In this document: in pieces, positions 1-64,000 of the stretch
Layout: each line of letters starts with the position of its first letter
How positions within the stretch are numbered: the first letter of the stretch is position 1
Assembly (NCBI GenBank): GCA_045538335.1
Contig: JAZSRF010000045.1
Coordinates: 5,708-69,707 of the forward strand
Source of the DNA: Clostridia bacterium
Lineage (GTDB): Bacteria; Bacillota; Clostridia; TANB77; CAG-465
Direction: 5' to 3'
DNA: 64,000 bases
Notes under the pieces: generated by a model
What the model was told of the DNA's origin: nothing
The model's input: the letters and a program-made list of their open reading frames with translations, nothing else
Databases searched by the model: none
Made by a program: the position numbers and the translations under genes

Positions 1-1512
1 TTATACAAACATTCTGAACTTCAAACAACCCAATCTATGATACTACTTGCACTTGTAAATGGCGAACCTAAGATTCTTACACTAAAAGAAATTCTTTACC
101 ATTATATTGAACATAGAAAAGATATAATTGTAAGAAGAACTAAATACGATTTAAAGAAAGCTGAAGCTAGACTTCATATTTTAGAAGGGTTAAGAATTGC
201 AATAGATAATATTGACGAAATTATTAAGATAATTAAATCTGCCAAAGATGACAACTCGGCAAAATTAACATTAATGGAAAGATTTGGTCTTTCTGAAATT
301 CAAGCACAAGCAATTCTAGATATGAGACTTAGAACTTTAACAGGTCTATCTCGCGATAAAATTGAAGCAGAATACAATGCTTTACTTGAAACTATAAAAC
401 ACTTAAAAGCAATATTAGAAAGCGAAGCTTTAGTTCTAAATATAATAAAAGAAGAATTAACAGAAATCAAAAACACTTATGGTGATGAAAGAAGAACAAA
501 AGTAGTTCACGGTGAAAGTGATATTGAAATAGAAAGCTTAATCAAACAAGAAGACAACGTTGTTACAATAACTCACTTTGGTTACGTTAAGAGGATTTCT
601 GTAGATGCATACAAATCTCAAAGACGTGGTGGTAAAGGTGTTACTGGTATGGCAACAAGAGAAGACGACTTTGTTGAGCATCTATTCGTATCTTCTACAC
701 ACGATTACATTCTATTCTTTACAACTACTGGTAGAGTATTTAAGTTAAAAGCTTATGATCTTCCAGAAGCATCAAGAGTAGCTAAAGGTATGGCAATAGT
801 AAACCTACTTCAACTTGCACAAGGTGAAAAGATTGCTGCCGTTATACCTGTTAAGAACTTTGAAGATAAACTAAATGTTCTTATGGCTACAAAGAATGGT
901 CTTGTTAAAAAGACTCCTCTTTCTGAATATTCAAACATTAGAAAGACTGGTATCCTAGCAGTAACATTAAAAGATGATGATGAAATCATTGATGTTAGAA
1001 TTACAGACGGAAACAGTGATATAATCCTTGTAACAAATTCTGGTCTATCTATTAGATTCAAGGAAGAAGAAGCAAGACCTGTAGGAAGAACTTCAATGGG
1101 GGTTAAAGGTATAACTCTTGGAAAAGGCGATTATGTTGTTGGTATGGAACCAATTACAACAGAAAAAGATAACTACATTTTAGCTATAACAGAAAACGGA
1201 TTTGGCAAGAGAACAGAAGTTGAAGAATACCGTGCACAGTCTAGAGCAGGTAAAGGAATTTTAACATACAAAACTACTGAGAAAACCGGACATATTATAG
1301 GCGTTAAAGTTGTTACAGATGACGATGATGTTATGATAGTTACTGCAACAGGCATAATTATTAGAATTAACGTAAGCGATATATCTGTACTTGGCAGAAA
1401 TACTCAAGGGGTAACTTTAATGAGAACTTCAGAAGGCGGTAGAGTTGTAAATGTTGCAAAACTTGTTCACGAAGAAAGCGATGACCAATTGAGTATTGAA
1501 GAGAATAAGTAG
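1..1512 (+). CDS. gyrA: DNA gyrase subunit A, C-terminal part (5' end of gene lies upstream of window)
   Basis: Frame 1 is open from nt 1. The translation carries the GyrA C-terminal beta-pinwheel repeats and ends in an acidic tail (EESDDQLSIEENK). Confidence 0.9.
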   Translation, partial: LYKHSELQTTQSMILLALVNGEPKILTLKEILYHYIEHRKDIIVRRTKYDLKKAEARLHILEGLRIAIDNIDEIIKIIKSAKDDNSAKLTLMERFGLSEIQAQAILDMRLRTLTGLSRDKIEAEYNALLETIKHLKAILESEALVLNIIKEELTEIKNTYGDERRTKVVHGESDIEIESLIKQEDNVVTITHFGYVKRISVDAYKSQRRGGKGVTGMATREDDFVEHLFVSSTHDYILFFTTTGRVFKLKAYDLPEASRVAKGMAIVNLLQLAQGEKIAAVIPVKNFEDKLNVLMATKNGLVKKTPLSEYSNIRKTGILAVTLKDDDEIIDVRITDGNSDIILVTNSGLSIRFKEEEARPVGRTSMGVKGITLGKGDYVVGMEPITTEKDNYILAITENGFGKRTEVEEYRAQSRAGKGILTYKTTEKTGHIIGVKVVTDDDDVMIVTATGIIIRINVSDISVLGRNTQGVTLMRTSEGGRVVNVAKLVHEESDDQLSIEENK

Positions 1513-1550
1513 TTGATAAAACAAATTTCAAAATACAAATACAAACATAA

Positions 1551-1588
1551 CAGGTGGTTCATTGGAACCACCTGTTAATTATTTATTT
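1551..1588. terminator. Rho-independent terminator hairpin (CAGGTGGTTC-ATTG-GAACCACCTG) with T-rich tail
   Basis: Perfect 10-bp inverted repeat directly after the gyrA stop. It lies between the convergent gyrA (+) and the 217-aa gene (-). Confidence 0.6.
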
Positions 1589-1595
1589 ACTTTTC

Positions 1596-2249
1596 TTACT
1601 CATTCAAATACTTGACGTAGCATTTGAGAATTTCACCGGGAATAGGACTTTCATTACAGAAATTCCATTTCTTTTTAGCAACGTCATAATAAACATTTGC
1701 TTGAAAGAGAGGAATATACGCTTCTACGCCTTCTTCTGCGGTACATTTAACAACATACTGCTTGCCTCTGTATTCTTTCAAAACAACGGCAGTAAACGGT
1801 ACGCTGCCTTTAGTAAGCACACTGTTCCTCGCCACATTAAAAGTAAACACCTTTGCCTTAAGCGTTTTTAAACCAATATCTTCTAACACTCCATAGAATG
1901 TATAATCAAAAATGCTCTCCGCACTATCAACAGTCTCTTTTTCTTGAAGCAGCTCGTACATTTTAAGAAACGCTTCGGCCACATCATTATTTTCCGAAGG
2001 ATGCCACTCATCATCTTCTAAATACATGGTGGGTTCATACAACGTCACATATTCTCTATGTCCATCTGTGTATTGCAACTCTAAAACGTCTTGTTTGCTG
2101 CCATATTGTTTCAGAAGTTCTACCTCAAATCTGTATTCTCTCGGAGCCTTTTCAAGCACTCCTTCTGGCCGATCTGCCAAAGTTACTTTTGCATTACCAG
2201 CTAACCGCGGGAAATAGGCACCATACAACTTCAAATCATAAATAGTCAT
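1596..2249 (-). CDS. hypothetical protein with an internal tandem duplication of a ~90-aa domain (paralog of 4033..4359)
   Basis: The N-terminal domain (MTIYDLKLYGAYF...LLKQYGSKQDVLELQYTDGHREYVTLYEP) is repeated in the C-terminal half (IFDYTFYGV...VVLKEYRGKQYVVKCTAEEGVEAYIPLF). GC is clearly above the genome background. Confidence 0.5.
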   Translation of the reverse strand: MTIYDLKLYGAYFPRLAGNAKVTLADRPEGVLEKAPREYRFEVELLKQYGSKQDVLELQYTDGHREYVTLYEPTMYLEDDEWHPSENNDVAEAFLKMYELLQEKETVDSAESIFDYTFYGVLEDIGLKTLKAKVFTFNVARNSVLTKGSVPFTAVVLKEYRGKQYVVKCTAEEGVEAYIPLFQANVYYDVAKKKWNFCNESPIPGEILKCYVKYLNE

Positions 2250-2330
2250 TATAATTCCCCCTAGTTTTATTTTAGGTTTTAATTATATCACATGTATTGT
2301 AGTTTTTCAATATTATAAAATACTTATTCG

Positions 2331-2359
2331 TTGATTTGTTAACATAAATATGGTATAAT
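2331..2359 (+). promoter_or_regulatory. sigmaA-type promoter (TTGATT - 17 nt - TATAAT) for the 526-aa membrane protein gene
   Basis: -35/-10 hexamers with 17-nt spacing, followed by RBS AGGAGG at 2399 and ATG at 2411. Confidence 0.4.
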
Positions 2360-2410
2360 GTTATTGTAGTTTTAGCAAAGTTCCAAAAATAATTTTTTAG
2401 GAGGATATAT

Positions 2411-3991
2411 ATGAACGGTTTAAAAACTACTATTTTGCTCATCGTCGCTATTGTTTTAGATGCCTTTATGTGGTATCTCTGGCAACCGCCTATGAACTTC
2501 TCGTCGCCTAGTTTCTGGTGGTTCGTAATCGTGTCTGTAGGGATTATCGCTTGCGCTTTGTTTATAGCCGGTTGGGAAGATGATGTTTTATTACCCGCAG
2601 GAATTGCCGGTGCCATTGTTGCCATTGCTTTTATTATTTGGCTTATCGGAGCGTGCTTCAGCGGCGGGCTTTTCAATGCCAAATTAATGTCCAATCTTCT
2701 GGATGTGGAGACCACCTCCTTTGAAGCAGAGTTTGAAAACGTTAACTGGAATACTGTTCCGCAAATCGACCACGCAAGCTCCGCCATTTTGGGTGCTAGA
2801 AAAATGGGTACTCTTGTAGAGGAAGTCTCCCAGTACAATGTAGCGGAAAATTACACATTGATTAATCAAAACGGTAAACCTACCCGTGTTGCTCCCTTGG
2901 TTTATGCGAGCGTATTCAAATACTTTAACAATAAATACCAAGGAATCCCCGGTTACATTACCGTAAACTGTGTGGAAAAGACTGCAGAGTTTGTTCGGTT
3001 GGAAAAAGGTATTCAGTATTCGCCTTCTGCTTGCTTTAGCAAAGACCTCAATCGTCATCTGAGAAGCCAGTTTCCAGGTATGCTCTTCGATGAATTTTCA
3101 TTCGAAATTGATGACGAAGGAGTACCTTACTGGGTTGTTCCCACTTATACTTATTCTTGTGGTATTGGTGGTGGCAAGACTCCTAACGGCTGTATTGTTT
3201 GCGACCCCATTACTGGTTCGGCAGATTTCTACGCTATGGATAAAATTCCCGAATGGATCGACCACGCTGTAGATGATGACACTGTCGTAAACCTTATCAA
3301 ATGGTGGGGCAAATACCAAGATGGTTGGTGGAACAGTTGGGTTAGCCAAAGAAACGTAAAACAGGCTACTGAAGGTAACAATTTTGTAACCATCGGCAAC
3401 GATGTATACCTGTACACTGGTATTACCTCCGTTGCTATGGACGAATCCAACATTGGCTTTATTTTGGTAAACCAGCGAACTGCAGAAGCAAGATACTTTG
3501 AAATGCCTTCTGCCGAAGAATACTCTGCTATGGATTCTGCAAAAGGCCAGGTACAGCATCTGAACTACACTTCTACCTTCCCTATTCTTATCAACCTTAA
3601 CGGAGAGGCTGTTTACTATCTGTCTTTGAAAGATGCTGCGGGATTAGTTAAAATGTATGCTCTCGTATCTGTAGAGGATATTCAGAAGCTTGCCGTAACA
3701 GATTCTACTTTAGGTATTGAATACCTGGTAGAGCAGTATAATAAATCTTCTAGCTCTATCCAAATTTCTGGCGGCGAGACCAAAACTATCACCTTTGATA
3801 TCGCAAACATTTATACTTGTGTAATCGAAGGTAACACACAATACTACTTTGAAGACGCAAACGGTAATGTTTATATGACAGATATTACCAAGAGTGTCAA
3901 ACTTCCTGTATATTCTGTAGGAGATAAAGTTACTATTACCTATTCTTCCACGAATGTAGAAAACTACTTCAGTATTGTAAACATTGAGTAA
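2411..3991 (+). CDS. hypothetical polytopic membrane protein (3 N-terminal TM helices + large Cys-containing extracytoplasmic domain)
   Basis: Hydrophobic N-terminal segments (ILLIVAIVLDAFMWYLW, FWWFVIVSVGIIACALFIAGW, IAGAIVAIAFIIWLIGACF). GC is ~45-50% against a ~28-30% background. Strong RBS. Confidence 0.55.
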   Translation: MNGLKTTILLIVAIVLDAFMWYLWQPPMNFSSPSFWWFVIVSVGIIACALFIAGWEDDVLLPAGIAGAIVAIAFIIWLIGACFSGGLFNAKLMSNLLDVETTSFEAEFENVNWNTVPQIDHASSAILGARKMGTLVEEVSQYNVAENYTLINQNGKPTRVAPLVYASVFKYFNNKYQGIPGYITVNCVEKTAEFVRLEKGIQYSPSACFSKDLNRHLRSQFPGMLFDEFSFEIDDEGVPYWVVPTYTYSCGIGGGKTPNGCIVCDPITGSADFYAMDKIPEWIDHAVDDDTVVNLIKWWGKYQDGWWNSWVSQRNVKQATEGNNFVTIGNDVYLYTGITSVAMDESNIGFILVNQRTAEARYFEMPSAEEYSAMDSAKGQVQHLNYTSTFPILINLNGEAVYYLSLKDAAGLVKMYALVSVEDIQKLAVTDSTLGIEYLVEQYNKSSSSIQISGGETKTITFDIANIYTCVIEGNTQYYFEDANGNVYMTDITKSVKLPVYSVGDKVTITYSSTNVENYFSIVNIE

Positions 3992-4032
3992 TCCTACAAA
4001 AGAGGAGATTCATTTGAATCTCCTCTTCCTTT

Positions 4033-4359
4033 TTATTTCTTTGAAACGCTTTCAAAATACGCCTTCATAAATGCTTCCGGTGTAGATTTATTCTTCGATT
4101 CCCTCCACATATTGTCTCCCATATCCCAGAACAAATACGGATATTTTAAGGTCTCATATGCTTCTTCGCCATTCTCAAAAACGAGTTTTAATACGTCCTG
4201 TTTGCCTCGGTATTCCTTAAGAAGAGTTATCTCAAAGAACGAGTTGTTAAAACCAGGAATACAGTGTCTGTCCTCCCTTCTTGCAAATATACTAACACCC
4301 GAAAAATCAAACTTGTACCGAAAGTACACGCCGTAAAACTTTACATCATAAATACTCAT
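4033..4359 (-). CDS. hypothetical single-domain protein, paralog of the N-terminal domain of 1596..2249
   Basis: MSIYDVKFYGVYF...LLKEYRGKQDVLKLVFENGEEAYETLKYP aligns with both repeats of the 217-aa protein. Confidence 0.5.
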   Translation of the reverse strand: MSIYDVKFYGVYFRYKFDFSGVSIFARREDRHCIPGFNNSFFEITLLKEYRGKQDVLKLVFENGEEAYETLKYPYLFWDMGDNMWRESKNKSTPEAFMKAYFESVSKK

Positions 4360-4423
4360 TATGATTCCTCCTATTATTTTATTTTACAGTCGCATTATAT
4401 CACAAAAATATGGATTAGACAAG

Positions 4424-5197
4424 CTAGTCTAACCCATAAAATTCTATTGCATTTTTATATAAAATATTCGCCACTTCATTCTTATCCATCTCTTTTATTT
4501 CAGCAATTTTTTCTATAACATATGCTATATTTAACGACTCATTTCTTTCTCCTCTATGTGGTACAGGAGCAAGATAAGGCGCATCTGTTTCTGTCATAAT
4601 ATTTTCTATTGGCATTTCTTTTATAACTCTTATTGCTGTAGCTGTCCTTTTATATGTTATATTTCCTCCAACAGATATTCTGTATCCCTTTTCTATTATA
4701 TATCTTGCTGTTTGCTCATTTAAGTCAAAACAATGAAACATTATCTTTTCCGGCTTTTTGTCAGTGCTTTCTAGAACTTCTACTGTATCTATACTTGCAT
4801 CTCTTGAATGTATTTGAACAGGAAGGCCTACATCATAAGCAAATTCCAATTGGTCTTTAAAAAGTTTTTTCTGCTCCTCTTTAAACTCTTTTGTATAGTG
4901 ATAGTCCAGTCCAATTTCTCCAATTGCAACAATTTTGTCCTTAGAGTTTTCCCCATATAGCCTTCTTAAATCGTCTGCGTTTTCCCCATATTCCACATGT
5001 TCTGGGTGAATCCCTATTGTGCAATATACATTTGTATGATTATTTGCAATAGCCAATGCTCCCGTAGAAGATTCTATTCCAGCACCAGCATTTATTATAT
5101 AATCTACACCATTTGCGAATTGTCTATCTAACGTTTGTTCTCTATCCTCGTTATATCTTTCATCTTCATAATGCGCGTGTACATCAATTATTTTCAT
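4424..5197 (-). CDS. tatD: TatD-family metal-dependent DNase/hydrolase
   Basis: MKIIDVHAHY... N-terminus and conserved His/Asp/Glu pattern of TatD; 257 aa. Confidence 0.85.
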   Translation of the reverse strand: MKIIDVHAHYEDERYNEDREQTLDRQFANGVDYIINAGAGIESSTGALAIANNHTNVYCTIGIHPEHVEYGENADDLRRLYGENSKDKIVAIGEIGLDYHYTKEFKEEQKKLFKDQLEFAYDVGLPVQIHSRDASIDTVEVLESTDKKPEKIMFHCFDLNEQTARYIIEKGYRISVGGNITYKRTATAIRVIKEMPIENIMTETDAPYLAPVPHRGERNESLNIAYVIEKIAEIKEMDKNEVANILYKNAIEFYGLD

Positions 5198-5215
5198 ATT
5201 AATTTTTGTCTACTC

Positions 5216-6601
5216 CTATTTCATTATTGGAATTGTAACTATTACCTCTGTTCCAATTCCAACTTCACTCTTCATTTCAATAGTTCCATCGTGAGCTTCT
5301 ACTATTTCTTTAACTATAGAAAGTCCTAGACCTGTTCCACCCATTTGTCTTGAACGAGCTTTATCTACTCTATAGAACCTTTCAAATATACGTTTTAAGT
5401 CTTTTTCAGGTATTCCCATACCATTATCTACAAACTTAAGGTAAGCTTTACCACCAGCTGCTCCAATATATACAGTTATTTCTCCGCCTTCAGGTGTATA
5501 CTTTATGCTATTGCTAAGAATGTTTATCATAACCTGTTGTATGCCGTCTTTATCCACAAATACAGGCCCCGGTATCATATTAACAACACATTTTAAATTG
5601 TGCTTTTTCTCCTGTGCTACATACTGCATATTTTCTACAACTTGTTTTGCCAAATCATCAATGTTAAGTTTAATCTTATTCCATACATTTTTCTTATAAT
5701 CAAAACGAGAAAGTTGTAAAAGGTCTGCTACTATTCTATCCATTCTATTTGCTTCATCGTTTATTACTTGAGCAAATTTAGCTATTTCTTCTTTTTCTAG
5801 TTCCCTATCTAATATTGTTTCAGAATATCCTTTAATTGAGCAAAGCGGTGTTTTTAATTCGTGAGAAACGTTAGCAACAAATTCTTTTCTCATATTATCT
5901 AGTTTTTCACTTTCTGTTATGTTTTTTATAAACACAATAACACCCATTGGCATTAATCTTTCGTTTTGGAAAGGGACTAGCACAACATCAAGAACGTTAT
6001 CATTTACAGTTGTTTTTTCTTCTACATTTTTGTAGTTTGTCATATAAAGAACTTTATCAAAATCCACTTTTAGCTTAAGTTTTTTCATAACTTTTTCATA
6101 TGTGTTATCTTCTGAGCTAAGGTTTGCAAAAGTCTTAGCTGCAGAGTTTATTTGTATTATTTGTCTTTGCATTGAGAAAGCTATAACTCCATCTGGCATT
6201 CTTTCTATTATCTTTCCTGTTTTGCTGTCTTGGCTTGTAACTTCAAAGTTGTTTTTAGAAATACTTTGCATTATTTCGCTATATATATCAATTACGCTAT
6301 TTAGTTCTTTAAGCTCTGTACAACCGTTTAGCATACGAGAATCTACAGTTTTTCCATCTTTTATGTTTTTCATAGATTTTTCTATACGTCTAAGCGGTAA
6401 TAATATCTTATTATTGTATATGGCAGCAAATATTAATGCACATAAAAGTAGCACACCAATTGATATTACAATCGGTGCGTCAAATACAAATCCAAATTCC
6501 TTTGTAATAGAATAATTTATAACAATATTCATTACTACAAATGTAACTATTACAAACCCTAACACTAATACCTTTGTACTAGTTTTTATAGATTTAAACA
6601 T
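5216..6601 (-). CDS. sensor histidine kinase (WalK/VicK-like; TM + PAS + HisKA + HATPase_c)
   Basis: H-box HELKTPL, followed by N/G1/G2 ATP-lid motifs (GTGLGLSIVKEIVEAH) and an N-terminal TM segment. Overlaps its response regulator by 8 nt. Confidence 0.8.
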   Translation of the reverse strand: MFKSIKTSTKVLVLGFVIVTFVVMNIVINYSITKEFGFVFDAPIVISIGVLLLCALIFAAIYNNKILLPLRRIEKSMKNIKDGKTVDSRMLNGCTELKELNSVIDIYSEIMQSISKNNFEVTSQDSKTGKIIERMPDGVIAFSMQRQIIQINSAAKTFANLSSEDNTYEKVMKKLKLKVDFDKVLYMTNYKNVEEKTTVNDNVLDVVLVPFQNERLMPMGVIVFIKNITESEKLDNMRKEFVANVSHELKTPLCSIKGYSETILDRELEKEEIAKFAQVINDEANRMDRIVADLLQLSRFDYKKNVWNKIKLNIDDLAKQVVENMQYVAQEKKHNLKCVVNMIPGPVFVDKDGIQQVMINILSNSIKYTPEGGEITVYIGAAGGKAYLKFVDNGMGIPEKDLKRIFERFYRVDKARSRQMGGTGLGLSIVKEIVEAHDGTIEMKSEVGIGTEVIVTIPIMK

Positions 6602-7283
6602 AATATCCTATTCCTCTTTTTGTTATTATATATTTTGGTTCAGAAGTATTATCTTCTATTTTTTCTCTTATTCTTCTTATAGTAACGTCAACGCTTCTAA
6701 CATCACCATAATAATCATAACCCCATACGTTTTTAAGTATTTGTTCACGAGTAAATACTTGTCCAGAATGAGTTGCAAGTAGTTTTATAACTTCGAATTC
6801 TTTCATTGTTAAATCTATTATTTTTCCTTTTTTAACAACTACATATTTTTCTACATCTAAAACTAAGTCTTTTATCTTTAATTCATCTGCTTCGCTCTCT
6901 TTTTGAGTCTCTTCAGGTAACACGTGTTTTCTTAAGTTTGCTTTTACACGTGCTGTAAGTTCTCTTACGCTGAATGGTTTTGTCATATAGTCATCAGCGC
7001 CAAGTTCAAGACCAATTATTTTATCTACAACTTCCTCTTTAGCTGTAAGCATTATTATTGGGCAAGTAAGTTTTTGTCTTATCTTTTTACATACAGTAAA
7101 TCCGTCCATTTTAGGAAGCATTACATCTAAGATTATTAAATCTGGTTTTGCAGTTAGTGCCATTTCTACTGCTTGTTCTCCATCATATGCTTCGATTGTT
7201 TTATAGCCATCTTTTTCAAGGTTAAACTTTAACACATCTACTATTGGCTTTTCATCATCAACTATCAATATCTTCTTTTCCAT
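6594..7283 (-). CDS. walR: OmpR-family response regulator, WalR/YycF-like
   Basis: Receiver domain (ILIVDDEKPIVD..., LDVMLPKMDG) + winged-helix. Near-colinear with Bacillus WalR over its whole length. Confidence 0.8.
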   Translation of the reverse strand: MEKKILIVDDEKPIVDVLKFNLEKDGYKTIEAYDGEQAVEMALTAKPDLIILDVMLPKMDGFTVCKKIRQKLTCPIIMLTAKEEVVDKIIGLELGADDYMTKPFSVRELTARVKANLRKHVLPEETQKESEADELKIKDLVLDVEKYVVVKKGKIIDLTMKEFEVIKLLATHSGQVFTREQILKNVWGYDYYGDVRSVDVTIRRIREKIEDNTSEPKYIITKRGIGYYV

Positions 7284-7500
7284 ATCGACACCTCTTTACG
7301 AGATTATTTTATCACAAAAATATCTTTTGACAAGTCTTTTTGTTAAATTTGTGACATTTTACTGTCATTTATTTTCAATCATATTACAATTATGTTATGA
7401 CATTGTGTGAATTGTAATTTAAGGCTTAATATGCTATAATATTTCTAGCAAAAACACGTATAGATAGTTCTAATTAGATTACTATTAGGGAGAGGTTTTT

Positions 7501-7929
7501 ATGAACGATAAAAAGTTTATTGTAAAACAAGGCGAAGATGAATTTGCAATTGGTTACTTTGGCGCCGACCTATATTGGGTAATGAAAAATTATCACGAGG
7601 GCAATAAATTTATAATTACCAAAAAATACGGTACCTTATACGAGGGCTTACAAACCATATTTAGATTCATGAAAATGCGCCAAGCACCCGAATTTAAGGC
7701 TAACGTCTTTAATTGGCTTAGCGAAGCAAGACTACCTGAAGAATCTAACCATATGACAATTACCAAGCAAAAAAACAAATTTGTTGTTGAATTCTTTCAA
7801 AACCCCAATGATTACATTTCTATAAGAAGTAAAACCTGTGCTATTTGTTTTTGCTTAAGTGGGAGTAAAAATCCAAGTATTGCAAACATGTTCAGCGCTC
7901 TGACGCACAAATTATTAGCGGGAGATTAA
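7501..7929 (+). CDS. hypothetical protein
   Basis: 142-aa ORF with RBS GGGAGAGG upstream; no recognisable motif. Confidence 0.4.
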   Translation: MNDKKFIVKQGEDEFAIGYFGADLYWVMKNYHEGNKFIITKKYGTLYEGLQTIFRFMKMRQAPEFKANVFNWLSEARLPEESNHMTITKQKNKFVVEFFQNPNDYISIRSKTCAICFCLSGSKNPSIANMFSALTHKLLAGD

Positions 7930-7998
7930 TTTCTCCCGCTAATTATTTTAATAGTTTTGCAGCGAACACTCTACTTAACTCATTATTATTTAGCTTTA

Positions 7999-8631
7999 CT
8001 ACCATTCCGACCATTCTGGCCATCCTTGTACATCTTTAACAGAATCTTTTTTTGGCTGTTCTTTGTTTTCAACAATCTGATTATTCATACTTTCTTGATC
8101 ATCATATACTTTCGTCGACAAATCACTTGCTAAAGTTGCTTGCTTCTCTTTTTTTATATCAAACTTTTTTTCAAGCTTCTGTTCTGCGCATAATGGTAAC
8201 TGTATACTTTTTAACTTTGCATGTTTTATAGTGTCGCACATTAACTCAAAAACCGCTTCTCTATTTTCTAACAGTGTGTCAACAATTAAGCATGTTATTC
8301 CTCTATCAGAATACACTTCCGGGTAAGCATCATTTAAGTCAAAGTTATCATACATTGTTATTTCACAATTATATTTACTATCTATTAATTTTTTCGCTAT
8401 AGCCATAGCCATTTTCCTAGAATATTCATCATTTAAATTATATGAAATATATGGCGTACCAGTGTCTCCAGCACAACAAGCATGTGAGAGAAACCCTTTA
8501 TTATATCCTTGGTTTAATAATCTCTCTAGTTGTTTCGAACCTTCTGCCCATTCATGAAATGCTTTTTTACGTTCCTTCGCTGTTAATGTTTTTATGTCTA
8601 TAGGTTTTCCTGTATTGTACTTACTTTGCAA
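7999..8631 (-). CDS. hypothetical protein
   Basis: 210-aa ORF with RBS GGGGGAA upstream; no recognisable motif. Confidence 0.4.
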   Translation of the reverse strand: MQSKYNTGKPIDIKTLTAKERKKAFHEWAEGSKQLERLLNQGYNKGFLSHACCAGDTGTPYISYNLNDEYSRKMAMAIAKKLIDSKYNCEITMYDNFDLNDAYPEVYSDRGITCLIVDTLLENREAVFELMCDTIKHAKLKSIQLPLCAEQKLEKKFDIKKEKQATLASDLSTKVYDDQESMNNQIVENKEQPKKDSVKDVQGWPEWSEW

Positions 8632-8655
8632 AGTAATTCCCCCTTGTTATCCAGA

Positions 8656-10020
8656 TCAGTTATTTGTATACTTGATTACATATTCTTTAAATTTATCTCC
8701 ACGTTCTTCAAAGTTTTTAAACACTCCATAGCTTGCTGCTGCAGGAGACATTAAACATATTGTTCCTTTTTTAGTGATTTGAGTTGCAAGCTCTACTGCT
8801 TTTTCTAAATCTTCAGCTAGAACATAATTAGAATTTGTTCCTGTTTTCTTTAATTCCTCATAGATTTTCTTACCGCTATCATACATTAAGATAACATTTT
8901 CTACTTTACCTTGTGATAGGAATTCTATCAAAGATGAATAATGTATTCCTCTATCCATTCCTCCAACTATTACTGTATTTATATTTGGAATACTTTCTAC
9001 AGCAGAAATAACTGCTTCTGGAATAGTAGCAATAGAATCGTCTATATATGTTACTCCATCATACACACCAATATTTTCTAATCTATGTGCAAGCGGTTTA
9101 AATTCCATAATTGCTTTTGATATTTTTTCATCTTCTACGTCTAAAAGTTTGGCAACCGTTGTTGCAACCGCAATGTTATAACAGTTATGTGCACCGCGTA
9201 TATTTTCGTTTTTAGGCTCTCTCACGGTTATAATATCTCCGTGAATGTTAATACGAACTTGCTCTTCCGAATAACAGCAAGACTCTTGTTCTTCTGTTTC
9301 TTCTTTGCCAACACCAATATGATGTTGCTTTAATAGTCTATCGCCATTTAACACTTCTTTTTCAGCCTCATTAAATATGTAATAATCATTTTCGTCTTGG
9401 TATTTGTATATATTTCTTTTTGCCTCTTTATACTCTTCATAACCCTTGTAATGGTCTAAGTGGTCTTCATACATATTAAGAAGTACTGCAATATGAGGGC
9501 TACAGTCTACAAACTCCAATTGATGTGACGAAAGCTCATACACATAATAATCTGTTGTGTTATATGTTTCCATTTCTTCAAAAGCCGGAAGGCCAATGTT
9601 CCCAACAAGAAGCGTGTTGTATTTTTCTTTAAGCATTGAATATATTAATGAAGATGTTGTACTCTTACCTTTTGTTCCAGTAATTCCAATTATTTTATCT
9701 TTGCCATACTTTAAAAAAAGTTCCGTTTGAGATGTCACTTTATCTCTTAAACCTGTTAAATCTACATCTTTAAAAGACTGTCCTGGTGTTTTCATTATAA
9801 CATCATAGTCTTTCATTGCTTCTAAATAATTAGCCCCAGTATGAAGAGTTACATCTGAATTTAAAATTTCTTCGTCTGTTATCTCTTTAATATCTGCAAT
9901 ACCTACTTTACAGTCGATATTATTATTTTTTATAAATCTATATGTACTTCTTCCTTCACGGCCAAAGCCTAGGATAAGCACACTTTTACCTGTCAACTCT
10001 TGTATTATTTTTTCTTTCAC
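8656..10020 (-). CDS. murD: UDP-N-acetylmuramoyl-L-alanine--glutamate ligase (MurD; possibly L-Glu-adding MurD2 type)
   Basis: N-terminal Rossmann ILGFGREG, Mur-ligase P-loop GITGTKGKST, and an internal insertion (GVGKEETEEQESCCYSEEQVRINIHG). Confidence 0.8.
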   Translation of the reverse strand: MKEKIIQELTGKSVLILGFGREGRSTYRFIKNNNIDCKVGIADIKEITDEEILNSDVTLHTGANYLEAMKDYDVIMKTPGQSFKDVDLTGLRDKVTSQTELFLKYGKDKIIGITGTKGKSTTSSLIYSMLKEKYNTLLVGNIGLPAFEEMETYNTTDYYVYELSSHQLEFVDCSPHIAVLLNMYEDHLDHYKGYEEYKEAKRNIYKYQDENDYYIFNEAEKEVLNGDRLLKQHHIGVGKEETEEQESCCYSEEQVRINIHGDIITVREPKNENIRGAHNCYNIAVATTVAKLLDVEDEKISKAIMEFKPLAHRLENIGVYDGVTYIDDSIATIPEAVISAVESIPNINTVIVGGMDRGIHYSSLIEFLSQGKVENVILMYDSGKKIYEELKKTGTNSNYVLAEDLEKAVELATQITKKGTICLMSPAAASYGVFKNFEERGDKFKEYVIKYTNN

Positions 10021-10031
10021 AAAAGTTCCTC

Positions 10032-11390
10032 CTACTCAATATATTCTCTTAAAGCTTTTTTAAATTCTTCTGTCAGATTGTTATCCTCATTCCAATCTTT
10101 TTTTGCCTCTTCTATTGCTTGTTCTAAATTCGCTATATTTGGTTTAAAGTCTTTTAATAGCACTGGTAATTCTTTACCCTCTTTATTTAATCTTTCAACT
10201 ATCATATTAAGACTTAAGTTTATTTCATCTTTAGTTCCAACACATTCAAATGGTTTGTCGTAATCTGGATAAACAAGACCATTAAATATATCTCTTAAAG
10301 ATTCATTATTTAGCATATCTGTTTTAAAAATTCTAGCCATATCCTCATCTGTTAAGAATGCTTTAACCATAATATATACGTATAAACACTTAGGACAATT
10401 TTCACACCATATGTCTTGTTTAGAACCTACGTTACAACTTTTGAATACTTCAAAATATTTATCTGTTTTAACAAACGCCCTAACTATTTGCCATTCACTT
10501 AACGCTCTAAGTAAACTAAAATAGCTTGGTCCATTTTCACAAATATGTTTTTCCACATATTCTCTAAAGTCATTTTCAAATTCTATACTCTTAGAATATT
10601 GGTGGTTTATATTTGTACCACTAACATTTGCTTCGTTTGCACTAGCCTCATTAGATAATACTATGTTTTTTCTACCAAGTATTACAGCTGAAGCGTAAGA
10701 AGAAAATGCAAGTATTGCCGAAAACGGTGTATGCCCATTCAAAAAGCCTTGTTTATTTAATTCTAATAATCTTGAATCCAAAGTTCTCTTTGGCGCATAA
10801 ATCTTACCATCATATCCGCCAACAATGGCAGAATCTCTTGATGCTCCTCTTGGATTTACAATATAACACATATTATCCATATTTTTTAATACTTCTAAAG
10901 ATAACGAAGAGTCTTTGCCACCACCCACAGGCACAAGATTTCCTGTAAGGTCCTCTGTTAATTCTGTTTTTTTACTTGCGGTGTTTTCTACTTTAATTTC
11001 TAGAAATGTATCTATGTTCATTGCTTCTACAATATTATTTCTGTAGAAAAATTCACCAAGTCCATTAATGTATAACTTTTTATACCATGCTATCTGTTCC
11101 TCATTCAAATTTCCACATTTTACAACAAGAGTAGGTGAACAAGTAGACTTAAGGTATGACACAACTTCAACCATACCAAGATTAAATATTGTGTTTTCTA
11201 ATATCTTTCTTGAACTTGCATCTAACACTCTTCCTTGTGGCTTTGGAAAACTCCATGTTGGTTTAAACTCTGTTAAACCTGGCACAACAAAGTTAAATGA
11301 TACTTCAAAACTGTTTTCAGTTTCTGTAATATCATAAGAATTGTATTCAAATATTGGATATTTTTCTCTTAACTCATTAAATTTATCCAT
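10032..11390 (-). CDS. PP-loop (adenine-nucleotide alpha-hydrolase superfamily) protein coupled to murD; candidate MurL-like UDP-MurNAc-L-Ala-L-Glu epimerase
   Basis: PP-loop PVGGGKDSS, and a Cys cluster CENCPKC. Lies 11 nt downstream of murD in the same operon. Confidence 0.45.
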   Translation of the reverse strand: MDKFNELREKYPIFEYNSYDITETENSFEVSFNFVVPGLTEFKPTWSFPKPQGRVLDASSRKILENTIFNLGMVEVVSYLKSTCSPTLVVKCGNLNEEQIAWYKKLYINGLGEFFYRNNIVEAMNIDTFLEIKVENTASKKTELTEDLTGNLVPVGGGKDSSLSLEVLKNMDNMCYIVNPRGASRDSAIVGGYDGKIYAPKRTLDSRLLELNKQGFLNGHTPFSAILAFSSYASAVILGRKNIVLSNEASANEANVSGTNINHQYSKSIEFENDFREYVEKHICENGPSYFSLLRALSEWQIVRAFVKTDKYFEVFKSCNVGSKQDIWCENCPKCLYVYIMVKAFLTDEDMARIFKTDMLNNESLRDIFNGLVYPDYDKPFECVGTKDEINLSLNMIVERLNKEGKELPVLLKDFKPNIANLEQAIEEAKKDWNEDNNLTEEFKKALREYIE

Positions 11391-11391
11391 A

Positions 11392-11988
11392 TTACATTTC
11401 CCTTCTATTTTCCATTGCCTTTATTAGTGTAATTTCATCTGTATATTCTAAATCTCCGCCTACTGGTATTCCGTGTGCAATTCTAGACACTTTTATACCT
11501 GGTATTGTTTTAATAATTCTAGAAATATACATTGCAGTAGCTTCCCCTTCTATTGTTGGATTAGTCGCAAGAATTACTTCTTTCACATTTTCATCTGAAA
11601 GCCTAGATACTAATTCTTTTATTTTTATATCTTGCGCAGATATATTGTTCATAGGAGAAATAGCTCCATGAAGTACGTGGTATAATCCTTTGTACTCGTG
11701 TGTTTTTTCCATAGCAACTACATCTTTTACATTCTCTACTACGCATATAACACTTGTGTCTCTTTTAGAATTACCACAAATCTCACATTTGTCTGCTTCA
11801 GATAAGTTGTAGCAAGTCGAACAAAATCTCACTTTCTGTTTAGCTTCAAGCAAAGCTTCAGACATTGTTTTAGCTACTTCTGTATCTGATTCTAATATAT
11901 AGAATGCTAAACGAACTGCTGTCTTGTGACCAATTCCTGGCAACTTTTCAAATTCTCCTATTAATTTTTTAACTGATTCTGAATACAT
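11392..11988 (-). CDS. recR: recombination protein RecR
   Basis: C4 zinc finger CSTCYNLSEADKCEICGN, Toprim domain, 198 aa. Confidence 0.9.
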   Translation of the reverse strand: MYSESVKKLIGEFEKLPGIGHKTAVRLAFYILESDTEVAKTMSEALLEAKQKVRFCSTCYNLSEADKCEICGNSKRDTSVICVVENVKDVVAMEKTHEYKGLYHVLHGAISPMNNISAQDIKIKELVSRLSDENVKEVILATNPTIEGEATAMYISRIIKTIPGIKVSRIAHGIPVGGDLEYTDEITLIKAMENRREM

Positions 11989-11995
11989 AACCTAC

Positions 11996-12325
11996 CTACA
12001 TCAACCCTGGAATGTTTAATCCTCCAAGTCCTTCTTGCATCATATCATCTGCTTTTCTTAATGCTTCATTTACTGCAGTAAGAACGAGGTCTTGTAGCAT
12101 TTCTACATCATCTGGGTCTACTACTTCTTTTTTAATTATTATTTCTTTTATTTCTTTCGCACCTGTTGCTTTTACTATAACAGCTCCCCCACCAACGGAA
12201 GTTTCAAACTCCGTGTTTGCTGCTTCCTCTTGTTTCTTTTGCATTTCTGCTTGCATTTTTTGTGCCTGTCTCATTAAGTTTTGCATATTTCCCATTCCGC
12301 CTGGGAATCCTCCAAATTTAGCCAT
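11996..12325 (-). CDS. ybaB: YbaB/EbfC nucleoid-associated protein
   Basis: 109 aa with G-rich N-terminus and conserved core; positioned between dnaX and recR as is canonical. Confidence 0.85.
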
Positions 12326-12360
12326 TTTAATCTCCTCCTATATTATACTCTTTAACTAAA

Positions 12361-13962
12361 TTAATCTACTACTTCAAAAGGTACGCCTGAATCCTTCATC
12401 ATATTTTCGAATCCATTAGCTTCATCCTTTTTAGTCTCTTTAATATATTCAATTCTTACATTAAAATCATTATTCATTTCTTCATTTACTATTTTTCTCA
12501 AATCCTCACGTGTATTATCTTTATTTAATACCCCATACGCAAATGCGTTACATGTAGCAAATACAATTGTTTCATCTTCCTCAAAAGCTTGTGCCCCTGC
12601 AAGTGCAGAATAAAGTTTTAAGTTGTCTGAATCTACTGCTTTTTTCATTATTTTGTCTAACTCTTTAACTTTTTTTCTACCAAGCTTTACTTCAGCCACT
12701 TTTGCCTCTTTAGGTTTCTCCACTGTCTGAACTTGTTCTGTCGCCTCTTCTTTTGGTGCAGTTTCAACTTGTTTTTCTTGTTTTTGCACTTTTGCTTTAG
12801 GTTCAGCTTGAACTTTAATACCTGTCATTTCAAGCTTCTCTATTTTCATTTCTAGTTCTTTTATTTTTGCTAAAAGTTCACTTTCATCTAATGATACAAC
12901 TTTTGTTGAAAGCTCTAATAGTTTTGCTTTAAATAGCATTGCAACATTATTAGACTGTCTTAAATCGTCATCGAGTTTTGACATATGCTTAATAATTTCC
13001 TGTATTCTTGTAACACTTACTTTTCCACAAACGTCTTTTAATTCTTCGGATATATCCACATTATCCCCACAAGATACTGCTATTAATACTTTTAAGAATT
13101 CTTGTGTTATACTTGCAGATATGTTTCTTAAATCTTTACCTGATGAAAGTATTGTATTTACTAGTTCATCTACCTTAGTAATATTGTATTCAAGAACACC
13201 AGCCACTATATCTTGTATAAGTTTCTTTGGAACTGTACCAATTATTTCTTCTATTTTTTGTTCTGTAATTTCACCTTCTCCAGAAGTTATACATCTTTCT
13301 AGAATACTTAAAGCATCCCTCATTCCACCATCTGCAAGTTCAGCTATGTGTTCTAAAGCTTCTATATCATAATGGACATTATAATCTTTAAGCACGTGTT
13401 CTAGTCTTTGAACTATACCAGCTTTACCTATCTTTTTAAATTCAAATCTTATACAACGAGATAAAATTGTAGGTAAAATCTTGTGTTCTTCTGTTGTTGC
13501 TAAAATAAATATAACATTCTCTGGTGGTTCTTCTAGCGTCTTAAGTAACGCATTAAATGCACTAGTTGAAAGCATATGTGCTTCGTCTATAATATACACT
13601 TTATACTTTAGACCCGTTGTAGAATATGCAACTTCTTGGCGTATGCTACGTATATTTTCTACTGAATTGTTAGATGCAGCATCCATTTCAACCACATCTG
13701 TTGTATTTCCTTCTAATATGCTACGGCATGCTTCACATTCATTGCAAGGCTCACCCTCTTGGTTATTTAGACAGTTAACTGCTCTTGCAAAAACTTTAGC
13801 TGCTGTAGTTTTACCAGTACCTCTAGTTCCACTAAAAATATATGCATGAGATATTTTAGAAGACACTATTTGATTTTTCAAAATTTTAGTTATATGTTCT
13901 TGACCTATCATATCACTAAAATTTTGTGGTCTATATTTTCTATATAACGCTACGTATGACAT
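12361..13962 (-). CDS. dnaX: DNA polymerase III subunit tau/gamma
   Basis: Walker A GTRGTGKTT, zinc module CNECEAC, clamp-loader boxes. Confidence 0.9.
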   Translation of the reverse strand: MSYVALYRKYRPQNFSDMIGQEHITKILKNQIVSSKISHAYIFSGTRGTGKTTAAKVFARAVNCLNNQEGEPCNECEACRSILEGNTTDVVEMDAASNNSVENIRSIRQEVAYSTTGLKYKVYIIDEAHMLSTSAFNALLKTLEEPPENVIFILATTEEHKILPTILSRCIRFEFKKIGKAGIVQRLEHVLKDYNVHYDIEALEHIAELADGGMRDALSILERCITSGEGEITEQKIEEIIGTVPKKLIQDIVAGVLEYNITKVDELVNTILSSGKDLRNISASITQEFLKVLIAVSCGDNVDISEELKDVCGKVSVTRIQEIIKHMSKLDDDLRQSNNVAMLFKAKLLELSTKVVSLDESELLAKIKELEMKIEKLEMTGIKVQAEPKAKVQKQEKQVETAPKEEATEQVQTVEKPKEAKVAEVKLGRKKVKELDKIMKKAVDSDNLKLYSALAGAQAFEEDETIVFATCNAFAYGVLNKDNTREDLRKIVNEEMNNDFNVRIEYIKETKKDEANGFENMMKDSGVPFEVVD

Positions 13963-14011
13963 ATTTTAACCCCTTATATTTTATAATATTACTACAAATG
14001 CTATATATACA

Positions 14012-14108
14012 AAAATGTCGCCCACGGCACATAGTATCATTTGCTTATTGCTGCTTCCTTCCGGACCTGACAAGGTTCACAAACTCACTATTGCCAAAGC
14101 GACTTTAG
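14012..14108 (-). ncRNA. ffs: SRP RNA (small 4.5S/ffs type)
   Basis: The minus-strand transcript contains the domain IV motif GUCAGGUCCGGAAGGAAGCAGC (rc of 14051..14072). Terminal helix GTCGC.../...GCGAC. Sits in the canonical position upstream of dnaX. Confidence 0.65.
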
Positions 14109-14166
14109 TAATTATACAATATAGTCTTGTATTTTTCAAGTGTACTTTTCTATTTTATTCTAATCT

Positions 14167-14835
14167 TTAATTTACTTTAAATTTAAAGTCTGAAAGAGAT
14201 AGTCTTCTTACATCTGCTCCATTTGTTACAAGCTCTTCATTAGGTAGCAATAACTCTACTTTCATTGTATTTGTTTTTCCTGTACTTTCAACAATGTTTA
14301 GTTTAAATTTAAGTTTAAACTGTATGTTTTGTAATTTTATACCCGCAGTACTTAACATTCTACCATCATACACAATTTGTTTTGTAGACTCTGGAACTAT
14401 CCAATCTTTAAGAACATTTTCATTAAGAGCTACAAATTCTAATAGCATTTGATTATTTTCATCTAATGTATATTCTACTGCAAGTTCTTGTCCTTTATTA
14501 TCTAAAGCGAGTTTGCTTTCGTTATCTAGCTGTGAAAATATGACTTTTCCATTGTTTGAAGTTACATCACTTAAATATATTCTATTTATCCCTACACCTG
14601 TAGCAGCTGTAACAAGCATACTTAACTTATTTCTTTGAGATAAATCTATACTCCATACTCCATTTTTTTCTGTTTTGTTTGTAAGCTCTGCTGAACTTGT
14701 TAATATTACATCACTTACTCTAAACTTTCCTTCGTTTACTGTATCTTTTTTGAACACTAAATTTATTACTACAATTAGCAATAATATTGAAATTACTAAT
14801 GTTATTAATATCCAAAATATTTTTTTCTTATCCAT
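14167..14835 (-). CDS. hypothetical membrane-anchored protein (N-terminal TM, beta-rich ectodomain)
   Basis: N-terminal segment IFWILITLVISILLLIVVINLVF; RBS GGAGGG upstream. Confidence 0.45.
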   Translation of the reverse strand: MDKKKIFWILITLVISILLLIVVINLVFKKDTVNEGKFRVSDVILTSSAELTNKTEKNGVWSIDLSQRNKLSMLVTAATGVGINRIYLSDVTSNNGKVIFSQLDNESKLALDNKGQELAVEYTLDENNQMLLEFVALNENVLKDWIVPESTKQIVYDGRMLSTAGIKLQNIQFKLKFKLNIVESTGKTNTMKVELLLPNEELVTNGADVRRLSLSDFKFKVN

Positions 14836-15274
14836 TGTACCCTCCGAATTTGGTTAAACAATTCAAAAATTTCGAATAGTTGAATTTTATCTTTACCCTA
14901 TACTCTTTCTTTATTATTTCAGTTATTCAATTTTTTCGAATAACTGATTCCTTCTAATGTCATCCATATTATACAACGTAATACATAAAAACTCAAGTGA
15001 TTGAGTATATTTTAATAGGTGGTTTAATGGATAATTTTTTAGGCAATTTCGACTCATCTTTTATGAACAATTTAGGAATAAATTGTGATAATTTAGATAT
15101 AAACAAGCTGTTGGTGATTTTGTTAATTCTTACTGGTAGGCTTAAAATAGAATCAATAACAGTATTTCCAAATGACTTTACAGTAACTCTAGGAACATTT
15201 AGAATTCTGTAATTAAAAAACTGAGATAAAAGCGAATATTTTGCTTTATTTTATCCCAGTTTAAATTATATATA

Positions 15275-15634
15275 TTATTGTTTTTTAGAGGCTAACAAAC
15301 TATCTATATAGCCATCCACCTTACCCTTTTCTTTGTCAGATAACATATTGTATTTGGTTACTATATCACTTTGCTCTTCTGTTAATGTTATATGGGGCAA
15401 AGGATTGTCTGTAAAATCTATCAAATAATCTACTGAACAATTAAAAAATTCTGCTATTCTTTTTAATGATGGAATTGATGGATTAGATATTCCTCTTTCG
15501 TATTTGCTTATTAATTCCTGACTAAAGCCCAGCATTATGGATAAATTTCTTTGTGTTCTTCCACTTTGTTTCCTTATTTTAGCTAAATTCTTCATTGGAA
15601 CCGGTTTATTGTTCGAACCATCTAACTTTTGCAT
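15275..15634 (-). CDS. XRE-family HTH transcriptional regulator
   Basis: HTH_3 motif RTQRNLSIMLGFSQELISKYERGISNPSIPSLKRIAEFF. Confidence 0.7.
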   Translation of the reverse strand: MQKLDGSNNKPVPMKNLAKIRKQSGRTQRNLSIMLGFSQELISKYERGISNPSIPSLKRIAEFFNCSVDYLIDFTDNPLPHITLTEEQSDIVTKYNMLSDKEKGKVDGYIDSLLASKKQ

Positions 15635-15692
15635 ATGCTACCTCCTACAAAATTATTTTGTACTACTTATTGATAAATTATATTGCTAATTA

Positions 15693-15721
15693 TTGACAAC
15701 AAAAGGAATAAATAGTACAAT
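15693..15721 (+). promoter_or_regulatory. sigmaA-type promoter TTGACA - 17 nt - TACAAT for 15767..16871 operon
   Basis: Consensus -35 and near-consensus -10 in the divergent intergenic region with the XRE regulator gene. Confidence 0.4.
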
Positions 15722-15766
15722 TTGTGTAGATAGTTATTGACACTATTAATAAGGAGGTAAATATAT

Positions 15767-16420
15767 ATGAAAGAAGATAGATTGAGTATAGTATATGATA
15801 TGTTGAATAATCATGAAGATACAAAAAGCGAACTAGTGAGTTATAATATAGACCCTAGCTCTAAACGACAATGTGCTTTAAACGTTAAATTGTCTAAAGA
15901 CTCTCCGTTACTCCACGAACTGGAAAGTCAAGGGTTTAAGGCCATATATCCTGCCGAGCTTGCAGATGAAGAAATAGCAAGAATGAACGAAGATCAAAGA
16001 TTTATGTATGAATTAAATAGTCAACACGCATTACTCGTCGATTCAAAAGAACCACATTTGTCTTTAAATTTAGCAGGTCAAATAGCGAGCCATGTTTATT
16101 CTAATTCTGGAGCCGGAGTTTTAGATGGTTTAAATACAAAAGACAACACATTGACATTTTTTCCAGGCTGTTCTTCACGCTTTAAAGAAGGGACACATGA
16201 AAACCTACAAGCTACATTAACCGCTTTAGGATATAAAGCAGATTTAGATAAAGATAGTGTTACTGTTCAGTCAAATATTCCATACCCATCTGTAAATAAA
16301 TCCAAATTTGCTAAGATTTTTGAAATGGCAAAAGATAAAATTCATAGTGTTGCTGAAAAATTAGGACTTCACAAAAACAAAGAACCTAAGGTTAAGCAAG
16401 ATGATGATTTGGCAATATAG
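15767..16420 (+). CDS. hypothetical protein
   Basis: 217-aa ORF with strong RBS AAGGAGG. Confidence 0.4.
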   Translation: MKEDRLSIVYDMLNNHEDTKSELVSYNIDPSSKRQCALNVKLSKDSPLLHELESQGFKAIYPAELADEEIARMNEDQRFMYELNSQHALLVDSKEPHLSLNLAGQIASHVYSNSGAGVLDGLNTKDNTLTFFPGCSSRFKEGTHENLQATLTALGYKADLDKDSVTVQSNIPYPSVNKSKFAKIFEMAKDKIHSVAEKLGLHKNKEPKVKQDDDLAI

Positions 16421-16871
16421 AAACGAAAGAGGTGTAATTATGGATGATAACTACAGACAAGCTTTAACCGAAGTGTTAGAGGTATTAAACCACACAGAAA
16501 AGGAACTAGTAGAAAAGCTACCACAAGATTTTGTAACATTTTTATTGCAAAACTTAGATAGAAAATATGTTCCAGATATAGACTTTTCATTAGACAATTG
16601 GGAAACCTCTTTAAAAGAAGAGGCTCAAGCAATTCTAGCGCATATATACAAAGAATTCTTAGCTACTGAACAAGAAAAATCCACATTGTTGACAGATGAA
16701 GAATTAGTACAAAAGGGCGAAGAAATGTTGAAAAAATATGGTGTTGAAGATTTGTTTCAGAAAAATGAAACTAAAACTATTGAACCAATTACAGAAAATG
16801 TTCCAGTAGAAATCAAATCATCTCCGTGGTATAAAAAAATATTCCAAAAAATTGCAAACATATTTAAATAG
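16401..16871 (+). CDS. hypothetical protein
   Basis: 156 aa; its start (likely ATG at 16440, RBS AGAGGTG) lies at the end of the previous gene, so the two are translationally linked. Confidence 0.4.
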   Translation: MMIWQYRNERGVIMDDNYRQALTEVLEVLNHTEKELVEKLPQDFVTFLLQNLDRKYVPDIDFSLDNWETSLKEEAQAILAHIYKEFLATEQEKSTLLTDEELVQKGEEMLKKYGVEDLFQKNETKTIEPITENVPVEIKSSPWYKKIFQKIANIFK

Positions 16872-16974
16872 TATTTATTATGCAACTATATGAAAATCAT
16901 ATAGTTGTTTCATTTTTTCTATTGTAAATATCTTCTGTTTTTGATATACTTGTTATATTAAAGAGGTGAGACTA

Positions 16975-17985
16975 TTGCATAGTAACAAAAACAATGTAAT
17001 GATTATAGACGACGATATAGGTTTAACACAAGCTTTATCTATAGTGTTAGACAGCTATAACATAAAATTATCTACATTTACCGAACCACTTGCTGCAATA
17101 CAAGAATTAAGAACAAACAAACATGATATTTTAATAGTTAACTATCTAATGACTTCTACTAGAGGCGATGAAATAGTTAAGCTTGTTCGTGATTTTGATA
17201 AAGAAATATATATTATCCTTATGTCTGCACATAAAGATCTCGCTCCATCTATAGATATAATGCGTTCTTTGGATATACAAGCATTCTTTGAAAAAGGAGC
17301 ACGTTTTGATGACCTTATACTCCTTATAGAGAGCGGATACAAATATATAGAACAAATAAATGAAATAAAACAAATGAATCACACTATACAAAACTTTGGT
17401 TTAGAACTGGCTAATACTCTTAAAAGTACAGTTGGTGCAAGAGACCACTATACTAAAGAACATAGTGATAGAGTTGCAGAATATGCCAAACTATTTGGAG
17501 CTCATCTAGAACTTGACGAAGATGAACTAAAAACTTTAGTCCTTGCTGCAGATTTCCACGATATTGGGAAAATTGGTATATCTGATGCTGTTCTTCTAAA
17601 AGAAGGAAAACTTACAGATGAAGAATATACTAAAATCAAATTACATCCAATAATCTCCGTAAACATTCTGGCCGGTTCAGAAACATTTAAAGATGCTATA
17701 CTAGCAGTAAGACACCATCACGAAAGAATAGATGGTAGAGGTTATCCAGACGGTCTTAAAGGAGAGCAAATTCCAAGACTTGCTCGTATTCTTTCAATAT
17801 GTGATACTTTTGATGCTATAACATCAAGAAGAGTATATAGAGAACAAATGGCTATAGAAGATGCACTACTTGAAATAGATAGAGTTAAGGATGCTCAACT
17901 AGATAAAGAGCTTGCTGAAATATTTATTGAATTTGTTAGAACAAATCTAGATATTATAAATAAAATTATGGCAAAGAAACAATAA
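16975..17985 (+). CDS. response regulator with HD-GYP domain (putative c-di-GMP phosphodiesterase)
   Basis: REC-like N-terminus (MIIDDD), HD motif FHDIGKIG and HHERIDGRGYPDGL (GYP). Probable TTG start 7 nt after RBS AGAGGTGAG. Confidence 0.7.
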   Translation: MHSNKNNVMIIDDDIGLTQALSIVLDSYNIKLSTFTEPLAAIQELRTNKHDILIVNYLMTSTRGDEIVKLVRDFDKEIYIILMSAHKDLAPSIDIMRSLDIQAFFEKGARFDDLILLIESGYKYIEQINEIKQMNHTIQNFGLELANTLKSTVGARDHYTKEHSDRVAEYAKLFGAHLELDEDELKTLVLAADFHDIGKIGISDAVLLKEGKLTDEEYTKIKLHPIISVNILAGSETFKDAILAVRHHHERIDGRGYPDGLKGEQIPRLARILSICDTFDAITSRRVYREQMAIEDALLEIDRVKDAQLDKELAEIFIEFVRTNLDIINKIMAKKQ

Positions 17986-18010
17986 TGCGATAAACGTTGA
18001 TATTACTAGA

Positions 18011-18050
18011 CAAAACCATTTTCCCGATGTCGGAAAAATGGTTTTGTTTT
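18011..18050 (+). terminator. Rho-independent terminator (17-bp stem CAAAACCATTTTCCCGA/TCGGAAAAATGGTTTTG + U-tract)
   Basis: Near-perfect inverted repeat followed by TTTTTTCTTT directly after the HD-GYP gene stop. Confidence 0.6.
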
Positions 18051-18223
18051 TTCTTTACATTTTATACAACTCTTTTTCAAATTATCTTAATGTTAACGAT
18101 ACAAAACTGTAATAGTAGTTCACATTGCATTGTCGGCTCCGACATTACAATACATTTTACTAACATCACCTTTTGTTGTAATTACATTAGCCGTTCTGTC
18201 TTAACACAAGGCCAACAGCGATT

Positions 18224-18271
18224 CAGATCATATTGGCTATACCGCCAATATGATCTGATTTTATTACTTTT
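18224..18271 (+). terminator. second intrinsic terminator hairpin (14-bp perfect stem CAGATCATATTGGC/GCCAATATGATCTG + U-tract); possible 3' end of an sRNA
   Basis: Perfect palindrome + ATTTTATTACTTTT. About 200 nt downstream of the previous terminator, with no ORF in between. Confidence 0.4.
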
Positions 18272-18378
18272 AGTTTCAACTGCTTTTGCCATTAACAAGA
18301 AAGTCTTTGATGTTTCTATAATACTATCATTATTTTTTCGATTTTAGGCCCAATTTTTTGTTGTTTTATTATACGTTG

Positions 18379-19272
18379 TTACTCTTTTACTTGAGCGTCT
18401 TTTGACATATACTTCTTTTTCAGATCCGCATATGATATTTCACCTGCTTGAATTTTTCTGTTTAAAGCTATACCAAATTTTAATTGTGCTATATCCTTCT
18501 TTTTTTCTTCGTCGCTAAGTTCCTCATAAGGAACTGCTTGATCAGGGTTTCCATAACTCGGATCAAACACCCAATCATTTCTTTTCAACCATTCATCATG
18601 TATTTCACTTGCCATTTGGTGCACTTCTTTAAAAGATGTCAATTGTGTTTTAGAACCCACTAATCTAGCAACTACCTTTCCTGCTTCCAGGTTTTCAAAC
18701 TGCCAATCTTCAGATAACTCTCCAAAAGTTCTATTTGCTATATCTATTTCTACAATACCTTCTTGATTTTTTCTACAGGTATCTGATTCTACATATTTAA
18801 AATTAGGATCTTTTACTTTTTTCCATCTTGGCTCAAATGTTCCATCTTCATTTTTCCTTGTTTGTCTCCAATCTTCATGTAAACAAGACCCTATTTCTAA
18901 ACCTTCTAATATTATTTGTTCTTCTGATTTAACAGAATCATACTCTGTTACTTCTCTTTCATCTTTTACACTTACTTGAAGCCAATCACTTAAATTCTCT
19001 TTTCTTTTCTCTGGAGCATCTTTATAATGTATGTCAGATATTGGATTCCCACTTAATGTTTCCTCGTCAATATTTTCTCCGTCTCTATCATACCACCTTC
19101 TAACTCCCCTTGTTTCATATCTTCCTATAGCAATTTTTTCTATAATAGCATTGTTTAGATTCTCATCTCTTATTTCCTCACCAAATTCCTCTCTAGAAAA
19201 CAATTCTTCACAACCCCCAATAGATATTTGTTCTCCATATATACTAGGTCTTTTCATTGAACCCAAAAACAA
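18379..19272 (-). CDS. hypothetical protein with two H(E/D)(D/E)W...DP repeats
   Basis: 297 aa, internal repeats (CLHEDWRQTRKNEDG...DPNF / IHDEWLKRNDWVFDPSYGN). Confidence 0.4.
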   Translation of the reverse strand: MFLGSMKRPSIYGEQISIGGCEELFSREEFGEEIRDENLNNAIIEKIAIGRYETRGVRRWYDRDGENIDEETLSGNPISDIHYKDAPEKRKENLSDWLQVSVKDEREVTEYDSVKSEEQIILEGLEIGSCLHEDWRQTRKNEDGTFEPRWKKVKDPNFKYVESDTCRKNQEGIVEIDIANRTFGELSEDWQFENLEAGKVVARLVGSKTQLTSFKEVHQMASEIHDEWLKRNDWVFDPSYGNPDQAVPYEELSDEEKKKDIAQLKFGIALNRKIQAGEISYADLKKKYMSKDAQVKE

Positions 19273-19285
19273 TTTTGTTCTAAAT

Positions 19286-19549
19286 TCATTTCCGTTTAAT
19301 TTGTATATATAAACTTACTTTTGGCGCTCTCTTGCCCAACTCATATTCTGCTTGATATTGTGTTGATAGGCCATGTATGACAAAATACTTTTCATCATTC
19401 TTGCCATACTTATGTTCACCTTTTAATATATCCACACCTTTTATTGTTTCTGCAGCAAGATTTAGATCTTCCTTTTGTTGTTTTTCCTTACGCCAAGATC
19501 TATATATCTCTGTACTGCTTTTTTCAATATATACTCCACTTTTTACCAT
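19286..19549 (-). CDS. hypothetical small protein
   Basis: 87 aa, 13 nt upstream of the 297-aa gene, so co-transcribed with it. Confidence 0.35.
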   Translation of the reverse strand: MVKSGVYIEKSSTEIYRSWRKEKQQKEDLNLAAETIKGVDILKGEHKYGKNDEKYFVIHGLSTQYQAEYELGKRAPKVSLYIQIKRK

Positions 19550-19675
19550 ATTAAATCTCCTTTCTAGTATATAATATCACATAGCACCTACTTTTGCAAC
19601 TGTACACGGTGTATTTTTACACGGTTTGTAGTTCTATTTATTTGTATTTTTTATATATATAATTTACTATAGGAA

Positions 19676-20032
19676 GTGATTATGATGTCAGTATTTAGTT
19701 CAAACTTTAAACATGTAGAAAAATATGTGGAAAAATCTTTACGTGTAGACAGCTTACTATATAACAAACTTCAGGATATAGCACACAAAAAATATGAAGC
19801 TTCTATAAACCAATTAGTTAATGCTTCTATAGATAATCTTTTTGATTTGAAAGAAATAAAACTATATATTTCCAATAAAGACATAGATTATATTCAACGC
19901 TCATATCTGATTCGTGAAAGTTCTTTGGAAAAATTAAATAAGCTGAAACAACAAACTGGGATGTCAATTGCAGCTTTAGTAAATATTGCTATCTATGAAG
20001 CATTAAAGAGTGAAGATCAAAATATTTCTTAA
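19676..20032 (+). CDS. putative tandem ribbon-helix-helix DNA-binding protein
   Basis: Two RHH-like segments (SLRVDSLLYNKLQDIAHKKYEASINQLVNASI; RSYLIRESSLEKLNKLKQQTGMSIAALVNIAI). Confidence 0.35.
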   Translation: MIMMSVFSSNFKHVEKYVEKSLRVDSLLYNKLQDIAHKKYEASINQLVNASIDNLFDLKEIKLYISNKDIDYIQRSYLIRESSLEKLNKLKQQTGMSIAALVNIAIYEALKSEDQNIS

Positions 20033-20065
20033 AATATTTTGAGTATAAAATTATATATTTAACAC

Positions 20066-20110
20066 AAAACCAACCTAGTCAAACTTTCGTTTAACTAGGT
20101 TGGTTTATTT
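20066..20110. terminator. bidirectional terminator hairpin (AAAACCAACCTAGT...ACTAGGTTGGTTT)
   Basis: 13-bp inverted repeat between convergent 19676..20032 (+) and rpoC (-), with T-tract on the + side. Confidence 0.55.
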
Positions 20111-20123
20111 TGTTATTCTTGTA

Positions 20124-23100
20124 TTATTCGTATATTTCTTCTATTATATTAGAACTTAATACATCTTCGTCGGAATTATTATTTGTAGTTTCTTCTTCAT
20201 CAGAAGAGAAGCTTATATCTTTGTAATCTACAAGACCTGTACCTGCTGGTATTAGTCTACCTATGATTACGTTTTCTTTTAATCCTAGAAGTTTATCTGT
20301 CTTACCTTTAATTGCTGCATCTGTTAATACTCTTGCTGTTTCTTGGAATGATGCTGCAGATAAGAATGAGTCTGTAAGAAGAGCAACTTTAGTAATACCA
20401 AGTAATTCTCTCTTACCAGTAGCAAGTTTTTTGCCTTGTTCTTGAGCTTCTTTGTTAGCCGCTTTAAATTGGTTAATGTCTATAACAGAACCAGCAACAA
20501 GTTTAGTTTCTCCTGCATCATTTACTTTTATTTTTCTAAGCATTTGTTTTGCAACAATTTCAATGTGTTTATCGTTAATGTGAACACCTTGAGTTCTATA
20601 TGCTTTTTGTATTTCTTGTATAATATAGTTTTGTACGGCAACTTCACCATTTATACGAATTATATCGTGTGGGTCAAGTGAACCTTCTGTTAGTCTATCA
20701 CCTGCTGCTATAACGTCTCCGTCTTTAACGACTGGTCTAGCACTGTATAGTTCATAAGTCGCACTTGTTCCATCTTCACTTGTTACAGTTACATTTTTGT
20801 TTATATCATCTAGAGCAGTAACTTTAACAGTACCTGCTATTTCAGTAACTATAGCAACACCCTTTGGTTTTCTCGCTTCGAATAATTCTTCAACACGAGG
20901 AAGACCTTGAGTAATATCTGCGCCTCCAGCGACACCACCTGTGTGTATTGTTCTCATTGTAAGCTGTGTTCCTGGCTCACCTATTGATTGTGCTGCTATA
21001 ACACCAACTGCTTCTCCAACTGTAATTGGTTCACCAGTTGCAAGGTTTTTACCATAACATTTACAACATACTCCTCTACCCATATCACAAGTAAGGGCTG
21101 AACGTATTTTAACTTTAGTAAATCCTCTTCCTACAATATCTTTAGCTATAGCTGATGTTACGTATGTATCTCTAGCATAAATAACTTCTCCAGCTTCATC
21201 AGTAATATCGTCAGATAGGTATCTACCTTCAATTCTTTCAGATAATTTTTCAATTGGTTCTCCACTTTCCATGATTGCTTCAACCCAAAGACCATCTTTA
21301 GTTCCACAATCTTCAGAAGTGATTGTAACTTCTTGGTTAACGTCAACAAGTCTTCTTGTTAGGTAACCAGAGTCAGCTGTTCTTAAAGCTGTATCTGCAA
21401 GACCTTTTCTAGCACCATGTGAAGAAATGAAGTACTCAAGAACGTCTAGACCATCTCTAAAGCTTGATCTAATTGGTATTTCTACCGCTTTACCTGAAGT
21501 ATCTGCCATAAGTCCACGAATACCAGATAATTGTCTCATCTGTTTAGGGTTACCTCTGGCGCCTGTGTGAGCCATGATACGAACTGGGTTTTTGATGTTA
21601 GGGTTGCTCATTATAGCATCTTGGATGTCATCTGTAGCTTTACCCCAAATCTTAACAACTTCGTTGTATCTTTGTTCATCAGATATTAAACCACGTTTGT
21701 AGTTTTTGTATATTGCGTCAACTGCTTCATCAGCTTCTTTAAGTATTTTTTCTCTTTCAGCTGGAACTTCCATGTCTGCAACAGAAACTGTGATAGCACT
21801 TATTGTAGAATATTTGTATCCTAATTCTTTGATATTATCTAAGAATATTGCAGTTTCAGGGATACCAAATTTTTCGATACACATATCTATCATTTGTCCA
21901 ATTTCTTTCTTTCTAACAGGGAATTCTATTTCTTGTCTGAAAGCGTTTTCTGGATTTGTTCTATCTACATATCCTAATGTTTGTGGGACAATTCCATTAA
22001 ATATGATTCTACCAACTGTAGTATCTATTATTTTAGATTTCATTTCGCCATCAATTTCCTTAGTTACTCTAAGTTTAATTGGAGCGTGTAAGCCTACAAC
22101 TTTTTGGTCATAAGCCATTAAAGCTTCGTCTTCATCTTTAAATACTTTACCAGCACCTGGTTCGTCATCATATTGAACTGTTAGGTAATAGCTTCCAAGT
22201 ATCATATCTTGAGAAGGTACTGTAACTGCTTTACCATCTTGTGGTTTAAGCAAGTTATTTGATGCAAGCATCAAGAATTTTGCTTCAGATTGTGCTTCTG
22301 GTGATAATGGTACGTGTACCGCCATTTGGTCACCATCGAAGTCTGCGTTAAACGCTGCACAAACTAATGGATGTAGCTTAATTGCTCTTCCTTCTACTAG
22401 AACTGGTTCAAACGCTTGAATACCAAGTCTGTGTAGTGTAGGTGCACGGTTAAGTAGAACTGGTCTATCTTTGATTACATCTTCTAGTACATCCCATACT
22501 TCTACAACCGCTCTTTCAACCATTCTCTTTGCATTTTTAATGTTAAATGCCATTTCTCTTTTAACAAGTTCTTTCATAACGAAAGGTTTGAATAGTTCTA
22601 GAGCCATTTCTCTTGGAAGTCCACATTGGTGTATTTTTAGGCTTGGTCCTACAACGATAACTGAACGACCAGAATAGTCAACTCTCTTACCTAGTAGGTT
22701 TTGTCTAAATCTACCTTGTTTACCTTTTAACATGTCTGATAGAGATTTTAATGCTCTGTTGCCAGCACCTGTTACAGGTCTACCACGTCTTCCATTGTCT
22801 ATTAATGCATCTACTGATTCTTGAAGCATTCTCTTTTCATTACGTATAATAATGTCTGGAGCTTCAAGCTCAATAAGTCTTTTTATTCTGTTATTTCTGT
22901 TTATAACTCTTCTATATAAATCATTTAGGTCAGAAGTAGCAAATCTACCTCCATCTAATTGTACCATTGGTCTTAAATCTGGTGGGATTACTGGTATTAC
23001 TTCTAGTACCATCCATTCTGGTTTGTTTCCAGATTTTCTAAATGCTTCTATAGTTTCAAGTCTTTTTATAAGTTTCAAACGTTTTTGTGAAGTTGCTGTC

Positions 23101-23705
23101 TCAAGAGCCTTTCTAATTTCTTTTTCTTCTTTTTCAAGATCTACTTTAGATAAAAGTTCTTTTATTGCTTCAGCACCCATTCCAACTACGAATGAATCTT
23201 CACCGTATTTTTCTACAGCTTCTCTATATTCTTTTTCAGAAAGAATTTGTTTGTACATAAGTCCTGTATCTTTTGGATCCATAACTATGTATGCTGCGAA
23301 ATATACAACTCTTTCAAGGGCTTTAGGAGAAACGTCTATTATTAAGCTCATTCTACTTGGTATTCCCTTGAAGAACCAGATGTGAGACACTGGTGTTGCA
23401 AGTTCAATGTGTCCTAATCTTTCACGTCTTACGCTCTTTTTAGTAACTTCAACACCACATCTATCACATATTATTCCTTTATATCTTATTTTTTTGTATT
23501 TACCACAGTAACATTCCCAGTCTTTTGTTGGTCCGAATATCTTTTCACAGAACAGACCATCACGCTCAGGTTTTAGGGATCTGTAGTTAATTGTTTCAGG
23601 TTTTTTAACTTCTCCTTTAGACCATTCTCTAATCTTTTCTGGAGATGCTATTCCTATGCTTAATCTATCAAAAACTTCTGGATTTACATTATTCATATCT
23701 GCCAT
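20124..23705 (-). CDS. rpoC: DNA-directed RNA polymerase subunit beta'
   Basis: NADFDGD catalytic motif, zinc finger CxxC...CxxC near N-terminus, 1193 aa; acidic C-terminal tail. Confidence 0.95.
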
Positions 23706-23728
23706 TTTAACATTTTCCTCCCTTCACC

Positions 23729-26700
23729 TTAAACTTCTTCATCATCAAGATAAATGTCACCATCTAAATCATCCATATCTTCTTCATCATCTTCACCTTC
23801 GATAGACATTGAATCTTCATCATCTAAAACGTATAATTCATCGTCGTCTAATGGTTCGAAGTCTTGCATTTTAGATAGAGGTACTATATCTTTTTCTGTT
23901 AAATCTACTGTTTCTTTTACTTCTACTTCTTCGTTGTGGTTATATAACTTCATGTCTAAGCCTAAACTTTGTAGTTCTTTAATAAGAACTCTAAATGATT
24001 CTGGTATTCCTGGTTCTGGAACACTTTCACCTTTAACGATAGCTTCATATGTTTTAAGTCTTCCTGTAATATCGTCAGATTTTACTGTTAGGATTTCTTG
24101 TAATGCATATGCTGCACCGTAAGCTTCTAGAGCCCAAACTTCCATCTCACCAAATCTTTGTCCACCAAATTGCGCTTTACCACCAAGAGGTTGTTGTGTA
24201 ACCATTCCGTATGGTCCAATAGAACGCGCGTGGATTTTATCATCAACTAAGTGATATAGTTTTAACATATACATGTATCCAACTGTAACTTCGTTATCGA
24301 ATAATTCACCTGTTCTACCATCTCTTACAGGGAACTTACAAGTTTCGCTAAGTCCTGCTTTCTTGAATAGTTCTTCTATATCTTCTTCCTTAGCTCCATC
24401 GAATACAGGTGTTGCAACTTTCCAACCAAGTTGTTTTGCAATGTATCCTAAGTGTACTTCAAGTACTTGACCAACGTTCATACGAGAAGGTATACCTAGT
24501 GGGTTAAGAACGATTTGTAGTGGTGTACCATCTGGAAGATATGGCATATCTTCTCTTGGTAATACTCTAGAAATAATACCTTTGTTTCCGTGACGTCCAC
24601 AAATCTTGTCACCAACAGATATTTTCTTCTTTTGAGCAATGTATATTCTTACTACTTTATTTACCCCAGGAGCTAATTCATCAGAAGTTTCTCTAGTATA
24701 GATTTTTACGTCTATAACTGTACCAGCTTCTCCGTGTGGAACTCTAAGTGAAGTATCTCTTACTTCTCTAGATTTCTCACCAAATATAGCTCTTAGAAGT
24801 TTTTCTTCAGCTGTAAGCTCTGTTTCTCCCTTAGGAGTAACTTTACCAACAAGGATGTCTCCTGGTCTTACTTCAGCACCAATACGTATAATACCATCTT
24901 CATCAAGGTCTGTTAACGCGTCATCACCAACGTTTGGTATTTCACGAGTAATTTCTTCAGGTCCTAGTTTAGTGTCTCTAGCTTCACAGTCATAATCTTC
25001 TATATGTATTGATGTTAATACATCATCTTTTACTAAATCTTCAGAGATTAGTATAGCATCTTCGTAGTTGTAACCTTCCCAAGTCATGAAACCAACTAGA
25101 ATGTTCTTTCCTAGTGACATTTCACCTTGGTCTGTAGAAGAACCATCTACAAGAACATCGCCTTTTTTAACCTTAGTTCCTTTTGTTACTATTGGTCTTT
25201 GGTTTAGGCAAGTACCTTGGTTAGAACGTTTAAACTTAGTTAATACGTGTTCTTCTTTTCCTTGTTTACCTTCAACTACAACTTTGTCTCCGCTTACATA
25301 TGTTACAATACCGTCTTGGCCTGCAACTATACATGTACCCGAGTCTTGTGCTGCTTTATACTCAATTCCTGTTCCAATAATTGGAGCTTCTGCTTTTACT
25401 AGCGGAACTGCTTGACGTTGCATGTTAGATCCCATTAGAGAACGTTTAGCGTCGTCGCTTTCAAGGAATGGTATCATAGCTGTAGCAACAGATACTAATT
25501 GTTTTGGAGATACGTCCATGTAATCAACTTTTTCTGGTGCAACTTCTAACACTTCATTTCTATATCTTACTTTAATTTTCTTGTTTGCAAATTTGTTATC
25601 TTTGTCTAGTTTTTCGTTAGCTTGTGCAATTATGAAATCATCTTCAGTATCAGCTGTCATATATTCAATTTCGTCAGTTACAACTCCAGTTGCTTTATCT
25701 ACTTTTCTATATGGAGATTCAACAAATCCATATCTGTTGATTCTTGCATAAGTTGGAAGTGATGAAATAAGTCCTATGTTAGGTCCTTCTGGAGATTCGA
25801 TTGGACATAGTCTTCCGTAGTGAGTATAGTGAACGTCACGCACTTCGAAACCAGCTCTTTCACGAGAAAGTCCTCCAGGTCCTAATGCAGATATTCTTCT
25901 CTTATGTGTTAATTCTGCAAGTGGATTTATTTGATCCATGAATTGAGATAATTGGCTGCTTCCAAAGAATTCTTTTATTGCACCAACTACTGGTTTTATA
26001 TTTATTAACATTTGAGGTGTTGCCACATCAATATCTTGAGTTGCCATTCTTTCACGAACAACTCTTTCAAGTCTTGTAAGCCCAATTCTGAATTGGTTTT
26101 GTAGAAGTTCACCAACGCATCTTACTCTTCTGTTTCCTAAATGGTCAATATCTTCTATTTTACCCATTCCATGATAGAAGTTTACAAAGTAGTTTATAGA
26201 TGCGATTATATCGTCTATTGTAATGTGTTTAACTACAAGCTCTTCTCTTCTTTTCTTAATTTCGTTGCGTATTGCTTTCTCATCTTTACCTTCAGTTTTA
26301 GCTATTATTTCTTTAAGCACTGGTAAGTAAACTTCTTCTTTTATAACATTCTTGTCTATTTCAATTCCTAGATATGTTGAAATATCTACTGTGTTGTTAC
26401 CTATAACTTTAACTTTCTTACCATTTTTATCTACATATACAACATTTATTCCAGCTTGTTTTATTTCATTTGCAACTTCACGAGAAATTTTTTCGCCTTT
26501 TTTAACAAAGATTTCTCCCGTTTCTGCATTTATTATATCTTCAGCCGCAATCTCGTTTGTTATTCTTGAAGCTATGCTTAGTTTTTTATTGTATTTATAT
26601 CTACCAACTCTAGAAAGGTCGTATCTTCTTGCATCGTACATCAAGCCATAAAGTAATGATTCTGCTGCATCTACATGTAGAGGTTCACCTGGTCTTAATT

Positions 26701-27409
26701 TTTTGTATATTTCAAGAAGTGCTTCATCTGTTGTTTTAGATGGATCTTTTTCAAGAGTTGCTGCTATCTTATCATCTTCGAATAAATCTAAGATTTCAGC
26801 ATCTTTTTCTATACCTAAAGCACGTACAAAAGTAGTCATCGGTATTTTACGAGTTCTATCTACTCTTACCCATAACATATCTTGAAGGTCTGTTTCGTAC
26901 TCAAGCCAAGTACCTCTGTTAGGCATAACAGTTCCAGTAAAGATAAGTTTACCAGTTTTGTCCTTTTGCGTATCAAAATATACACCAGGACTTCTTACTA
27001 ACTGGCTTACTACAACTCTTTCTGCTCCATTTATTATGAATGTTCCGTTATCTGTCATAAGAGGGAAATCACCCATAAATATCTCTTGCTCTTTAATTTC
27101 GCTTGTTTCTTTATTCATCAAACGAACTTTAACTTGCAAACGAGACGCATAAGTAGTATTTCTTTCCTTTGCTTGTTCTATTGTGTATTTCGTTTCATCT
27201 TCTAATCTATAATCAACAAACTCTAGCATTAGGTTTCCAGAGTAGTCAACTATTGGAGAGATGTCGTGAAAAACATCTTTTAAACCAGAATCTAAAAACC
27301 ATTTATATGATGATTTTTGTACCTCAATTAAATCTGGCATGTCAATAACTTCTGCAATTCTTGAAAAACTTTTTCTTGTTGTTTTTCCATTTTTTACTTC
27401 ATGTACCAC
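23729..27409 (-). CDS. rpoB: DNA-directed RNA polymerase subunit beta (GTG start at 27409 after RBS AGGGGGAA)
   Basis: Conserved N-terminus [10 protein letters not shown], rifampicin-cluster region, ~1226 aa. It carries a ~70-aa acidic C-terminal extension ([13 protein letters not shown]...DDEEV). Confidence 0.95.
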
Positions 27410-27610
27410 GTAAATTCCCCCTAAACATATTATATTTACATAAAAAGTTCGATAAGACAACAAAAAACCAAATTGATTTTATTATCCAAAATCAACTTGA
27501 TTTTACATATTTAATTTTATGCTTTACGAACTTCTTTTTTCAACAATTGTACCATCCTTAAACACTTTAGTTTACATAGTTTTTCGAATGTTACGATAAA
27601 CATTTCGTAT

Positions 27611-27640
27611 ATTTTATCATACGAAAGTCAGCTTGTCAAC
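27611..27640 (-). promoter_or_regulatory. putative sigmaA promoter for rpoBC (minus strand TTGACA - 18 nt - TAAAAT), ~200-nt leader
   Basis: rc of 27635..27640 is TTGACA; rc of 27611..27616 is TAAAAT. A second TTGACA sits 35 nt further upstream. Confidence 0.35.
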
Positions 27641-27783
27641 TTTTTGTCCTAAGTTTTTACCCGATTTTGTCAACTTTTTCAAACTACATTTTAATTATAC
27701 CAAATTTTATGTAAAAAGGCAAGAAAAACAACGATAAATTTAGCCACTTTTGTTAGCTTTATGATTTAGCCGGAATGGCATCA

Positions 27784-27999
27784 TTAGTATTTTATTTTGT
27801 CTTGTATTCCCGAACCATCTCCATATCTCATTGGCACTTTAACGTTCTTATTTTGCCTTGTTACAACATTTTCCATTAATTCATTTATAAAATTGTTTTC
27901 TTTACCATATGATATTTTTTTCGGCTCATCAATCATCTTTGTACGTTCTTTTTTTAATACCTTTTTCAAAAACAAAATAATATTTTTTATAAAAGCCAT
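27784..27999 (-). CDS. hypothetical small basic protein
   Basis: 71 aa, 1 nt downstream of the 628-aa gene, so co-transcribed with it. Confidence 0.3.
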   Translation of the reverse strand: MAFIKNIILFLKKVLKKERTKMIDEPKKISYGKENNFINELMENVVTRQNKNVKVPMRYGDGSGIQDKIKY

Positions 28000-28000
28000 A

Positions 28001-29887
28001 CTACCTTACCTCTTCACCTTTTATTATTACCCTGCGTGTTTTTAGATTTATATCTTCAATATCGCCGTCTCTTTCCCACGGCCTATACCCACCCAATTTT
28101 TCTAAGTCCATATCATAGCATTCAAATTTTGATTCAAACTCTTCTCGAGCTAACTCTCCAAAGCATCCTTGTTGTCCATCCACAAAATAAAATTTCTCTC
28201 CTATATCCGAAAAATTCATATACATGTACATAATTGGTTTCTTTTCTTTGTCATCACGCATATACACTCTATCTATAACGCACTCATTAAAGTCCATTTC
28301 TTCTCTTTGGGCTAATACCACCTCTCTTAAAATAGTAATTGTTTCTTCTTGGCACAAAGCAAATTCAGGACAATATTCTTCAAATATAGCCAGCTGTCTC
28401 TTTATTATTTCATCATCTGTTAATCCCAATTTGAGGACGTTTGCAAGCCTCTCATCCAAATATTTACCTGGAAAATTCCCTTGTCTATCAGCAATCCCTA
28501 TACTAGAAAATATCCTTTTCAAACTTTCTTCATCTAAGCTTAACTGCACTCCACTTAATTCCTCATCCTTTTTATGAGACTCTGTATCCTTACCATCTTT
28601 ATTGATATCTTCTTTTCTTATTTCTTGGTAGCTTTTGCAAAAGTTTTTAGGCATCATTCCATACCTATGCGAAGCCAAATTCCAAGTAGGGTCCAAAATT
28701 GTATCTCCAACAACAAGCTCACCATTCAATGTCGGCAAAGATATTTCTTCTAATTTTAAAAACGCGTGTTTATCATTCGAAACCAATTTTGACTTAATCC
28801 CAACTTTACTCAAAATATACTGTTCTACTTGGGCTACCCCAGCACATATACCACAGCTAGAACGTATTGTCTTCCATAATGCACGTGTACCATTTTCATC
28901 AAACAACTCTGTATCAACATCCAGGCTATAGCTTATCTTTTTACCAATAGCATTATCTATAAATGCTACCTTCTGAATATCTGTCCATTCAGGATTTATA
29001 TTTTGCAACAAACTTTCTACCCATACTTCTGCCTCTTTATAATCTTCTATCGTGGATATTTTTCCCATGTAATCGCTTATGTTCATACTTGGACAAATTT
29101 CACCCAATTCTAATAGCTTTTCCTTATATTCTACTGGCAACTGAGTAGGATCAACATAAACAAGCTCATCTAATCCACGATAAATTTCCAAGTCGTTAGC
29201 GAAATCTACCTTTATTTTCTCGTGCCATTCACCCTCTGAATTATATTCCATTTGCAAAACCGTTGCATATTCCATTGAAAGATTAGAAGTATCTATAGCT
29301 TTTTTACTACTTTCATTCAAAACAAGCAACGCCAATCTCTTCTCTCCAAGCGTCAATCCTGCTTCTTCCATTTTAGAAATAAATTCAAGCCCCCTATTTT
29401 GATCTTCCAAAATTATTACTACTTTATACGGCCTTATTCCATTTTTTAACAATATTTCCTTATCTTCTCTTAAAAAGTCGCATAATTCATCAACACCCAA
29501 AGTTGATGCCAAACTATTTAAATGATGAGCATCTAAATTGTATTTGTTAGAAATTATCGCCTCTTTCCTAATTTTAATACTCATTGTTGCAAGTACATTG
29601 CTTATTTGATTACCATCCAACTCTGATATAATATTATGATTTTCAAGCAACTCCAATCTTATTTTCTCGTCAGCAACACTCATTAATATTTGTACCTTTA
29701 CATTGCTAGATAGCAGCTCCCCATTTCTAGTTGCCAACATTTTACTTTTATCCTCATCATTTAAATAAACATTGCACAATAACACAAAAAGCTCCTCAGC
29801 TCCTTTAAAAGCCTCCATTGTTTTCTCATCTAAAAGGGCCTCTACCTTATCTTCTGCATTCTGTAATAATTTTATTATATTTTTCAA
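28001..29887 (-). CDS. hypothetical protein with central transglutaminase-like cysteine-protease core
   Basis: Cys-His-Asp arrangement: SCGICAGVAQVEQY ... KHAFLKLEE ... VVGDTILDPTWN, as in the transglutaminase-like superfamily. Confidence 0.45.
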   Translation of the reverse strand: MKNIIKLLQNAEDKVEALLDEKTMEAFKGAEELFVLLCNVYLNDEDKSKMLATRNGELLSSNVKVQILMSVADEKIRLELLENHNIISELDGNQISNVLATMSIKIRKEAIISNKYNLDAHHLNSLASTLGVDELCDFLREDKEILLKNGIRPYKVVIILEDQNRGLEFISKMEEAGLTLGEKRLALLVLNESSKKAIDTSNLSMEYATVLQMEYNSEGEWHEKIKVDFANDLEIYRGLDELVYVDPTQLPVEYKEKLLELGEICPSMNISDYMGKISTIEDYKEAEVWVESLLQNINPEWTDIQKVAFIDNAIGKKISYSLDVDTELFDENGTRALWKTIRSSCGICAGVAQVEQYILSKVGIKSKLVSNDKHAFLKLEEISLPTLNGELVVGDTILDPTWNLASHRYGMMPKNFCKSYQEIRKEDINKDGKDTESHKKDEELSGVQLSLDEESLKRIFSSIGIADRQGNFPGKYLDERLANVLKLGLTDDEIIKRQLAIFEEYCPEFALCQEETITILREVVLAQREEMDFNECVIDRVYMRDDKEKKPIMYMYMNFSDIGEKFYFVDGQQGCFGELAREEFESKFECYDMDLEKLGGYRPWERDGDIEDINLKTRRVIIKGEEVR

Positions 29888-30121
29888 ATCAATATACCTC
29901 TCATTTATAAACCTATGTCTTTATTTAGAATACCACATATAATACTAAAAGGAAACCTTTTAGTTACAATATTTTCCATTTTTTATATATTGTATACAAG
30001 AAACTGTTTTTTACACATGAGTATTATTACAAGTAGCAAGCGCCTTTTAATTTGCTCTATAACAAAATTTTAAGTTTTGAAACCTTAATATATATTTTTT
30101 TACTATGTTTTTAATAATCCA

Positions 30122-30643
30122 TTATGTAATTCCCATATTAACAAGAGCTATTGCTGTTATTATGGCTACGCCATCTGCTATAATTGCTGCTATTATCGTT
30201 CCCCTTACATTCTTAACTTTTGCCGCTCCAAATAAAACTGTAGTAACGTAAAACGTCGTTTCAGTGCCACCCATAATTATTGATGCTATTTTTCCCTCTA
30301 TAGAATCAGGGCCGTATCTTTTAAATATGTCCATTACAACAGATGTAGAGGCTCCACCCGAAAGAGGTCTAAACAATGCTAAAGGGATAATACTTTCTGG
30401 TATTCCTAACTTTGCAAGTATACCTTGTATCGGTTTAATTAGCCAAGCCAAAACGCCCGTATCTTGTAAAAGTGTTATAGCAATTGTTATAGCTAGAATA
30501 TATGGAAATATACTGAGAGCCGTTTTTAGTCCCTCCAAAACACCTTCCGTAAACAGCTTTAAAACATCCAATTTATACTTTATCCCAACTACTATTGTTA
30601 TTAATATAAAAGCTGGAACTATAGCAGAAAAAATATATACCAT
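30122..30643 (-). CDS. spmB: spore maturation protein B
   Basis: 173-aa polytopic nucleoside-recognition (Gate) domain protein immediately downstream of spmA. Confidence 0.75.
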   Translation of the reverse strand: MVYIFSAIVPAFILITIVVGIKYKLDVLKLFTEGVLEGLKTALSIFPYILAITIAITLLQDTGVLAWLIKPIQGILAKLGIPESIIPLALFRPLSGGASTSVVMDIFKRYGPDSIEGKIASIIMGGTETTFYVTTVLFGAAKVKNVRGTIIAAIIADGVAIITAIALVNMGIT

Positions 30644-31218
30644 TACTTTATCACCTTATTTAGTATTTTTATTGAGAGAATTCCTAATATAAGAGCTGCT
30701 ATACTTACAATCCACACCGCTATAATTATACCGCCCGGATTATCGCTACCATATATAGCTCTTAAAGATATTATTGTAGTTGGAATCAACTGTATAGATG
30801 CTGTGTTTAGAAGGATAAAAGCCGTCATGCTATCATTTGCCTTTTCCTTGCTCATATTCTTTTTCTGCATCTTTTTTGTCGCACTTATACCAAATACCGT
30901 TGCAGCATTTCCTACCCCTATTGCATTAGATGTTACATTTAATGCGACATCTTGCATTATTTCATCATCTATTTCATCCTTTTTAAACAGCTTGCTTGTT
31001 AGTGGCTTTACTAAATTAGCCAGCCTTTCTATAAGAGGAGTGTGTTTTAATATATTAAAAATTCCCGTCCAAAAGCACAGCATTCCTGCCAGAGTCATTA
31101 TATTTTCAATAGAATTAGTAGATGCTTTGGTTATATGTTCAATTAAACCATCCGCACTTCCTGTAATAAATGTAAATACTATTGCTAGTATTATCATACA
31201 AGACCAAATTATAGACAT
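30643..31218 (-). CDS. spmA: spore maturation protein A
   Basis: 191-aa Gate-domain membrane protein (MSIIWSCMIILAIVFTFITG...); 1-nt overlap with spmB. Confidence 0.75.
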   Translation of the reverse strand: MSIIWSCMIILAIVFTFITGSADGLIEHITKASTNSIENIMTLAGMLCFWTGIFNILKHTPLIERLANLVKPLTSKLFKKDEIDDEIMQDVALNVTSNAIGVGNAATVFGISATKKMQKKNMSKEKANDSMTAFILLNTASIQLIPTTIISLRAIYGSDNPGGIIIAVWIVSIAALILGILSIKILNKVIK

Positions 31219-31265
31219 AGCACACCTCTATACATTGTACTATGTCTACATTTACTTTTATTACA

Positions 31266-31598
31266 CTATTTATATTTTTTTATTATTTTAATAATATCTA
31301 TCATCATTTCTTTTTGCTTGTTTGTTGCATCTTTTAACTCTTCTACGATCTTATCATCTATACCGTCAGCTTGTTCAAATCTAAAATTGCCAATCAAATA
31401 ATCTAAGCTCACATTTAATGCTTGTGCAATTAATACGAGTTTGGACATGCTTGCGCTGCGTTCCCCTCTTTCGATTTGCCCTATATATGCACCTGTACTA
31501 TCTATTTTTTCTCCCAACTCCTCTTGTGTATAGCCTTTTTCTATTCTTTCTTCCTTTATCTTTTTGCCCAAATCTATATATAACATATTACCTCCCAA
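31266..31598 (-). CDS. XRE-family HTH transcriptional regulator
   Basis: HTH_3 motif YTQEELGEKIDSTGAYIGQIERGERSASMSKLVLIAQAL. Confidence 0.7.
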   Translation of the reverse strand: MGGNMLYIDLGKKIKEERIEKGYTQEELGEKIDSTGAYIGQIERGERSASMSKLVLIAQALNVSLDYLIGNFRFEQADGIDDKIVEELKDATNKQKEMMIDIIKIIKKYK

Positions 31599-31711
31599 AT
31601 TAACGCCTAGTGCGTATATTTATATATTATAACTATACACCAGTAGCTATGATTTTTAAAACGGCTATATGCTTTAAAAGAAGCGTATGGCAGACATACG
31701 CTTCTTTATAT

Positions 31712-32020
31712 TTAATTTGTAGCCTCAAGGAACACTCTATCTTTAAACGCTCCTCTTTGTTCGCATTTTTTCTCACGCATCTTATCAAAATCTTCATAAG
31801 ATACACCTTTTAGTGTAATAAGAGCTCTTAACACTTCTTCAATATCTGCAAGTTCCTCTATGTTTCCATCCGCTAAATATTCATTAACTTCTTCTTGCAG
31901 TTTTTTATTAAGCTCTCTTTCGTATTCTTTATCACCCAAAATTCTAACCGTAGGCGTTTCACCATTTCCGCGAATAATATCAGGAATTGTATCTCTAACC
32001 AGTTTATTAAAAGTTTTCAT
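31712..32020 (-). CDS. MazG-like all-alpha nucleoside triphosphate pyrophosphohydrolase (house-cleaning NTP-PPase)
   Basis: MKTFNKLVRDTIPDII...EEVNEY...ELADIEEVL pattern. True start is ATG 32020 after RBS GGAGGTG. The longer ORF call would overlap the tRNA. Confidence 0.6.
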   Translation of the reverse strand: MKTFNKLVRDTIPDIIRGNGETPTVRILGDKEYERELNKKLQEEVNEYLADGNIEELADIEEVLRALITLKGVSYEDFDKMREKKCEQRGAFKDRVFLEATN

Positions 32021-32045
32021 ATAAACACCTCCAAACATATTATTG

Positions 32046-32120
32046 ATGGTGCCCCCTGCGAGAATCGAACCCACAACTAGCCCTTAGGAGGGGCTTATTA
32101 TATCCATTTAACTAAGGGGA
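32046..32120 (-). tRNA. tRNA-Arg (anticodon CCU)
   Basis: Manual fold: acceptor GTCCCCT/AGGGGGC, D-arm GTTA-AATGGATA-TAAT, anticodon stem AGCCC/GGGCT with loop CTCCTAA, T-loop TTCGATT, encoded CCA. Confidence 0.85.
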
Positions 32121-32208
32121 CATTGCCTCTCAATTATACACAAGATTTAATTGTTTTTCAATATTTCATTGATTTTTTTGTTTTAGTAGTGTATAATAAT
32201 TCCCACAA

Positions 32209-32247
32209 GCACCAATAGCTCAACTGGATAGAGCGTCAGACTACGAA
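32209..32247 (+). other. 5' half (acceptor-5' strand, D-arm, anticodon 5' stem and loop) of a disrupted tRNA-Arg(ACG) gene; attL junction
   Basis: GCACCAATAGCTCAACTGGATAGAGCGTCAGACTACGAA is tRNA-like up to anticodon-loop position 38, then diverges. A TGTATAAT -10 lies just upstream. It pairs perfectly with the 3' half at 40498..40544. Confidence 0.7.
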
Positions 32248-32311
32248 CAGAACGCTCAAAACCTTATACCTATTGATAATGCTGTTTTTCAGGGTTTGGG
32301 AATTTTTCATT

Positions 32312-32328
32312 CCCCAGTTTTACCCCAA
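32312..32328. repeat. 17-bp direct repeat CCCCAGTTTTACCCCAA (left-arm copy; candidate Int arm-type site)
   Basis: Identical 17-mer recurs at 40309..40325 near the other end of the element. Each copy is next to a short palindrome (GGGAATttttcATTCCC / TTCCCAAAATTGGGGAA). Confidence 0.5.
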
Positions 32329-32353
32329 AAAACTAAAATACAATTTAACATAT

Positions 32354-32430
32354 GCGGCAGTAGCTCAATTGGATAGAGTAACGGACTACGAATCCGTCGG
32401 TTGGGGGTTCAAATCCCTTCTGCCGCACCA
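32354..32430 (+). tRNA. tRNA-Arg (anticodon ACG), intact, carried just inside the element
   Basis: Acceptor GCGGCAG/CTGCCGC, anticodon stem ACGGA/TCCGT with loop CTACGAA, T-loop GGTTCAAATCC, encoded CCA; 77 nt. Confidence 0.9.
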
Positions 32431-32465
32431 CTTTTACAGCTTTTAGTTTACAGAAGGCTGTATTT

Positions 32466-33747
32466 TTATCCCCAAATTTTATTAATTTCTTCTCTTTTTC
32501 TTGTTAATGTAACGTGTATATAATACTTCTTTGTTGTAGATGAGTCAGAGTGCCCCATTAGTTCTTTTAACACAACATCAGGCACACCTCTTTCACTGCA
32601 TAATGTTGCAAAACTATGCCTTAAACCATACAAGGTTACTTTCCCCAATTTGTACTTTTTAATAAATGTTGGTATTTTATTTGTTAATCTTTCAGATACA
32701 TAAGGTCCTCCGTTTTCATTTAGAAAAACATATTCTTCATCCGACCATTTTATATTATTCCTTTTTGCCTTTTCTTTTTTGCTTTCTTTTAACTTAATTA
32801 ACATTTTAAATAACCTTGGCGACATTGGTATAATTCTATAACTTTCTTTAGTTTTAAGACTGCTATCTGCTTTCTTATAGCCAATAGCATTAAAGTTCTC
32901 ATCAAATATTTGAATTTCTTTATATGCATTTTCTACACATATAGTCTCATCTTTAAAATTTACACATTTCCATTTTAAGCCACAACCGTTCTTCTGGTCT
33001 CATACCAGTTTGAATTATGGTAGCAAAGAGCAGCGCCCAATCTCTACCATCTTGTTCGGCACAATCTAACCACTTTACTTGTTCTTCAGATGTTAAATAA
33101 CTAATCTCTTTTCTTCTCTTGGGTGGTAACACAATATCTACAATAGGGTTAATACTAATTAAATTTTGCTGTCTTGCAAAGTCCATTATTTGTTTCATTG
33201 TAATGTAATTATCTCTTGCCATTTTAGGTGCATTTCTATTATCTATGTAATTTTGAAACATCTCTTTTGTAATTTCATTTATTAAGTATTCTCCAAATGC
33301 AGGTATTAAATTAGACTTAACATTGTATACATATTGTTCAAAAGTTTTACTGCTTAATCTTTTTGCTCTGTTAGGCATTGTTTCTTGTCTTCTTTTTTCC
33401 AGCCAATTAAAAGCAACCTTATTAAACTTATTACACTCTTTTGCTTTAGAAATAATTTCTTGTGTAACATCCTCATTGTTATATTCTTTTAGTTTTCTCA
33501 AACTTTTAGAACATGTCCTATTTGTTTCTTCTTCATTTAACCCTTTGCCTTGTGATGCCCTAATGTATGCCTCAGCTATTGCTTCACCAAGTTTTCTTTT
33601 TGCCTCCTTTTCTGAAACAGAACTAAACCTAGATAATCTATAGTTTTTTATACCATCAATATCTAAAGTTATTCTTGCTTCATAACCATTATTTCTTTTT
33701 CTAACGCTTATAGTGCCCTTTTTAGCCCTTTCTTTTATTTTCTTCAT
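32466..33747 (-). pseudogene. int: tyrosine site-specific integrase, disrupted by a frameshift near 32950..32990
   Basis: The N-terminal ORF (32953..33747) ends inside box I (...TGMRPEERLW). The C-terminal ORF (32466..32825) carries LRHSFATL...HSD...Y catalytic residues in a different frame (lower coordinate mod 3 = 0 vs 1). The alternative frame reads through as ...GLKWKCVNFKDET.... Confidence 0.7.
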
Positions 33748-33844
33748 ACAATTCCCTCCTAATATAAAGAAAATGTTTAAATTAGCGTTTAGAAAGGTAA
33801 ATCATAGTTATTATAACATCTCTTTATATGTAAAGTCTAATCTT

Positions 33845-34033
33845 TTAATAATAATATTTGCCGTAATTTTCGTGAATCCACTTTTCAAGATCTTGCTTAT
33901 TAATAATTACTTTTCGCTTAAATCTTATACAAGGGAATCCATCAACTTTAATTAGTTCTAGCATTAAGTTTCTTCCAATGCCCAACATCTTTCTTGCTTC
34001 CTCAATGCTAATACATACCTTTTCGTCTTGCAT
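33845..34033 (-). CDS. xis: excisionase/AlpA-like small HTH DNA-binding protein
   Basis: 62 aa from ATG 34033 (RBS AAGGAGG): MQDEKVCISIEEARKMLGIGRNLMLELIKVDGFP. Directly upstream of int. Confidence 0.5.
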   Translation of the reverse strand: MQDEKVCISIEEARKMLGIGRNLMLELIKVDGFPCIRFKRKVIINKQDLEKWIHENYGKYYY

Positions 34034-34140
34034 ACTATACCTCCTTCTTCTTAAATTGAAAGGATTTGTTATATAAATAATCTGTCCACTTAATATAACT
34101 AAAAATAACAAATGTAAAATTTAAAATTATATATTTTTTA

Positions 34141-34540
34141 CTTTGCTTATTACTTGCCCCTTCACTTACTATATATCCTTCAAACACTAAAAATCGGACA
34201 AGATTTATAAAAATAGCGACTTTTTACAAAATTTCACATAATCTTCTTTGTTTTTAGTATTAATTTTTATATTCTCTCATTACTTAACAGTCCTCCAAAC
34301 ATATAAATAATTAGAAGATTTACAAAAATAACACAATTTTCTTTATTTGTTATAATTAGTTTTATCCCCTTTCACTTCCCTATCGATTGAAACAGTGAAA
34401 GTCGGACAAAATATTAAAAATTTATTTAATTTTTTATAAATTAGATTATTTACCCCTTCACTTATATAAACAGTTGAAACACCAAAAATCTGACAAAATT
34501 TATAAAAACCGTGCTTTTTCACACAATTTCACACAAAAAT
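34141..34540. repeat. iteron-like imperfect direct repeats (CCCCTTCACTTA ... AAAAATC(G/T)GACAA(G/A)ATTTATAAAAA ... ATTTCACA) x ~2.5 in AT-rich non-coding DNA
   Basis: Copy 1 is 34156..34238; a partial copy with the hairpin CTTTCACT..AGTGAAAG is 34365..34420; copy 3 is 34455..34534. The two ~50-bp units are ~80% identical. Confidence 0.5.
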
Positions 34541-35244
34541 ACCCTTATAATTGGAAATATCAATGTAATAAAAAAGCAGTATTAAAACCACTCAAACAAA
34601 ACAAATAACTTTTGATATCTGTTTTATACATTAACTTTTGTTCATTAAATAAGAAGAAGTACTTTATTAAGTATATCAACTTTCACTTAAAATAAAGAAA
34701 AGCTTTAAAAAGGGAACATATAATATAATTAATTTAGTTTATGATGCAATACTAGATAACTTGACCTTTCCTAATGGCAAAAACCAAAGTGTTTATTCTC
34801 TACGAACCATGAAGCTGACAATAGTTATCCATAAGAAATAAAAATGTATAAATTTGAATATTACTTAAATTGTAAACTCAAAGATCAATTTCCTAAAGTT
34901 ACAGCTAACAAAAGAGTTAATTTTTAAAAAGTTCTAAAAGTTTAAAGATAAAGCAAAAAATCTATTATCAAAACAAAACTATCATATAAGAAGCAAACGA
35001 CACCAAGAGGTAAAGTATTCTTTTGCGCAAGCAAAATTGAATAAAGAAATTAAAAATCTTACTAAGATAACTTAAAACCAGATACATAATGGTACATTAT
35101 TTGTATGCATTTGACACCGAGATATGTTTAATAGTATGATAACCACACTATCTATAGTATAACTGAAAATGAGAAATCAAGCAATATTGTTTAAAAATTT
35201 GGGCGCCCTAAAATTATTTTAGGGTGCCCTCTTTGTTTTGAGAC

Positions 35245-35418
35245 CTATTCAAGTGCAAAACTAGCAAAATACATATCCTTGCCCGTGCAACGCTGTCTGC
35301 ACTTGGAAGTGCTCAATACACGAAACTTCTTTCCTTGCGTCTTTGCATCATTACGTTGAGCTTTGATATAAGCCCTACGCTCTTTAGGAGAATCAAACCA
35401 CGTTGACCAATTTTTCAT
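35245..35418 (-). CDS. small hypothetical protein (57 aa) with its own RBS and terminator
   Basis: GGAGGTG RBS; MKNWSTWFDSPKERRAYIKAQRND...; downstream hairpin GGGCGCCCTAAAAT/ATTTTAGGGTGCCC at 35204..35232. Confidence 0.3.
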   Translation of the reverse strand: MKNWSTWFDSPKERRAYIKAQRNDAKTQGKKFRVLSTSKCRQRCTGKDMYFASFALE

Positions 35419-35445
35419 TAGTGCACCTCCAATATGAGTCTTCTT

Positions 35446-35661
35446 CTACAATTCAAAAAATTCTTTTCGTTCTTCCGCAGTTATATTAAAAAGTCCCCCG
35501 TGTCCATCTTTAACTTCCCAGACCCCATCTTCGCAAGAACCTGATTTCCCAGGGAACTTATCCTTGACGCCGAGAATTGTTCCAGATGTAATCTGAACAC
35601 CCGTCTTTGTAACATAATCTTTATTGCATTTTATTTGCCATAAATTTCTGCAACAAGTCAT
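35446..35661 (-). CDS. small Cys-rich hypothetical protein (71 aa from ATG 35661)
   Basis: RBS AAGGAGG + ATG giving MTCCRNLWQIKCNKDY...SGSCEDGVWEV. The longer ORF call lacks an RBS. Confidence 0.35.
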   Translation of the reverse strand: MTCCRNLWQIKCNKDYVTKTGVQITSGTILGVKDKFPGKSGSCEDGVWEVKDGHGGLFNITAEERKEFFEL

Positions 35662-36180
35662 ATTTTTAATCCTCCTTATAATTTGTTGATGTTTATTCGA
35701 CAAGGTACTACTGCTATACAATACAGTGCCTCCTTAAAGTCGTACAAAACCTAAATGCTTTTATTATTTCATTATAGTAAAATGAAATTCAATTAAACTG
35801 ACACCTATATTATAACATATATTTTATGTAAAGTCAAATAAGAATACGCCGAGACATTTTCTACTTATTATGTTAATATTTCCAAATCACAGTCGAGCAA
35901 CTGTATATATTAGTATAGTATCACTAACTATCAGTACTATATATAAGGTCAATAATAAATGCTATATTTTAATGCAACTTATTTGTTTTTTCATTAGATT
36001 AATTTTTAAACCCGTTATTTCTTAATTTATTTATACCTAATACAGGAATAGATGCAAGACACATCGGCTCACATCTTAGAGGCACAGCCACTAAACTTGT
36101 ATTACAATTTCAATTTTGTATTACATTTGTAATACGATAACCAAGTTGGTCATTTTAAGTAGAATGCTACATATAAGCAA

Positions 36181-36232
36181 AACTACAGTATCTCTTGTTT
36201 AAGAGTAACTGTAGTTTTATTTTATTTATCCA
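36181..36232. terminator. hairpin AAAACTACAGT...ACTGTAGTTTT with T-rich flank at 3' end of the defence operon
   Basis: 11-bp inverted repeat overlapping the stop of the RloB-like gene. Confidence 0.4.
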
Positions 36233-36908
36233 TCATTTCTTCTAATAACAATCCCACATTAGAGCCCAATTCAGTCTTTAAATATTTAACATCTTCACAA
36301 AAAGACTTTTCATTTTCTATTGCTGTTCTAATATTAGCTTTAAATTTTTTGAAATCAATATTTCTTTTATTACAACCAAATATTTGATTTAACTTAACCT
36401 CTAAAAACCTTCTGTTATTGCTTATTTTTTCATTATTTAACATATCCTCTTTGCTTATGTTAAAAACTTCTTTACTATGCAATACAAGAAAAAATTCAAA
36501 AGTAGGATTTGTTACAAAAGGGAAATATCCACATCTACTAACACCCTCTAAAAACTCATCATATTGATTGTCTTTAAAATTTTGTGGATCCCTATCGACT
36601 ATAAAACATACCTTGTCTATTTCTTTACTGTACACAAATTTATCTTCATCTAAAGATTTATTAAAGTTTTCTAATTTTTTAAGCGGATGGCTTTGTCCAT
36701 ATTCGCTTTCTTCATTTTCTACCGGAACAATCTCTATCAAATCTTTTATTCCTATTTCTTCCGAATTTTCTTTTACACCTTGAAAGTATTGTAATTCTGT
36801 TTTATCTCCTTCAGAAACAATAAAATATTTAGACTTAGGTTCTTTACTTCCTTTTCTTCTTTCTAGGTTTAATCCATTTTCACTAATTATTCTCATCTGA
36901 TAAATCAC
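36222..36908 (-). CDS. RloB-like (AbiLii-type, Toprim/OLD-related) defence protein
   Basis: Toprim-like signatures YFIVSEGDKTELQYF and FIVDRDPQ. Overlaps the preceding ATPase gene by 26 nt (operon). Confidence 0.6.
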   Translation of the reverse strand: MIYQMRIISENGLNLERRKGSKEPKSKYFIVSEGDKTELQYFQGVKENSEEIGIKDLIEIVPVENEESEYGQSHPLKKLENFNKSLDEDKFVYSKEIDKVCFIVDRDPQNFKDNQYDEFLEGVSRCGYFPFVTNPTFEFFLVLHSKEVFNISKEDMLNNEKISNNRRFLEVKLNQIFGCNKRNIDFKKFKANIRTAIENEKSFCEDVKYLKTELGSNVGLLLEEMMDK

Positions 36909-38283
36909 CTACCGGAAATACAGTTTCAAAAATTGGTACTCCACCATAACGGCCTTCTAAATATGCTTTATCAATCTTTTTATCAAATCTCTCATTATAA
37001 TCTTCTAAAGAATATAACTCTGTTTGACCATATTTTTGTCTATTTGCAAACCAAACCTCATCTCTCCTTAATAAGTCAAAATCTAAAAGCCTAGATTCAT
37101 GTGTAGTAACTATTAATTGTGTATTCTTATCTTCAGAGTTAGCTAAAAATCTTTTTACAAATTCAAACGTTAATTGTGGATGCAAACATCTATCTACTTC
37201 ATCTATTAAATAAACTTTCTCTTTATTTTTATTCATCAAAATTTCAATTAGATCGAATAATCTTTGTGTACCATCGGATTCCTCAGAAAATAAATATTCA
37301 CTTTCATTATTTTTATGCTTTAATACTATCTTTTGAACTTGAATACCAGCTAATTCTGCTTTTCTCAAGATATACATTTCCTTATTTATTCTAATATTTG
37401 CTTGTTGAACAATTATTTTGTTGTATTTCTTCAAATTATCCATAAAAGCTTTTTCTATAGTATCAATCATATTCTTTAGAATATCTGGTGGTATGTTGTC
37501 TTTTAATTCTTGCAAACTTGATTTTACAACTTTACATTTGCTGATTCCCGTTCCAAATGTAGAAATTATATCATTTATTTTTTCAATATTTTCTTCTGTA
37601 GAAAAATACGGTGTATTATCTAAACCTACTTGTGGAAAAATGATAGTTAAAGTATTATTAAACCAATTAAATAAATCTCTAAAAATACATACATTATTAT
37701 CTGGAAATTCTTTATACATTGTATCTTTGTTTTTATTCATAATGGTTAAAAATAATATATTATCTTGGCTCTTCATATCTGAATAATAAACGTTATTTCT
37801 ATTTATTATATCTTGGACATCATTAAAATATTAACTGTTTAATTCTATATTTTCATTTAGTTTTCTTGTATAAATAAGTATTTCCTTATTTTTATTTTTA
37901 TCCAACTCATATAGCCATTCTGCACGAATACTATTTTCTGATAATAGCATATCAAATCCATAAGCATAATATTTATCATTAATTTTTATTTCATATTCAA
38001 ATGAAGATATCTTATCCTTATTTGAATTGTTGATTCTGCAATATAGACTTGTGACATTAAATGCTACTCCTCTTAAAATAATGTTTTTCCCAAAATTAAT
38101 TGCTTTTAATAAATTAGATTTTCCGGATGCATTAGCCCCATATACCGCTGAAAATTTTAGTAATTTTAGTTTTTCATCGCTTACTAAGTGCGCTGCTTTA
38201 TTTTTTACAGCACCCGCTATCATAGAGAATTCTTGTTCTTCATTAAAAGATAAAAAATTTGAAACTTTAAATCTTATTAACAT
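36883..38283 (-). pseudogene. ABC-type AAA_21/AAA_15 ATPase (AbiLi/AriA-like) interrupted by a single in-frame TAA (37831..37833)
   Basis: N-terminal part has Walker A FSAVYGANASGKSNLLKAI. C-terminal part has ABC signature ESDGTQRLF, Walker B VYLIDEVDRCLHP and H-loop VTTHE. Both ORFs share one frame. The 18 codons between stop and next ATG have no further stops. Confidence 0.7.
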
Positions 38284-38491
38284 ATTCTTCCTCTCCTTTT
38301 ATATTATTTTATGTGATAAAATCGTTTTTGTCAATAATGTTTTATGTAATTTAGAGCAATTTTATGAATTTGTAGGTGATTTTTTCACTTTAGCGTTGTT
38401 TTATTAACTATTTTGTATTTACACAATATTTTTATAGCATTGATTTTAATTATATCTGTTGATATAATTAATTTGTACAGGAGGTGTACTT

Positions 38492-38902
38492 ATGATTTTA
38501 TTAAGTGAAATAATCGCTGGGTTAGAAACAGTTAGTGATATCACTGATGTTTACTACAATCCCGAAACAGAAGAAACATTTTTATCTGATATCGGAGATT
38601 TTGAGGATTTAGATGAAGATGAATTAGATGAACTTTTTGAAAAATCTATAATGTTGCCTACAAGATATGATATAAACGAATATGGAATGATGGAAGAATT
38701 TATAGAAACCAAAAACAACAATACTCTTTTATATAATCAACTATGCATTGCAATTAATGGTCCTGGTGCATTTAGAAGATTCAAGGATACTTGTATTAAC
38801 TTTGATATTATTGACGAATGGTGCAAATTTAGAGATGCTAAATATAGAGAACTTGCGATAGAATGGTGTAACGAACACAATATCAAATATAAGGAGGACT
38901 AG
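38492..38902 (+). CDS. hypothetical acidic protein (element cargo)
   Basis: 136 aa with RBS AGGAGGTG, run of acidic residues (DFEDLDEDELDELFE) and motif GPGAFRRFKD. Confidence 0.45.
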   Translation: MILLSEIIAGLETVSDITDVYYNPETEETFLSDIGDFEDLDEDELDELFEKSIMLPTRYDINEYGMMEEFIETKNNNTLLYNQLCIAINGPGAFRRFKDTCINFDIIDEWCKFRDAKYRELAIEWCNEHNIKYKED

Positions 38903-38904
38903 CC

Positions 38905-39633
38905 ATGTTAAAAGCAAAATTAACAGACAATTTAGCAGGACTTACTATTAGTGGTGATCACGAAGATTTAGACAAGCTTTACGATGCTATAAATTATTTA
39001 ATTAAAGGCGAACCCAATAGTATACAAGAATATACTATGCAAAACCATTTGTATGGCTTTTTATATGATGTAAGACACGCTTATCAAGGTGATAGAGAGA
39101 TAGAATTAATAGATAACTGGGTTAGCGAAGACGTAAGAAAATGGCATGGCTTTAAAAAAGCTGAGATTACAGATAAAAACGCATATTTTAGTTTTAACTA
39201 CCCTTTACCAGATATGTTACTAGATATGGTCTTAATTCAACACTTTATCAGAAAAGTACATAAGAAAGAAAATGACATTTACAATCCATACATAAACATT
39301 GTAAATTTATTTTATAGTATTGCATTAGATCCGTTATATCAAGTACTAACACCAAACAAATTTAATACTATAAAGAACGGCCTATTGGAATCAGTTGTTC
39401 CAGTAAAATCTTTCTGTCCACAATGGTTTCAAATGATAACTTGTGATTATTTAAAATGGCCTAAAGAAAAACGATTGAAAAATCTGCCTAAGATAGCAGA
39501 TGAAATATATAATTTTATGGAATATGAGGATTATGTTAAAATAAAAATAGATATGGATAAATATTGTAAAGAAAACAATTGTACACTAGATGATGTTACT
39601 ATGGGCGAATATCCAACCGAAATAATTTGGTAA
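38905..39633 (+). CDS. hypothetical protein (element cargo), translationally coupled to 38492..38902
   Basis: 242 aa, RBS AAGGAGG, start 2 nt after upstream stop. Confidence 0.45.
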   Translation: MLKAKLTDNLAGLTISGDHEDLDKLYDAINYLIKGEPNSIQEYTMQNHLYGFLYDVRHAYQGDREIELIDNWVSEDVRKWHGFKKAEITDKNAYFSFNYPLPDMLLDMVLIQHFIRKVHKKENDIYNPYINIVNLFYSIALDPLYQVLTPNKFNTIKNGLLESVVPVKSFCPQWFQMITCDYLKWPKEKRLKNLPKIADEIYNFMEYEDYVKIKIDMDKYCKENNCTLDDVTMGEYPTEIIW

Positions 39634-39664
39634 ACAAAAACAATATTCTGTCTAGTATTTTTTA

Positions 39665-39715
39665 GAGAAATCTGGAGTTGCACTCCAAATTTCTCTAAAT
39701 TTTTGTTTTTTTCTT
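39665..39715 (+). terminator. Rho-independent terminator (TTTAGAGAAAT-CTGGAGTTGCACTCCA-AATTTCTCTAAA + T-tract)
   Basis: Nested inverted repeats followed by TTTTTGTTTTTTTC after the 242-aa gene. Confidence 0.55.
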
Positions 39716-39784
39716 TATATGCATTTTTGTTAATATAATAACTTGTAATAATAATTTTATAGTATTTAATTTATATTATTATAT

Positions 39785-39873
39785 TCTACAATTTTGTATA
39801 TACCTTCTCTACATTTTTGTATAGTACCTATAGTCATTTTTGATAATACCCTCTCTACAAAATTGTAGAGAAG
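39785..39873. repeat. three copies of CTACA(A/T)TTTTGTA(T/G)A; third copy is a 16-bp palindrome TCTACAAAATTGTAGA
   Basis: Copies at 39785..39800, 39808..39824 and 39855..39870, immediately 3' of the HTH_36 replication-like gene. Confidence 0.45.
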
Positions 39874-39890
39874 TTGCCATTTAATCCCCT

Positions 39891-40244
39891 TTAGTACCCT
39901 GCATCTATATAATCATTATAATCTAATTCATAGTCTATATTTTTCTTACGAGTGAGCCTACTGTTATCTAGTAAGTATATCTTTCTTTTTGAATCCTCAC
40001 TATTTTTTACTATCTCTACTTCTAGATATCCCTCCTTAACAAGTTTGCTTATCCATCTAGATATTGTGTTTGGATCACAATTATATAATCTTGCGAAATA
40101 TTTGTTTCCTGCAAAACAATATCCCTTTTTATTTGTTAATGCTGTTATTTCACCATATAACAATTTTTGTCCATTATTTAGATTTTCATCATATCTTACC
40201 TTTGCAGGTATTATTGCATAGTAACTTGGTTTTATTTTTTCCAT
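39891..40244 (-). CDS. HTH_36 / phage replisome-organiser N-terminal-domain-like DNA-binding protein (candidate replication initiator)
   Basis: YYAIIPAKVRYDENLNNGQKLLYGEITALTNKKGYCFAGNKYFARLYNCDPNTISRWISKLVKEGYLEVE matches the winged-helix pattern of DnaD-like/replisome-organiser N-terminal domains. Confidence 0.5.
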   Translation of the reverse strand: MEKIKPSYYAIIPAKVRYDENLNNGQKLLYGEITALTNKKGYCFAGNKYFARLYNCDPNTISRWISKLVKEGYLEVEIVKNSEDSKRKIYLLDNSRLTRKKNIDYELDYNDYIDAGY

Positions 40245-40308
40245 ATATTTTTACCTTTGATTTACCTTTCCCAAAATTGGGGAATAAAATTTATTTGCTT
40301 ATACTATA

Positions 40309-40325
40309 CCCCAGTTTTACCCCAA
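40309..40325. repeat. 17-bp direct repeat CCCCAGTTTTACCCCAA (right-arm copy)
   Basis: Identical to 32312..32328. Confidence 0.5.
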
Positions 40326-40497
40326 TTTTTGTAATTTTTCTTAAACTAATTTAAACTTTTTCGTATTTTTTTAAATTAAAATAAATTTTTGTTTTATCAA
40401 AGGTAATAAGATTTTTTGCAGTATTTTCAACACTTGTAACGTTTTTTCTTGATTTTTCTAGTGCTTAATGATATACTCATTTTGACTATTGGTGTAC

Positions 40498-40544
40498 GAC
40501 TACGAATCTGAAGGTTGGGGGTTCGAGTCCCTTTTGGTGCACCA
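40498..40544 (+). other. 3' half (anticodon loop through CCA) of the disrupted tRNA-Arg(ACG) gene; attR junction
   Basis: GACTACGAATCTGAAGGTTGGGGGTTCGAGTCCCTTTTGGTGCACCA. The acceptor 3' strand TTGGTGC is the exact complement of GCACCAA at 32209. There is no local 5' partner. Confidence 0.7.
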
Positions 40545-40615
40545 ACAAGTATACAGCTCATGTTATACTTGTTTTTTAATATTCAATAGTTGCAAACTAT
40601 TTCCAGGGGGTTAAC

Positions 40616-41627
40616 TGTGAAGAAAATTATATATCTTTTTAAAAGAATATGTGAAATGGATTTCAAATCTATGTTTAAAACAGCAAGGCGTGTTGGAAAA
40701 GCTAATAAGGCATCATCTATTATAGTTTTGTTTGATATAATTCGTTGCGGAATAAAATATATGGCAGGGTATGTAGATTACGAAGTTTTTGGATTTTACA
40801 ACCTAACCAAAGAGCAAAGAGAAACAATTATAACAAGAGGCATTAATAATCGTTTTGTTGCAACACTAAACGACAAAGAATTAGCAAACACTTTAGATAA
40901 CAAGTTACTATTTAACAAAAGATTTAATGAGTTATTAAAAAGAGACTGGCTTAATTTAAAAGAAACTTCAAAAGAAGAATTTGCAAAGTTTCTTAAAGAC
41001 AAAACAAATATAATTGTTAAACCAGTAGACCAGGCATGCGGAAGAAACGTTGAGAAAATAAGCGTTAAAGAAATTAATGATATTAACAATTTATATGACA
41101 ACCTAATATCTAAAAAACAATATTTGGTAGAAGATTGCATTGTGCAACATCCTAAAATGTCTGAAATATATCCTAACGCAGTTAATACCCTAAGAATAGT
41201 TACTGTTACTAAAAACAATAAAGTTAACATTATGTTTAGAAGCATTCGCATGGGCAATTCAGGTAATGTTGTAGACAATTTCAATCACGGCGGATTATTT
41301 ACAACAATAGAAGAAAATGGAGTTATTCAAAAACCAGCTGTAGACAAACTTGGTAATATCTATGATAGTCATCCATTTACAAATACACCGCTTATAGGAT
41401 ATGAAATCCCTTTATTTAAACAAGCAATCGAATTCGTAAAAACAATGGCAATTTCCATACCAGAAGTTGGATACGTCGGTTGGGATATCGCTATTACAGA
41501 AAACGGGCCTGTTGTTGTAGAAGCAAATCCATTCCCAGGCCACGATATATATCAATCAAAAATACACATGAAGGCAGACGGAACAGGACTTAGAAAAGAT
41601 TTTGAAAAAATAATATATGAAGACTAG
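40616..41627 (+). CDS. ATP-grasp family protein (sugar-transfer-associated ATP-grasp type)
   Basis: ATP-grasp fold signatures (IIVKPVDQACGRNVEKI, EVGYVGWDIAITENGPVVVEANPFPG). Likely GTG start at 40616 after RBS AGGGGG. Confidence 0.55.
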
Positions 41628-42094
41628 CTCTTGCTAGTCTTCTTTTTTTTCCTTAATTCCTTAAAGAATTCTTTTATTAATGTTTCACAATCCTCTTTAC
41701 AGATTCCTTGTTCAAATTCTACTTTGTGATTAGATTTTATCCCAAAGGCATTAACTACACTTGTTACTGTTCCATATTTTTCATCACACGCTCCGAAATA
41801 CACTTTTCTAATCCTCGATTGTACTATCGCACCAGAACACATCAGACATGGCTCAACCGTCACATATAAATCACAATTTTCAAGTCTAAAATTATTTAAC
41901 TTTTTACACGCCTTATCTATAGCAATTATTTCAGCATGTTTCAAACTGTTTTGTTTGCTTTCACGCAAATTATATCCTCTAGATATAATCTTTCCACCCT
42001 TTACTATTACAGCACCTATAGGCACTTCGTCTTTTTTCCTTGCCTTTATAGCCTCTTTTATAGCCTCTTTCATAAACTTTTCTTGTTCATTCAT
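41624..42094 (-). CDS. tadA: tRNA-specific adenosine(34) deaminase
   Basis: CMP/dCMP deaminase zinc motifs HAEIIAI and PCLMCSGAI; 156 aa. Confidence 0.85.
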   Translation of the reverse strand: MNEQEKFMKEAIKEAIKARKKDEVPIGAVIVKGGKIISRGYNLRESKQNSLKHAEIIAIDKACKKLNNFRLENCDLYVTVEPCLMCSGAIVQSRIRKVYFGACDEKYGTVTSVVNAFGIKSNHKVEFEQGICKEDCETLIKEFFKELRKKKKTSKS

Positions 42095-42803
42095 CTTGTT
42101 CCTCCATAAAATACTTTTGTATTCCCAAATATATTCCCCATGCGAGTTGTGATTGGTAATTATCTGTCTTTAATTTTGCCTCATCACTTTTGTTTGATAA
42201 GAAACCACACTCTACAATAACCGCTGGTATCTGAACTTTATCCATTATATATGCACCTTTTATAGCCATAGGCACCCTTTTATTTTGCCCTATATTTTCA
42301 TTAAGAGATTGTTGTATTATGGTTGCCAATCTTTTACTGTCTTCACTCTTTGATTGATAAAACGTTTGCCATCCACTGTACTGAGAATCTGTGTAATAGT
42401 TCATGTGAATTGACACATATGTATCCGCCTTCGAATTATTCCCAATATACACTCTGTTTTTCATGTCACTTATTTTTTTAGAACGTATTGAGTACTTGTC
42501 TACTTCATATATCCCATTGTCGTCACTACGTGTTAGTATTACTTTAGTTCCACTTTGTTCAAGTAATTGTTGTAATTTCAATGTGATTGCCAAATTCAAC
42601 TCTTGCTCTGTTGTACCATTTTCACTTTCAGTACCATAATCTGGAACACCATGACCAGCATCCAATATTACAGTCATATTTGTAGCTGGTGTAACATTAG
42701 TTTGAATTGCAATGTTACTTGATGCCACTATTATACCACATATGCATATACTAAAACAAATCAATACTATTATTTGTTTTTTTGTAATCATAAAAACTTT
42801 CAT
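42087..42803 (-). CDS. cwlD: N-acetylmuramoyl-L-alanine amidase, CwlD-like (Amidase_3)
   Basis: LDAGHGVPDYGTES...E...VSIHMNY...E pattern with N-terminal signal/anchor; overlaps tadA by 8 nt. Confidence 0.7.
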   Translation of the reverse strand: MKVFMITKKQIIVLICFSICICGIIVASSNIAIQTNVTPATNMTVILDAGHGVPDYGTESENGTTEQELNLAITLKLQQLLEQSGTKVILTRSDDNGIYEVDKYSIRSKKISDMKNRVYIGNNSKADTYVSIHMNYYTDSQYSGWQTFYQSKSEDSKRLATIIQQSLNENIGQNKRVPMAIKGAYIMDKVQIPAVIVECGFLSNKSDEAKLKTDNYQSQLAWGIYLGIQKYFMEEQDE

Positions 42804-42884
42804 ATAATCACCAATATATGTATATGTAATATAACAAAAACAATATCACCCTGAAATTAAACTCAGAGTGATTTTTTATTTTCA

Positions 42885-43451
42885 TTATATAATCAGTACC
42901 AATATTAAAAATATTATTTTATCTAAAATCATTTGCGGGAATGCAATCCATTTGTTCTTATCTATATATTCTATACCTTGTTGTATATCTTCATCCGTTA
43001 CATCTACTACTAATCCTTTATATACTATTTCTTTAGCCAATTTTGTAGAACCATTTGTAGCTCCCACCTCTAATATTAGTCTAATACCTATGCTTGTTAC
43101 TAAAGCTGTTATCGTTGCTGTTTTTATCCATAGCAAACTTGTCCAAAAAAGTGCCATAACAATATATACAAGGAATAATATCATAGAAACATTTGCAAAT
43201 ATCGTGTTTAATATGTGTAAAGTTTTACTTTGCACAGAATGAATGCATTCGTGACATATCACAATAAGTTCAGCAGCCTTTTTATTTATATTTTTAGCAT
43301 CATCTGGAACTTTTGTATTTTCAAAGTCTTCAGCAATATATATTGTGTCTATTAGCGGACTATAATAGTTACCCATAAATCCTTGTTTTCTTTCTACTTT
43401 AGTATGCTCATTTCCTAAATGCTTTAAAATTTCTTTTGCTATATTTTCCAT
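42885..43451 (-). CDS. putative membrane-associated zinc metallopeptidase (HExxH)
   Basis: HECIH motif followed by two hydrophobic segments. Confidence 0.4.
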   Translation of the reverse strand: MENIAKEILKHLGNEHTKVERKQGFMGNYYSPLIDTIYIAEDFENTKVPDDAKNINKKAAELIVICHECIHSVQSKTLHILNTIFANVSMILFLVYIVMALFWTSLLWIKTATITALVTSIGIRLILEVGATNGSTKLAKEIVYKGLVVDVTDEDIQQGIEYIDKNKWIAFPQMILDKIIFLILVLII

Positions 43452-43452
43452 A

Positions 43453-43791
43453 TTAGAACTCTATTACATCTTGAAGGCCTTCGCCTAGTATTTTTTGCAT
43501 ATCTGCAAGTAGCACATCTAATTTTATTTCAGCTTGAAAGAATTCCACAGCAAGTGGGCTTTGAATAATTAAAGAATATTCTTGTTGTAGTTCATTTTTC
43601 GCTGCTTCGTCTATAGCAATTCCACTTATATGTTTCATTTGTTCTTCTCTTTGACGTGCTCTAAATCTCTTAATTTTTTCACTTAGCTCACTATCCGCTT
43701 TAACTCTTTCTTTTAATGCCATATAATTTGTATACTCTGGCGTATCTTTCAAATCTCTTACTAAAGCGTGTATTTTATCATAAAAATTCAT
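43453..43791 (-). CDS. UPF0342/YheA-YmcA-YlbF family regulatory protein
   Basis: MNFYDKIHALVRDLKDTPEYTNYMALKERVKADSELSEKIKRFR... is colinear with the YheA/YmcA family. Confidence 0.55.
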   Translation of the reverse strand: MNFYDKIHALVRDLKDTPEYTNYMALKERVKADSELSEKIKRFRARQREEQMKHISGIAIDEAAKNELQQEYSLIIQSPLAVEFFQAEIKLDVLLADMQKILGEGLQDVIEF

Positions 43792-43806
43792 AATAATCCC
43801 TCTTTT

Positions 43807-44046
43807 CTATTCTTCAGAAGTTATGGGCTCACTATCTTGTAAAAGCATACTCACCCATCTATATACCCTTAATTTCTCTGCAGGTACTTCATAACCCAAA
43901 GTATATTTTGCTAAATAATATACTTGTGTTACTGTAAATATCATTAACACTATAGATATTAACATTATAACAAGTTGCTTCTTTGCGCCAGGTTTCATAG
44001 TTGTAGTCTTAGCCGAAGCACCTCTTCTAGACTTTCTGCTTGCCAT
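43807..44046 (-). CDS. small membrane protein, basic N-terminus + one TM
   Basis: 79 aa, KKQLVIMLISIVLMIFTVTQVYYL. Confidence 0.3.
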   Translation of the reverse strand: MASRKSRRGASAKTTTMKPGAKKQLVIMLISIVLMIFTVTQVYYLAKYTLGYEVPAEKLRVYRWVSMLLQDSEPITSEE

Positions 44047-44099
44047 ACACTTCCCTCCATCGCAATTATACTATACACCCACTTAACTTTCAACAAAAA

Positions 44100-44840
44100 C
44101 TAAATAACTTCACACAATCTTTGCTGATTTACTGTTAAAATATCCTTTTTACTGTTTACCATGGCTGTTATATTTTGTATAACATTATTTTCCTTTGCAC
44201 AATCATTATATCTACTCAGTACGTATTTGTTTTCATTAAGTTTATCTGCAATTTCATTTGCTCTTTCTAAATCTTTGTTTTTATATGCTTTATACCATTC
44301 TTCACATTTCTTTAAAAATTCATTTTTCTTTTGTTCTAATTTATCTATAACATTATTTAAATACTTTATAAACTCACTATTCATTATATAATTTTTAAGT
44401 TTATCAAAAAATTTATATACATAATCTCCTACTATATTATTTTTTAAGTAGTTTGATTCAACTATTTCAATACCATTTTTTAAAGAGGTTATAAGTCCGC
44501 CTTTTTTAGCTATATCTTTTAACTCACTTAATGAATTAATACTCTTTTTGGATAAGCCCATGATCTCAAGGCCCTCTCTTATTGTACTTTTTACAGCTGT
44601 AGCTATTACCTCTTTAATATCTTTCGTCTTTATTGCATCCTTTATGTCCATAAGTACGTCCTTTACCGCATCCGGAACAGGCAAAGCTTTAATAACATAT
44701 TTTGTCGCGTGATCTACTGTTTTTTCTACAGCGCCCGTTAAATCTTCCTTTAAAGTTTCCATTTTACTATCCTTACTAAGGTCCATGGCCAACTCCTTTG
44801 TATTTTGTATAATTTCATTTATTTCATTAGACAAATTCAT
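44100..44840 (-). CDS. hypothetical alpha-helical protein, last gene of the Tad-like operon
   Basis: 246 aa, 2 nt after the TadB-like gene. Confidence 0.35.
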   Translation of the reverse strand: MNLSNEINEIIQNTKELAMDLSKDSKMETLKEDLTGAVEKTVDHATKYVIKALPVPDAVKDVLMDIKDAIKTKDIKEVIATAVKSTIREGLEIMGLSKKSINSLSELKDIAKKGGLITSLKNGIEIVESNYLKNNIVGDYVYKFFDKLKNYIMNSEFIKYLNNVIDKLEQKKNEFLKKCEEWYKAYKNKDLERANEIADKLNENKYVLSRYNDCAKENNVIQNITAMVNSKKDILTVNQQRLCEVI

Positions 44841-44842
44841 AT

Positions 44843-45715
44843 TTATTCCTCCTTATATATTTTTGAAATTAAATATGCTATTAAAATGTAAGAAAACGCA
44901 TTAAAGTTTAACACAAGTTTGCCAAAAAACGTTTCACGCATAATACTTGCATATTCGTTATTTGTAAATACAAACATTACCACGACTAAAACATTTAACA
45001 CTACCATTATTAGTAATGTTAAAATGTCTGCATATGCTTTTTCTTTTGCAGATTCTTTATGTATATTTTCTTTTGTTATTATATTTATATACCTCTCTAA
45101 CACATTGTTAAAATCTCCACCATTTAAATAACAAACTTGACAAGCATTAACAAAACCATCAAACGCTTTTACATTTACTTCATTTTTTAAATTATTAAAA
45201 GCCTCTATTACATTCATTCCTCTAGATATATTGTTTTTGAAGGCACCTACATATTTCCTTAGCGGTTCTCCCACCTCTGTTCTTTGAATAGCGCCAATAA
45301 TATTGTTGTCTCTGTCTATGTGATTTTTTATATTCACAACATACATTGGTAATAATTTTATAATCTTTGATTTTTCGTGGTTTAACAGAATCTTAAATAA
45401 TATAATTGGCGAAAATAAAAATGGTAAAGATAAAATTAATGCTGTTGTAAGGACTTTAATATACGAATAAAACACTGTAAAGAATATTACAAAAAGGCAA
45501 AACATTATTATTAATAAAATAACAGGGCTTAATTTATTAGTTTTTTCAGGAACAAGTCTTCTTTTTAAAGATATGCTAATATATTCTGAAAGTCTTATAT
45601 ACGGTTTTGTTTGTATAATTTTAGATTTTAAATTGTTTGTTTGAATAGCCGGAGTAACAAGATAGATTAAATTACCAAGGATTAATATGCTAATTATTAC
45701 AATGATTACTATCAT
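44843..45715 (-). CDS. TadB/TadC-like (T2SS-F family) inner-membrane platform protein
   Basis: N-terminal TM, cytoplasmic helical domain, C-terminal TM pair; 290 aa. Overlaps the CpaF gene. Confidence 0.5.
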   Translation of the reverse strand: MIVIIVIISILILGNLIYLVTPAIQTNNLKSKIIQTKPYIRLSEYISISLKRRLVPEKTNKLSPVILLIIMFCLFVIFFTVFYSYIKVLTTALILSLPFLFSPIILFKILLNHEKSKIIKLLPMYVVNIKNHIDRDNNIIGAIQRTEVGEPLRKYVGAFKNNISRGMNVIEAFNNLKNEVNVKAFDGFVNACQVCYLNGGDFNNVLERYINIITKENIHKESAKEKAYADILTLLIMVVLNVLVVVMFVFTNNEYASIMRETFFGKLVLNFNAFSYILIAYLISKIYKEE

Positions 45716-46889
45716 ATTTTTTCTCCTTTAGTTTATACAAGCTCTTATATTCAATTTCTTCCGTAGTATTGTTTAATACAATTTCTGCTATTTCATTTAC
45801 TTTGAAATCTTTCATAAAAACAATATAATCTATACTACTAGCTAAAAATCTTCTTAAGAAGGGTTCAGTATAATGTTGAGCCTTAATGTCTTTTTTGATT
45901 AGAGTTATAAGTCGATCTATTGTATTAGTTACACTATCTGCATGAACTGTTGCAAGGCCGGTATGCCCGGTAGAAATTGCATCAAAAAATGAGTTTGCTT
46001 CAGCACCTTTAAGCTCACCAATTATTATAATATCGTTAGACATTACGAGAGAATGTCTAGAAAGCTTGTCTAGGTCTATATTCTTCTCTTGACCCCTATT
46101 TAATATACATTCCCTCTGTATAACATTTCTACCACTTAAATAAAACTCTGCCGTCTCTTCATTTGTTGTTATCGCATACTCTTTTGGTATCCTTTCAATA
46201 AGAGCCTTCAATAAAGTTGTTTTTCCACTTCCACCTTTACCACATAAAATAACATTTTTCATGCTACCAACATGAAATTTTAGTATTTTATATGCCTCTT
46301 TATCTAGCAAATTGTATTCAGCATAAAGTTTTTCTAAACTCACACCCCTATTTTTTCTATGAATACGTATAACAAGGCTCGGTCCTATAACATTTGCAGG
46401 TTCTAATCCCGCTTCAATTCTTAAAGAGTTTTTTCTATCACTAAATACAACTATTGGAGTTTCAAAATTTATATTTGCATTATTTTTTAAAGCGCAAAAT
46501 CTTACATACTCTTCAAAATCCTCATTTGATTCAAACGACTGATTGGTTCTTGTCCACTTGCCCTTTTCTTTTATATATATACCGTTATATGCAACCACCC
46601 TGATATCACTTATATTTTCATTATCTATATACTTTTGTAAAATCCCATAACCATATATTTTATCCATTATTTCACTTGTAATACTTCTTATTCTTGTTAT
46701 ATCATTTAAATGATACTTGTTATACAGCTCACTTGTTATCCTTTCCTTTACATCTTGTTTTCTACTACTTATTATTATTTCATCTTGCTCTTTTATTAAG
46801 CCTAGTGTTAACTCTTTTATTATCTGCTTGTCTGTTTTTATATCTTGTTTTTCTTCTTTAGCTATCACTTTATACGCATTAATTATCAT
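45690..46889 (-). CDS. CpaF/TadA-type secretion ATPase (T2SS-E/VirB11 superfamily)
   Basis: Walker A ILCGKGGSGKTTLL, Asp box, Walker B IIIIGELKG, His box GHTGLATVHA. Confidence 0.8.
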   Translation of the reverse strand: MIINAYKVIAKEEKQDIKTDKQIIKELTLGLIKEQDEIIISSRKQDVKERITSELYNKYHLNDITRIRSITSEIMDKIYGYGILQKYIDNENISDIRVVAYNGIYIKEKGKWTRTNQSFESNEDFEEYVRFCALKNNANINFETPIVVFSDRKNSLRIEAGLEPANVIGPSLVIRIHRKNRGVSLEKLYAEYNLLDKEAYKILKFHVGSMKNVILCGKGGSGKTTLLKALIERIPKEYAITTNEETAEFYLSGRNVIQRECILNRGQEKNIDLDKLSRHSLVMSNDIIIIGELKGAEANSFFDAISTGHTGLATVHADSVTNTIDRLITLIKKDIKAQHYTEPFLRRFLASSIDYIVFMKDFKVNEIAEIVLNNTTEEIEYKSLYKLKEKKYDSNHCNN

Positions 46890-48099
46890 AAAACGCTCCT
46901 ATCTTTGAGTCTATTTCGTTTTCCATATTTTTATTTGACATTAAGCCTAAAATTTGTGCTACATTATCCACTTTGTCAACAGATGAAATGTTTAATTCAC
47001 CTAGTCCATTTATTATACCCTCCAACCTTGTGTCTTCTGCCACCTCTAAACATATATTATACCCCTCAAGTACTGCTGCTATTTGTTTTAAAGAAAGGGA
47101 ATCTTTCTTGACTTTGTTTATAACTACACATACTTTTTCTTTTGGTATTTTCCAAATGTTTGTTATAAGGTCTAAATATTTTACAGCTTGTCTCATACTT
47201 ATAAAATTAGCATTAACTACAAAAAATATTTTGTCCGCTTTTGCAAGTGAATATGGCACAACATCTAAAAACGGAGCTGATGGCATATCCAATATGAGTA
47301 CGTCATATTCATTTTCTGTTTCAGAATATAGTTTAGAGTAATACTCCTCTGAAAGTTTATTTTGACATTCGTATATTCCCATATTATTAGTTATAAAAGA
47401 AAGTTTTCCATTTCTTCTTTTCTCTTTACTAACAAGTTCATTTAACATTTGCGCATTAAATGAGCCTCTATCTATTTCTTCCATTACAAATTGCAAACTG
47501 TTGCCAGAACTATTTAAGTTGTTATATATATCTATTGCTGCATTTTGTATATCCATATCTACAAGAAGTGTATTTAACTTTAATTTTCTGCTTGTTATTT
47601 GTGCTAAGATACTTGCGATATATGACTTTCCTGCTCCACTAGTGCCAAACACACATATCTTTTGTTTTGTTAGAATATTTATTTTACTATTATTACTTAT
47701 ATTTTCTTTTATTACTTTATTGCTATTTTTTAATACAATCATCTTTTGTTTAGAATCTATCATATTAAAAATATCACTAAAACCTGCCTCGCTTCCCTCT
47801 ATAATATCAAAAATATTTTTAGAAAACAGAAAACCTTTATATATTTCATCTAGCTTATCCACACACAATATCACTTTTAATTCTGCTGTTATGCTTCTGA
47901 TACTATTTACATAGTCCTCTTTACTCATATTTCCTTCCAGTGTATCTTTTGTTATTAAAACATCTACTTTATATTTTTGAAGATATTCTAGCGTATCCTC
48001 TTTAGTTGTCATATCATAAGTGTGGACATCATATTTTCCACATCTTTTAATTTTTTCTAAAAGCGCAATGTTATTCATTGCTATTAATATTTTCTTCAT
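46879..48099 (-). CDS. CpaE/TadZ-like ATPase: N-terminal receiver-like domain + MinD/ParA-fold ATPase with atypical P-loop GTSGAGKS
   Basis: MinD-like DxD LLVDMD, Walker B VLILDMPSA, VCVVINKV; P-loop VFGTSGAGKSY instead of KGGxGKT. Confidence 0.5.
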   Translation of the reverse strand: MKKILIAMNNIALLEKIKRCGKYDVHTYDMTTKEDTLEYLQKYKVDVLITKDTLEGNMSKEDYVNSIRSITAELKVILCVDKLDEIYKGFLFSKNIFDIIEGSEAGFSDIFNMIDSKQKMIVLKNSNKVIKENISNNSKINILTKQKICVFGTSGAGKSYIASILAQITSRKLKLNTLLVDMDIQNAAIDIYNNLNSSGNSLQFVMEEIDRGSFNAQMLNELVSKEKRRNGKLSFITNNMGIYECQNKLSEEYYSKLYSETENEYDVLILDMPSAPFLDVVPYSLAKADKIFFVVNANFISMRQAVKYLDLITNIWKIPKEKVCVVINKVKKDSLSLKQIAAVLEGYNICLEVAEDTRLEGIINGLGELNISSVDKVDNVAQILGLMSNKNMENEIDSKIGAFYDN

Positions 48100-49774
48100 A
48101 ACTCTCTCCTTCTATTAATCCGTGTTCAAAAGGTGATGCTTTTATTTCTAAATTAAAATTTGTACTATTCATACAAATATGTGCATTTCCTCTAGACAGC
48201 GCTGATATGCTTTTTATAGCCATATTATTTTTCAACATTCTTTCAAACATTTCTATATCTTGCCATTCCATCCTAAACATTACTTTGCTATTTGTATTAT
48301 TTAATATGCTCTTTCCAAAATTCCCATTATCCAAGTTAAACAAATCACATATATCTTGACTTATAGCAACAATCCCCGCTTTTTTCTTTCTTAATGTTTT
48401 AAACATATTGTATATATTTTGTACTACATAGCTATCTTGTCCAAAGCCTATCGTTTTCCATAACTCATCAAAATATATAAGTGTTTTTTGCCTTATTAAC
48501 TCATATATCTTAGGTATAAATACTTTCATTTCTTTAGAAATATCTTTTATATCTTTGTTTGATAAATCAAAACAATATATTTCAGTATTATTTCTACTAG
48601 TAGTACAACTGCTTTCTCCCATGTTATTTAATAATTCTATATCTTTGTTAGCATTTTGCTCTTTTAACACATTGTATAAATCTTTCATCGTTGGAAACTT
48701 TCTTTTATATTTTGGCTTAATATATAAATTATCCGCATCTTGCAAGTCATACAGAGATGCCTCATTTTTGTCAATTCCATAACTCTTATATATTTTTATA
48801 ACAGTATTTCTTAACATTTCTTTATCCAAGGAAGGTACTAACAATAGCACACATTGTATTATTTGCTCTACCTTTTCACTCAAGAAGTCATTACTTTGCA
48901 AACAAGACTCATTTATCTCAAACGGATTGTAGTTTTGTATATTATAAACTTGTCCTCCCAGAGTTTTTACAAGTTTTACATACTCCCCTTCAGGGTCAAC
49001 TATTATTTGTCTAATTCCTTTATACGCATTTCTTAAAATCATAAGCTTTACAAAATACGACTTTCCCGCGCCACTGCTCCCAAACACACACATGTTGTAA
49101 TTATTATTCTTAATGTCAAACAAATCTATCATACACAAATTATTATTTGTTTTTCCTAATAATATCCCCTCTTTATTTAACATTTCTCTTTCAAAGAATG
49201 GAAATAGCTTAGTTAATGCTTCTTCTGTAAATATGCTATATGAATATTTTGAAATACTTTCATTATTATTCATAATAGGTAGTGTTGCAATATATGCCTC
49301 CTTCTGCCTAAAGTTAGCAGGTTTTGCTATTATCTGTTTTGTATACAACATATTTATACATGCTTTTTGCTTTGCCATTAATTCTTCTATACTTTTTGCT
49401 TTTATAACAATATATGTGCTCAATAGATAAACTTGTTCATCATCTATTTGTATCTTCTTTCTAAGCTCAGTTGCTTCTTTTTTTGTGTTGTTTATTAGAT
49501 TAATGTCTATTTGATTCTTAGAAGCACCACTTATTTCTGAACTTGATTGAGATATTATATTTGTTAACTTTTTGAGAATCTCATAATTATTTTCACGTGT
49601 TATATGAAAAGATATTTCTCCTTCTTGCTTAGACGTTAAGACTTCCATTGTTTTTAGCATATGTATATTCTGTTCATATTTAATTACTATAATTGTTGAC
49701 ACATATATTCCATCTATCCTTAAATGATCATATTTAATCTGTACATTTAACGGTAAAATTTTAACTATATCCAT
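48071..49774 (-). CDS. VirB4/HerA-like (AAA_10) P-loop ATPase
   Basis: Walker A VFGSSGAGKSY, then IVDPEGEY, Walker B LIYFDELWK; 567 aa. Confidence 0.5.
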   Translation of the reverse strand: MDIVKILPLNVQIKYDHLRIDGIYVSTIIVIKYEQNIHMLKTMEVLTSKQEGEISFHITRENNYEILKKLTNIISQSSSEISGASKNQIDINLINNTKKEATELRKKIQIDDEQVYLLSTYIVIKAKSIEELMAKQKACINMLYTKQIIAKPANFRQKEAYIATLPIMNNNESISKYSYSIFTEEALTKLFPFFEREMLNKEGILLGKTNNNLCMIDLFDIKNNNYNMCVFGSSGAGKSYFVKLMILRNAYKGIRQIIVDPEGEYVKLVKTLGGQVYNIQNYNPFEINESCLQSNDFLSEKVEQIIQCVLLLVPSLDKEMLRNTVIKIYKSYGIDKNEASLYDLQDADNLYIKPKYKRKFPTMKDLYNVLKEQNANKDIELLNNMGESSCTTSRNNTEIYCFDLSNKDIKDISKEMKVFIPKIYELIRQKTLIYFDELWKTIGFGQDSYVVQNIYNMFKTLRKKKAGIVAISQDICDLFNLDNGNFGKSILNNTNSKVMFRMEWQDIEMFERMLKNNMAIKSISALSRGNAHICMNSTNFNLEIKASPFEHGLIEGESYEENINSNE

Positions 49775-49777
49775 AAT

Positions 49778-50320
49778 CTATTCCTTTTGTATATACCTTC
49801 TTAAAATATTTTCTACTTGTTGTTTAGACTTTATCTGACTTATTCTTATTCCAAACTCTTGCAAATTTGAAAATATATTTTCTATTTCATCTGTGATATC
49901 TTTTTGTGAATCTTCAACAATTAAATAATGATTTGTTTTATATAATTTGTTTGAATTTTCTATTTCCTTTAAATATTTTATATATTTTTCTATTGCAAAT
50001 TTTAATCGGTCACTAGACACCTCTCTCATTCGTACCTTATACTCTGCTATTTGTTCATCAAAATTTGAATTATCCTTAGATATTAAAATTTGAAATTTAT
50101 CCGGCAATCCCCTTATACATGCTAAATATGCTTGATATATCTTATACTTTGTTTCCTCATCACATGCAATAATATTTGCCGGGTCTATTTTATAAATAAT
50201 TACATATTTATCTTTTAAAATTATTTGTCCTTTTTCTGTTATGGACTGTACATTATACAAATCTTGTATATTTTTAATCTTTAAATTGGCTGTTATTTTA
50301 TTCATATTTTCCCCTTTCAA
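49778..50320 (-). CDS. hypothetical protein, first gene of the operon
   Basis: 180 aa with RBS GGGGAAAA; 3 nt upstream of the VirB4-like gene. Confidence 0.35.
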   Translation of the reverse strand: MKGENMNKITANLKIKNIQDLYNVQSITEKGQIILKDKYVIIYKIDPANIIACDEETKYKIYQAYLACIRGLPDKFQILISKDNSNFDEQIAEYKVRMREVSSDRLKFAIEKYIKYLKEIENSNKLYKTNHYLIVEDSQKDITDEIENIFSNLQEFGIRISQIKSKQQVENILRRYIQKE

Positions 50321-50554
50321 AAGTAACTTTTATTCTCCTCTAGCATATACTTTAATATATAGATTAAGGAGATGGTTTTGTGAATAACATGTTAAATTCA
50401 AATTTATTAAATTTACTAGCTGGTGTAGATAAAGACAAATTGGAACAAGTGTCTAATATGGTAAGAAATATGTCAAAAGACGATTTGAACAACTTAGTTG
50501 GAATGCTTGGAATGAACAATACTAATAACGAACAAAAATAAGGTTGTGGTATAA

Positions 50555-51013
50555 ATGAATGAACAATTAAATGAAATCAACAATAGTTCAGATAATCCAA
50601 TATTGGATATTGTAAATACTATTCAGAGCAAACTAAACGAAAACAATTCTAATAATACTACTAATAATGTGAATAATAATATAAATAATAATTTCAATGA
50701 TTCAAATAAAAAAGATTTAAGTGGATTAGATATTTCAAAGATTTTGGAGAACTTTACTGGTGCATCGACAAAAAGTAATTTTAGCGCACCGAATTTAGGT
50801 AGTAACAATTCAGGATTAAATTTAGATATGAATACCATTATGAATGTCTCAAAAGTATTAAATGGAGTAAATCAAGCTGATCCTAGAAGAGACTTGCTAA
50901 CCTCACTTAAACCCTTTTTACGAGAAACTAGGCAGAAGAATATAGATACTTATATAACGTTACTTGGTGTTATGAAAGCGTTTAACATTTTTACAAATAA
51001 GGACCGTGATTAA
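50555..51013 (+). CDS. hypothetical Asn-rich low-complexity protein
   Basis: 152 aa, NNSNNTTNNVNNNINNNFN stretch; divergent from the Tad-like operon. Confidence 0.35.
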   Translation: MNEQLNEINNSSDNPILDIVNTIQSKLNENNSNNTTNNVNNNINNNFNDSNKKDLSGLDISKILENFTGASTKSNFSAPNLGSNNSGLNLDMNTIMNVSKVLNGVNQADPRRDLLTSLKPFLRETRQKNIDTYITLLGVMKAFNIFTNKDRD

Positions 51014-51365
51014 AATGTATTATCCTTTGTATAACAACCCATTTTATTACCCTAACGGCGCATATATGCAAAATATGTGCTATTTTGGGCATGTTCAGGA
51101 TATAAACACTAATACACCTAACATACACGCTACACAAAATTTTAATAACGAAGATAACTTTATAAGAAGCGAAAACTACGATACAAACAGTATATTAAAC
51201 AATGATTTGTTTTCCTTAAACGGAGACAGATTAGAAGTATTCGGGATAAGCATAAACATTGACGACTTAATAATACTAATAATGCTTTTCTTTATGTTTA
51301 GAGAAAAGCAAATAGATTATAGCATAATCATAATTCTCGCTCTTATACTATTTGACCAAAATTAA
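51006..51365 (+). CDS. hypothetical Tyr/Asn-rich protein with C-terminal TM segment
   Basis: 119 aa, overlaps the upstream gene by 8 nt; C-terminal LIILIMLFFMF...IIIILALILF. Confidence 0.35.
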   Translation: MIKMYYPLYNNPFYYPNGAYMQNMCYFGHVQDINTNTPNIHATQNFNNEDNFIRSENYDTNSILNNDLFSLNGDRLEVFGISINIDDLIILIMLFFMFREKQIDYSIIIILALILFDQN

Positions 51366-51366
51366 A

Positions 51367-51519
51367 TTAAGCTATTAAATTGGTAGTTGATATACTTTCA
51401 TAATATTCTACTAATAGTTTGTCTATCTCTTTACTTGTTGTAAGTATCTCCTCATAAGACTTGTTTTCTAGAATTTGTGTTTCTAGTTTCTCTCTTAACA
51501 CATTTATTTGTTCTAACAT
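51367..51519 (-). CDS. Spo0E-like small sporulation regulatory phosphatase (~48-50 aa; not in ORF track)
   Basis: MLEQINVLREKLETQILENKSYEEILTTSKEIDKLLVEYY contains the Spo0E-family S-x-E-[IL]-D-K-L-[IL] motif. The 3' end coordinate is approximate. Confidence 0.4.
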   Translation of the reverse strand: MLEQINVLREKLETQILENKSYEEILTTSKEIDKLLVEYYESISTTNLIA

Positions 51520-51806
51520 GTTAATCACATCCCTTATGATTTATTTATAACATTTTTGTACAAGCATGTCAATATTTTTTCACCAACAATCGACCGCAAG
51601 TTTCGCTATTTTTCGACATTTTTTAATATGTTAGTAGTCATAAAACAAATATGTGACTTTTTGTCAACTATTTACAAACCAACGTTCTAATAGTATAATA
51701 TTTCTATATTTCTAATTGCATTTATGATGTTTTTCATTAATTTTCGACATAAAATTTTAGTTTGACATTTATTAAAATATTATTATACTAATTTTTAGAA
51801 AGGAAA

Positions 51807-52049
51807 GTGATTAAAATGGGATATTCACAAACAAAGAAGCTAAAATTACCAAACATTGTTGTAAACAAAGAAGAATTAAATAATGTTACCGTTATTGAAC
51901 CTATTAACTTTATATCTAAAAAGGAAAACGAAAAAATAATTGAAAGTCTTAAACAAAGTATCATAGACTTTAAAAATCCAGATAAATGGATGACATGGGA
52001 AGAGTCAAACAAAATTCTTATGGAGAAATATTTTAGTGGGAACTTATAA
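51807..52049 (+). CDS. putative antitoxin of a RelE/ParE-type TA pair
   Basis: 80 aa, overlaps downstream toxin gene by 14 nt. Confidence 0.4.
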   Translation: MIKMGYSQTKKLKLPNIVVNKEELNNVTVIEPINFISKKENEKIIESLKQSIIDFKNPDKWMTWEESNKILMEKYFSGNL

Positions 52050-52350
52050 TATTATAATCAACAAGACTGCTCACGCTGATATCGACAACATATATAATTA
52101 TTGTTGTAATATTAGTGTTGAATATGCTTTTAAAGTTAAAACCAACATAATAGTTGCTATAAATTCTATCTTATACTTCCCTTATGCTTCTCCTATTTAT
52201 ATTATATTTCAAAATATTGTTTTCCGAAAGAAAATAGTTGATAAGCGATATTTAATTATTTTTTCAATATTTGAAGATTCAATTATTATTCACAGAATAT
52301 ATGACGGGCGTAGAAACATTAATCCTGCCAGTTTATTCAATACAAATTAA
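52036..52350 (+). CDS. RelE/ParE-family toxin
   Basis: C-terminal YLIIFSIFEDSIIIHRIYDGRRNIN matches the RelE/ParE Y-x-[IL]-x-Y...h-[IL]-x-R-[IV]-x-H-x-R motif; 104 aa. Confidence 0.5.
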   Translation: MGTYNIIINKTAHADIDNIYNYCCNISVEYAFKVKTNIIVAINSILYFPYASPIYIIFQNIVFRKKIVDKRYLIIFSIFEDSIIIHRIYDGRRNINPASLFNTN

Positions 52351-52563
52351 TTTTTTATCTAAAACATTCAAACTTATTAAATATAAATCCACCTATAATT
52401 ATATTAATTTTACCATTAATCCAAAATTTAGTATCAATTTTTATTCTCAAATATATTTACTTTTACATTAACCTTGACGTATTGTAAGCAATTCAAATAT
52501 AACATTTATATGTTAATATTAGAACAAAGTTCCACTATTTTCACAAATAGCAGAACTTTTTAA

Positions 52564-53853
52564 TTAATTTTTCTCAACAACTTTAGAAATAACCATATTA
52601 TTTTCTCTTAAATATTGTTTTATAAAATATTCTATATCTTGTTTTGTTATGCTGTCTAATGCTGTCACTTCTTCATATACTGGTGTATTTTGTATTATAC
52701 TATCTATAATTTGTCTATGAATATGCATCAAATCTTCTGTTTGATGTATTTGCTCACCTTGTTTTTGTTTTTTTACAATATTAAATAGTTGTTCATCAAC
52801 ACCCTTTTCTTTAAGCTCAGCAATATATGATTTTACCTTACTAATACATTCATTATAATTCTTTGACGTAGCAAATATCATAGTATGTGCAAAGTCTGCA
52901 CCACATTCATAGCTAATTTGCATTGGTTCGTTTATAATACCCTCATTGTACATTTCCTCATAAAAGTCAGACATTGTAGAAAAACACATTTCATTTAATA
53001 TATCTACGATTACTGTGTTTTTTATATTTGTTTTTCCATCTTGTTTTTTATGCTTAAATCCAATACATATATATGGCATATATACATCTAATTTTTTCTC
53101 TATTGTCTCTATTGCTATCTCAACTGGTTCAACAGGACAAAATCTTTCTACCTCTTTAGAAGTTCTTGAAGTTTTTGTCATCTCATCATTTATCTTGTTT
53201 ATTGTATAATCCACATCTACATCACCTATTACAATAACAAACATATTTGCTGGATTATAGAAAGTGTTGTAACAAGAATAAAGTGCTTGTTTATCTACCC
53301 TATTTACAGATTCAACTGTTCCTGCAATATCTACTTTTAAAGGATGCTCCTTATACATTGCTCTCAATGTATTATAATAACAAACAGCATTTGCATCATC
53401 GTCATACATACGTATTTCTTGACCTATTATTCCTTTTTCTTTTTCAACATTTTCATCTGTAAAATATGGTGTATTTACAAAATCTAATAACTTTTCTAAA
53501 CACTCTTCATATTTACTACTTGTTTCAAAGAAATATACTGTATGATCAAAAGACGTGTATGCATTTGAACTTACTCCCATTTTTGCAAATACATCTAACG
53601 CATTATCCCCTTCTTGTTCAAATAATTTATGCTCCAAAAAGTGAGCTATTCCATCTTCTACTTTAATTCTCTGTCCTGTTGTAATATCTATAAAATCATT
53701 ATCTATAGAACCATAAATTGTGCCATACATTCCTATTTTTTTAGTAAATCCTGGTTTAGGACACACAAACACTTTAAGTCCATTTTCTAAAATTGTTTTA
53801 TATACTTTTTCACCAGTCTTTATATTTTCTTCTATATTATACACGAGCCACAC
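52564..53853 (-). CDS. M16-family zinc peptidase (active subunit, HxxEH)
   Basis: Inverted zinc motif HFLEHKLFE near N-terminus; 429 aa. Confidence 0.75.
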   Translation of the reverse strand: MWLVYNIEENIKTGEKVYKTILENGLKVFVCPKPGFTKKIGMYGTIYGSIDNDFIDITTGQRIKVEDGIAHFLEHKLFEQEGDNALDVFAKMGVSSNAYTSFDHTVYFFETSSKYEECLEKLLDFVNTPYFTDENVEKEKGIIGQEIRMYDDDANAVCYYNTLRAMYKEHPLKVDIAGTVESVNRVDKQALYSCYNTFYNPANMFVIVIGDVDVDYTINKINDEMTKTSRTSKEVERFCPVEPVEIAIETIEKKLDVYMPYICIGFKHKKQDGKTNIKNTVIVDILNEMCFSTMSDFYEEMYNEGIINEPMQISYECGADFAHTMIFATSKNYNECISKVKSYIAELKEKGVDEQLFNIVKKQKQGEQIHQTEDLMHIHRQIIDSIIQNTPVYEEVTALDSITKQDIEYFIKQYLRENNMVISKVVEKN

Positions 53854-55102
53854 CTCCTAGCAAGAAAACGTTTGTAGCTTTTACTTTTTCTGCAACCCCT
53901 ACAATATCTTTTATTGTTAATTGTTGTAGTTTTTCTATCATTTCATCTATATCTACATCTCGGCCAAAAAGCATTTCATTATTTAACATGTTACGTGTTA
54001 TTCCCATCTTAGAATCTTTAAGCTCTCTATATGCAGATATTAGACTTTGTTTTGCAGCATAAAATTCTTCATCAGAAACATCACCATTTTTTATTAGTTC
54101 TAACTGCTCTAACATTACTCTTTTAGCTTTTTCATTATTTACTGGATCAATTCCTGAAAACATGTATATAACTTGTTTCAATTTGCTATATTGTGATTTT
54201 GCAAAATATGCTAAACTTTCTTTCTCTCTTACATTTTGAAACAATTTAGATGCAGGCGTTCCACCAAGTATTGCATTATATAATGTAAGTGCATAAGTAT
54301 CTTCTGGAGCAACATTTTGTACTTTTAACCCAATGCATAACACGCTTTGATTTATATCTTGATTTTCAGCACGTTCTTTTGTTCCTTCACAAACAGTTTC
54401 CATGTCCTTTGTATTCTGAACAACATGTTTTCCACATTGTTCACATATATCTTTTTGTATTTCCTGTGGAAAATTCTCCATGCCTGTCAAATTACCCACA
54501 GCAGTAACTACTATTTCAGCTGTATCTATAACATAATCATAATGCTTAATTAAATCCTCATTTGTAATTTTTTCTACCATCTCAATATTTCCTAACGAAG
54601 ATGTCTCATATTCTGTACCCTTGAACATATCTTGTCTTAAACATTCTAAGGCGTATTTTTTCTTGTCGTCTCTTTCTTCAGCTATTCTTTCTAAAAGAGT
54701 AGCTTTTTCCCTTTCAAATATGTCTTGGTCAAATTTTCCATCTATAATATTAGGTCTACATATTATAGCACAAAGTATTTGCTTTGCTTTTTCAATGTCT
54801 TCTTTAGACATATATTTTCCATTTAATAGTTCCATACATATTTGTATGTTATATATATTGTCTAACTTCTCAACATTCATATCTATTGTTGTATCATAAA
54901 GTCCAGCCAAAGCTCTTTCTAATTCTTTTTCAGTTTTATACAATTCATTGCTTTTCTTAAGCACCATAGCAAGAAGAGCATTCTTGCCAGTCATTGTTGC
55001 CTTAAGCGGCAACAACATATTAACTGTTACAAAAACACTCTTAAATCTATCACCATTTTTAATAATAATATCTCTCATTTTTACTCCTTTACATTTTGGC
55101 AA
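53837..55102 (-). CDS. M16-family peptidase-like protein (non-catalytic partner)
   Basis: M16 fold, no HxxEH; overlaps partner gene by 17 nt. Confidence 0.6.
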   Translation of the reverse strand: MPKCKGVKMRDIIIKNGDRFKSVFVTVNMLLPLKATMTGKNALLAMVLKKSNELYKTEKELERALAGLYDTTIDMNVEKLDNIYNIQICMELLNGKYMSKEDIEKAKQILCAIICRPNIIDGKFDQDIFEREKATLLERIAEERDDKKKYALECLRQDMFKGTEYETSSLGNIEMVEKITNEDLIKHYDYVIDTAEIVVTAVGNLTGMENFPQEIQKDICEQCGKHVVQNTKDMETVCEGTKERAENQDINQSVLCIGLKVQNVAPEDTYALTLYNAILGGTPASKLFQNVREKESLAYFAKSQYSKLKQVIYMFSGIDPVNNEKAKRVMLEQLELIKNGDVSDEEFYAAKQSLISAYRELKDSKMGITRNMLNNEMLFGRDVDIDEMIEKLQQLTIKDIVGVAEKVKATNVFLLGGVARV

Positions 55103-55538
55103 GTTCAGCTTTAACTATATCTGATACTAATTTGCCATCTGCTTTTCCTGCTGTTTTTTCACGAAGGGCTCCCATTACTTTTCCCATGTCTTTCATTCCT
55201 GTTGCACCAACCTCACTTATTGTAGCATTTACTAATTCTACTACTTGTGCTTCGCTTAATTGTTCAGGTAAATAATTAGATAAAATTTCTATCTCTTTAT
55301 TTGTCTGTTCAACTAAATCTTGTCTTCCACCTTTTTCAAAGTCTGCGATTGATTCTTTTCTCTTTTTAACTTCTTTTGCAACTATTGCTTGCATTTCATT
55401 TTCAGAAAGTTCTTTTTGTCCATCCTTTTCTACTTGTAATATTGCTGCTCTAAGCATTGTTATTGTATCTTTTTTTAATGTATCTTTATTTTGCATTGCT
55501 TCCTTTAAAGCTGCCATTAAATCTTGTTTTATTCCCAT
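55089..55538 (-). CDS. yqeY: GatB/YqeY-domain protein
   Basis: Colinear with YqeY (ITMLRAAILQVEKD ... DMGKVMGAL). Confidence 0.8.
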   Translation of the reverse strand: MGIKQDLMAALKEAMQNKDTLKKDTITMLRAAILQVEKDGQKELSENEMQAIVAKEVKKRKESIADFEKGGRQDLVEQTNKEIEILSNYLPEQLSEAQVVELVNATISEVGATGMKDMGKVMGALREKTAGKADGKLVSDIVKAELAKM

Positions 55539-55541
55539 AAT

Positions 55542-56642
55542 CTATTCCTCCTTTTTATTCTCACCAGTTTCTTCTGGTATCATAGTGTTTCTTTTTAATT
55601 TCAAATCATTATATACATAACCTATTACCCATATTATTATAGCTAAAATTATGCAAAGTATTCCTTGTTTTGTCATTCCTGTAACTAAAGTTACTGCTGT
55701 TATACCTAATATACTTGTTAAACCATAAAGTATTAATACTGCTTGCTTTTGTGAAAATCCGTGTTTTAACAATCTATGATGTATATGTCCTTTATCTGGA
55801 GCAGTTAGTTTTTGATGTTTTGCAAGTCTTCTAACAATTGCAAATATCATATCAAAAACTGGCACTCCACATACAATAAGTGGTGCTACAATAGCCAAAA
55901 TTGTATAACCTTTAGCCATTCCCATTATTGAAACAGTTGCTAAAGTATATCCTAAAAAGTTTGAACCTGTATCCCCCATAAATGTTTTTGCTGGATTAAA
56001 ATTGTATGGTAGAAAACCTATAGTTGCTCCAACCAAAGCTATAGTTATAATTAACGCCTCCATAGGAGCCCCTACTATTGCAAATATTATTAATAAAGAT
56101 ATACTAGCTATAGAAGATATACCTGCAGCCAATCCATCTAAACCATCAATTAAATTTACTGCATTTGTAATTCCTAACACCCAAGCTAATGTTATTGGAA
56201 ATGCCCAAATACCAAAATCTATCATCTGTGGATATATAAATGGTATTTTTACTCCTACAATACTTATTCCAAATACGTATATTACCATACCCGCTATTAG
56301 TTGCAATAAAAATTTATATAATGGTTTTAGATTTTTCAAGTCATCTACAAATCCCATTGTAATTATTACAACCGCTCCTAACACATAACCTATAAGTCTA
56401 TTATCTATGTTTATATCAATAAAAAATGATAATATATAAAATAACAATACTGAAAGCATAACTCCTGCAACCATTGCTATGCCACCAACTCTAGGTGTTG
56501 GCGCTTTATGCACTCTTCTATCATCTTGCTTTGGATTATCTATTATTCCTAATTTATAAGCCAATCTTATTGCCCAAGGTACTGTTACAAAGCTTACTAT
56601 AAACGAAAATAGTAATACTCCCCCATATATTAAATATTCCAT
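55542..56642 (-). CDS. tagO: undecaprenyl-phosphate N-acetylhexosamine 1-phosphate transferase (MraY/WecA/TagO family)
   Basis: NAVNLIDGLDGLAAG motif, 10-11 TM helices, 366 aa. Confidence 0.75.
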   Translation of the reverse strand: MEYLIYGGVLLFSFIVSFVTVPWAIRLAYKLGIIDNPKQDDRRVHKAPTPRVGGIAMVAGVMLSVLLFYILSFFIDINIDNRLIGYVLGAVVIITMGFVDDLKNLKPLYKFLLQLIAGMVIYVFGISIVGVKIPFIYPQMIDFGIWAFPITLAWVLGITNAVNLIDGLDGLAAGISSIASISLLIIFAIVGAPMEALIITIALVGATIGFLPYNFNPAKTFMGDTGSNFLGYTLATVSIMGMAKGYTILAIVAPLIVCGVPVFDMIFAIVRRLAKHQKLTAPDKGHIHHRLLKHGFSQKQAVLILYGLTSILGITAVTLVTGMTKQGILCIILAIIIWVIGYVYNDLKLKRNTMIPEETGENKKEE

Positions 56643-56653
56643 ATTATTCTCCC

Positions 56654-57115
56654 CTATAATTCCTTTTTAATAAATCCTTCTACACTATCTACTATTTCTT
56701 TTGCACATTTTTCATATACATCTAAACTATATCCCCAAGGGTCATCTATTTCTTTATATTTTTTATCTTTTGCATACTCACCCAATAATTTTACTCTGTC
56801 TGCAAGTTTTGGATATCTTGCTATAACATCTCTTTTATGTCTTTCTGTCATAACTAATATATGTGTTGCTTGCTCTAGATTGGCTTTATCTAATGTTGTT
56901 GCTGTATGAGAAGATATATTTGCACCATACTTTTCTATTGCTCGTTTTGCATTTATTGGTGATTCTTCTCCCTGCATTGCATATATTCCAGCTGAATTTA
57001 CAACAATTTCAGCTTCTTTTCCCATTTCTTTTATTCTATACTTTAGGTATCCTTCCGCCATTGCACTTCTACAAATATTTCCTGTGCATATAAATGTAAC
57101 ATGTATCAAAAACAA
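56654..57115 (-). CDS. low-molecular-weight protein-tyrosine phosphatase
   Basis: CX5R P-loop CTGNICRS and DP motif. Confidence 0.8.
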   Translation of the reverse strand: MFLIHVTFICTGNICRSAMAEGYLKYRIKEMGKEAEIVVNSAGIYAMQGEESPINAKRAIEKYGANISSHTATTLDKANLEQATHILVMTERHKRDVIARYPKLADRVKLLGEYAKDKKYKEIDDPWGYSLDVYEKCAKEIVDSVEGFIKKEL

Positions 57116-57312
57116 TCACTCTCTTTTTTCGACATAATATTATCACAACGTGCTTACAAAGTCAATAAATTCACACATTATAGCACAATTGTTACTAAAA
57201 TAGTTTTTCCTATATTTATTAATTATATACCATTTTAAAATTAAAACTATTTGCTGTTGAAAACAGAAGTTTTGTATTATATAATATTAGTTAAATTTAA
57301 GGGGGCTTTATT

Positions 57313-58896
57313 TTGGCTATAAAAAAACAAACTTTTATGAAAAGTGTAGCAGTCGTCATGGGTGCTCAACTTTTAATAAAACTTATGGGATTTATATATA
57401 GGGTAATCCTTACAAATATAGAAGGGTTCCAAGATGCAGGAAATAGCTATTATGGTACTGGTTATAAGGTATATGTATTTATATTAGCTATTGCAACAAC
57501 AGGTGTTCCTAACGCAATTTCTAAACTGGTAGCAGAGAAAATGGCAGTAGGGGACCACAAAGGTGCTCACAAAATATTCAAAACTGCAACTCAAATATTC
57601 ACATTAGTTGGCTTATTCTTTGCTGCCGTATTATTCTTTGGAGCAGATTTTATATCTATACACTTATTGTCCAATCCAGGTGTGGCTGGAACTTTGGCAA
57701 CGCTTGCACCAGCAGTATTATTTGTTTCAATAGCATCTGTATTTAGAGGTTATTTTATTGGAATGCAAAATGTATCTGCTCATAGTGTAGCACAAATAAT
57801 AGAACAAATTGTAAATAGCATATGTTCTGTAGTATTTGTACTTATGCTTATGGGAAAATCTCCTGAAATAATGGCGATGGGTTCAACTGCAGCTACAGCA
57901 GCATCTACATTAGTTGCTTTAGTATATTTATATATGTTCTATCAAAAGAACAAATCAAGCATACACGAAAACATTCGTAATGCAACACCTCACATTGTAG
58001 AAAGTACAAAAGTAACAGTAAAAAGAATTATAAAATACGTAGTTCCTATCTCATTTGCAAGTATAGTAGTTTCGCTTTCTGGCCTTGTAGATATTTTATC
58101 TGTTATGGAAGGCCTTCAAAATTACGGTTATTCTATAGAGAAAGCAAATGAAATATACGGTATCATTGTGGGTAAAGTAGATATATTGGTTTCAATTCCA
58201 CATACATTTAACGTGGCAATTGTTACTCCACTTATACCAATGATTACAGAGTTTATGGTTAAGAAAGATTATAAAGGAGCTCAAGATAGAATAAACTTTT
58301 CTATGAAACTCTCTTCTATAATAGCTCTACCTTGCACTATAGGATTAGTTATTTTAGCAGAACCCGTATTTCAAGCTATATTTCCAAATGCGCCCCAAGG
58401 TTCAATGTTGCTTCAAATAGAAGCATGGGCAATTATATTCTCATTACTTGCACAAGTTGCTCAGGGAGCATTAAATGGTATTGGAAAGCTCGTAGTTCCT
58501 GGAATTTCTGTGGTTATAGCAGCTGTCATTAAATATATACTAAATGTAACTCTTATTCCTATCTATGGTGAGATTATTGTTCCTATTACAACTATAGTTT
58601 ATCACTTAGTTAACTGCTTAATAGTTACAACTGTTCTTTACAAAGCACTAAAGAGTAAACGAGATATTAAAAATGTCATTGTAAAACCTTTATTTGCTGC
58701 AATAGCAATGGGAATTGCAGTATATTTCACATATAAAGGATTGGGTTTAATAATTTCAAGCAACGTACTAAATATGGGAATAAGTATAATAATTGGTGCG
58801 TTAGTATATTTCATATTATTACTAATACAAAAAACATTAACCAAAGAAGAACAAAAATCTATTCCTGTACTTAATAAAGTATTTAGCCGATTTTAA
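57313..58896 (+). CDS. SpoVB/polysaccharide-biosynthesis (MOP flippase) family protein
   Basis: ~14-TM MOP-superfamily topology, N-terminal VMGAQLLIKLMGFIYRVILTN; 527 aa. Confidence 0.6.
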   Translation: MAIKKQTFMKSVAVVMGAQLLIKLMGFIYRVILTNIEGFQDAGNSYYGTGYKVYVFILAIATTGVPNAISKLVAEKMAVGDHKGAHKIFKTATQIFTLVGLFFAAVLFFGADFISIHLLSNPGVAGTLATLAPAVLFVSIASVFRGYFIGMQNVSAHSVAQIIEQIVNSICSVVFVLMLMGKSPEIMAMGSTAATAASTLVALVYLYMFYQKNKSSIHENIRNATPHIVESTKVTVKRIIKYVVPISFASIVVSLSGLVDILSVMEGLQNYGYSIEKANEIYGIIVGKVDILVSIPHTFNVAIVTPLIPMITEFMVKKDYKGAQDRINFSMKLSSIIALPCTIGLVILAEPVFQAIFPNAPQGSMLLQIEAWAIIFSLLAQVAQGALNGIGKLVVPGISVVIAAVIKYILNVTLIPIYGEIIVPITTIVYHLVNCLIVTTVLYKALKSKRDIKNVIVKPLFAAIAMGIAVYFTYKGLGLIISSNVLNMGISIIIGALVYFILLLIQKTLTKEEQKSIPVLNKVFSRF

Positions 58897-58902
58897 AACA
58901 TA

Positions 58903-58934
58903 AAAGAAGCACCATTTGGTGCTTCTTTTATGTA
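58903..58934. terminator. terminator hairpin CATAAAAGAAGCACCA-TTT-GGTGCTTCTTTTATG
   Basis: 15-bp stem between convergent genes; core AAGAAGCACCATTTGGTGCTTCTT repeated at 59350..59385. Confidence 0.6.
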
Positions 58935-58944
58935 TGAAACCATA

Positions 58945-59211
58945 TTATTTTAAGAATCTTGCAACTATTTCTCTTCTAAATAAGCCCTGTTCATCAACAG
59001 AAATGGTTCCATTTATGTTGTTCTGTTGTTTTACCTCTTCAAGCATTTCAACGCAGGCTTCAACAGCAACTCGTTGAACTTCAAATTTTACCTCAAATAT
59101 ATGTCTCCCCTCTTTTAAGGCAAGTGCAGAAAAAACGCTATCTGCTGTTACCTGTTTAAGTGTCTCCAAATCCCGAATAAGCTCTGCAACCTCGCTAACA
59201 ACTTTTCTCAT
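58945..59211 (-). CDS. small hypothetical protein (88 aa from ATG 59211), paralog of 59399..59665
   Basis: RBS AGGAGGT; MRKVVSEVAELIRDLETLKQV... aligns with MVELIKEVASIVRDLETLRLI.... Confidence 0.45.
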   Translation of the reverse strand: MRKVVSEVAELIRDLETLKQVTADSVFSALALKEGRHIFEVKFEVQRVAVEACVEMLEEVKQQNNINGTISVDEQGLFRREIVARFLK

Positions 59212-59349
59212 TTTTACCTCCTGTTTTTTAGGGCATTTATGCCCGAAATTATTCGAGAACATTTTATGTTCTAACAAATACCATTATACCACGTCTTCTT
59301 TTTTATGTCAAGTTTAGCTTGTCGAAAGTTTTATTGGGTGTGATTTAAT

Positions 59350-59385
59350 AGAAAGAAGCACCATTTGGTGCTTCTTTCTATTAAA
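59350..59385. terminator. terminator hairpin, second copy (18-bp stem TTAATAGAAAGAAGCACCA/TGGTGCTTCTTTCTATTAA)
   Basis: Same 24-nt core as the hairpin at 58903..58934. Confidence 0.6.
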
Positions 59386-59398
59386 TCACATTGCATGT

Positions 59399-59665
59399 TC
59401 ATTTATTACGAAATTCGAATTCTATATATTTACCTCTACTCGAGTCAAAAATTACTGGACTTGCTACATATCCTTTTTCTCTAACCGATTCAAACATAGC
59501 ATCGCATAAAGCAATATTTTCAGGAGTAGTTCTAAATCCCACTCTAAAAATACGCTCCCCTTTTTCGTCCCATTTCTTAATGGTATTTACAAGGCCTGGT
59601 TCTATTAACCTCAAAGTCTCTAAATCCCGAACAATAGACGCAACCTCTTTTATAAGTTCAACCAT
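59399..59665 (-). CDS. small hypothetical protein (88 aa), paralog of 58945..59211
   Basis: RBS GAAAGGAGAAA; shared (I/V)RDLETL(K/R) N-terminal helix. Confidence 0.45.
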   Translation of the reverse strand: MVELIKEVASIVRDLETLRLIEPGLVNTIKKWDEKGERIFRVGFRTTPENIALCDAMFESVREKGYVASPVIFDSSRGKYIEFEFRNK

Positions 59666-59815
59666 ATTTTTCTCCTTTCAAATTATTAATAAGTTTATTT
59701 ATTTTTTACGTATCTATTATACTATCCTTGTCAAGCGAGGTCATTAAAATTACGTTGTACATCTTGTATCTAAATACATATTTGAGTATAATATAGGCAT
59801 AAGTGAGGTAACAAT

Positions 59816-61147
59816 ATGAAAGTTATAGCAATATTATTAGGAAAAATGGCTGTGTTAGCAGGGAAAATATTAGGTAGAGGTAGCTCTTTACCTGGTGAAG
59901 TAGCGTTAAAAGCAGATAAAAATTTACTTAAAAAATTCAAACTACCAAATACTATTATAGCAGTTACTGGTTCTTCTGGAAAAGGAAGTACTTCTAGCAT
60001 AATAGCACATGTTTATAGGAAAATGGGATATAAAGTAGTACATAATGCATCCGGAGCAAATCTAACTGCAGGTATTACAACTATGCTTTTAGAAAATTGT
60101 AATATGTTTGGAAAAGTTAATGGGGATATACTTGTTTACGAAATGGATGAAAGATATGCTAAATTTGTCTTTAATGACGTGAAACCATCTCACATTGTTA
60201 TTACAAACATTACTCGTGACCAACCACCCCGTCAAGGACATTTCGACATGGTATATAATGAAGTTAAAAAAGCTTTACCAAAAGGTGCAACATTAGTACT
60301 TAATGGTGACGACCCATATCTTATGAAATTCAATTTAGATAACGAGTATAATACTGTATATTACACATTAGATAAAACTGAATGGTCATATGAAAATAAT
60401 AAATTTAAAAACTTAAATCTTATTTATTGCCCTAAGTGTAATCAAAAGTTAGAATACGAATATTATCACTTTGAAAGTACTGGTAAATTTAATTGTCCTA
60501 AATGTGACTTTTCACATCCAAAATCTAAATATCACATAACAAATTTAGATTACACGAATTTTGAAATGACAGTAAACAATGGTTTAAAACTAAAGTTACA
60601 ATACGACTTATTATATAGTGTATATAACACAATGGCAGCTTTTACAGTATGTTCAGAGTTAGGATTGGATAATGATCAAGTTGCATCATATATTAATGAG
60701 CTTAATCAAAATAACAAAATGTATAATCACTATGAATATAACAATAAAGATGTATATGTTTTAAACAATAAAAATGAGAATAGTACTACATTTAATCAAT
60801 CACTACTTTTTACAGAACGATTTAAAGGAAGTAAAACAATAGTTATTGGTTGGAAAGAAATAAGTAGAAGATATAATTTTGATGATTTGTCTTGGCTTTA
60901 TGATATAGATTTTGAAATATTAGCTAATATAGACGTAGATAAGGTTATTTGTACAGGACCACACGCTTATGACATAGCTACACGTATAAAATTGGCTGGC
61001 ATTAACAATATAGAAATTTACAATAATATTCCTGAGGCTAAAGATGCAATATTAAACACAGATTCAAAATATATATTTGGTATTTTAAACTTTGACTATG
61101 TTGCTCCATTTAAAGCAATATTTGAATCTAAGGAGGGCTCAAAATGA
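59816..61147 (+). CDS. murT: lipid II isoglutaminyl synthase, Mur-ligase subunit MurT
   Basis: Mur-ligase P-loop IAVTGSSGKGST; C4 zinc ribbon CPKCNQ...CPKCDF; C-terminal DUF1727-type domain. Confidence 0.75.
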   Translation: MKVIAILLGKMAVLAGKILGRGSSLPGEVALKADKNLLKKFKLPNTIIAVTGSSGKGSTSSIIAHVYRKMGYKVVHNASGANLTAGITTMLLENCNMFGKVNGDILVYEMDERYAKFVFNDVKPSHIVITNITRDQPPRQGHFDMVYNEVKKALPKGATLVLNGDDPYLMKFNLDNEYNTVYYTLDKTEWSYENNKFKNLNLIYCPKCNQKLEYEYYHFESTGKFNCPKCDFSHPKSKYHITNLDYTNFEMTVNNGLKLKLQYDLLYSVYNTMAAFTVCSELGLDNDQVASYINELNQNNKMYNHYEYNNKDVYVLNNKNENSTTFNQSLLFTERFKGSKTIVIGWKEISRRYNFDDLSWLYDIDFEILANIDVDKVICTGPHAYDIATRIKLAGINNIEIYNNIPEAKDAILNTDSKYIFGILNFDYVAPFKAIFESKEGSK

Positions 61148-61863
61148 AAATAATAATTGGACATTTATTTTATGATTTATTAAATCTTTATGGTGAAAAT
61201 GGTAATGTTTTAGCATTAGAAAAAGCTTTAACTTCACAAGGACTAGAAGTTGAAATTAAGTATTTAAGTATAGATAATGAACCTTGGAACTTAGATGAAT
61301 TGGATGTTGTTTACATGGGTGCTGGTACAGAACATAATCAATTACTTGTACTAAATACTCTTATGAAATATAAAGATGAGATTAATCAAATGGTTCTAAA
61401 TAACAAACTGTTTATTTGCACAGGAAATTCTATTGAATTATTTGGCAAACAAATAAGCCAAGATGAAAACGTCATTGAAACGCTTAATGTTTTTGATTAC
61501 ACAACCAAAAGAACAAAAGACAGAATAGTTTCTGAATGTGTGTTTAACTATAATGAATTAAAAGATAAAATTCTTGGTTTTGAGAACCATCAAGGAGAAA
61601 TTATTGGTATAGACGAACCGCTTTTTACAGTAGAAACAGGATATGGTTCAACAACAAATTCAATGCTTGAAGGATTTAAAAAAAATAACTTTTATGGTAC
61701 ATATTTAATAGGTCCTTTACTTGTTAGAAATCCAAAGTTGTTAGAAAAAATTTGTAAAGAATTAATCTTAAGTAAAGACGATAATTTTAATTTTAAAGAC
61801 TTTAATTTAAATTTAGAGCAAACTGCTCATGATAAATTTTTAACAAAATATAACAAAGGCTAG
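61144..61863 (+). CDS. gatD: lipid II isoglutaminyl synthase glutaminase subunit GatD (CobQ/CobB-type GATase)
   Basis: 4-nt overlap with murT. Carries a candidate GATase catalytic Cys at FICTGNS. Confidence 0.7.
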   Translation: MKIIIGHLFYDLLNLYGENGNVLALEKALTSQGLEVEIKYLSIDNEPWNLDELDVVYMGAGTEHNQLLVLNTLMKYKDEINQMVLNNKLFICTGNSIELFGKQISQDENVIETLNVFDYTTKRTKDRIVSECVFNYNELKDKILGFENHQGEIIGIDEPLFTVETGYGSTTNSMLEGFKKNNFYGTYLIGPLLVRNPKLLEKICKELILSKDDNFNFKDFNLNLEQTAHDKFLTKYNKG

Positions 61864-61876
61864 TCTTCTTATGAAG

Positions 61877-62746
61877 CTAGTCTTTGTACCATTCTAATAT
61901 ATTTTTGCTAATATGCAAATTATCTGAACCAACTTTTAATTTTATTTCTGGTTTGTTTACCCCGTGATAATCGCTACCACCAGAAATATATAAATTGTTT
62001 CTCTTAGCATATTCTTGTATTTCTAACATTTTGTCTAATGTAAAAGTAGAATGAAAAGCCTCTACTCCATCTAAGTCACACTCTTTTCTTAAATCTGTTA
62101 TCATATCTAAAATATTATCAAAAGAATATTGATATGGATGAGCTAAAAACGCCTTTCCTCCCGCCTTATGAATTAAATCTGTTATTTCCTTTGGTGTTGG
62201 TCTATATTTTGATACATCTACGTATATAGGATGGGCTGGATTACATATGCAGTTTCTAAATAAAAATCTTAAATTATCCAGTATCCCTTTTCCCAATATT
62301 TTCTCATTTTCTTCTTTATTTAATATTAATTTTCTATATACTGCTCTATCATAGCCACAATCGGTATCCAAAGAATTTATATCTATATGTATTCCTAATT
62401 TAGCTAGATTATTTATCAATTGCTCTTTACAATCCTTTATTCTTTGCTGTCTTTTCTCCTCACTATAATATTTACTTTTCCAGTCATTTATTAAATCTGT
62501 ATTAATTCTATATCCCAATATTTCAATTGTTCTACCTTTATATAGCGTTGTAAACTCACATCCCGGTATAATTTGGCCTTTAAATATTTTCTTAATATCT
62601 ATATTTTTTAAATCATCATAGCTTTTACATGTATCATGATCAGTTATTGAAATATATTCTAAATCTAATTCTTGACATTTCTTAAGTATTTCTTCTGGTG
62701 TGTCCGAACCATCCGAATTAGTTGTATGCATATGTAAATCTATCAT
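61877..62746 (-). CDS. PHP-domain metal-dependent phosphoesterase
   Basis: N-terminal IDLHMHTTNSDGS...ITDHD His/Asp motifs. Confidence 0.7.
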   Translation of the reverse strand: MIDLHMHTTNSDGSDTPEEILKKCQELDLEYISITDHDTCKSYDDLKNIDIKKIFKGQIIPGCEFTTLYKGRTIEILGYRINTDLINDWKSKYYSEEKRQQRIKDCKEQLINNLAKLGIHIDINSLDTDCGYDRAVYRKLILNKEENEKILGKGILDNLRFLFRNCICNPAHPIYVDVSKYRPTPKEITDLIHKAGGKAFLAHPYQYSFDNILDMITDLRKECDLDGVEAFHSTFTLDKMLEIQEYAKRNNLYISGGSDYHGVNKPEIKLKVGSDNLHISKNILEWYKD

Positions 62747-62816
62747 TTGTTTTCATCTCCGTTTGAAATTATATAATATAACTAAATTAATGTAAAGATA
62801 TTAATTTTATCTGTTA

Positions 62817-63713
62817 TTACACATCTTTCATTATTATTTCTATAAACTTACTTGCCGCATAATTTAATGTGTTGTTTTTTAAAGTTATTATTCCTAAATC
62901 CCTTGTTGGTATTTTAGGCGTTACTGCTATTTCATAAAGTTCTTTGTTTTTTAATTCTTGTTTTATAAACTCTTTTGTAACATAGCCTATTCCAAATCCT
63001 GCTTTAATAAATTCAATAACTAAATTATAACTAACTATTTCTATATCCGGCTTAAAATCAATACCATTTTTTTTCATATATTTATTTAAAAATGCCCTCG
63101 TATTAGAAGGTTCCTTCTGAGTTATTGTCTTGTATTTTAGAAGTTGTTCTAATGTGTATACTTTATCCTGTTTTTCTAGAAATTTCTCGCTACAAGCAAA
63201 TGAATCATGTAATTTTGCACACACCTTAACATCTAAATCTAAATAGTCTTTCATTGGCAAATTTGTAACTAAAAAATCTATATAGCCGTTTCTTAAATCT
63301 TTTATTAAATTAGGGGTGAGTTCGTTTGTAATCTCAATATCTATATTAGGATAAAGCCTATGAAATTCCTCTAAATAAGGCATCAAAAAATGTTTAGACA
63401 CCGTAGCGCTAGCACCTATATGGATTTTTCCTTCTTCCAACTGTATAAGTGAATTAAATTTGTTCTGTGCATTCTTTGCCTCTTCTAAAATATTTTTCAC
63501 ATATTCAAACAATACTTTGCCCTCTTCTGTAAGAATTACTCCTTTCTTTGTTCTAATAAACAAAGCTCCTCCTAAGCTGTTTTCAAGTTGTTTTATAGCC
63601 TTTGTAACAGCTGGTTGTGAAATATATAATCCTTCTGCTGCCTTTGTAATATTGCCTGTTATAGCAACACTATAAAATACTTTATATAAATTTAAATCTA
63701 TATCTGTTCCCAT
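62817..63713 (-). CDS. LysR-family transcriptional regulator
   Basis: N-terminal HTH LYKVFYSVAITGNITKAAEGLYISQPAVTKAIKQLE + LysR substrate-binding domain. Confidence 0.8.
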   Translation of the reverse strand: MGTDIDLNLYKVFYSVAITGNITKAAEGLYISQPAVTKAIKQLENSLGGALFIRTKKGVILTEEGKVLFEYVKNILEEAKNAQNKFNSLIQLEEGKIHIGASATVSKHFLMPYLEEFHRLYPNIDIEITNELTPNLIKDLRNGYIDFLVTNLPMKDYLDLDVKVCAKLHDSFACSEKFLEKQDKVYTLEQLLKYKTITQKEPSNTRAFLNKYMKKNGIDFKPDIEIVSYNLVIEFIKAGFGIGYVTKEFIKQELKNKELYEIAVTPKIPTRDLGIITLKNNTLNYAASKFIEIIMKDV

Positions 63714-64000
63714 AATATCACCATAGTAATTATATATTAGATTTGATATATTTTCAATATTGCCATAACAAAAAGTTATTGTTAATATGAATATTATGTA
63801 TTTGTGTTATCATTATGATGGTAATATAATATCTGTGGAGGTGATAAATATGCTGAAAAATAATTATTTGTCAGTAATGTTATTTCAATTGAGACTAAAA
63901 ATTAAATGTGACAGTACCCATGATTATTTAGAAGTTGATGATGAATATGTAGAACAAATAGAAAAGAGCATACAGCATATCTGTGAATTCGAGCCAGACA

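What the first reader, a model, noticed from the sequence alone, without database searches (positions are those of the whole stretch)
1589..4360. GC-rich (~40-50%) island between gyrA and tatD: a 526-aa membrane protein flanked by paralogous proteins, one an internal tandem duplication
Base composition jumps from ~28-30% to ~45-50% GC exactly between the gyrA terminator and tatD. The island holds a 3-TM protein with a large Cys-containing ectodomain, driven by an AT-rich host-like promoter. On either side are a 217-aa protein made of two copies of a ~90-aa domain and a 108-aa single-domain paralog (FYG...LLKEYRGKQ(D/Y)V...EAY motifs). This looks like a horizontally acquired membrane-effector plus immunity-like duplicates module, but no family is recognisable.
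Basis: seen in the sequence. Interest (0 to 1): 0.6.

Follow-up and report, generated by a model that had tools for sequence, protein, structure and literature searches.

The report
Imported membrane-protein gene beside fast-evolving orphans
The GC-rich patch between gyrA and tatD is real: a membrane-protein gene of a large uncharacterised Firmicutes family was imported there with foreign codon usage, next to a small local family of fast-evolving proteins, which makes it a fairly ordinary variable chromosomal slot and not a recognisable toxin–immunity system.

Summary
The island is 39% GC (peaks 43-46%) against 30.4% for the rest of the window. Third-codon-position GC (GC3) is 0.36-0.42 against 0.205±0.04, and the edges are sharp at gene boundaries. 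The 108-aa protein matches both halves of the 217-aa protein.

The three genes are separate transcription units with different histories.
- **526-aa protein:** three membrane helices plus a beta-rich outer domain of about 430 aa. It belongs to a very large uncharacterised family found in more than 590 species, on megaplasmids and in phages; Bacillus cereus relatives are named "DUF3981 domain-containing". Elsewhere its composition matches the host.
- **In this genus-level lineage:** the gene has foreign codon usage and carries its own conserved promoter. It is absent from this slot in two outgroup relatives, and its tree conflicts with the flanking genes. This points to horizontal gain followed by exchange among relatives.
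- **Small-domain family:** only 29 clusters among 1.84 billion proteins, all seen in this same slot, including genomes that lack the 526-aa gene. The 217-aa gene tracks the host tree. The family duplicates, fuses and splits.

I found no evidence for effector or immunity roles. The functions of all three proteins remain unknown. Interest is modest.

The parts
1548..1577 (.). Bidirectional hairpin terminator shared by convergent gyrA (+) and the 217-aa gene (-). It marks the left edge of the island.
   Evidence: 13-bp stem followed by T-runs on both strands; inverted repeat I1.
1596..2249 (-). 217-aa cytoplasmic protein made of two copies of a lineage-restricted domain of about 105 aa. Type A covers residues 1-104 (nt 1938-2249) and type B covers residues 111-217 (nt 1599-1919).
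   Evidence: Both halves match the 108-aa protein and the domain profile. There is no hydrophobic segment. GC3 is 0.358. Its tree is congruent with the host genes. dN/dS is about 0.2.
2282..2310 (-). Promoter-like site of the 217-aa gene (TTGAAA-17-TATAAT with TG extension).
   Evidence: 11 of 12 consensus matches.
2331..2359 (+). Promoter of the 526-aa gene (TTGATT-17-TGgTATAAT). It contains the 22-nt motif GTTAACATAAATATGGTATAAT at 2338-2359, which travels with this gene.
   Evidence: Promoter scan. The motif is unique in the 64-kb window even with 3 mismatches. It lies upstream of 526-aa homologues in three unrelated genomic contexts.
2411..3991 (+). 526-aa membrane protein with three N-terminal transmembrane helices (residues 3-24, 33-55, 61-83; nt 2417-2659) and a beta-rich C-terminal domain of about 430 aa, predicted to lie outside the membrane. 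It belongs to a large uncharacterised family and is a horizontally acquired allele here.
   Evidence: AlphaFold2 model, pLDDT 86.5. More than 5,792 homologous clusters and at least 592 species. hhalign probability 99.9% to a B. thuringiensis DUF3981-containing protein. GC3 is 0.412 and third-position A 0.20 against 0.44 in the host. Its tree is incongruent with the host genes.
4000..4027 (.). Hairpin terminator between the convergent 526-aa gene (+) and 108-aa gene (-).
   Evidence: 12-bp stem plus T-run. Hairpins are found downstream of the stop in the relatives with a called stop codon; their sequences differ.
4033..4359 (-). 108-aa single-domain paralogue (type C domain). It is an extra copy present only in part of the lineage.
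   Evidence: BLASTP against both halves of the 217-aa protein. AlphaFold2 model pLDDT 85.9, a beta sheet plus C-terminal helix. Present in the window and L085-L088; absent in L001, L089, L091, L104 and L111. The type C domain is elsewhere the gyrA-proximal domain or gene.
4394..4422 (-). Promoter-like site of the 108-aa gene (TTGTCT-17-TATAAT with TG extension). It is part of the duplicated 5' region 4322-4404, which is paralogous to 2212-2292.
   Evidence: Promoter scan; direct repeats D1 and D2.

Best explanation
The stretch is a variable chromosomal slot between gyrA and tatD in an uncultured low-GC Clostridia lineage. The window comes from an NCBI MAG contig; related contigs come from gut, rumen and other public metagenome assemblies. 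The slot holds two unrelated things.

(1) A resident small-protein family. These are cytoplasmic proteins built from a domain of about 105 aa (a beta sheet plus a C-terminal helix). The family is restricted to this lineage and evolves fast. Every copy whose context I examined lies in this slot. It is inherited vertically and keeps duplicating, fusing and splitting. The 217-aa protein is a two-domain fusion. The 108-aa protein is an extra single-domain copy that was duplicated together with its promoter.

(2) A horizontally acquired gene for a 526-aa membrane protein, with three transmembrane helices and a large conserved domain outside the membrane. It belongs to a very large uncharacterised Firmicutes family. 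It arrived as a self-contained unit, with its own near-consensus promoter, 5' leader and a terminator hairpin, from a GC-richer source. This happened in the common ancestor of the window's group, after the split from relatives that lack the gene here. Alleles have since been exchanged between members of the group.

Shown: the composition, codon usage, paralogy, synteny, presence/absence pattern, tree conflict, purifying selection and family membership.

Inferred: the direction of the event (gain rather than loss), a GC-richer donor, and partial drift of the imported gene towards host composition.

Function is inferred only weakly. The 526-aa protein most likely binds or processes a cell-envelope component outside the membrane. 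This rests on its predicted topology, seven polar or aromatic residues invariant across the whole superfamily (Y203, R215, E232, D284, N308, T336, D408) and faint fold resemblance to beta-propeller carbohydrate enzymes. I have no supported mechanism for the small proteins. They are probably functionally independent of the membrane protein.
For: Composition and codon usage.
- GC3 is 0.36-0.42 against 0.205 ± 0.041 in the host, with sharp gene-boundary edges.
- Host-preferred codons are avoided: ATA 0.06 vs 0.59, CCA 0.07 vs 0.57, ACA 0.14 vs 0.60. Codons that are rare in the host are used: CGG, CCC, TCG, CTG.

The anomaly is specific to this clade of alleles.
- In 72 loci, 71 of them from other species, the homologue's GC3 equals its neighbours' (difference +0.01 ± 0.04). 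The one large outlier among low-GC loci is L001, the window's close relative.
- Closer alleles sitting in other contexts also show an excess: L092 +0.45, L005 +0.26, L106 +0.10.

Synteny. The order gyrA, small-domain gene(s), 526-aa gene, tatD (then a histidine kinase HK and response regulator RR where the contig reaches) recurs in independent assemblies L001, L085-88, L089, L090/91, L104 and L111.

Absence in outgroups. L094 and L105 have the small-domain gene(s) in the slot but no 526-aa gene, and their copies have host-like or only slightly raised GC3. They are outgroups by flanking genes: HK is 82-87% identical to the ingroup, against 91-96% within it.

Tree conflict (neighbour-joining bootstrap).
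- Host genes: (window, L085) 0.83-0.98 and (L001, L089) 0.86-0.99.
- 217-aa gene: the same groups, 0.96 and 0.87.
- 526-aa gene: (window, L001) 1.0 and (L089, L090) 0.96.

Divergence. Nucleotide identity drops from 0.85-0.9 in the flanks to 0.55-0.8 inside the island. Synonymous sites of the 526-aa gene are near saturation (pS 0.70-0.79 against 0.45-0.6 in the flanks) while dN/dS is about 0.05. Even the allele with 91% amino-acid identity has dS 1.28 and dN/dS 0.04.

Promoter. The 22-nt promoter motif moves with the gene.

Family size and breadth. More than 5,792 clusters, at least 592 species, homologues in phages and on plasmids, and hhalign probability 99.9% to a DUF3981-containing protein.

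Small-domain family. Only 29 representatives among 1.84 billion proteins. There is none near 526-aa homologues of other species. Domain types and their shuffling are shown.
Against: - There is no integrase, transposase, tRNA or flanking direct repeat, so the insertion mechanism is unknown.
- No donor was identified. The nearest outgroup alleles (L002, 55% identity) have host-like GC3.
- The 217-aa gene follows the host tree yet also has raised GC3 (0.29-0.41) in genomes that carry the 526-aa gene. A simple insertion of the 526-aa gene alone does not explain this.
- Gain versus loss rests on two outgroup contigs and parsimony.
- The trees are simple neighbour-joining trees on few taxa.
- Only contigs were seen, not whole genomes, so a second copy of the 526-aa gene elsewhere cannot be excluded.
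- The functional statements rest on a predicted model and on weak Foldseek matches (E about 1e-3, TM about 0.15).
Confidence: 0.68

Rival explanations
1. Arms-race locus. The exposed outer domain of the 526-aa protein is a phage receptor or surface antigen, and its alleles are swapped between relatives to escape phages. The copy-number-variable small proteins are a cytoplasmic anti-phage or anti-toxin family that co-evolves at the same hot spot.
For: - The island is hypervariable between conserved flanks.
- The 526-aa allele has been exchanged among relatives.
- The small domains duplicate, fuse and split.
- Homologues of the 526-aa protein are encoded by Lactobacillus Herelleviridae phages. 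Others sit next to restriction-modification, integrase or macro-domain genes on megaplasmids.
Against: - dN/dS of the 526-aa gene is 0.04-0.1 along the whole outer domain, with no excess of amino-acid change. The most variable part is the membrane anchor.
- The small proteins match no PADLOC or PHROG model and have no phage or plasmid relative.
- The small proteins persist without the 526-aa gene.
Confidence: 0.14
2. One reading: a horizontally acquired membrane effector (toxin) with duplicated immunity proteins on either side.
For: - Foreign composition.
- Small, fast-evolving, duplicated neighbours resemble immunity-gene arrays in pattern.
Against: - No toxin, secretion or defence domain matches.
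- In other taxa the 526-aa family is conserved, has host composition and sits among housekeeping genes such as EF-G-like, prfB, tilS, lysS and rpsL.
- The genes are not co-transcribed.
- The supposed immunity genes are vertical residents that occur without the supposed effector. The supposed effector occurs without them in the 80 other-species loci examined.
Confidence: 0.05
3. Vertical inheritance with a locus-specific process. The genes are native, and their high GC3 and fast synonymous divergence come from local mutation bias, recombination-associated GC bias, or selection on codon usage or mRNA.
For: - The island sits at the same place, with raised GC3, in many relatives.
- The vertically inherited 217-aa gene also has raised GC3.
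- The 526-aa gene has a near-consensus, probably strong, promoter.
Against: - The edges are sharp at gene boundaries.
- The shift is a loss of third-position A on the coding strand of genes on both DNA strands. It includes codons that are rare in the host, so it is neither translational optimisation nor a DNA-strand bias.
- The 526-aa tree conflicts with the host tree.
- Two outgroups lack the gene in this slot.
- The same allele clade shows GC3 of 0.66 at an unrelated position in another low-GC genome.
Confidence: 0.1
4. Assembly artefact: a chimeric metagenome contig joins DNA from two organisms.
For: The window comes from a metagenome-assembled genome.
Against: - The same gene order and junctions are found in independent ENA, JGI, Logan and NCBI assemblies.
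- The intergenic promoters and terminators are intact.
Confidence: 0.01

Closest known systems
'DUF3981 domain-containing protein' of the Bacillus cereus group (e.g. WP_000670267.1) and unnamed homologues in Lysinibacillus, Ureibacillus and Neobacillus
   Same: Same architecture: an N-terminal multi-helix membrane anchor followed by an outer domain of about 430 aa. The outer domains are homologous (hhalign probability 99.9%, E 1.7e-33, 416 aligned columns, 28% identity). All are uncharacterised.
   Different: Pfam DUF3981 models only the N-terminal membrane part of the Bacillus proteins (residues 13-127) and does not match the window protein. Identity is about 21-24%. The window gene is a foreign allele in its genome.
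MAG proteins that NCBI names 'CvpA family protein' (P0040, P0048)
   Same: They are true homologues over the full length (44-59% identity).
   Different: No CvpA/Colicin V model appeared for the window protein or among the 25 most frequently matched Pfam families of the 32 family members scanned. How NCBI arrived at the name was not established; by inference it reflects only the short membrane anchor. CvpA proteins are small proteins of about 160 aa with four transmembrane helices and no large outer domain (general knowledge).
Phage and megaplasmid homologues: Lactobacillus phage 521B B521_0014 'membrane associated protein', phage SAC12B, L. salivarius pHN3/pMP118-type megaplasmids, B. thuringiensis Bt407 plasmid BTB_502p
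   Same: The outer domain is homologous (tblastn E 1e-17 to 2e-64 over 63-82% of the query). They show that the family does move on mobile DNA.
   Different: Only 23-34% identical. They sit next to transposases, an integrase, restriction-modification and methylase genes. None of these is present in the window island.
Replacement islands between conserved flanking genes, as at capsule or O-antigen loci and other loci subject to xenologous gene displacement
   Same: Fixed position, conserved flanks, a sharp drop in identity, atypical composition, and alleles whose tree disagrees with the flanks.
   Different: A single gene, not a biosynthetic cluster. There is no evidence of diversifying selection. 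The comparison rests on general knowledge of such loci, not on a test.
Immunity-gene arrays of polymorphic toxin systems
   Same: Small, fast-evolving, tandemly duplicated or fused cytoplasmic proteins with variable copy number.
   Different: There is no adjacent toxin or delivery domain, no co-transcription, and no match to any known immunity family or fold.

Membership tests
Horizontally acquired genomic islet | Base composition and codon usage atypical for the host, with sharp borders | tested here: met
   GC3 z-scores are 3.7-5.3. Third-position A is 0.20-0.27 against 0.44. ATA, CCA and ACA are avoided, and host-rare codons are used. Borders are sharp.
Horizontally acquired genomic islet | Presence/absence polymorphism among close relatives | tested here: met
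   The 526-aa gene is absent from the slot in L094 and L105. The 108-aa gene is absent in L001, L089, L091, L104 and L111.
Horizontally acquired genomic islet | Gene tree incongruent with flanking or host genes | tested here: met
   Met for the 526-aa gene: (window, L001) 1.0 against host (window, L085) and (L001, L089). Not met for the 217-aa gene, which is congruent with the host.
Horizontally acquired genomic islet | Mobility hallmarks (integrase or transposase, tRNA target, flanking direct repeats) | tested here: not met
   None among the ORFs, in Rfam or in the repeat scan.
Toxin/effector-immunity module | Recognisable toxin or delivery domain in the large protein | tested here: not met
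   No Pfam, NCBIfam, PHROG or PADLOC match. Selection is strongly purifying and the family looks core-like.
Toxin/effector-immunity module | Immunity gene co-transcribed with, and co-occurring with, the effector | tested here: not met
   Separate divergent or convergent units. The small genes occur without the 526-aa gene. The 526-aa gene occurs without them in 80 other-species loci.
Toxin/effector-immunity module | Toxicity that is neutralised by the neighbouring protein | not testable with these tools
   Needs expression experiments.
526-aa superfamily (DUF3981-containing / unnamed outer-domain family) | Homologous outer domain of about 430 aa after an N-terminal membrane anchor | tested here: met
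   hhalign probability 99.9%. Alignments A1 and A4 have invariant Y203, R215, E232, D284, N308, T336 and D408. Model.
526-aa superfamily (DUF3981-containing / unnamed outer-domain family) | Match to Pfam PF13139 (DUF3981) in the N-terminal region | tested here: not met
   There is no match for the window protein, and DUF3981 is not among the 25 most frequently matched Pfam families of the 32 relatives scanned. The model covers only residues 13-127 of the Bacillus protein.
CvpA / colicin V production protein family | Match to the CvpA (Colicin_V) model; small four-helix membrane protein | tested here: not met
   No Pfam or NCBIfam match at E ≤ 1 for the window protein. Among the 32 relatives scanned, Colicin_V is not among the 25 listed Pfam families of 40 matched. 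The architecture differs.
Known anti-phage defence systems | Match to a PADLOC model | tested here: not met
   No match for any of the three proteins at E ≤ 1.
Beta-propeller carbohydrate-active enzymes (GH68/GH43/GH130/PL24-like) | Significant structural superposition of the outer domain on a propeller enzyme, with catalytic residues aligned | tested here: inconclusive

The most novel reading that the evidence does not exclude
The 526-aa superfamily may be a so-far unrecognised, nearly universal Firmicutes cell-surface enzyme or receptor. It has thousands of members and no Pfam, NCBIfam or solved-structure coverage of its outer domain. On this reading its exposure makes it a phage target, so alleles are swapped between species and copied by phages. 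The lineage-restricted A/B/C small-domain proteins in the same slot would then be a new cytoplasmic counter-defence or immunity family that diversifies alongside it.
Probability: 0.1. Interest if true: 0.6.

Novelty: new member of a known kind. Interest (0 to 1): 0.3.

Why it matters
As a genome feature this is an ordinary case of an imported gene in a variable chromosomal slot. It mainly serves as a warning that neighbouring 'paralogue-flanked' genes need not form a functional module. Two by-products may be useful.

First, it flags a very large protein family that is conserved and still uncharacterised. The family is found on Firmicutes chromosomes (including reduced genomes), on megaplasmids and in Herelleviridae phages. 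Its outer domain has no Pfam or NCBIfam model and no solved structure, and database names for it ('CvpA family', 'TauE/SafE', 'DMT transporter') appear unsupported.

Second, it gives a clean natural example of two things at one locus: the same gene at several levels of excess GC3 in low-GC hosts (0.28 to 0.66), read here as stages of drift towards host composition, and a gene exchanged among relatives while its immediate neighbour is inherited vertically.

Tried and rejected
**Family and structure searches that found nothing**
- Pfam, NCBIfam, PHROGs and PADLOC scans of the three proteins gave nothing usable.
- Pfam on 32 family members and NCBIfam on 34 gave only scattered matches driven by the transmembrane helices.
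- Profile searches of PDB sequences with A1 and with the broader A4 hit only transmembrane-helix noise.
- Foldseek of the full 526-aa model against PDB gave weak propeller-like hits only.
- Foldseek of the 108-aa model against PDB and against viral structures (BFVD) found no fold match.
- tblastn of the 217-aa protein against phages and plasmids found nothing.
- Literature searches for 'CvpA family protein', DUF3981 and the homologues' accessions found no papers.
- Rfam on the island found no RNA element.
- There are no flanking att-like repeats.

**Ideas considered and rejected**
- Translational selection as the cause of high GC3: rejected because host-rare codons are used.
- A diffuse regional GC effect: rejected because the edges are sharp.
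- Mosaic recombination inside the 526-aa gene: sliding-window identities gave no clear breakpoints.
- A conserved functional neighbourhood for the 526-aa family: neighbours differ between taxa and are housekeeping genes.
- Gene-wide positive selection: rejected by dN/dS of 0.04-0.1.
- Linking the host of L092 to the window lineage: the two share no genes in the sequence available.

Full report
**1. What is there**

The left end of the window reads as follows:
- gyrA C-terminus, 37-1512, + strand
- a 217-aa ORF, 1596-2249, - strand
- a 526-aa ORF, 2411-3991, + strand
- a 108-aa ORF, 4033-4359, - strand
- tatD, 4424-5197, - strand
- a histidine kinase (HK) and a response regulator (RR), both on the - strand

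Each island gene is its own transcription unit:
- Divergent promoters lie at 2282-2310 (-) and 2331-2359 (+).
- A third promoter lies at 4394-4422 (-).
- Hairpin terminators at 1548-1577 and 4000-4027 are shared by convergent genes.

**2. The compositional observation**

The island is 39.0% GC against 30.4% for the rest of the window. It is the top-ranking window of its length.

The signal is strong at third codon positions. GC3 is 0.358, 0.412 and 0.422 for the three genes, against 0.205 ± 0.041 for 48 other ORFs (z = 3.7-5.3). It switches on and off at gene boundaries.

The shift is a loss of A-ending codons on the coding strand of genes that lie on both DNA strands:

| Codon | Island | Host |
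|---|---|---|
| ATA | 0.06 | 0.59 |
| CCA | 0.07 | 0.57 |
| ACA | 0.14 | 0.60 |

The island genes also use codons that the host almost never uses: CGG, CCC, TCG, CTG and CTC. This is foreign codon usage. It is neither translational optimisation nor a DNA-strand mutation bias.

**3. The paralogy**

The 108-aa protein matches both halves of the 217-aa protein (E 1e-17 and 6e-13). The 5' ends of the two genes, including ribosome-binding site and -10 box, are also about 76-79% identical as DNA. So the duplication carried the promoter with it.

Neither small protein has a hydrophobic segment. The AlphaFold2 model of the domain (pLDDT 85.9) is an antiparallel sheet followed by a C-terminal helix. 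It has no significant match in PDB or among viral structures.

**4. The 526-aa protein belongs to a huge uncharacterised family**

- It has more than 5,792 homologous clusters of very constant length.
- Relatives occur in at least 592 species genomes: Lachnospiraceae, Oscillospiraceae, Erysipelotrichaceae, many small-genome Bacilli MAGs, and cultured Mediterraneibacter, Robinsoniella and Murimonas.
- The model (pLDDT 86.5) has three N-terminal transmembrane helices and a beta-rich domain of about 430 residues. By the positive-inside rule applied to the family alignment (inference), this domain lies outside the membrane.
- No Pfam, NCBIfam or PDB entry covers that outer domain.
- More distant homologues include the B. 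cereus group "DUF3981 domain-containing protein". The Pfam model DUF3981 covers only the membrane anchor, but the outer domains align at hhalign probability 99.9%.
- Other distant homologues lie on L. salivarius and B. thuringiensis megaplasmids, in Vibrio and Bacteroidota replicons, and in Lactobacillus Herelleviridae phages.
- Database names such as "CvpA family", "TauE/SafE" and "DMT transporter" are not supported by any model match I obtained for the window protein.
- I found no paper on the family.
- In other taxa the gene sits among unrelated housekeeping genes: EF-G-like, prfB, tilS, leuS, trkAH, and lysS/rpsL in Aerococcus. Context therefore gives no functional clue.
- Fold search gives only faint resemblance to beta-propeller carbohydrate enzymes.
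- Seven polar or aromatic residues are invariant across the whole superfamily: Y203, R215, E232, D284, N308, T336 and D408. This hints at a defined binding or catalytic site.

**5. The compositional anomaly is lineage-specific**

In 72 loci, 71 of them from other species, the homologue's GC3 equals that of its neighbours (+0.01 ± 0.04). The one large outlier among low-GC loci is L001, the window's close relative.

Within the clade of alleles 52-91% identical to the window protein, several low-GC genomes carry GC-enriched copies:

| Locus | Genomic context | GC3 of the 526-aa gene |
|---|---|---|
| window | gyrA-tatD slot | 0.41 |
| L001 | gyrA-tatD slot | 0.38 |
| L085 | gyrA-tatD slot | 0.38 |
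| L104 | gyrA-tatD slot | 0.43 |
| L089 | gyrA-tatD slot | 0.46 |
| L091 | gyrA-tatD slot | 0.28 |
| L111 | gyrA-tatD slot | 0.27 |
| L092 | next to a bactofilin gene | 0.66 |
| L005 | other context | 0.43 |
| L106 | next to pheST | 0.28 |
| L002 | other context | 0.19 (host-like) |

L092 is sister to the whole gyrA-tatD clade in the protein tree.

A 22-nt promoter motif (GTTWACATAAATRTGRTATAAT) is unique in the 64-kb window. Together with a similar 5' leader, it precedes the gene in all of these unrelated contexts; a hairpin follows the stop in most, with differing sequences. So in this clade the gene behaves as a self-contained unit.

**6. Comparison with close relatives**

Independent assemblies from ENA, JGI, Logan and NCBI share the order gyrA, small-domain gene(s), 526-aa gene, tatD, HK, RR. 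This rules out a chimeric contig.

Amino-acid identity among these relatives:

| Gene | Identity (%) |
|---|---|
| GyrA | 93-97 |
| HK | 91-96 |
| RR | 97-98 |
| TatD | 78-88 |
| 526-aa protein | 64-82 |
| 217-aa protein | 51-77 |

Nucleotide identity falls from 0.85-0.9 to 0.55-0.8 exactly inside the island.

Synonymous sites of the 526-aa gene are near saturation (pS 0.70-0.79 against 0.45-0.6 in the flanks), while dN/dS stays around 0.05. Even the closest allele, at 91% amino-acid identity, has dS 1.28 and dN/dS 0.04. The only relaxed part is the membrane anchor, at 0.15. So the protein is under purifying selection, not gene-wide diversifying selection. Its alleles are older than the host split, or have diverged faster at silent sites than the flanks.

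**7. Different histories inside the island**

Neighbour-joining bootstraps give these groupings:

| Data set | Groupings and support |
|---|---|
| HK + TatD, and GyrA | (window, L085) 0.83-0.98; (L001, L089) 0.86-0.99 |
| 217-aa gene | (window, L085) 0.96; (L001, L089) 0.87 |
| 526-aa gene | (window, L001) 1.0; (L089, L090) 0.96 |

The 217-aa gene agrees with the host genes. The 526-aa gene does not.

The 108-aa copy is present in the (window, L085-88) host clade. It is absent from L001 even though L001 carries the window-like 526-aa allele.

Two relatives are outgroups by HK (82-87%), GyrA and TatD identity. Both lack the 526-aa gene in this slot.
- L094 has tatD, a borderline 6S RNA hit, a 235-aa two-domain gene and gyrA. 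The two-domain gene has host-like GC3 of 0.23.
- L105 has tatD, two single-domain genes (GC3 0.23 and 0.29) and gyrA.

Parsimony therefore favours one gain of the 526-aa gene in the ingroup ancestor, followed by exchange among ingroup members.

**8. The small-domain family**

An exhaustive profile search finds only 29 cluster representatives among 1.84 billion proteins. They occur as one-domain forms (about 105-134 aa) and two-domain forms (about 206-235 aa). Every copy whose context I could read lies in the gyrA-tatD slot. None lies near 526-aa homologues of other species.

Domain types A, B and C can be told apart.
- The window has type C alone (the 108-aa protein) on the tatD side, and an A-B fusion (the 217-aa protein) on the gyrA side.
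- L104 has a divergent single copy plus an A'-C fusion.
- L091 has the two domains as separate genes.
- L090 and L087 carry frameshifted or disrupted copies.

dN/dS is about 0.2. So these are real genes, fast-evolving but constrained, that undergo duplication, fusion and fission.

**9. Interpretation**

The island is not one module. It is a permissive, variable slot with a resident orphan gene family. A self-contained copy of a widespread membrane-protein gene was imported into it from a GC-richer source and then exchanged among relatives.

A rough consistency check (my estimate, not a fitted model): host dS of about 0.7-1.2 between relatives would remove roughly half of an initial GC3 excess. 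That is compatible with a start near the 0.66 seen in L092 and present values of 0.27-0.46. Directional GC-to-AT drift would also inflate dS in the imported gene.

**10. What remains unexplained**

- The vertically inherited 217-aa gene also has raised GC3 (0.29-0.41) in genomes that carry the 526-aa gene, but not in the L094 outgroup. Possible causes are co-import of a 217-aa allele in the ancestor or a recombination-associated effect. I could not separate them.
- No donor was found, and there are no mobility genes or repeats.
- The functions of both families are unknown.

The effector/immunity reading fails every test I could apply (section 7). An arms-race reading, with the 526-aa protein as a phage receptor, fits the allele exchange and the phage-borne homologues. 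It is not supported by dN/dS.

**11. Verdict**

This is a real but fairly ordinary horizontally acquired gene in a variable slot. It is made of two uncharacterised families, one very large and one tiny.

Noticed in passing
L094:5760-5904 (+); compare window 3992-4423: In the outgroup relative that lacks the 526-aa gene, the tatD-to-small-gene spacer carries a borderline 6S/SsrS RNA hit (47 bits against a gathering score of 46.4). This is exactly where the 526-aa gene sits in the window lineage. No 6S RNA is detected anywhere in the 64-kb window or in the other related loci.
   Followed up: partly
window 7501-7929 (+): A 142-aa ORF with no Pfam match is a fourth compositional outlier (GC3 0.35), 3 kb from the island, just beyond the response-regulator gene. 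The corresponding slot in L085 holds a 143-aa ORF with GC3 0.37. This may be a second small imported gene.
   Followed up: partly
window 2338-2359 (+); L002:332-353, L092:900-921, L106:5635-5656: A 22-nt promoter motif, GTTWACATAAATRTGRTATAAT, is unique in the window. It is conserved upstream of 526-aa homologues in unrelated genomic contexts, together with a CCAAA(A/T)AATAATTT leader. This suggests a specific, conserved control region that moves with the gene.
   Followed up: partly
L092:1-2558: A sister allele of the 526-aa gene has 51% GC and GC3 0.66 inside a genome of about 30% GC, next to a bactofilin gene. It is preceded by a partial 275-aa ORF (GC3 0.34, no Pfam match). This is probably an independent or more recent import.
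   Followed up: partly
L091:7179-7831, L090:7101-7831, L087:4303-4991, L104:2827-3939, L111:2666-3108: The small-domain genes differ between relatives. The two domains are separate genes in L091 and frameshifted or disrupted in L090 and L087. L104 has a third, divergent 99-aa copy. In L111 a 445-nt spacer with a 48-aa ORF replaces the 108-aa gene.
   Followed up: partly
L101:4446-6149 (Lactobacillus phage 521B, B521_0014): A Herelleviridae phage encodes a 567-aa homologue of the 526-aa protein, in a region with transposase and resolvase genes within about 4 kb upstream and immediately downstream. Its role in the phage is unknown.
   Followed up: no
window 14011-14106 (-), 32050-32121 (-), 32354-32427 (+): A bacterial small SRP RNA and two tRNA genes. 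These are the only Rfam gathering-level hits in the window.
   Followed up: no
L002-L004, positions 1-410: Three independent JGI contigs carrying the 55%-identical homologue all begin about 410 nt upstream of the gene. This suggests a repeat or assembly break just upstream.
   Followed up: no

Follow-up and report, generated by a model that had tools for sequence, protein, structure and literature searches.

Organization of the murL-murD locus

Within the 64-kb stretch of DNA that we analyzed (hereafter the window), which comes from an uncultured low-GC member of the Clostridia, a gene for a 452-residue MurL-type epimerase is followed by a gene for a 454-residue MurD-type ligase (Table 1). A GGAGG Shine-Dalgarno sequence lies in the short junction between them and overlaps the murL stop codon; in relatives, the gap between the two genes measures 0-15 nt. 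A preliminary description of this DNA had placed murD in an operon with a PP-loop gene situated 11 nt downstream of it. The genes are indeed co-oriented and the spacing is correct, but since both lie on the minus strand the PP-loop gene is upstream of murD, and murL followed by murD is also the order found in Xanthomonas sacchari. Further upstream, the recR stop codon lies 1 nt from the murL start codon, and recR, ybaB, dnaX, the gene for the SRP RNA (ffs) and a promoter-like site form part of the same transcription unit. The dnaX-ybaB-recR-murL-murD synteny is also present in relatives. We conclude that murL and murD are translationally coupled and are the last genes of the ffs-dnaX-ybaB-recR unit, an arrangement from which they are probably expressed constitutively, together with housekeeping genes.

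Table 1. Features of the murL-murD locus (positions refer to the window; residue numbers refer to the respective protein)
Feature	Position	Strand	Basis
Promoter-like site	14139-14111	-	11/12 positions matched
SRP RNA (ffs)	14011-14106	-	Rfam
Upstream part of the transcription unit (dnaX, ybaB, recR, SRP RNA, promoter-like site)	11392..14139	-	ORFs, Rfam
MurL-type epimerase gene, 452 aa	10032..11390	-	NCBIfam NF041275, likeness to X. sacchari MurL, AF2 model
MurL GGGKDSS, PP-loop-like motif, residues 156-162	10905..10925	-	Alignment, AF2 model
MurL four-Cys cluster, C319-x9-C329-x2-C332-x2-C335 (SCN...WCxxCxKC)	10386..10436	-	Invariant in alignments A2 and A3
MurL KPFECVG motif with C383 (fifth invariant Cys)	10236..10256	-	Invariant in all aligned MurL homologues
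murL-murD junction, 11 nt: TAG stop, GAGGAACTTTT, GTG start	10021..10031	-	Sequence read
MurD-type ligase gene, 454 aa, GTG start	8656..10020	-	TIGR01087, Mur_ligase_M, Mur_ligase_C, MurD-like_N
MurD Asp186 (E. coli Asp182; Glu197 in X. oryzae MurD2)	9463..9465	-	Alignment
MurD Ile330 (E. coli Lys319 of NDSKAT, here DDSIAT)	9031..9033	-	Alignment
MurD Arg357 (E. coli Lys348; X. oryzae MurD2 Arg358)	8950..8952	-	Alignment

The 64-kb window contains no gene for a glutamate racemase, as had been noted earlier, nor one for a D-amino-acid aminotransferase: Pfam scans of about 45 ORFs returned neither Asp_Glu_race nor Aminotran_4, and the best match in a six-frame tblastn search of the window with E. 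coli MurI had an E-value of 0.11. A second murD is likewise absent from the window. Homologues of MurT and GatD are encoded, which implies that D-iGlu occupies the second position of the stem peptide.

The 452-residue protein is a member of the MurL family

MurL was described as an epimerase in 2017, and reviews treat it as a protein without known conserved domains (PMC8788868; PMC5808125). The only NCBIfam family that the 452-residue protein matched at E < 0.01 was MurL (NF041275; E 1e-67, residues 54-429 aligned to positions 47-426 of the 447 in the profile). Its score of 228.6 bits lies below the equivalog cutoff of 700, but this model, named MurL_Xanthmoales, is order-specific, so that the score limits automatic naming and is no argument against homology. 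Homologues with 51-88% identity carry the Pfam domains MurL_N (PF26299) and MurL_epimerase_C (PF26298), whereas a local Pfam scan with a set that excludes the MurL families yielded only a sub-threshold DUF6395 match over the Cys-cluster region. The RefSeq-annotated MurL of X. sacchari is 32% identical to the window protein (BLASTP E 2e-50), and the two have about 60 invariant positions in common, including all of the conserved motifs (GGGKDS, GH.P, SNE.SA, NHQ.SK, SLLR, SCN, WC..C.KC and KPFECVG). Thus, the window protein resembles the Xanthomonas-type enzyme, which has been characterized as an epimerase, in its length of ~450 residues, in the two Pfam domains, in every invariant motif and in the position of its gene directly upstream of a MurD-type ligase gene; it differs in being only ~30% identical and under the equivalog cutoff, and in that its gene is embedded in a dnaX-ybaB-recR unit.

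Both the GGGKDSS loop and the Cys cluster that had been pointed out previously are present in this protein (Table 1). Sequences ranging from Clostridia to Xanthomonas and Pseudonocardia all retain G156, G157, G158, D160 and S161. The four cysteines of the cluster have a QueC-like spacing and may bind a metal, and C383 is a candidate acid/base residue for exchange of the alpha-proton.

MurL resembles QueC-like and TtuA PP-loop enzymes in its predicted fold

An AF2 model of the window MurL (pLDDT 92.8) has as its best structural matches the QueC-like protein QatC (9Y02; Foldseek probability 1.00) and TtuA (5B4F), both of which are PP-loop enzymes with a glycine-rich loop that ends in DS and connects a strand to a helix. 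The GGGKDSS loop of the model sits correspondingly between a strand (residues 149-154) and a helix (residues 159-167), and its first six residues (156-161) are a variant of the SGGxDS-type loop in which Gly rather than Ser occupies the first position. The TM-scores of these matches are low (<=0.40), and significant sequence or profile similarity is lacking: hhalign comparison of the MurL alignment with E. coli QueC was not significant (E 0.12, probability 0.5%), although the same alignment placed the MurL Cys cluster on that of QueC, whose spacing is similar to C-x9-C-x2-C-x2-C; no Pfam PP-loop family matched the window MurL, PADLOC gave no QatC-like match, and a sequence search of the PDB returned only spurious low-complexity matches. 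On the evidence of the model, MurL has a fold similar to those of QueC-like and TtuA PP-loop enzymes, which fits the ATP-to-AMP conversion published for X. oryzae MurL. The chemistry of PP-loop enzymes yields AMP as well, but the product of MurL would be an epimer, compared to an amide, a nitrile or a thiocarbonyl.

The partner ligase carries MurD2-type substitutions

With 327.9 bits on TIGR01087, the window MurD passes the canonical murD equivalog cutoff of 212, which Xanthomonas MurD2 evidently exceeds likewise; RefSeq labels the latter a D-Glu ligase. With canonical MurDs (E. coli b0088, S. agalactiae 3LK7 and T. maritima 4BUC) it has in common the overall fold, the P-loop GTKGKST and the histidine of the (D/E)H motif, but it differs from them in having Ile in place of Lys319 of NDSKAT, in lying outside a dcw cluster and in being coupled to murL. 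Like Xanthomonas MurD2, it is a three-domain Mur ligase encoded directly after murL, with an aromatic residue at the position of E. coli L416. Among its signature residues (Asp186, Ile330, Arg357 and Tyr431), the last three are not those of E. coli MurD but correspond to the changes seen in Xanthomonas MurD2.

Published mutagenesis links E. coli K319 and the K348/R358 position to Glu chirality: the E. coli K319T mutant accepts L-Glu, and R358 is a determinant of L-Glu specificity in X. oryzae MurD2 (PMC8788868). X. sacchari MurD2 and 80 of 81 MurL-linked MurDs have Ile at the K319 position, where the enzymes of E. coli, S. agalactiae and T. maritima have Lys. Arg occupies the R358 position in all 81 MurL-linked MurDs, but is not exclusive to MurD2 because the D-Glu-specific streptococcal MurD has Arg there, too.

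Asp186 departs from this pattern. Most MurL-linked MurDs (80/84) have Glu at the position of X. oryzae Glu197, whereas Asp is found in the window MurD and its closest relatives (96%, 83% and 79% identity), and also in 4 of the 34 MurL/MurD fusions. Since E197D altered the stereospecificity of X. oryzae MurD2 (PMC8788868), the window MurD may be relaxed or bispecific. If so, the system could be redundant, with murI or dat also present in the genome, a ligase that takes both D- and L-Glu, and MurL acting only as a back-up or in proofreading, to salvage the product that contains L-Glu, instead of being the sole source of D-Glu. The clade-specific occurrence of Asp in the lineage of the window, the shift caused by E197D and the slight acceptance of L-Glu by the wild-type MurD of S. 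mutans, an enzyme with Arg at the second site (PMC8788868), all speak for such a system. However, the Lys319-to-Ile change is kept in the window MurD, Asp also occurs in the four fusion proteins, in which MurD is necessarily coupled to MurL, and murI is absent from the window, albeit over 64 kb only. On balance, we consider a redundant system unlikely.

The preliminary description had also credited the window MurD with an internal insertion, to be compared with MurD2. This did not hold up: the protein (454 residues, versus 451 in S. agalactiae MurD) can be aligned with canonical MurDs over its full length, small indels apart. Its acidic segment around residues 235-265 is a loop that varies and that the 79%-identical relative does without, and neither the two insertions in the N-terminal domain nor the C-terminal extension that Xanthomonas MurD2 has is present. 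We therefore reject an internal insertion as a hallmark of MurD2. The window MurD further differs from Xanthomonas MurD2 in having Ala for Pro433, and its identity to X. sacchari MurD2 (27%) does not exceed that to canonical MurDs. A search of the PDB found no MurD2 structure.

In a neighbor-joining tree, the window MurD falls into a clan of MurL-linked proteins from Bacillota and Bacteroidota (97% bootstrap), apart from the canonical MurDs and separate from Xanthomonas MurD2. The split between all MurL-linked MurDs, including Xanthomonas MurD2, and the canonical enzymes has a bootstrap value of 28%, with only three canonical MurDs in the tree, two of them rebuilt from PDB alignments. This phylogeny does not demonstrate that the window MurD and Xanthomonas MurD2 are monophyletic.

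murL and murD are linked across two phyla and are fused in some relatives

A MurD gene lies directly downstream of murL in 78 of 80 GTDB loci from other genomes of Bacillota and Bacteroidota, the exceptions being loci L074 and L079. MurL-like genes on Pseudonocardia plasmids also have no murD neighbor, and family membership alone therefore does not fix function. Among the 150 nearest representatives at 50% identity, 34 are MurL/MurD fusions (31 in the order MurL-MurD and 3 in the order MurD-MurL), two of which we verified on DNA as single ORFs; MurB-MurL fusions exist as well. Such natural fusions hint at substrate channelling, in which one enzyme would hand an intermediate straight to the other.

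This linkage bears on two other explanations of the locus. A PP-loop-like motif with a Cys cluster is typical of TtuA- and QueC-type enzymes, and the 452-residue protein could on these grounds be a tRNA- or nucleoside-modifying enzyme that is unconnected with peptidoglycan and adjoins murD by coincidence. However, it matched no tRNA-modification family in NCBIfam or Pfam and groups with MurL by both profile and domain content, and the two genes adjoin in 78 of 80 loci across two phyla and can be fused to each other or, for murL, to murB. Coincidental adjacency is thus extremely improbable, and the fusion and synteny data effectively refute a tRNA-modifying role.

PP-loop amidotransferases and QueC work through an adenylate. 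Given that the predicted MurL fold is like that of QueC-like and TtuA enzymes, which adenylate and then transfer a group, that the window MurD passes the canonical murD model and that MurL-family members without a murD neighbor exist, MurD might be an ordinary D-Glu ligase and the MurL-like protein might modify the precursor in another way, for example by amidating or derivatizing the alpha-carboxylate of Glu via an adenylate. This is improbable, as the protein has all invariant motifs in common with the Xanthomonas-type epimerase, MurT/GatD for Glu amidation are already encoded in the window, and the active site of the window MurD carries MurD2-type changes.

A predicted racemase-independent route to D-Glu

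Taken together, the NF041275 match, the MurL Pfam domains, the conserved linkage, the fusions and the Lys319-to-Ile and Lys348-to-Arg changes support the initial reading of the locus: probably, to judge from sequence, the two genes encode a MurD2/MurL-type, racemase-independent route to the D-Glu that is the second residue of the stem peptide in peptidoglycan. Linkage and signature residues suggest that MurD would add L-Glu. MurL, by the fold assigned here, would then bind ATP through its GGGKDS motif and adenylate the alpha-carboxylate of the terminal L-Glu, making the alpha-proton more acidic; an enzyme base, for which the invariant Cys383, His263 or Lys267 are candidates, would take this proton off, and it would be returned from the opposite face. 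The reaction expected of the window protein is an ATP-dependent, unidirectional L-to-D epimerization that yields AMP. The PP-loop/QueC-like fold, the four-Cys cluster and the cysteine of KPFECVG provide testable mechanistic hypotheses for MurL.

The pathway itself is already known; what is new is a member of it in phyla absent from the reviews consulted here, which do not name Bacillota (PMC8788868; PMC5808125). No relevant publication on MurL or MurD2 from either Firmicutes or Bacteroidetes turned up in our literature searches. We regard as evenly balanced the broader proposition that the MurL/MurD2-type route extends beyond a few proteobacterial and actinobacterial genera and is a main or even the only supplier of D-Glu for peptidoglycan in large groups of gut and rumen Bacillota and Bacteroidota, often as one bifunctional fusion protein, with MurL as a QueC-like, four-Cys PP-loop enzyme that epimerizes via an acyl-adenylate.

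Because NCBI records call relatives of the window MurL 'hypothetical protein', and because the partner ligase passes the canonical murD model and RefSeq gives even Xanthomonas MurD2 a D-Glu label, a metabolic reconstruction of these anaerobes would either seem to lack a D-Glu source, a false gap, or contain the wrong substrate. Many MurL loci come from gut and rumen commensals, so that inhibitors of the MurL route could also strike the microbiota.

The murL-murD pair is widespread among Firmicutes and Bacteroidetes of the gut and rumen. MurL occurs at no fewer than 586 species-level genome loci and in about 2,500 sequence clusters; in a scan of genome contigs with two patterns, one of them KPFECVG, the best match to the window MurL was 62% identical. 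The organisms in which a MurL/MurD2-type route would be this important include Ruminococcus flavefaciens, Oscillospiraceae, Lachnospiraceae, Erysipelotrichales and Bacteroidales.

The 452-aa protein belongs to the MurL family and is encoded directly upstream of murD

The 452-aa protein matches the NCBIfam MurL model (NF041275), which is specific to Xanthomonadales, at a score below its 700-bit equivalog cutoff. A local Pfam scan returned only a weak match to DUF6395, and homologues that are 51-88% identical to the protein carry precomputed Pfam assignments to MurL_N (PF26299) and MurL_epimerase_C (PF26298). Using tblastn against plasmid records, we identified a Xanthomonas sacchari replicon on which murL and murD, both annotated by RefSeq, lie side by side in the gene order of the window. 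The 452-aa protein is 32% identical to this MurL (E 2e-50), and the two agree at about 60 invariant alignment columns, among them those of the motifs GGGKDS, GH.P, SNE.SA, NHQ.SK, SLLR, SCN, WC..C.KC and KPFECVG. The PP-loop-like GGGKDSS and the Cys cluster noted in the preliminary description were both found, at residues 156-162 and as C319-x9-C329-x2-C332-x2-C335, respectively, with C383 in addition. The protein matched neither tRNA-modification nor other PP-loop families in Pfam and NCBIfam, and the proposed relationship to MurL held up in HMM and BLAST comparisons. The Clostridia homologues are named 'hypothetical protein' in NCBI records.

Along the direction of transcription, a promoter-like site is followed by the SRP RNA, dnaX, ybaB, recR, murL, murD and a 210-aa ORF (table below), with 1 nt between the recR stop and the murL start. 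The murL stop codon, GAGGAACTTTT and the murD GTG start succeed one another, and a GGAGG Shine-Dalgarno sequence therefore overlaps the murL stop codon. The 11-nt gap described earlier is thus real, but strand and gene order had been misread: both genes lie on the minus strand and murL precedes murD. The 210-aa ORF, which starts 24 nt past murD with its own ribosome-binding site (AAGGGGGA) and has neither a Pfam nor an NCBIfam match, probably closes the unit; positions 7914-7943 form a palindromic, terminator-like hairpin.

Features of the murL-murD transcription unit and two natural MurL fusions
Feature	Position	Strand	Remark
Promoter-like site	14139-14111	-	11/12 matches
SRP RNA	14011-14106	-	
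dnaX	12361-13962	-	
ybaB	11996-12325	-	
recR	11392-11988	-	
murL (452-aa ORF)	10032-11390	-	
murD homologue (454 aa)	8656-10020	-	GTG start
210-aa ORF	7999-8631	-	no family match
Fusion P0132	L093:2121-4892		locus in another genome
Fusion P0176	L094:943-3687		locus in another genome

MurL is linked, and in places fused, to a MurD homologue

The dnaX-ybaB-recR-murL-murD block is kept in close and distant metagenomic relatives, where it is followed by genes for a response regulator, a histidine kinase and TatD, sometimes with one or two other genes between. When two MurL motifs were used to scan the species genomes of GTDB, at least 600 stretches matched, at least 586 of which encode a relative. 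Among the best 80 of these loci, hosts include uncultured Clostridia, Ruminiclostridium, Ruminococcus flavefaciens (including the cultured strain Y1), Oscillospiraceae, Lachnospiraceae bacterium MA2020, Erysipelotrichales, Bacilli, 'Tenericutes' and many Bacteroidales/Bacteroidetes, and a MurD homologue directly follows murL on the same strand in 78; the exceptions, two loci from Oscillospiraceae MAGs (L074 and L079), lack a MurD homologue in the 6 kb to either side of murL.

We searched 1.84 billion cluster representatives exhaustively with HMMER and recovered 2,527 MurL-family clusters at E <=1e-3 (1,052 at E <=1e-30). Among the best 150 of the 2,527, 35 representatives are at least 700 aa long, comprising 31 MurL-MurD fusions, one of them with an extra M20 peptidase domain (P0156, 1247 aa), three MurD-MurL fusions and one MurB-MurL fusion (P0207, 791 aa). 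Two fusions (P0132 and P0176) are uninterrupted single ORFs on their contigs. Since fusions exist in both orders, they provide strong independent evidence that MurL and the MurL-linked MurD type act on consecutive steps.

MurL-family genes also occur on mobilizable plasmids of Pseudonocardia without a murD neighbor (Pseudonocardia alni plasmid pPaSha1, L008:4911-6311, and two further matches, H2 and H4); these are 27-30% identical, retain every motif and may represent a paralogous function of the family.

The window MurD carries three MurD2-type changes

The internal insertion ascribed to MurD in the preliminary description proved not to be real, as the 454-aa protein can be aligned over its full length with MurDs of solved structure (451 aa in S. 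agalactiae). Residues from about 235 to 265, an acidic stretch, form a variable loop, 25 residues of which are missing in a 79%-identical relative, and neither the two insertions nor the C-terminal extension of X. sacchari MurD2 is present. In X. oryzae MurD2, Glu197 and Arg358 (Asp182 and Lys348 in E. coli) set L-Glu specificity, the E197D/R358K double mutant acquires D-Glu specificity, and E. coli MurD K319T accepts L-Glu (2021 review, PMC8788868). We aligned 84 MurL-linked MurDs with E. coli MurD and compared the key positions.

Residues at key MurD positions
E. coli position	MurL-linked MurDs	X. sacchari MurD2	Window MurD
D182	Glu 80, Asp 4	Glu	Asp186
K319	Ile 80/81	Ile	Ile330
K348	Arg 81/81	Arg	Arg357
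L416	Tyr or Phe	Phe	Tyr431

Canonical MurDs (E. coli, S. agalactiae, T. maritima), in contrast, have Lys at 319 within the motif NDSKAT. The window MurD therefore shows three MurD2-type changes, yet has Asp at the Glu197 position. Because relatives at 96%, 83% and 79% identity share Asp186, their sequences identify it as a trait of the window's immediate clade and not a sequence error. Asp also occupies this position in 4 of 34 fused MurL/MurD enzymes and is thus compatible with MurL coupling, although it may go with a relaxed specificity.

In a bootstrapped neighbor-joining tree, a single clan (97% support) unites the MurL-linked MurDs of Bacillota and Bacteroidota and excludes both Xanthomonas MurD2 and the three canonical MurDs; the split that sets all MurL-linked MurDs, Xanthomonas MurD2 included, against the canonical ones has only 28% bootstrap support. 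Identity of the window MurD is 42% to MurL-linked MurDs of Bacteroidetes but only 30% to the MurD of the Firmicute S. agalactiae, which suggests transfer of the murL-murD cassette between phyla. The shared MurL motifs, the linkage to MurD, the fusions and the three MurD2-type changes all support the MurD2/MurL route proposed initially, and we consider it likely that the pair constitutes a functional MurL/MurD2-type route.

MurL is predicted to adopt a QueC-like PP-loop fold

Reviews describe MurL as a unidirectional enzyme without a recognizable domain that consumes one ATP and forms AMP; experimental support is limited to the ATP-to-AMP stoichiometry and epimerization, and to enzymes from Xanthomonas, Micromonospora and Salinispora. 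Our AlphaFold2 model of the 452-aa protein is confident (pLDDT 92.8, pTM 0.92; 44 sequences), and its top PDB matches are the QueC-like QatC (9y02_B, E 8.9e-4, probability 1.00) and the PP-loop sulfurtransferase TtuA (probability 0.8-0.9), both with low TM-scores (<=0.40). In the model the invariant GGGKDS loop is flanked by a strand and a helix, which is also the setting of the PP-loop. The spacing of the four cysteines resembles the E. coli QueC Cys cluster, and hhalign aligned the two, although this match was not significant (E 0.12).

PP-loop enzymes release PPi as they adenylate a carbonyl or carboxylate group of the substrate, which fits a mechanism in which MurL would adenylate the Glu alpha-carboxylate. 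Adenylation would acidify the alpha-proton, which could then be exchanged by an invariant residue (candidates are Cys383 of KPFECVG, His263 and Lys267) before hydrolysis frees the D-epimer.

The MurL/MurD2 pathway is known, and NCBIfam and Pfam hold curated MurL models. Reviews term its distribution limited, naming Gamma- and Alphaproteobacteria and rare actinobacteria as hosts, with low-similarity homologues in a fungus, cyanobacteria and an amoeba, and our literature search retrieved no paper mentioning the pathway in Firmicutes or Bacteroidetes. The putative MurL genes of hundreds of gut and rumen species, the natural fusions and the predicted QueC-like PP-loop fold thus go beyond the literature found.

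Peptidoglycan context and other features of the window

Adjacent MurT and GatD homologues are encoded at 59816-61863 (+), both below equivalog cutoff (443 aa, NF052464, E 9e-73; 239 aa, NF045636, E 2e-31). MurT and GatD form the lipid II isoglutaminyl synthase, which amidates D-iGlu at stem-peptide position 2. As the window also encodes a SpoVB/MurJ-like flippase, a CwlD-like amidase and a WecA/TagO-like transferase, its gene content indicates that the host synthesizes peptidoglycan, in which D-iGlu at position 2 is probably amidated. In agreement with the earlier remark that the window lacks a glutamate racemase, none of the approximately 45 scanned ORFs encodes an Asp_Glu_race or Aminotran_4 protein, and E. 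coli MurI gave no tblastn match within the 64-kb window, which also contains no second MurD.

A 'sugar-transfer associated' ATP-grasp gene (40590-41627, +; PF14397, E 3e-53) adjoins genes for a tRNA/cytidine deaminase-like protein and a CwlD-like amidase. Two tRNA genes (32050-32121, -; 32354-32427, +) adjoin a phage-integrase-like gene (32953-33747), beyond which lies an AbiLi/AbiLii-like defense pair (36883-37776 and 36222-36908; PADLOC E 4e-47 and 6e-17), and GC falls to 26-28% at 34-40 kb; the segment 32050-37776 is probably an integrated island. Genes for a T2SSE-type secretion ATPase, a CbiA/ParA-like ATPase and a TraG/HerA-like P-loop protein cluster at 44100-50320 (-) and could form a Tad-like pilus or conjugation-related module. 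Finally, a 526-aa predicted membrane protein with no family match (2411-3991, +) is flanked by paralogous small ORFs (1596-2249, -; 4033-4359, -) with similar N-termini, MTIYDLKLYGAYF and MSIYDVKFYGVYF, in a region (1596-4359) of 40% GC compared to about 31% for the whole window.

Follow-up and report, generated by a model that had tools for sequence, protein, structure and literature searches.

What becomes of a tRNA gene when an element is inserted into its middle? The question is raised by a tRNA-Arg(ACG) gene in a 64-kb stretch of a Clostridia bacterium genome (the window, meaning the whole stretch analysed), the two halves of which are separated by an island of 8,259 bp, core to core. The initial annotation had taken these pieces for halves of one canonical gene with perfect stems, split in the anticodon loop by an element of about 8.25 kb. 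This was borne out, as the joined 77-mer is identical at 77/77 positions to an uninterrupted gene in a related genome (L011) and is folded by ARAGORN as a canonical tRNA-Arg(ACG), its acceptor, D and anticodon stems all perfectly paired. The split gene and its surroundings are laid out as follows:

32047..32121, minus strand: host tRNA-Arg(CCT) in the left flank, outside the element (ARAGORN; Rfam 53 bits)
32169..32197, plus strand: host tRNA promoter TTGATT-17-TATAAT (10/12 match), the -10 ending 11 nt before the 5' half
32209..32247, plus strand: orphan 5' half of the host tRNA-Arg(ACG), acceptor 5' strand to end of the anticodon loop; host side of attL
32241..32247, plus strand: crossover core CTACGAA of attL, equal to the 7-nt anticodon loop; attL and attR agree over 9 nt (32239..32247)
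40498..40544, plus strand: orphan 3' half of the host tRNA-Arg(ACG), anticodon loop to CCA; host side of attR
40618..42094: right host flank with an ATP-grasp gene (40618..41627, plus) and tadA (41624..42094, minus) (Pfam)

The 5' half reads GCACCAATAGCTCAACTGGATAGAGCGTCAGACTACGAA and is identical to nt 1-39 of the intact L011 gene; the 3' half, GACTACGAATCTGAAGGTTGGGGGTTCGAGTCCCTTTTGGTGCACCA, is identical to nt 31-77, with the core at 40500..40506. The 9-mer common to both, GACTACGAA, has 3 copies in the window where 0.17 would be expected, a count reached by 0/100 shuffles, and its third copy sits in an intact tRNA at 32354..32430. Across the element family, CTACGAA is the sole sequence common to the junctions. 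No tRNA was found by ARAGORN reading straight across the left or right junction, in line with the earlier claim that neither regenerates the gene. A -10 element had been said to precede the orphan 5' half; the promoter-like site of the host tRNA found there now faces this half, a spacer and the intact tRNA, and the empty sites are arranged alike.

Empty sites were recognised by the synteny Gate-Gate-HTH_3-tRNA-Arg(CCT) ... ATP-grasp-TadA-amidase-YlbF. In L011, and in L010 with 76/77 positions identical to the joined halves, an uninterrupted tRNA lies in this same synteny; the divergent neighbour tRNA-Arg(CCT) keeps its position, and the ATP-grasp and tadA orthologues directly adjoin the intact gene, which reaches 68.9 bits with the model Rfam RF00005, whose gathering score is 29. 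Once the element is removed in silico, the window and the empty sites line up colinearly across the junction. The joined halves thus make a good tRNA and related genomes hold an uninterrupted one at this locus, the two points on which the initial annotation had staked its reading.

Compared with L002, the host flank is 63-84% identical (about 77%) and the element, from 32250 on, 97-99%, a step that falls exactly on the left junction (32247/32248). The element moved after the two hosts diverged, since it is far more alike between them than their flanks are. The same element ends abut the same tRNA halves in L002 together with L009, and in L097, L098 and L099, with differing cargo and sizes of 6.3-10 kb. 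Insertion, exact boundaries, an empty site, horizontal spread and the lack of reconstitution are established by these comparisons. The position of the crossover in the anticodon loop, as seen earlier, stands on the empty sites and the identity step, but such a position is not in itself unusual: in Islander, attP is anticodon-centred in 2083/3919 islands, more often than at any other sublocation used by islands that target tRNA genes (PMC4383910).

[quoted passage not shown]

32248..32353, plus strand: element left end or P' arm spacer, 106 nt from core to element tRNA
32298 and 32309..32328, inside the spacer: candidate arm-type Int sites of the P' arm (inverted GGGAA; 20-nt repeat)
32354..32430, plus strand: complete element tRNA-Arg(ACG), allele b (ARAGORN; Rfam 68 bits)
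32435..32462, plus strand: terminator-like hairpin and T-run downstream of the element tRNA, which the convergent int gene shares
32466..33747, minus strand: tyrosine integrase gene (int) in two frames (Pfam PF14659/PF22022/PF00589; alignment to full-length relatives)

This tRNA begins 107 nt inside the left junction, between core and int, and is co-oriented with the split gene. Because it is complete, tRNA-Arg(ACG) has been replaced rather than lost. Its stems (acceptor GCGGCAG/CTGCCGC, anticodon ACGGA/TCCGT) contribute to a difference from allele a at 14/77 positions, the stem differences being compensatory. Among six copies all 77/77 positions of this tRNA agree, although 10-20% of the synonymous sites in their int genes have diverged. 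It probably takes over the function of the destroyed gene and may be needed for host viability, the window being 64 kb of a genome in which other tRNA-Arg(ACG) genes may lie outside. The 106-nt spacer of this copy yielded no sigma-70-like promoter; elsewhere in the family the element tRNA has a promoter of its own, 11 nt ahead of it. In this copy the tRNA would most likely be expressed by read-through from the captured host promoter and then matured by normal 5' processing.

The arrangement is not confined to this locus. Among 45 tRNA-Arg(ACG)-associated integrase loci, 36 share an orphan 5' half ending in CTACGAA, followed by 105-156 nt, an intact element tRNA and int; the remaining nine comprise five with less than 175 nt of flank, two canonical (reconstituting) members and two candidate attP junctions. 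One element end abuts at least five different host 5' halves, and L007 is a second complete example, with both halves 10.2 kb apart and the integrase intact. Later arrivals insert serially into the tRNA of earlier elements, giving super-integration in L033, L035 and L023. A sister clade targets tRNA-Lys(CTT), with a decaying 3'-half relic after the core and a full tRNA about 120 nt further in, which looks like an intermediate state. The anticodon of the element tRNA always equals that of the destroyed tRNA, Arg(ACG) in this clade and Lys(CTT) in its sister. The replacement tRNA is thus established as present and strictly conserved, and the architecture as general.

Inside the island, the remaining features are:

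33845..34033, minus strand: Xis/AlpA-like HTH_17 protein, 62 aa (Pfam PF12728; PHROG excisionase)
34112..36221: ORF-poor segment, about 2.1 kb
36222..36908, minus strand: AbiLii (RloB-like) defence cargo (Pfam RloB 6e-25; PADLOC AbiLii 6e-17)
36883..38283, minus strand: AbiLi (AAA_21/AAA_15 ATPase) defence cargo (PADLOC AbiLi 4e-47 and 2e-31, in two pieces)
38492..38902 and 38905..39633, plus strand: UPF0158 and DUF6904, a cargo pair also in L098 (Pfam)
39891..40244, minus strand: HTH_36 wHTH protein (Pfam PF13730 7e-15; PHROG replication initiation 2.5e-25)
40265..40325, plus strand: P arm, candidate arm-type Int sites (inverted TTCCC/GGGGAA 40265..40288; 20-nt repeat 40306..40325)
40449..40477, plus strand: outward promoter-like site TTGATT-17-TATACT, TG-extended, at the element right end
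40489..40497, plus strand: TTGGTGTAC, right-end block beside the core and candidate core-type Int site, conserved in the window, L009, L098 and L099

A longer Xis ORF of 88 aa extends to 34111; the 62-aa gene is the one called here in all copies. The ORF-poor segment gave no Pfam, PHROG or plasmid match; it holds direct repeats of about 90 nt (34149..34241 and 34445..34536, spacing 295 nt), and its part 34597..36024 was found in the window copy alone, L098 having an 870-aa ABC/SMC-like gene there. AbiLi is broken by a single in-frame nonsense codon at 37831..37833 (K151*); its L098 orthologue is intact (466 aa; 97.7% nucleotide identity, no indel). The exchangeable cargo is anti-phage defence, AbiLi/AbiLii in the window and AbiD in a sister copy. 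The wHTH protein, which resembles the N-terminal domain of phage and plasmid replication initiators, is a conserved right module kept in L009, L098 and L099. Arm-type repeats flank the core on both sides and the motifs listed are candidates for Int binding: the TTCCCCA motifs of the spacer recur in L007 and the Lys clade, and the P-arm motifs stand equally far from the core in L007. The outward promoter-like site has a counterpart there, a TTGATT -35 placed as far from the L007 core as the window's is from its own; in a circle, the window's outward site would read across attP toward the element tRNA, and when integrated it would read into the orphan 3' half and the ATP-grasp gene.

The explanation that best accommodates these findings, and is held with high confidence as a whole, is a mobile island in tRNA-Arg(ACG) that does not reconstitute its target, compensates through its own tRNA and carries defence cargo. 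A small integrative island of a gut-Clostridia family has recombined with the chromosomal gene through its tyrosine integrase, with crossover within the anticodon loop CTACGAA. Its attP has a core of only 7-9 bp in common with attB and no tRNA 3' half, so that the host gene is left as two orphan halves, for which the island would compensate by its own complete tRNA-Arg(ACG) gene. Xis, the replication-initiator-like wHTH and the candidate Int arm sites on either side of the core form the conserved backbone, with cargo being exchangeable.

An integrase in two frames must be reconciled with such mobility. The 0 frame covers 33747..32989 (M1-E253) and continues to a stop at 32953; after an extra C at 32988, the +1 frame runs through 32987..32469 (G254 to the end) to the stop at 32466..32468. 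A full-length protein therefore requires a +1 frame change at GAA-GAA-C-GGN, where the 0 frame reads CGG, used less than any other Arg codon of this genome. The catalytic residues R250, K298, R376, H399 and Y409 are invariant in the alignment. It is unlikely, though conceivable for the copy in this particular genome, that the island is an immobilised, decaying remnant, with int a frameshifted pseudogene, the insertion a permanent scar, the tRNA kept by host dependence, and other copies inherited vertically or mobilised in trans through relatives that are intact. The broken frame, the AbiLi nonsense codon, the 2.1 kb poor in ORFs and a search of IMG/VR in which no excised circle (attP junction) was found would fit such decay, and action in trans is conceivable as related elements have the same core and similar arm motifs. 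Against it stand the 97-99% identity of the element between hosts with flanks about 77% identical and the break itself. The same extra C occurs in 20/43 family genes of at least four lineages, among them lineages whose proteins are just 44-52% identical and whose two frames are both intact; all six copies carry it, yet 10-20% of their synonymous sites differ. Downstream of it, the +1 frame has a dN/dS of 0.02-0.12 and the 0 frame one above 1.7, so purifying selection past the break acts on the +1 frame only. No unshifted version at 90% identity or more was found in a 15-billion-protein collection.

A conserved one-base break must be bypassed during integrase expression, which makes the site a candidate programmed frameshift. 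Programmed +1 frameshifting at a slowly decoded codon is known from yeast Ty3 (GCG-AGU-U), bacterial prfB (CUU-UGA-C) and FseA of ICEMlSymR7A. As in these systems, there is a single extra base to skip and a shift-site codon, here CGG, beyond which the 0 frame goes on only briefly before it meets a stop. The P-site GAA re-pairs poorly in the +1 frame, which is nearer to Ty3 than to prfB, and no Shine-Dalgarno-like stimulator was seen upstream of the shift site. To our knowledge, no programmed frameshift has been reported inside any tyrosine integrase, and a text search of the literature found none.

The element tRNA could also be primarily cargo, a variant resisting anticodon nucleases or other tRNA-targeting defences or toxins, with disruption of the host gene incidental. 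It has been suggested that tRNAs of phages help against defences that cleave tRNA (discussed in PMC10865867), the island bears abortive-infection genes, and the differences between the alleles reach into the anticodon stem. Such a primary role is nevertheless improbable: the anticodon loop, the usual nuclease target, is CTACGAA in both alleles, the anticodon always matches that of the destroyed tRNA, and the gene always lies directly beside the crossover site, as complementation would have it. The two roles, replacement and resistance, do not exclude each other.

Hardly credible is classical reconstitution, in which the tRNA at 32354..32430 would be the target regenerated, the island would extend from about 32393 to 40497 and the 32209 half would be an unrelated scar of older date. 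In its favour, int and an intact tRNA-Arg(ACG) meet tail to tail while a 3' fragment of 83% similarity lies at the far end, the classical island signature (PMC4383910), and the same integrase family has canonical members (L020, L073). It is already contradicted by the 40498 half, which pairs perfectly with the 32209 half (GCACCAA/TTGGTGC, TCAGA/TCTGA) but fails to pair with the 5' strand of the intact tRNA (GCGGCAG/ACGGA), by the identity step at 32250 upstream of spacer and intact tRNA, both of which are therefore element DNA, by an intact-tRNA 5' half identical in six copies from different hosts, and by empty sites that hold allele a, not allele b. A standard island finder of the tDNA-plus-fragment kind would probably map the island in this reconstituted version.

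The island that replaces its target can be set beside several known systems. With Islander class A islands it has in common the integrase by the tRNA, the anticodon-loop crossover and the displaced 3' fragment at the far end; in canonical islands, attP carries the 3' half and so regenerates the target at attL (PMC4383910), whereas in the present island the core is followed by non-tRNA sequence and there is an orphan 5' half in addition. Replacement of the target tRNA by one that the element brings is already named, with experimental support in phages, as tRNA-dependent lysogeny (PMC10865867), described for the actinobacteriophages Fionnbharth/K4, Cluster L, Gaia and Gordonia CQ2/DL (Guerrero-Bustamante & Hatfull, mBio 2024, PMC10865867). 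In both systems the element encodes a tRNA with the anticodon of its target, and close relatives with related integrases use the same attB yet rebuild the tRNA in the canonical way, as do Boilgate and Ximenita among the phages and L020 and L073 among the islands. The tRNA requirement is experimental in actinobacteriophages, and we infer it for the island. Complete element tRNAs are also found in Rhizobium vTRX32-1-like temperate phages (PMC8631192) and the Lactobacillus johnsonii prophage Lj965 (as cited in PMC10865867, PMC3714127), where they are presumed to replace the interrupted tRNA; unlike the island, these are full phages.

Non-phage islands of gut Clostridia are a new setting for a strategy so far shown only for some phages. 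In contrast to the actinobacteriophages, this is an island of 6-10 kb with no virion genes and no lysogeny, in Clostridia rather than Actinobacteria, and its target is tRNA-Arg(ACG). The actinobacteriophage replacement tRNA lies elsewhere in the phage genome under its own promoter; that of the island sits within attP itself, flanked by core and int and pointing the same way as the target, so that after integration the host tRNA promoter lies upstream of it. A further contrast with the actinobacteriophages is that elements insert serially, each into the tRNA of a previous one. The tRNA-Leu of the Rhizobium phage lacks the 12-bp attachment motif, by which super-integration is suggested to be prevented (PMC8631192). 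Unlike those phages, the island family shows super-integration: as the core is the anticodon loop itself, its replacement tRNA is necessarily still a target.

The two halves of a tRNA-Arg(ACG) gene lie on either side of the element exactly as the initial annotation had described them. The 5' half (32209..32247, GCACCAATAGCTCAACTGGATAGAGCGTCAGACTACGAA) comprises the 5' strand of the acceptor stem, the D arm, the 5' strand of the anticodon stem and the entire anticodon loop, while the 3' half (40498..40544, GACTACGAATCTGAAGGTTGGGGGTTCGAGTCCCTTTTGGTGCACCA) runs from the anticodon loop to CCA. They share a 9-mer that is present in three copies in the window (0.17 expected), and when joined over this 9-mer they form a canonical 77-nt tRNA-Arg(ACG) which ARAGORN folds with perfect stems. 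ARAGORN finds no tRNA when either junction is read straight through, which bears out the earlier statement that the gene is not reconstituted by the insertion. What had been overlooked is a complete tRNA-Arg(ACG) within the element, so that the split gene has been replaced rather than lost. This element-borne copy (allele b) and the split host copy (allele a) differ at 14 positions, and the changes that fall in either the acceptor or the anticodon stem are compensatory. No more than two intact tRNAs are detected in the window by ARAGORN and Rfam, and both are listed below with the other features of the locus; the core is the 7-nt anticodon loop, CTACGAA. Elsewhere in the window, Rfam places an ordinary housekeeping gene, that of the bacterial small SRP RNA, at 14011..14106 on the - strand (RF00169, 66 bits).

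Features of the split tRNA-Arg(ACG) locus and its island
32047..32121, - strand: tRNA-Arg(CCT), intact (ARAGORN, Rfam)
32169..32197: host promoter TTGATT-17-TATAAT, followed by the orphan 5' half, the core, a 106-nt spacer and the element tRNA
32354..32430, + strand: complete tRNA-Arg(ACG) of the element, 107 nt inside the left junction (ARAGORN, Rfam)
32435..32462: terminator-like hairpin after the element tRNA
32466..33747, - strand: tyrosine integrase gene, convergent with the element tRNA and followed by an Xis-like HTH_17 gene
34112..36221: ORF-poor stretch of 2.1 kb with direct repeats of about 90 nt
AbiL genes: AbiLii and AbiLi (PADLOC, 6e-17 and 4e-47, respectively)
Between the AbiL genes and the HTH_36 gene: a UPF0158/DUF6904 pair
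HTH_36 gene: 117-aa protein similar to the N-terminal domain of replication initiators
40449..40477: outward promoter-like site TTGATT-17-TATACT, followed by the conserved block TTGGTGTAC, the core and the orphan 3' half

Empty sites were reached through orthologues of the ATP-grasp gene that adjoins the 3' half. Two related genomes, GCA_045611765.1 (L010) and GCA_054278095.1 (L011), have the gene order of the window, Gate-Gate-HTH_3-tRNA-Arg(CCT)-tRNA-Arg(ACG)-ATP-grasp-TadA-amidase-YlbF, with a gap of only about 480 nt between the HTH_3 and ATP-grasp genes. Their uninterrupted tRNA-Arg(ACG), of the kind that the initial annotation had proposed to look for, is identical to the joined halves at 77/77 positions in L011, where it scores 68.9 bits against the Rfam tRNA model, and at 76/77 in L010. 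The window itself aligns colinearly across the junction when 32248..40506 is removed in silico. The same element occupies the same site in a third genome, GCA_045604405.1 (contigs L002 and L009); in 100-nt bins, the identity between the window and L002 is 63-84% in the host flank and 97-99% from 32250 inward. This step places the left boundary of the element at the core, and the spacer and the intact tRNA are therefore element DNA. The element is also much younger than the split of the two hosts and hence moves horizontally. Together, the empty sites and the identity step show that the tRNA is split by an integrated element. A scan of the genome collection with the 39-nt 5' half yielded just two further occupied sites, none of them empty, and an exact look-up of TadA gave no match. 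A Logan contig of a close relative (L012, ATP-grasp 94% identical) has its position 1 exactly at ...TGAAGG of the 3' half; an assembly break at the core fits a graph branch point, due either to mixed occupied and empty sites or to repeated tRNA sequence.

Six copies of the window element are known (the window, L002 with L009, L008, L097, L098 and L099), which have modules of about 2.2 kb on the left and about 0.84 kb on the right in common and measure 6,264 to 9,957 bp where both ends are visible. Their cargo varies from AbiL with or without an ABC/SMC-like gene to AbiD with a metallophosphatase/GrpB gene, AbiD with an exonuclease, AAA_14/DUF4143 and others. The AbiLi gene of the window contains a single in-frame nonsense codon, K151* (37831..37833, - strand), and its orthologue in L098 is intact (466 aa, 97.7% nucleotide identity, no indels). 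The ORF-poor stretch (34112..36221) has no match in plasmids, Pfam or PHROGs, and its part at 34597..36024 is found in the window's copy alone. It opens with two direct repeats (34149..34241 and 34445..34536) that are 78-90% identical and 295 nt apart; these could be iterons or regulatory sequences. To the left of the right core, a 9-mer (CTATTGGTG) is the reverse complement of the 5' end of the tRNA, a match judged to be coincidental because other copies have GCTTGGTG or TTATTGGTG at this position and only TTGGTGTAC is conserved.

Host and element are identical at the junctions over 9 nt in the window and over 7 nt across the integrase family, with CTACGAA as the sole sequence common to every family junction. 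This implies that the integrase exchanges strands within the anticodon loop. The loop, which is held invariant by the functional constraint on this tRNA, would serve as the strand-exchange site of an attP/attB recombination carried out by the tyrosine integrase. A crossover in the anticodon loop, which had been contrasted with classical 3'-end tRNA integration, is an ordinary one, being the commonest class among tRNA-targeting islands (PMC4383910), and the mechanism has a recent phage precedent (PMC10865867). The sequence that follows the core at the left junction, attL (CAGAACGCTCAAAACC...), is not tRNA-like. The reconstructed attP, in which the ends of the element are joined, would read …TTGGTGTAC-GACTACGAA-CAGAACGCTC… and does not contain a 3' half, so that the host gene stays split; no match to the attP junction of the window element is present in IMG/VR. 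A 20-nt direct repeat flanks this attP (ATTCCCCAGTTTTACCCCAA at 32309..32328 and ATACCCCAGTTTTACCCCAA at 40306..40325), with inverted TTCCC/GGGAA close by. TTCCCCA motifs stand at equal distances in L007, a locus whose integrase is only about 50% identical, and are also present in a clade at tRNA-Lys. The layout is that expected of arm-type Int-binding sites, which makes these repeats candidate sites.

The element tRNA comes right after the core, in the same orientation as the target, and after integration lies 145 nt downstream of the host tRNA promoter. A promoter scan detected none in the 106-nt spacer of the window, whereas relatives have a strong promoter, within the spacer in L007 and 11 nt upstream of the tRNA in L033 (TTGAAA-17-TATAAT, 11/12). 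In the window copy, the element tRNA would be obtained by read-through from the host promoter and subsequent normal 5' processing, and in a circularised element transcription from the outward promoter at the right end would cross attP toward the tRNA. The sequence of the element tRNA is identical at 77/77 positions in all six copies, next to an integrase gene that differs at 10-20% of synonymous sites, which argues strongly for a functional element tRNA. By analogy with the phage system (PMC10865867), this tRNA would be needed for the viability of the host.

A search with the repaired integrase led to about 120 relatives, with contexts obtained from NCBI, ENA and Logan contigs and from 80 metagenome loci; in the alignment with relatives, the residues R250/K298/R376/H399/Y409 are invariant. 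Integrases that are at least 39% identical almost always have a tRNA-Arg(ACG) tail to tail behind int, and at 36 of 45 such loci a second, different tRNA-Arg(ACG) is represented by an orphan 5' half, which has CTACGAA at its end and is found 105-156 nt beyond the intact tRNA. Five of the remaining nine have less than 175 nt of flank, two are canonical and two are joined to non-tRNA DNA. In the canonical pair (L020 4441..4517, with G-T wobbles in the acceptor stem; L073 737..813, - strand), different host 5' halves are combined with the same element 3' half and the tRNA is regenerated at attL. In the other pair (L004 4265..4675; L006 1844..2046, - strand), the end belonging to the P0003 integrase type (core, spacer and tRNA) follows non-tRNA DNA, with …TTATCGAATGTTCA directly before ACTACGAA. 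This form is found in 9 of 13 contigs with a P0003-type integrase and may be the attP junction of an excised circle or a secondary site; its far side is absent from the 10 kb of L003 searched. At least five different host 5' halves are found next to one and the same element type (post-core CCAAGTATGCAA..., tRNA GCGGCTATAGTTTAAC...). A second example, complete and with the same host synteny, is L007, with halves 10.2 kb apart, an intact integrase and other cargo. Its tRNA-Arg(CCT)/tRNA-Arg(ACG) pair is inverted with respect to the flanking HTH_3/Gate and TadA/amidase blocks, a local rearrangement at the integration hot spot, and the two tRNAs are separated by a 711-aa gene.

Elements of this family can also be stacked. 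In L033 and L035 (about 4403..4900, - strand), and likewise in L023, a host 5' half is followed by the spacer of one element, the 5' half of that element's tRNA, the spacer of a second element, the intact tRNA of the second element and int; newcomers thus insert into the tRNA of their predecessor. The replacement tRNA inside attP keeps the anticodon-loop core, so that a further landing site comes with every resident element; this explains the stacked arrays in which every element splits the tRNA of the one before. In L099, the family terminator and a remnant of int, about 100 nt of its 3' end, come after the orphan 3' half of allele a (about 6460..6600 in the tRNA sense). The target tRNA here came from an older, now decayed element, and the host's “own” tRNA-Arg(ACG) can accordingly be of mobile-element origin. 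A sister clade (L041-L058, 33-35% identity) is located at tRNA-Lys(CTT), for example at L042 4585..4858 (- strand), where the core is followed by a degenerate relic of the 3' half with a mispaired anticodon stem and no CCA, then by about 120 nt and a full tRNA-Lys(CTT). This state is a plausible intermediate between a canonical and a tRNA-replacing attP.

The integrase gene of the window does not have a single open frame. The 0 frame extends from M1 to TGMRPEE (33747..32989) and ends at a stop 11 codons later, and the +1 frame from 32987 reads GCGLKWK... to the end of the gene, including the catalytic Lys, Arg, His and Tyr. The break is located in the part encoding the catalytic domain at GAA-GAA-C-GGN (32985..32997, - strand; ACTGGTATGAGACCAGAAGAACGGTTGTGGC), which gives ...TGMRPEE-GCGLK... 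as the predicted trans-frame junction peptide. All full-length relatives have RPEE-GCG-LKWK without an extra base, and exactly one C (32988) therefore intervenes. A repair to RPEE-RL-GLKW was discarded, as the alignment to relatives gives RPEE-GCGLKW with one extra C. The 0-frame codon created at the site is CGG, the rarest Arg codon in the host ORFs of the window (3 of 13,036 codons).

The extra C is present in all six copies of the element, whose int genes have a pairwise synonymous divergence of 0.10-0.20. Upstream of the break, dN/dS is 0.05-0.19; beyond it, the ratio is 0.02-0.12 in the +1 frame and exceeds 1.7 if the same DNA is translated in the 0 frame. In L097, the C is directly followed by a TGT-to-TGC change, which is synonymous in the +1 frame alone. 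The same C is found at the same position in 20 of 43 family genes belonging to at least four lineages (window, L002, L008, L059-L061, L064-L071, L097-L101), and all complete shifted genes have both frames open. A break conserved among divergent homologues is thus flanked on both sides by purifying selection in the respective frames. Shifted lineages, which are down to 44% identical to each other at the amino acid level, are interspersed with unshifted ones in a neighbour-joining tree: the closest such pair, L017 without the C and L059 with it, has 90.7% amino acid identity, and the shifted P0044 lineage (L100, L101) has the unshifted P0002 (68%) as its closest relative. In a collection of 15 billion proteins, both ORF pieces are represented, with 9 and 11 cluster members, and there is no full-length version at 90% identity or more.

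The best reading of this pattern is a programmed +1 frameshift at a candidate recoding site. The shift would probably resemble that of Ty3, with the scarce CGG in the A site and a Gly-tRNA reading GGN; inspection by eye revealed no Shine-Dalgarno-like stimulator upstream. Separate translation of the C-terminal part was rejected since it has no conserved start codon, the first ATG of the window after the break being located 54 codons downstream and past the catalytic Lys. A pseudogene cannot account for a C conserved in at least four lineages, for the open frames or for purifying selection in the +1 frame. Under a programmed frameshift, the repeated change between presence and absence of the C among close relatives suggests a simple evolutionary switch for the dosage of the integrase and hence for the stability of the island, and the output of the recombinase could be tied to the arginine-tRNA pool in an element which itself rewires the supply of arginine tRNA. 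We consider the joint reading about as likely as not, namely that this island and at least three further lineages can produce their integrase solely by a programmed +1 frameshift at GAA-GAA-C-GGN, with presence or absence of the C as a dosage switch and a possible link to the Arg-tRNA pool. If true, this would be the first reported recoding site in a tyrosine integrase, and the family concerned would be a widespread one, not described so far, whose defence islands replace tRNAs and stack serially in gut Clostridia. The conserved frame break is open to direct test and makes this integrase a candidate for a new class of recombinases controlled by recoding.

The island can be compared with several known classes of mobile elements. 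Searches of its ORFs with Pfam revealed no relaxase, coupling-protein or T4SS domains of an integrative conjugative or mobilisable element. A phage satellite of the PICI type is not supported either, as Pfam and PHROGs gave no matches to terS, capsid, primase or helicase and the only PICI-like genes are int, Xis and the 117-aa wHTH. The canonical tDNA island (Islander, PMC4383910) shares with the window a displaced end fragment at the far end (40498..40544) and int at the tRNA end (32466..33747); regeneration of the target at one junction is seen in L020 and L073 and not here. Three features of tRNA-dependent integration (PMC10865867) are present: a tyrosine integrase with an attB overlapping a host tRNA gene, as seen from occupied and empty sites, identity limited to the core with loss of the tRNA at both junctions, and a tRNA-Arg(ACG) of the element's own, accompanied by the orphan half at those 36 of 45 family loci. 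The carrier is not a temperate phage: its size is 6.3-10 kb, Pfam and PHROGs reveal no gene for virion, packaging or lysis functions in the element, the best phage integrase match has 26.5% identity, and there are only four matches in IMG/VR, all of them distant. The island works like tRNA-dependent lysogeny, yet it is no prophage.

The chief points are the breadth of the family, its serial stacking and the conserved candidate recoding site in the integrase. tRNA-dependent integration, shown by experiment only for actinobacteriophages (2024), is here extended to small non-phage defence islands that are apparently common in gut Clostridia; it can therefore be regarded as a general strategy of mobile elements and not as a peculiarity of phages. 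Tools that define islands by an intact tRNA plus a displaced fragment would probably set the position of attL too far inside, by about 145 nt, and overlook the orphan 5' half. The attP-int-tRNA cassette with its universally conserved 7-bp core is a possible broad-host integration tool for Clostridia, provided that the tRNA is included.

Text searches of the literature found no description of such islands. The experimental evidence for tRNA-dependent lysogeny comes from mycobacteriophages (PMC10865867), with Lj965 noted as a possible case outside Actinobacteria (PMC10865867), and Rhizobium phages carry a full tRNA-Leu without an att motif (PMC8631192). In contrast to the phage cases, the carriers here are small non-phage defence islands of Clostridia, and the tRNA is part of attP, beside int and behind the promoter of the target. 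The replacement tRNA is necessarily still a target, which allows arrays to build up, and canonical, intermediate and replacing states occur together in one integrase family.

Follow-up and report, generated by a model that had tools for sequence, protein, structure and literature searches.

An island integrated in the window, the whole stretch of 64,000 nucleotides of Clostridia DNA analysed here, is best explained as an element whose tyrosine integrase splits a host tRNA-Arg(ACG) gene and which supplies a whole replacement tRNA. We give this explanation a probability of about 80%. An earlier note on this DNA had drawn attention to an intact tRNA gene inside the island. The analysis confirms this observation; the phenomenon is real, makes mechanistic sense and is widespread among Clostridia of the gut. 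The junctions and the island itself are made up of the following features.

32169..32197 (+), promoter-like site of the disrupted host tRNA gene, TTGATT-17-TATAAT; empty sites have this promoter region ahead of their intact tRNA
32209..32247 (+), 5' half of the host tRNA-Arg(ACG), on the host side of attL; its final bases are the anticodon loop CTACGAA, and the alignment with the element-free contig L093 stops at 32247
32239..32247 (no strand), left common core GACTACGAA, the crossover region, recognised by its repeat count in 64 kb
32248..32353 (+), spacer of 106 bp, taken as the P' arm of attP; a 17-bp motif, CCCCAGTTTTACCCCAA, lies at 32312-32328
32354..32430 (+), element-borne intact tRNA-Arg(ACG), with acceptor GCGGCAG, A20, discriminator A and an encoded CCA
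32435..32462 (+), terminator-like hairpin with a T run behind it, which separates the tRNA from the end of int
32466..33747 (-), tyrosine integrase, 426 aa when rejoined; Pfam Phage_int_M, Phage_int_SAM_3 and Phage_integrase
33845..34111 (-), excisionase-like HTH_17 protein; Pfam HTH_17, PHROG 66 (excisionase/regulator)
36222..36908 (-), AbiLii / RloB-like protein, defence cargo
36883..38283 (-), AbiLi-type AAA ATPase, with an in-frame TAA at 37831-37833
38492..39633 (+), pair of cargo genes, UPF0158 and DUF6904; contig L097 has a module of 90% identity beside its intact tRNA
39891..40244 (-), HTH_36 protein of 117 aa, like the N-terminal DNA-binding domain of phage and plasmid replication initiators; conserved with locus L007
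40245..40497 (+), 250-bp right arm, taken as the P arm of attP; the 17-bp motif recurs at 40309-40325
40498..40544 (+), right core GACTACGAA and 3' half of the host tRNA-Arg(ACG), host side of attR; acceptor pairing with the 5' half at 32209 is 7/7

ARAGORN calls two tRNA genes in this DNA, a tRNA-Arg(CCT) at 32047-32121 (-) and the tRNA-Arg(ACG) at 32354-32430 (+). Another tRNA-Arg(ACG) gene is present in two pieces, and neither half is recognised alone, as ARAGORN and Rfam report no tRNA at either junction. Rejoining 32209-32247 with 40507-40544, with one copy of the repeat kept, produces a perfect 77-nt tRNA-Arg(ACG) cloverleaf with the acceptor GCACCAA/TTGGTGC. The 9-bp repeat GACTACGAA occurs three times in 64 kb (0.17 copies are expected), at both junctions and within the intact tRNA. 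The left junction lies at 32247/32248, the insertion point is the anticodon loop of the host tRNA, and the insert extends from 32248 to 40497 (8.25 kb). The common core is 9 bp long in the window element and is reduced to CTACGAA (7 bp) across the family. The sequence that follows the attL core (cagaacgctcaaaacc...) is not tRNA-like, and the 106 bp of the spacer separate the 5' half from the cargo tRNA. Integration of the window island leaves the host gene as two dead halves, with no tRNA rebuilt at the junctions. The claim that an insertion in the anticodon loop splits a tRNA-Arg(ACG) is borne out by the perfect tRNA that the rejoined halves form and by the intact gene at empty sites.

The intact gene was described in the earlier note as a complete, well-folded tRNA-Arg(ACG) 106 bp inside the left junction, distinct from the disrupted gene and followed immediately by an integrase gene that is transcribed toward it. 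Each part of this description holds. ARAGORN recognises the tRNA, and the Rfam tRNA model matches 32354-32430 over its full length (68 bits, E = 1.7e-13). It differs from the split tRNA at 16 of 77 positions (61/77 match), and the acceptors read GCGGCAG and GCACCAA, respectively. The integrase gene runs from 33747 to 32466 (-) and ends 35 nt past the tRNA. The cargo tRNA is identical in the related loci L001, L006 and L007.

The same locus free of the element was reached through homologues of a MazG-like flank protein. Nine such contigs (L086-L088, L091, L093, L094 and L097-L099), from JGI, ENA and NCBI, share the order MazG-like gene, tRNA-Arg(CCT), 87-bp promoter region and tRNA-Arg(ACG). 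A single intact tRNA-Arg(ACG) is present at 9/9 of these empty sites. It is identical to the rejoined halves at 77/77 positions and matches the 32354 tRNA at 61/77, and the GCGGCAG-type tRNA is absent from the locus in all nine contigs. Contig L093 is collinear with the window up to exactly 32247, and the alignment resumes at 41639, past the insert. Because the nine insert-free contigs hold only the undisrupted host-type tRNA at the locus, the 32354 tRNA is cargo. The earlier note had proposed that the element brings its own tRNA-Arg(ACG), and that finding this tRNA at the same position in relatives without the element would make it native. None of the nine has it there, and the cargo reading survives. 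The competing proposal of the note, a native 32354 tRNA with a tandem duplicate split by an element that was attracted by common sequence, is refuted. Both tRNAs do contain GACTACGAATC and GGTTGGGGGTTC, but the intact tRNA sits between the two halves, i.e. within the insert, and the element-free relatives have one tRNA-Arg(ACG) at the locus, of the GCACCAA type, and no GCGGCAG tRNA.

Two look-ups of the flanks were negative. The flank genes of the window gave no match in exact-protein look-ups. Searching metagenome_contigs for exact copies of the intact host tRNA yielded 0 matches, though the JGI contigs L086-L088 carry the same 77-mer; because they contain it, the negative scan is uninformative for this locus.

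A gene for a tRNA-modifying enzyme lies close by. tadA (41624-42094, -, in the window; 9225-9686 in L093) encodes the A34-to-inosine deaminase for tRNA-Arg(ACG). It directly adjoins tRNA-Arg(ACG) at the empty sites of L093 and L094. The island and an ATP-grasp gene (40590-41627) part the two in the window.

The arrangement recurs throughout the integrase family. A profile search of genome contigs identified 200 relatives of the integrase, and all 80 that were fetched come from metagenome-assembled genomes (MAGs) of uncultured gut Clostridia. Together with the window and five contigs obtained by protein look-up, 86 loci were compared. An intact tRNA-Arg(ACG) is found just past the integrase stop in 67/86 loci, and 54 of those 67 also have a tRNA-Arg(ACG) 5' half ending in CTACGAA at most 400 bp outside the cargo tRNA. 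Both host halves are present in nine loci; their acceptor strands pair 7/7 in 9/9, and the inserts measure 6.6-10.5 kb. Most elements carry the cargo tRNA 105-155 bp from the core. One element type, with a common junction sequence and a cargo tRNA that begins GTACCCG, is found in four different host tRNAs (L018, L020, L048 and L084). Since one cargo tRNA stands beside four different host 5' halves, the tRNA travels with the element.

Contig L003 is a circular, or attP, junction, and about 130 bp separate its core from a complete tRNA. Its right arm, which is 92-93% identical to the right ends of the integrated elements L018 and L048, leads through the core into the spacer, and the tRNA and int follow. 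Over their shared part, L003 and L005 are identical. Homology between the arms of the window element and L003 was dropped, as local alignment did no better than shuffled controls, and the attP status of L003 was established instead through the right ends of L018 and L048. The attL, attR, attB and attP forms are all seen across the family. All four copies of the window element (window, L001, L006 and L007) occupy one site of related hosts. This single-site clade fits vertical inheritance, and mobility is seen in other members of the family.

The same evidence makes it very improbable that the 32354 tRNA is the product of classical reconstitution, i.e. a chimera of host and element formed at attL, with the upstream 5' half as older debris. 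The order of intact tRNA, int and distal 3' fragment does look classical at first sight, and the 47-nt 3' parts of the two tRNAs are 83% identical. However, the pairing partner (7/7) of the distal 3' half is the 5' half upstream and not the intact tRNA, and empty sites hold the GCACCAA-type tRNA only. The tRNA is complete on the attP junction contig, and cargo tRNAs stay constant while the host halves vary. Five relatives also lend the classical reading some support. In L015 (9789-9865 and 18431-18475), L041, L047, L050 and L081, a host-like promoter stands straight before the tRNA and both the spacer and the 5' half are missing, so the family is not uniform. The distal 3' fragment of L015 is identical to the 3' half of its tRNA. 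A deletion between identical, directly repeated 5' halves is a plausible route by which such classical-looking members could have arisen.

Elements of the family also enter one another. The nested loci L012, L020 (123-531), L026 and L073 have a second 5' half further out, and the inner half in L020 and L073 is the acceptor-end sequence of a cargo tRNA known elsewhere in the family. L022 (9626-16708) contains the 3' half of an inner target and, 136 bp on, the remnant of an outer integrase (aa 352-424). In L030, the only 5' half present has the sequence of that in the cargo tRNA, and the split tRNA of L061 matches its cargo tRNA at 77/77 positions. Resident cargo tRNAs are also targeted by incoming elements.

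Replacement of the lost tRNA has a further competitor, which we consider unlikely. The host could have more tRNA-Arg(ACG) genes, the disruption would then be incidental, and the cargo tRNA would have another use, for instance against tRNA-cleaving defence systems or as a codon supply. Phage tRNAs have been proposed to counter anticodon nucleases (discussion of PMC10865867; PARIS paper), the islands carry defence cargo that includes AbiL, Abi_2 and Schlafen-like proteins, and the host sequence covered is 64 kb. A general supplement, however, does not fit the choice of tRNA. The cargo isoacceptor is the target isoacceptor in 67/67 loci with an integrase-adjacent tRNA, it always lies beside attP, and no other tRNA species is carried by the elements of these 67 loci. 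An element that enters the cargo tRNA of another (L020, L022, L026 and L073) again brings a tRNA-Arg(ACG), which fits replacement.

Cargo tRNAs have the properties of working genes. Among 22 distinct cargo tRNAs, 99.8% of stem positions are paired and 16/21 pairs show compensatory changes; shuffled and slid controls score far lower. All 22 agree in the loop CTACGAA, in A20 and in the discriminator A73. We take the anticodon loop, A20 and the discriminator A to be the elements recognised by arginyl-tRNA synthetase and TadA. The fold of the cargo tRNA is under selection, as judged from these substitution patterns. Some displaced 5' halves are decaying: those of L017 (about 9620-9660) and L019 (about 7960-8000) are mutated at otherwise invariant positions, for example with the core CTACGAA changed to ATACGAA, and the cargo tRNAs of both loci are intact. 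The codons CGU, CGC and CGA account for 80 of the 11,989 codons in the long ORFs of the window, and decoding by tRNA-Arg(ACG) is therefore needed. With 64 kb of host sequence covered, the cargo tRNA would compensate for the disrupted gene, and it is presumably charged, modified and needed by the host.

Expression of the cargo tRNA appears to differ between members of the family. A near-consensus promoter is located 10-13 nt before the cargo tRNA in 29 of 48 distinct family spacers. No consensus promoter is present in the window spacer (32248..32353) or in the other short-spacer types. The host promoter at 32169-32197 is co-oriented with the cargo tRNA, 157 bp upstream of it, and is now directed toward it through the 5' half and the spacer. 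We infer that the cargo tRNA of the window clade is expressed by read-through from this captured host promoter. A right-end promoter at 40449-40477, which could have driven the tRNA across a circular attP, was considered and set aside, as it matches at 9/12 positions and is not conserved in other members.

According to the replacement model, the tyrosine integrase would recombine attP with an attB in the host tRNA-Arg(ACG) gene, within the 7 nt of its anticodon loop. The attachment site shares just 9 bp (GACTACGAA) with the tRNA, and neither junction rebuilds it. A complete and different tRNA-Arg(ACG), carried between the attachment site and the integrase gene, would supply the lost decoding of CGU, CGC and CGA. 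With a core confined to an invariant loop and a tRNA that is replaced whole, no match to the acceptor or anticodon stems of the host would be needed. This freedom would in turn allow entry into many different tRNA-Arg(ACG) genes, resident cargo tRNAs included. The apparent benefit to the element is that it can enter tRNA-Arg(ACG) genes with quite different stems, even a resident cargo tRNA.

The earlier note had called such an arrangement unusual. It is rarely reported, and to that extent the word stands; it is not new, as it matches tRNA-dependent lysogeny (Guerrero-Bustamante & Hatfull, mBio 2024, PMC10865867), which was described for the phages Fionnbharth (K4), LeBron (L1), Cain (K6), Gaia (X) and others. 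The integrase cores of these actinobacteriophages, 8-17 bp long, overlap genes for tRNA-Lys, tRNA-Ile2 or tRNA-Leu, integration does not restore the tRNA, and viable lysogens were shown experimentally to need a phage tRNA of the same isotype (PMC10865867). Whole replacement of an essential tRNA gene was thus described in 2024, for actinobacteriophages only, and the principle is hence not new. Both systems have a tyrosine integrase, putative arm-type sites, an attB that overlaps a tRNA gene and a short core, and both include tRNA-reconstituting and tRNA-replacing relatives within one integrase family. At the level of sequence, the window element has the features that define tRNA-dependent lysogeny. 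Its cargo tRNA may be essential, for which compensatory evolution of the cargo tRNAs, decay of displaced halves and the use of CGU, CGC and CGA give indirect support. The definition also specifies a temperate phage as the carrier, whereas the carrier here is an island of 6.6-10.5 kb without recognisable phage structural genes, whose integrase family is almost absent from IMG/VR. Other differences are the hosts (gut Clostridia), the target (tRNA-Arg(ACG)), the position of the tRNA immediately beside attP, and the stacking of islands in each other's cargo tRNAs. The Fionnbharth tRNA has its own strong promoter, whereas the tRNA of the window clade appears to borrow that of the host.

The authors of PMC10865867 ask how common tRNA-dependent lysogeny is beyond actinobacteriophages, and they cite the prophage Lj965 of Lactobacillus johnsonii as an earlier hint. 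The tRNA is reportedly not rebuilt by Lj965, which encodes a cognate tRNA (Ventura et al. 2003/2004, cited in PMC10865867 and PMC3714127). Lj965 resembles the island in being a Firmicutes element and reportedly differs from it in being a full prophage with four tRNA genes. Here, whole replacement is seen in small islands that are not phages and that occur commonly among uncultured Clostridia from the guts of humans, mice, rabbits and chickens.

Classical tRNA-targeting islands (the sublocation classes of Williams 2002, and the Islander database, PMC4383910) restore the target at one junction. The window element resembles them in its tyrosine integrase, a crossover in the anticodon loop, the location of int near the tRNA-proximal end and the displaced 3' fragment at the far end. 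Classical islands carry only the 3' part of a tRNA and regenerate a chimeric gene, whereas a whole separate gene is carried here. Islander defines its islands by sequence that restores the split target at one junction, and neither junction of the window element does so. As a result, programs that seek a regenerated tRNA and a displaced fragment will mis-map such islands, and tRNA censuses of these genomes will take the foreign tRNA for the native one.

The integrase gene of the window changes frame. Its reading frame proceeds to ...RPEE and continues in the +1 frame with GCGLKWK...; the junction reads GAA GAA CGG T, with the CGG at 32986-32988 (-), and the rejoined protein matches the family consensus RPEEGCGLKW. 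The R..HxxR..Y residues are conserved in an alignment of 31 relatives. The frame change is identical in the window, L001, L006 and L007, and dN/dS is 0.02-0.16 in both halves of the gene. A reading of the integrase as a dead pseudogene, with the element immobilised, was rejected because the change is shared by four assemblies, dN/dS is low (0.02-0.16) on both sides, and the change recurs in distant lineages.

Frame switching affects 18 of 68 full-length integrase genes. Deletion of the C from one CGG restores an ORF of 428-492 aa in 17 of the 18, and also in L073; in L077-L079, two tandem CGG codons need the deletion. The set with CGG recoding consists of the window, L001, L006, L007, L063, L065-L068, L070-L075 and L077-L079. 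Depending on the lineage, the CGG occupies one of three sites in the gene (RPEE/G, GC/G and S(G)/G, the slash marking the switch). The +1 codon is always GGT or GGA and encodes a conserved glycine, and the zero-frame CGG is followed by T or A. Pairs of genes that share a site have diverged to dS of up to about 1.5, with dN/dS of 0.08-0.30 on both sides of it. Of the arginine codons, CGG is used least in the window: the 11,989 codons of ORFs with 250 aa or more include 2, and ORFs with 150 aa or more contain four, one of them the integrase frame-change site.

Some lesions have another form. L069, with three CGG frame changes and at least one other lesion, was left out of the recoding count. L046 (about 6602) and L082 (about 10219) have a -1-type lesion at aa 351/352, where GTC CAG AAA stands against V-P-E-R and no CGG is involved. 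L046 is the frame-switching gene outside the CGG pattern, with a lesion equivalent to a missing base. The lesion in L046 and L082 may be genuine decay.

The conserved sites and the codon pattern argue for programmed +1 recoding of the integrase at a hungry CGG codon, and not for decay of the gene. We found no report of CGG +1 recoding of such an integrase in the literature searched, and the frame change is probably the most novel observation in this analysis. The yeast retrotransposon Ty1 reportedly makes a +1 frameshift at the rare arginine codon AGG, a finding attributed to Belcourt and Farabaugh (1990). By analogy, a +1 shift at a rare arginine codon would in both cases be the only way to the recombinase of a mobile element. 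The integrases differ in being bacterial, in using CGG followed by GGN in the +1 frame, and in having varied P-site codons (GAA, TGT/TGC, AGT and GGA), and they are known from sequence alone. If real, the recurrent CGG recoding would be a bacterial counterpart of Ty1-type recombinase control.

These lines of evidence can be combined in one broader reading, which we offer tentatively and which falls somewhat short of an even chance. The islands would form a large, undescribed, non-phage family of gut Clostridia that destroys tRNA-Arg(ACG) and replaces it whole, with no stem matching and with stacking. Synthesis of their integrase would depend on a programmed +1 frameshift at a hungry CGG, read on as a GGN glycine, with no other route, and this signal would have arisen at three or more positions in the gene and been kept by purifying selection. 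If this broader reading is true, the dosage of the integrase would be set by the arginine-decoding capacity of the cell, with target and cargo both being arginine tRNAs.

The backbone of the islands comprises the integrase, the Xis-like protein and the replication-initiator-like protein; the cargo is variable and includes defence genes. L006 and L007, at the same site in related hosts, have ends in common with the window element, and their middles differ. The 17-bp motif CCCCAGTTTTACCCCAA occurs once in each arm, with two exact copies in 64 kb against 0.06 expected, and is a putative arm-type integrase site. The interrupted AbiLi ATPase is either a pseudogene or a read-through gene. A further CGG frameshift was ruled out as the cause of its split, as the lesion is an in-frame TAA.

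A search for capsid, tail, terminase and lysis genes was negative both for the window element and for eight further complete members of the family. Phage and plasmid collections gave no nucleotide match to the element by megablast. A search of the integrase against 2.9 M viral contigs (IMG/VR) returned one weak relative, against 200 in genome contigs, and a search of viral contigs for the cargo tRNA returned nothing useful. The element is an island with defence or metabolic cargo and is not recognisably a phage. It may have a satellite lifestyle.

Parts of the cargo are shared with element-free loci. The UPF0158 and DUF6904 pair (window 38440-39643) is 90% identical to 10626-11829 of L097 in reverse complement, and it is also present in L098 and L099. 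In the element-free contigs L097-L099, the pair directly follows the intact tRNA-Arg(ACG) without an integrase and is followed by SWIM and AAA_14/DUF4143 genes; a SWIM and AAA_14 pair is cargo in L010. The identity of the pair (90%) exceeds that of the flanks (75-86%), which suggests an exchange of modules between the islands and a hotspot. Beside the Xis-like gene, an ORF-poor stretch contains a 72-nt imperfect direct repeat (34170-34241 and 34465-34536) with 78% identity between copies that lie 295 bp apart. The repeat region is conserved with L006 and L007 to about 34590, and it may be a regulatory or origin region.
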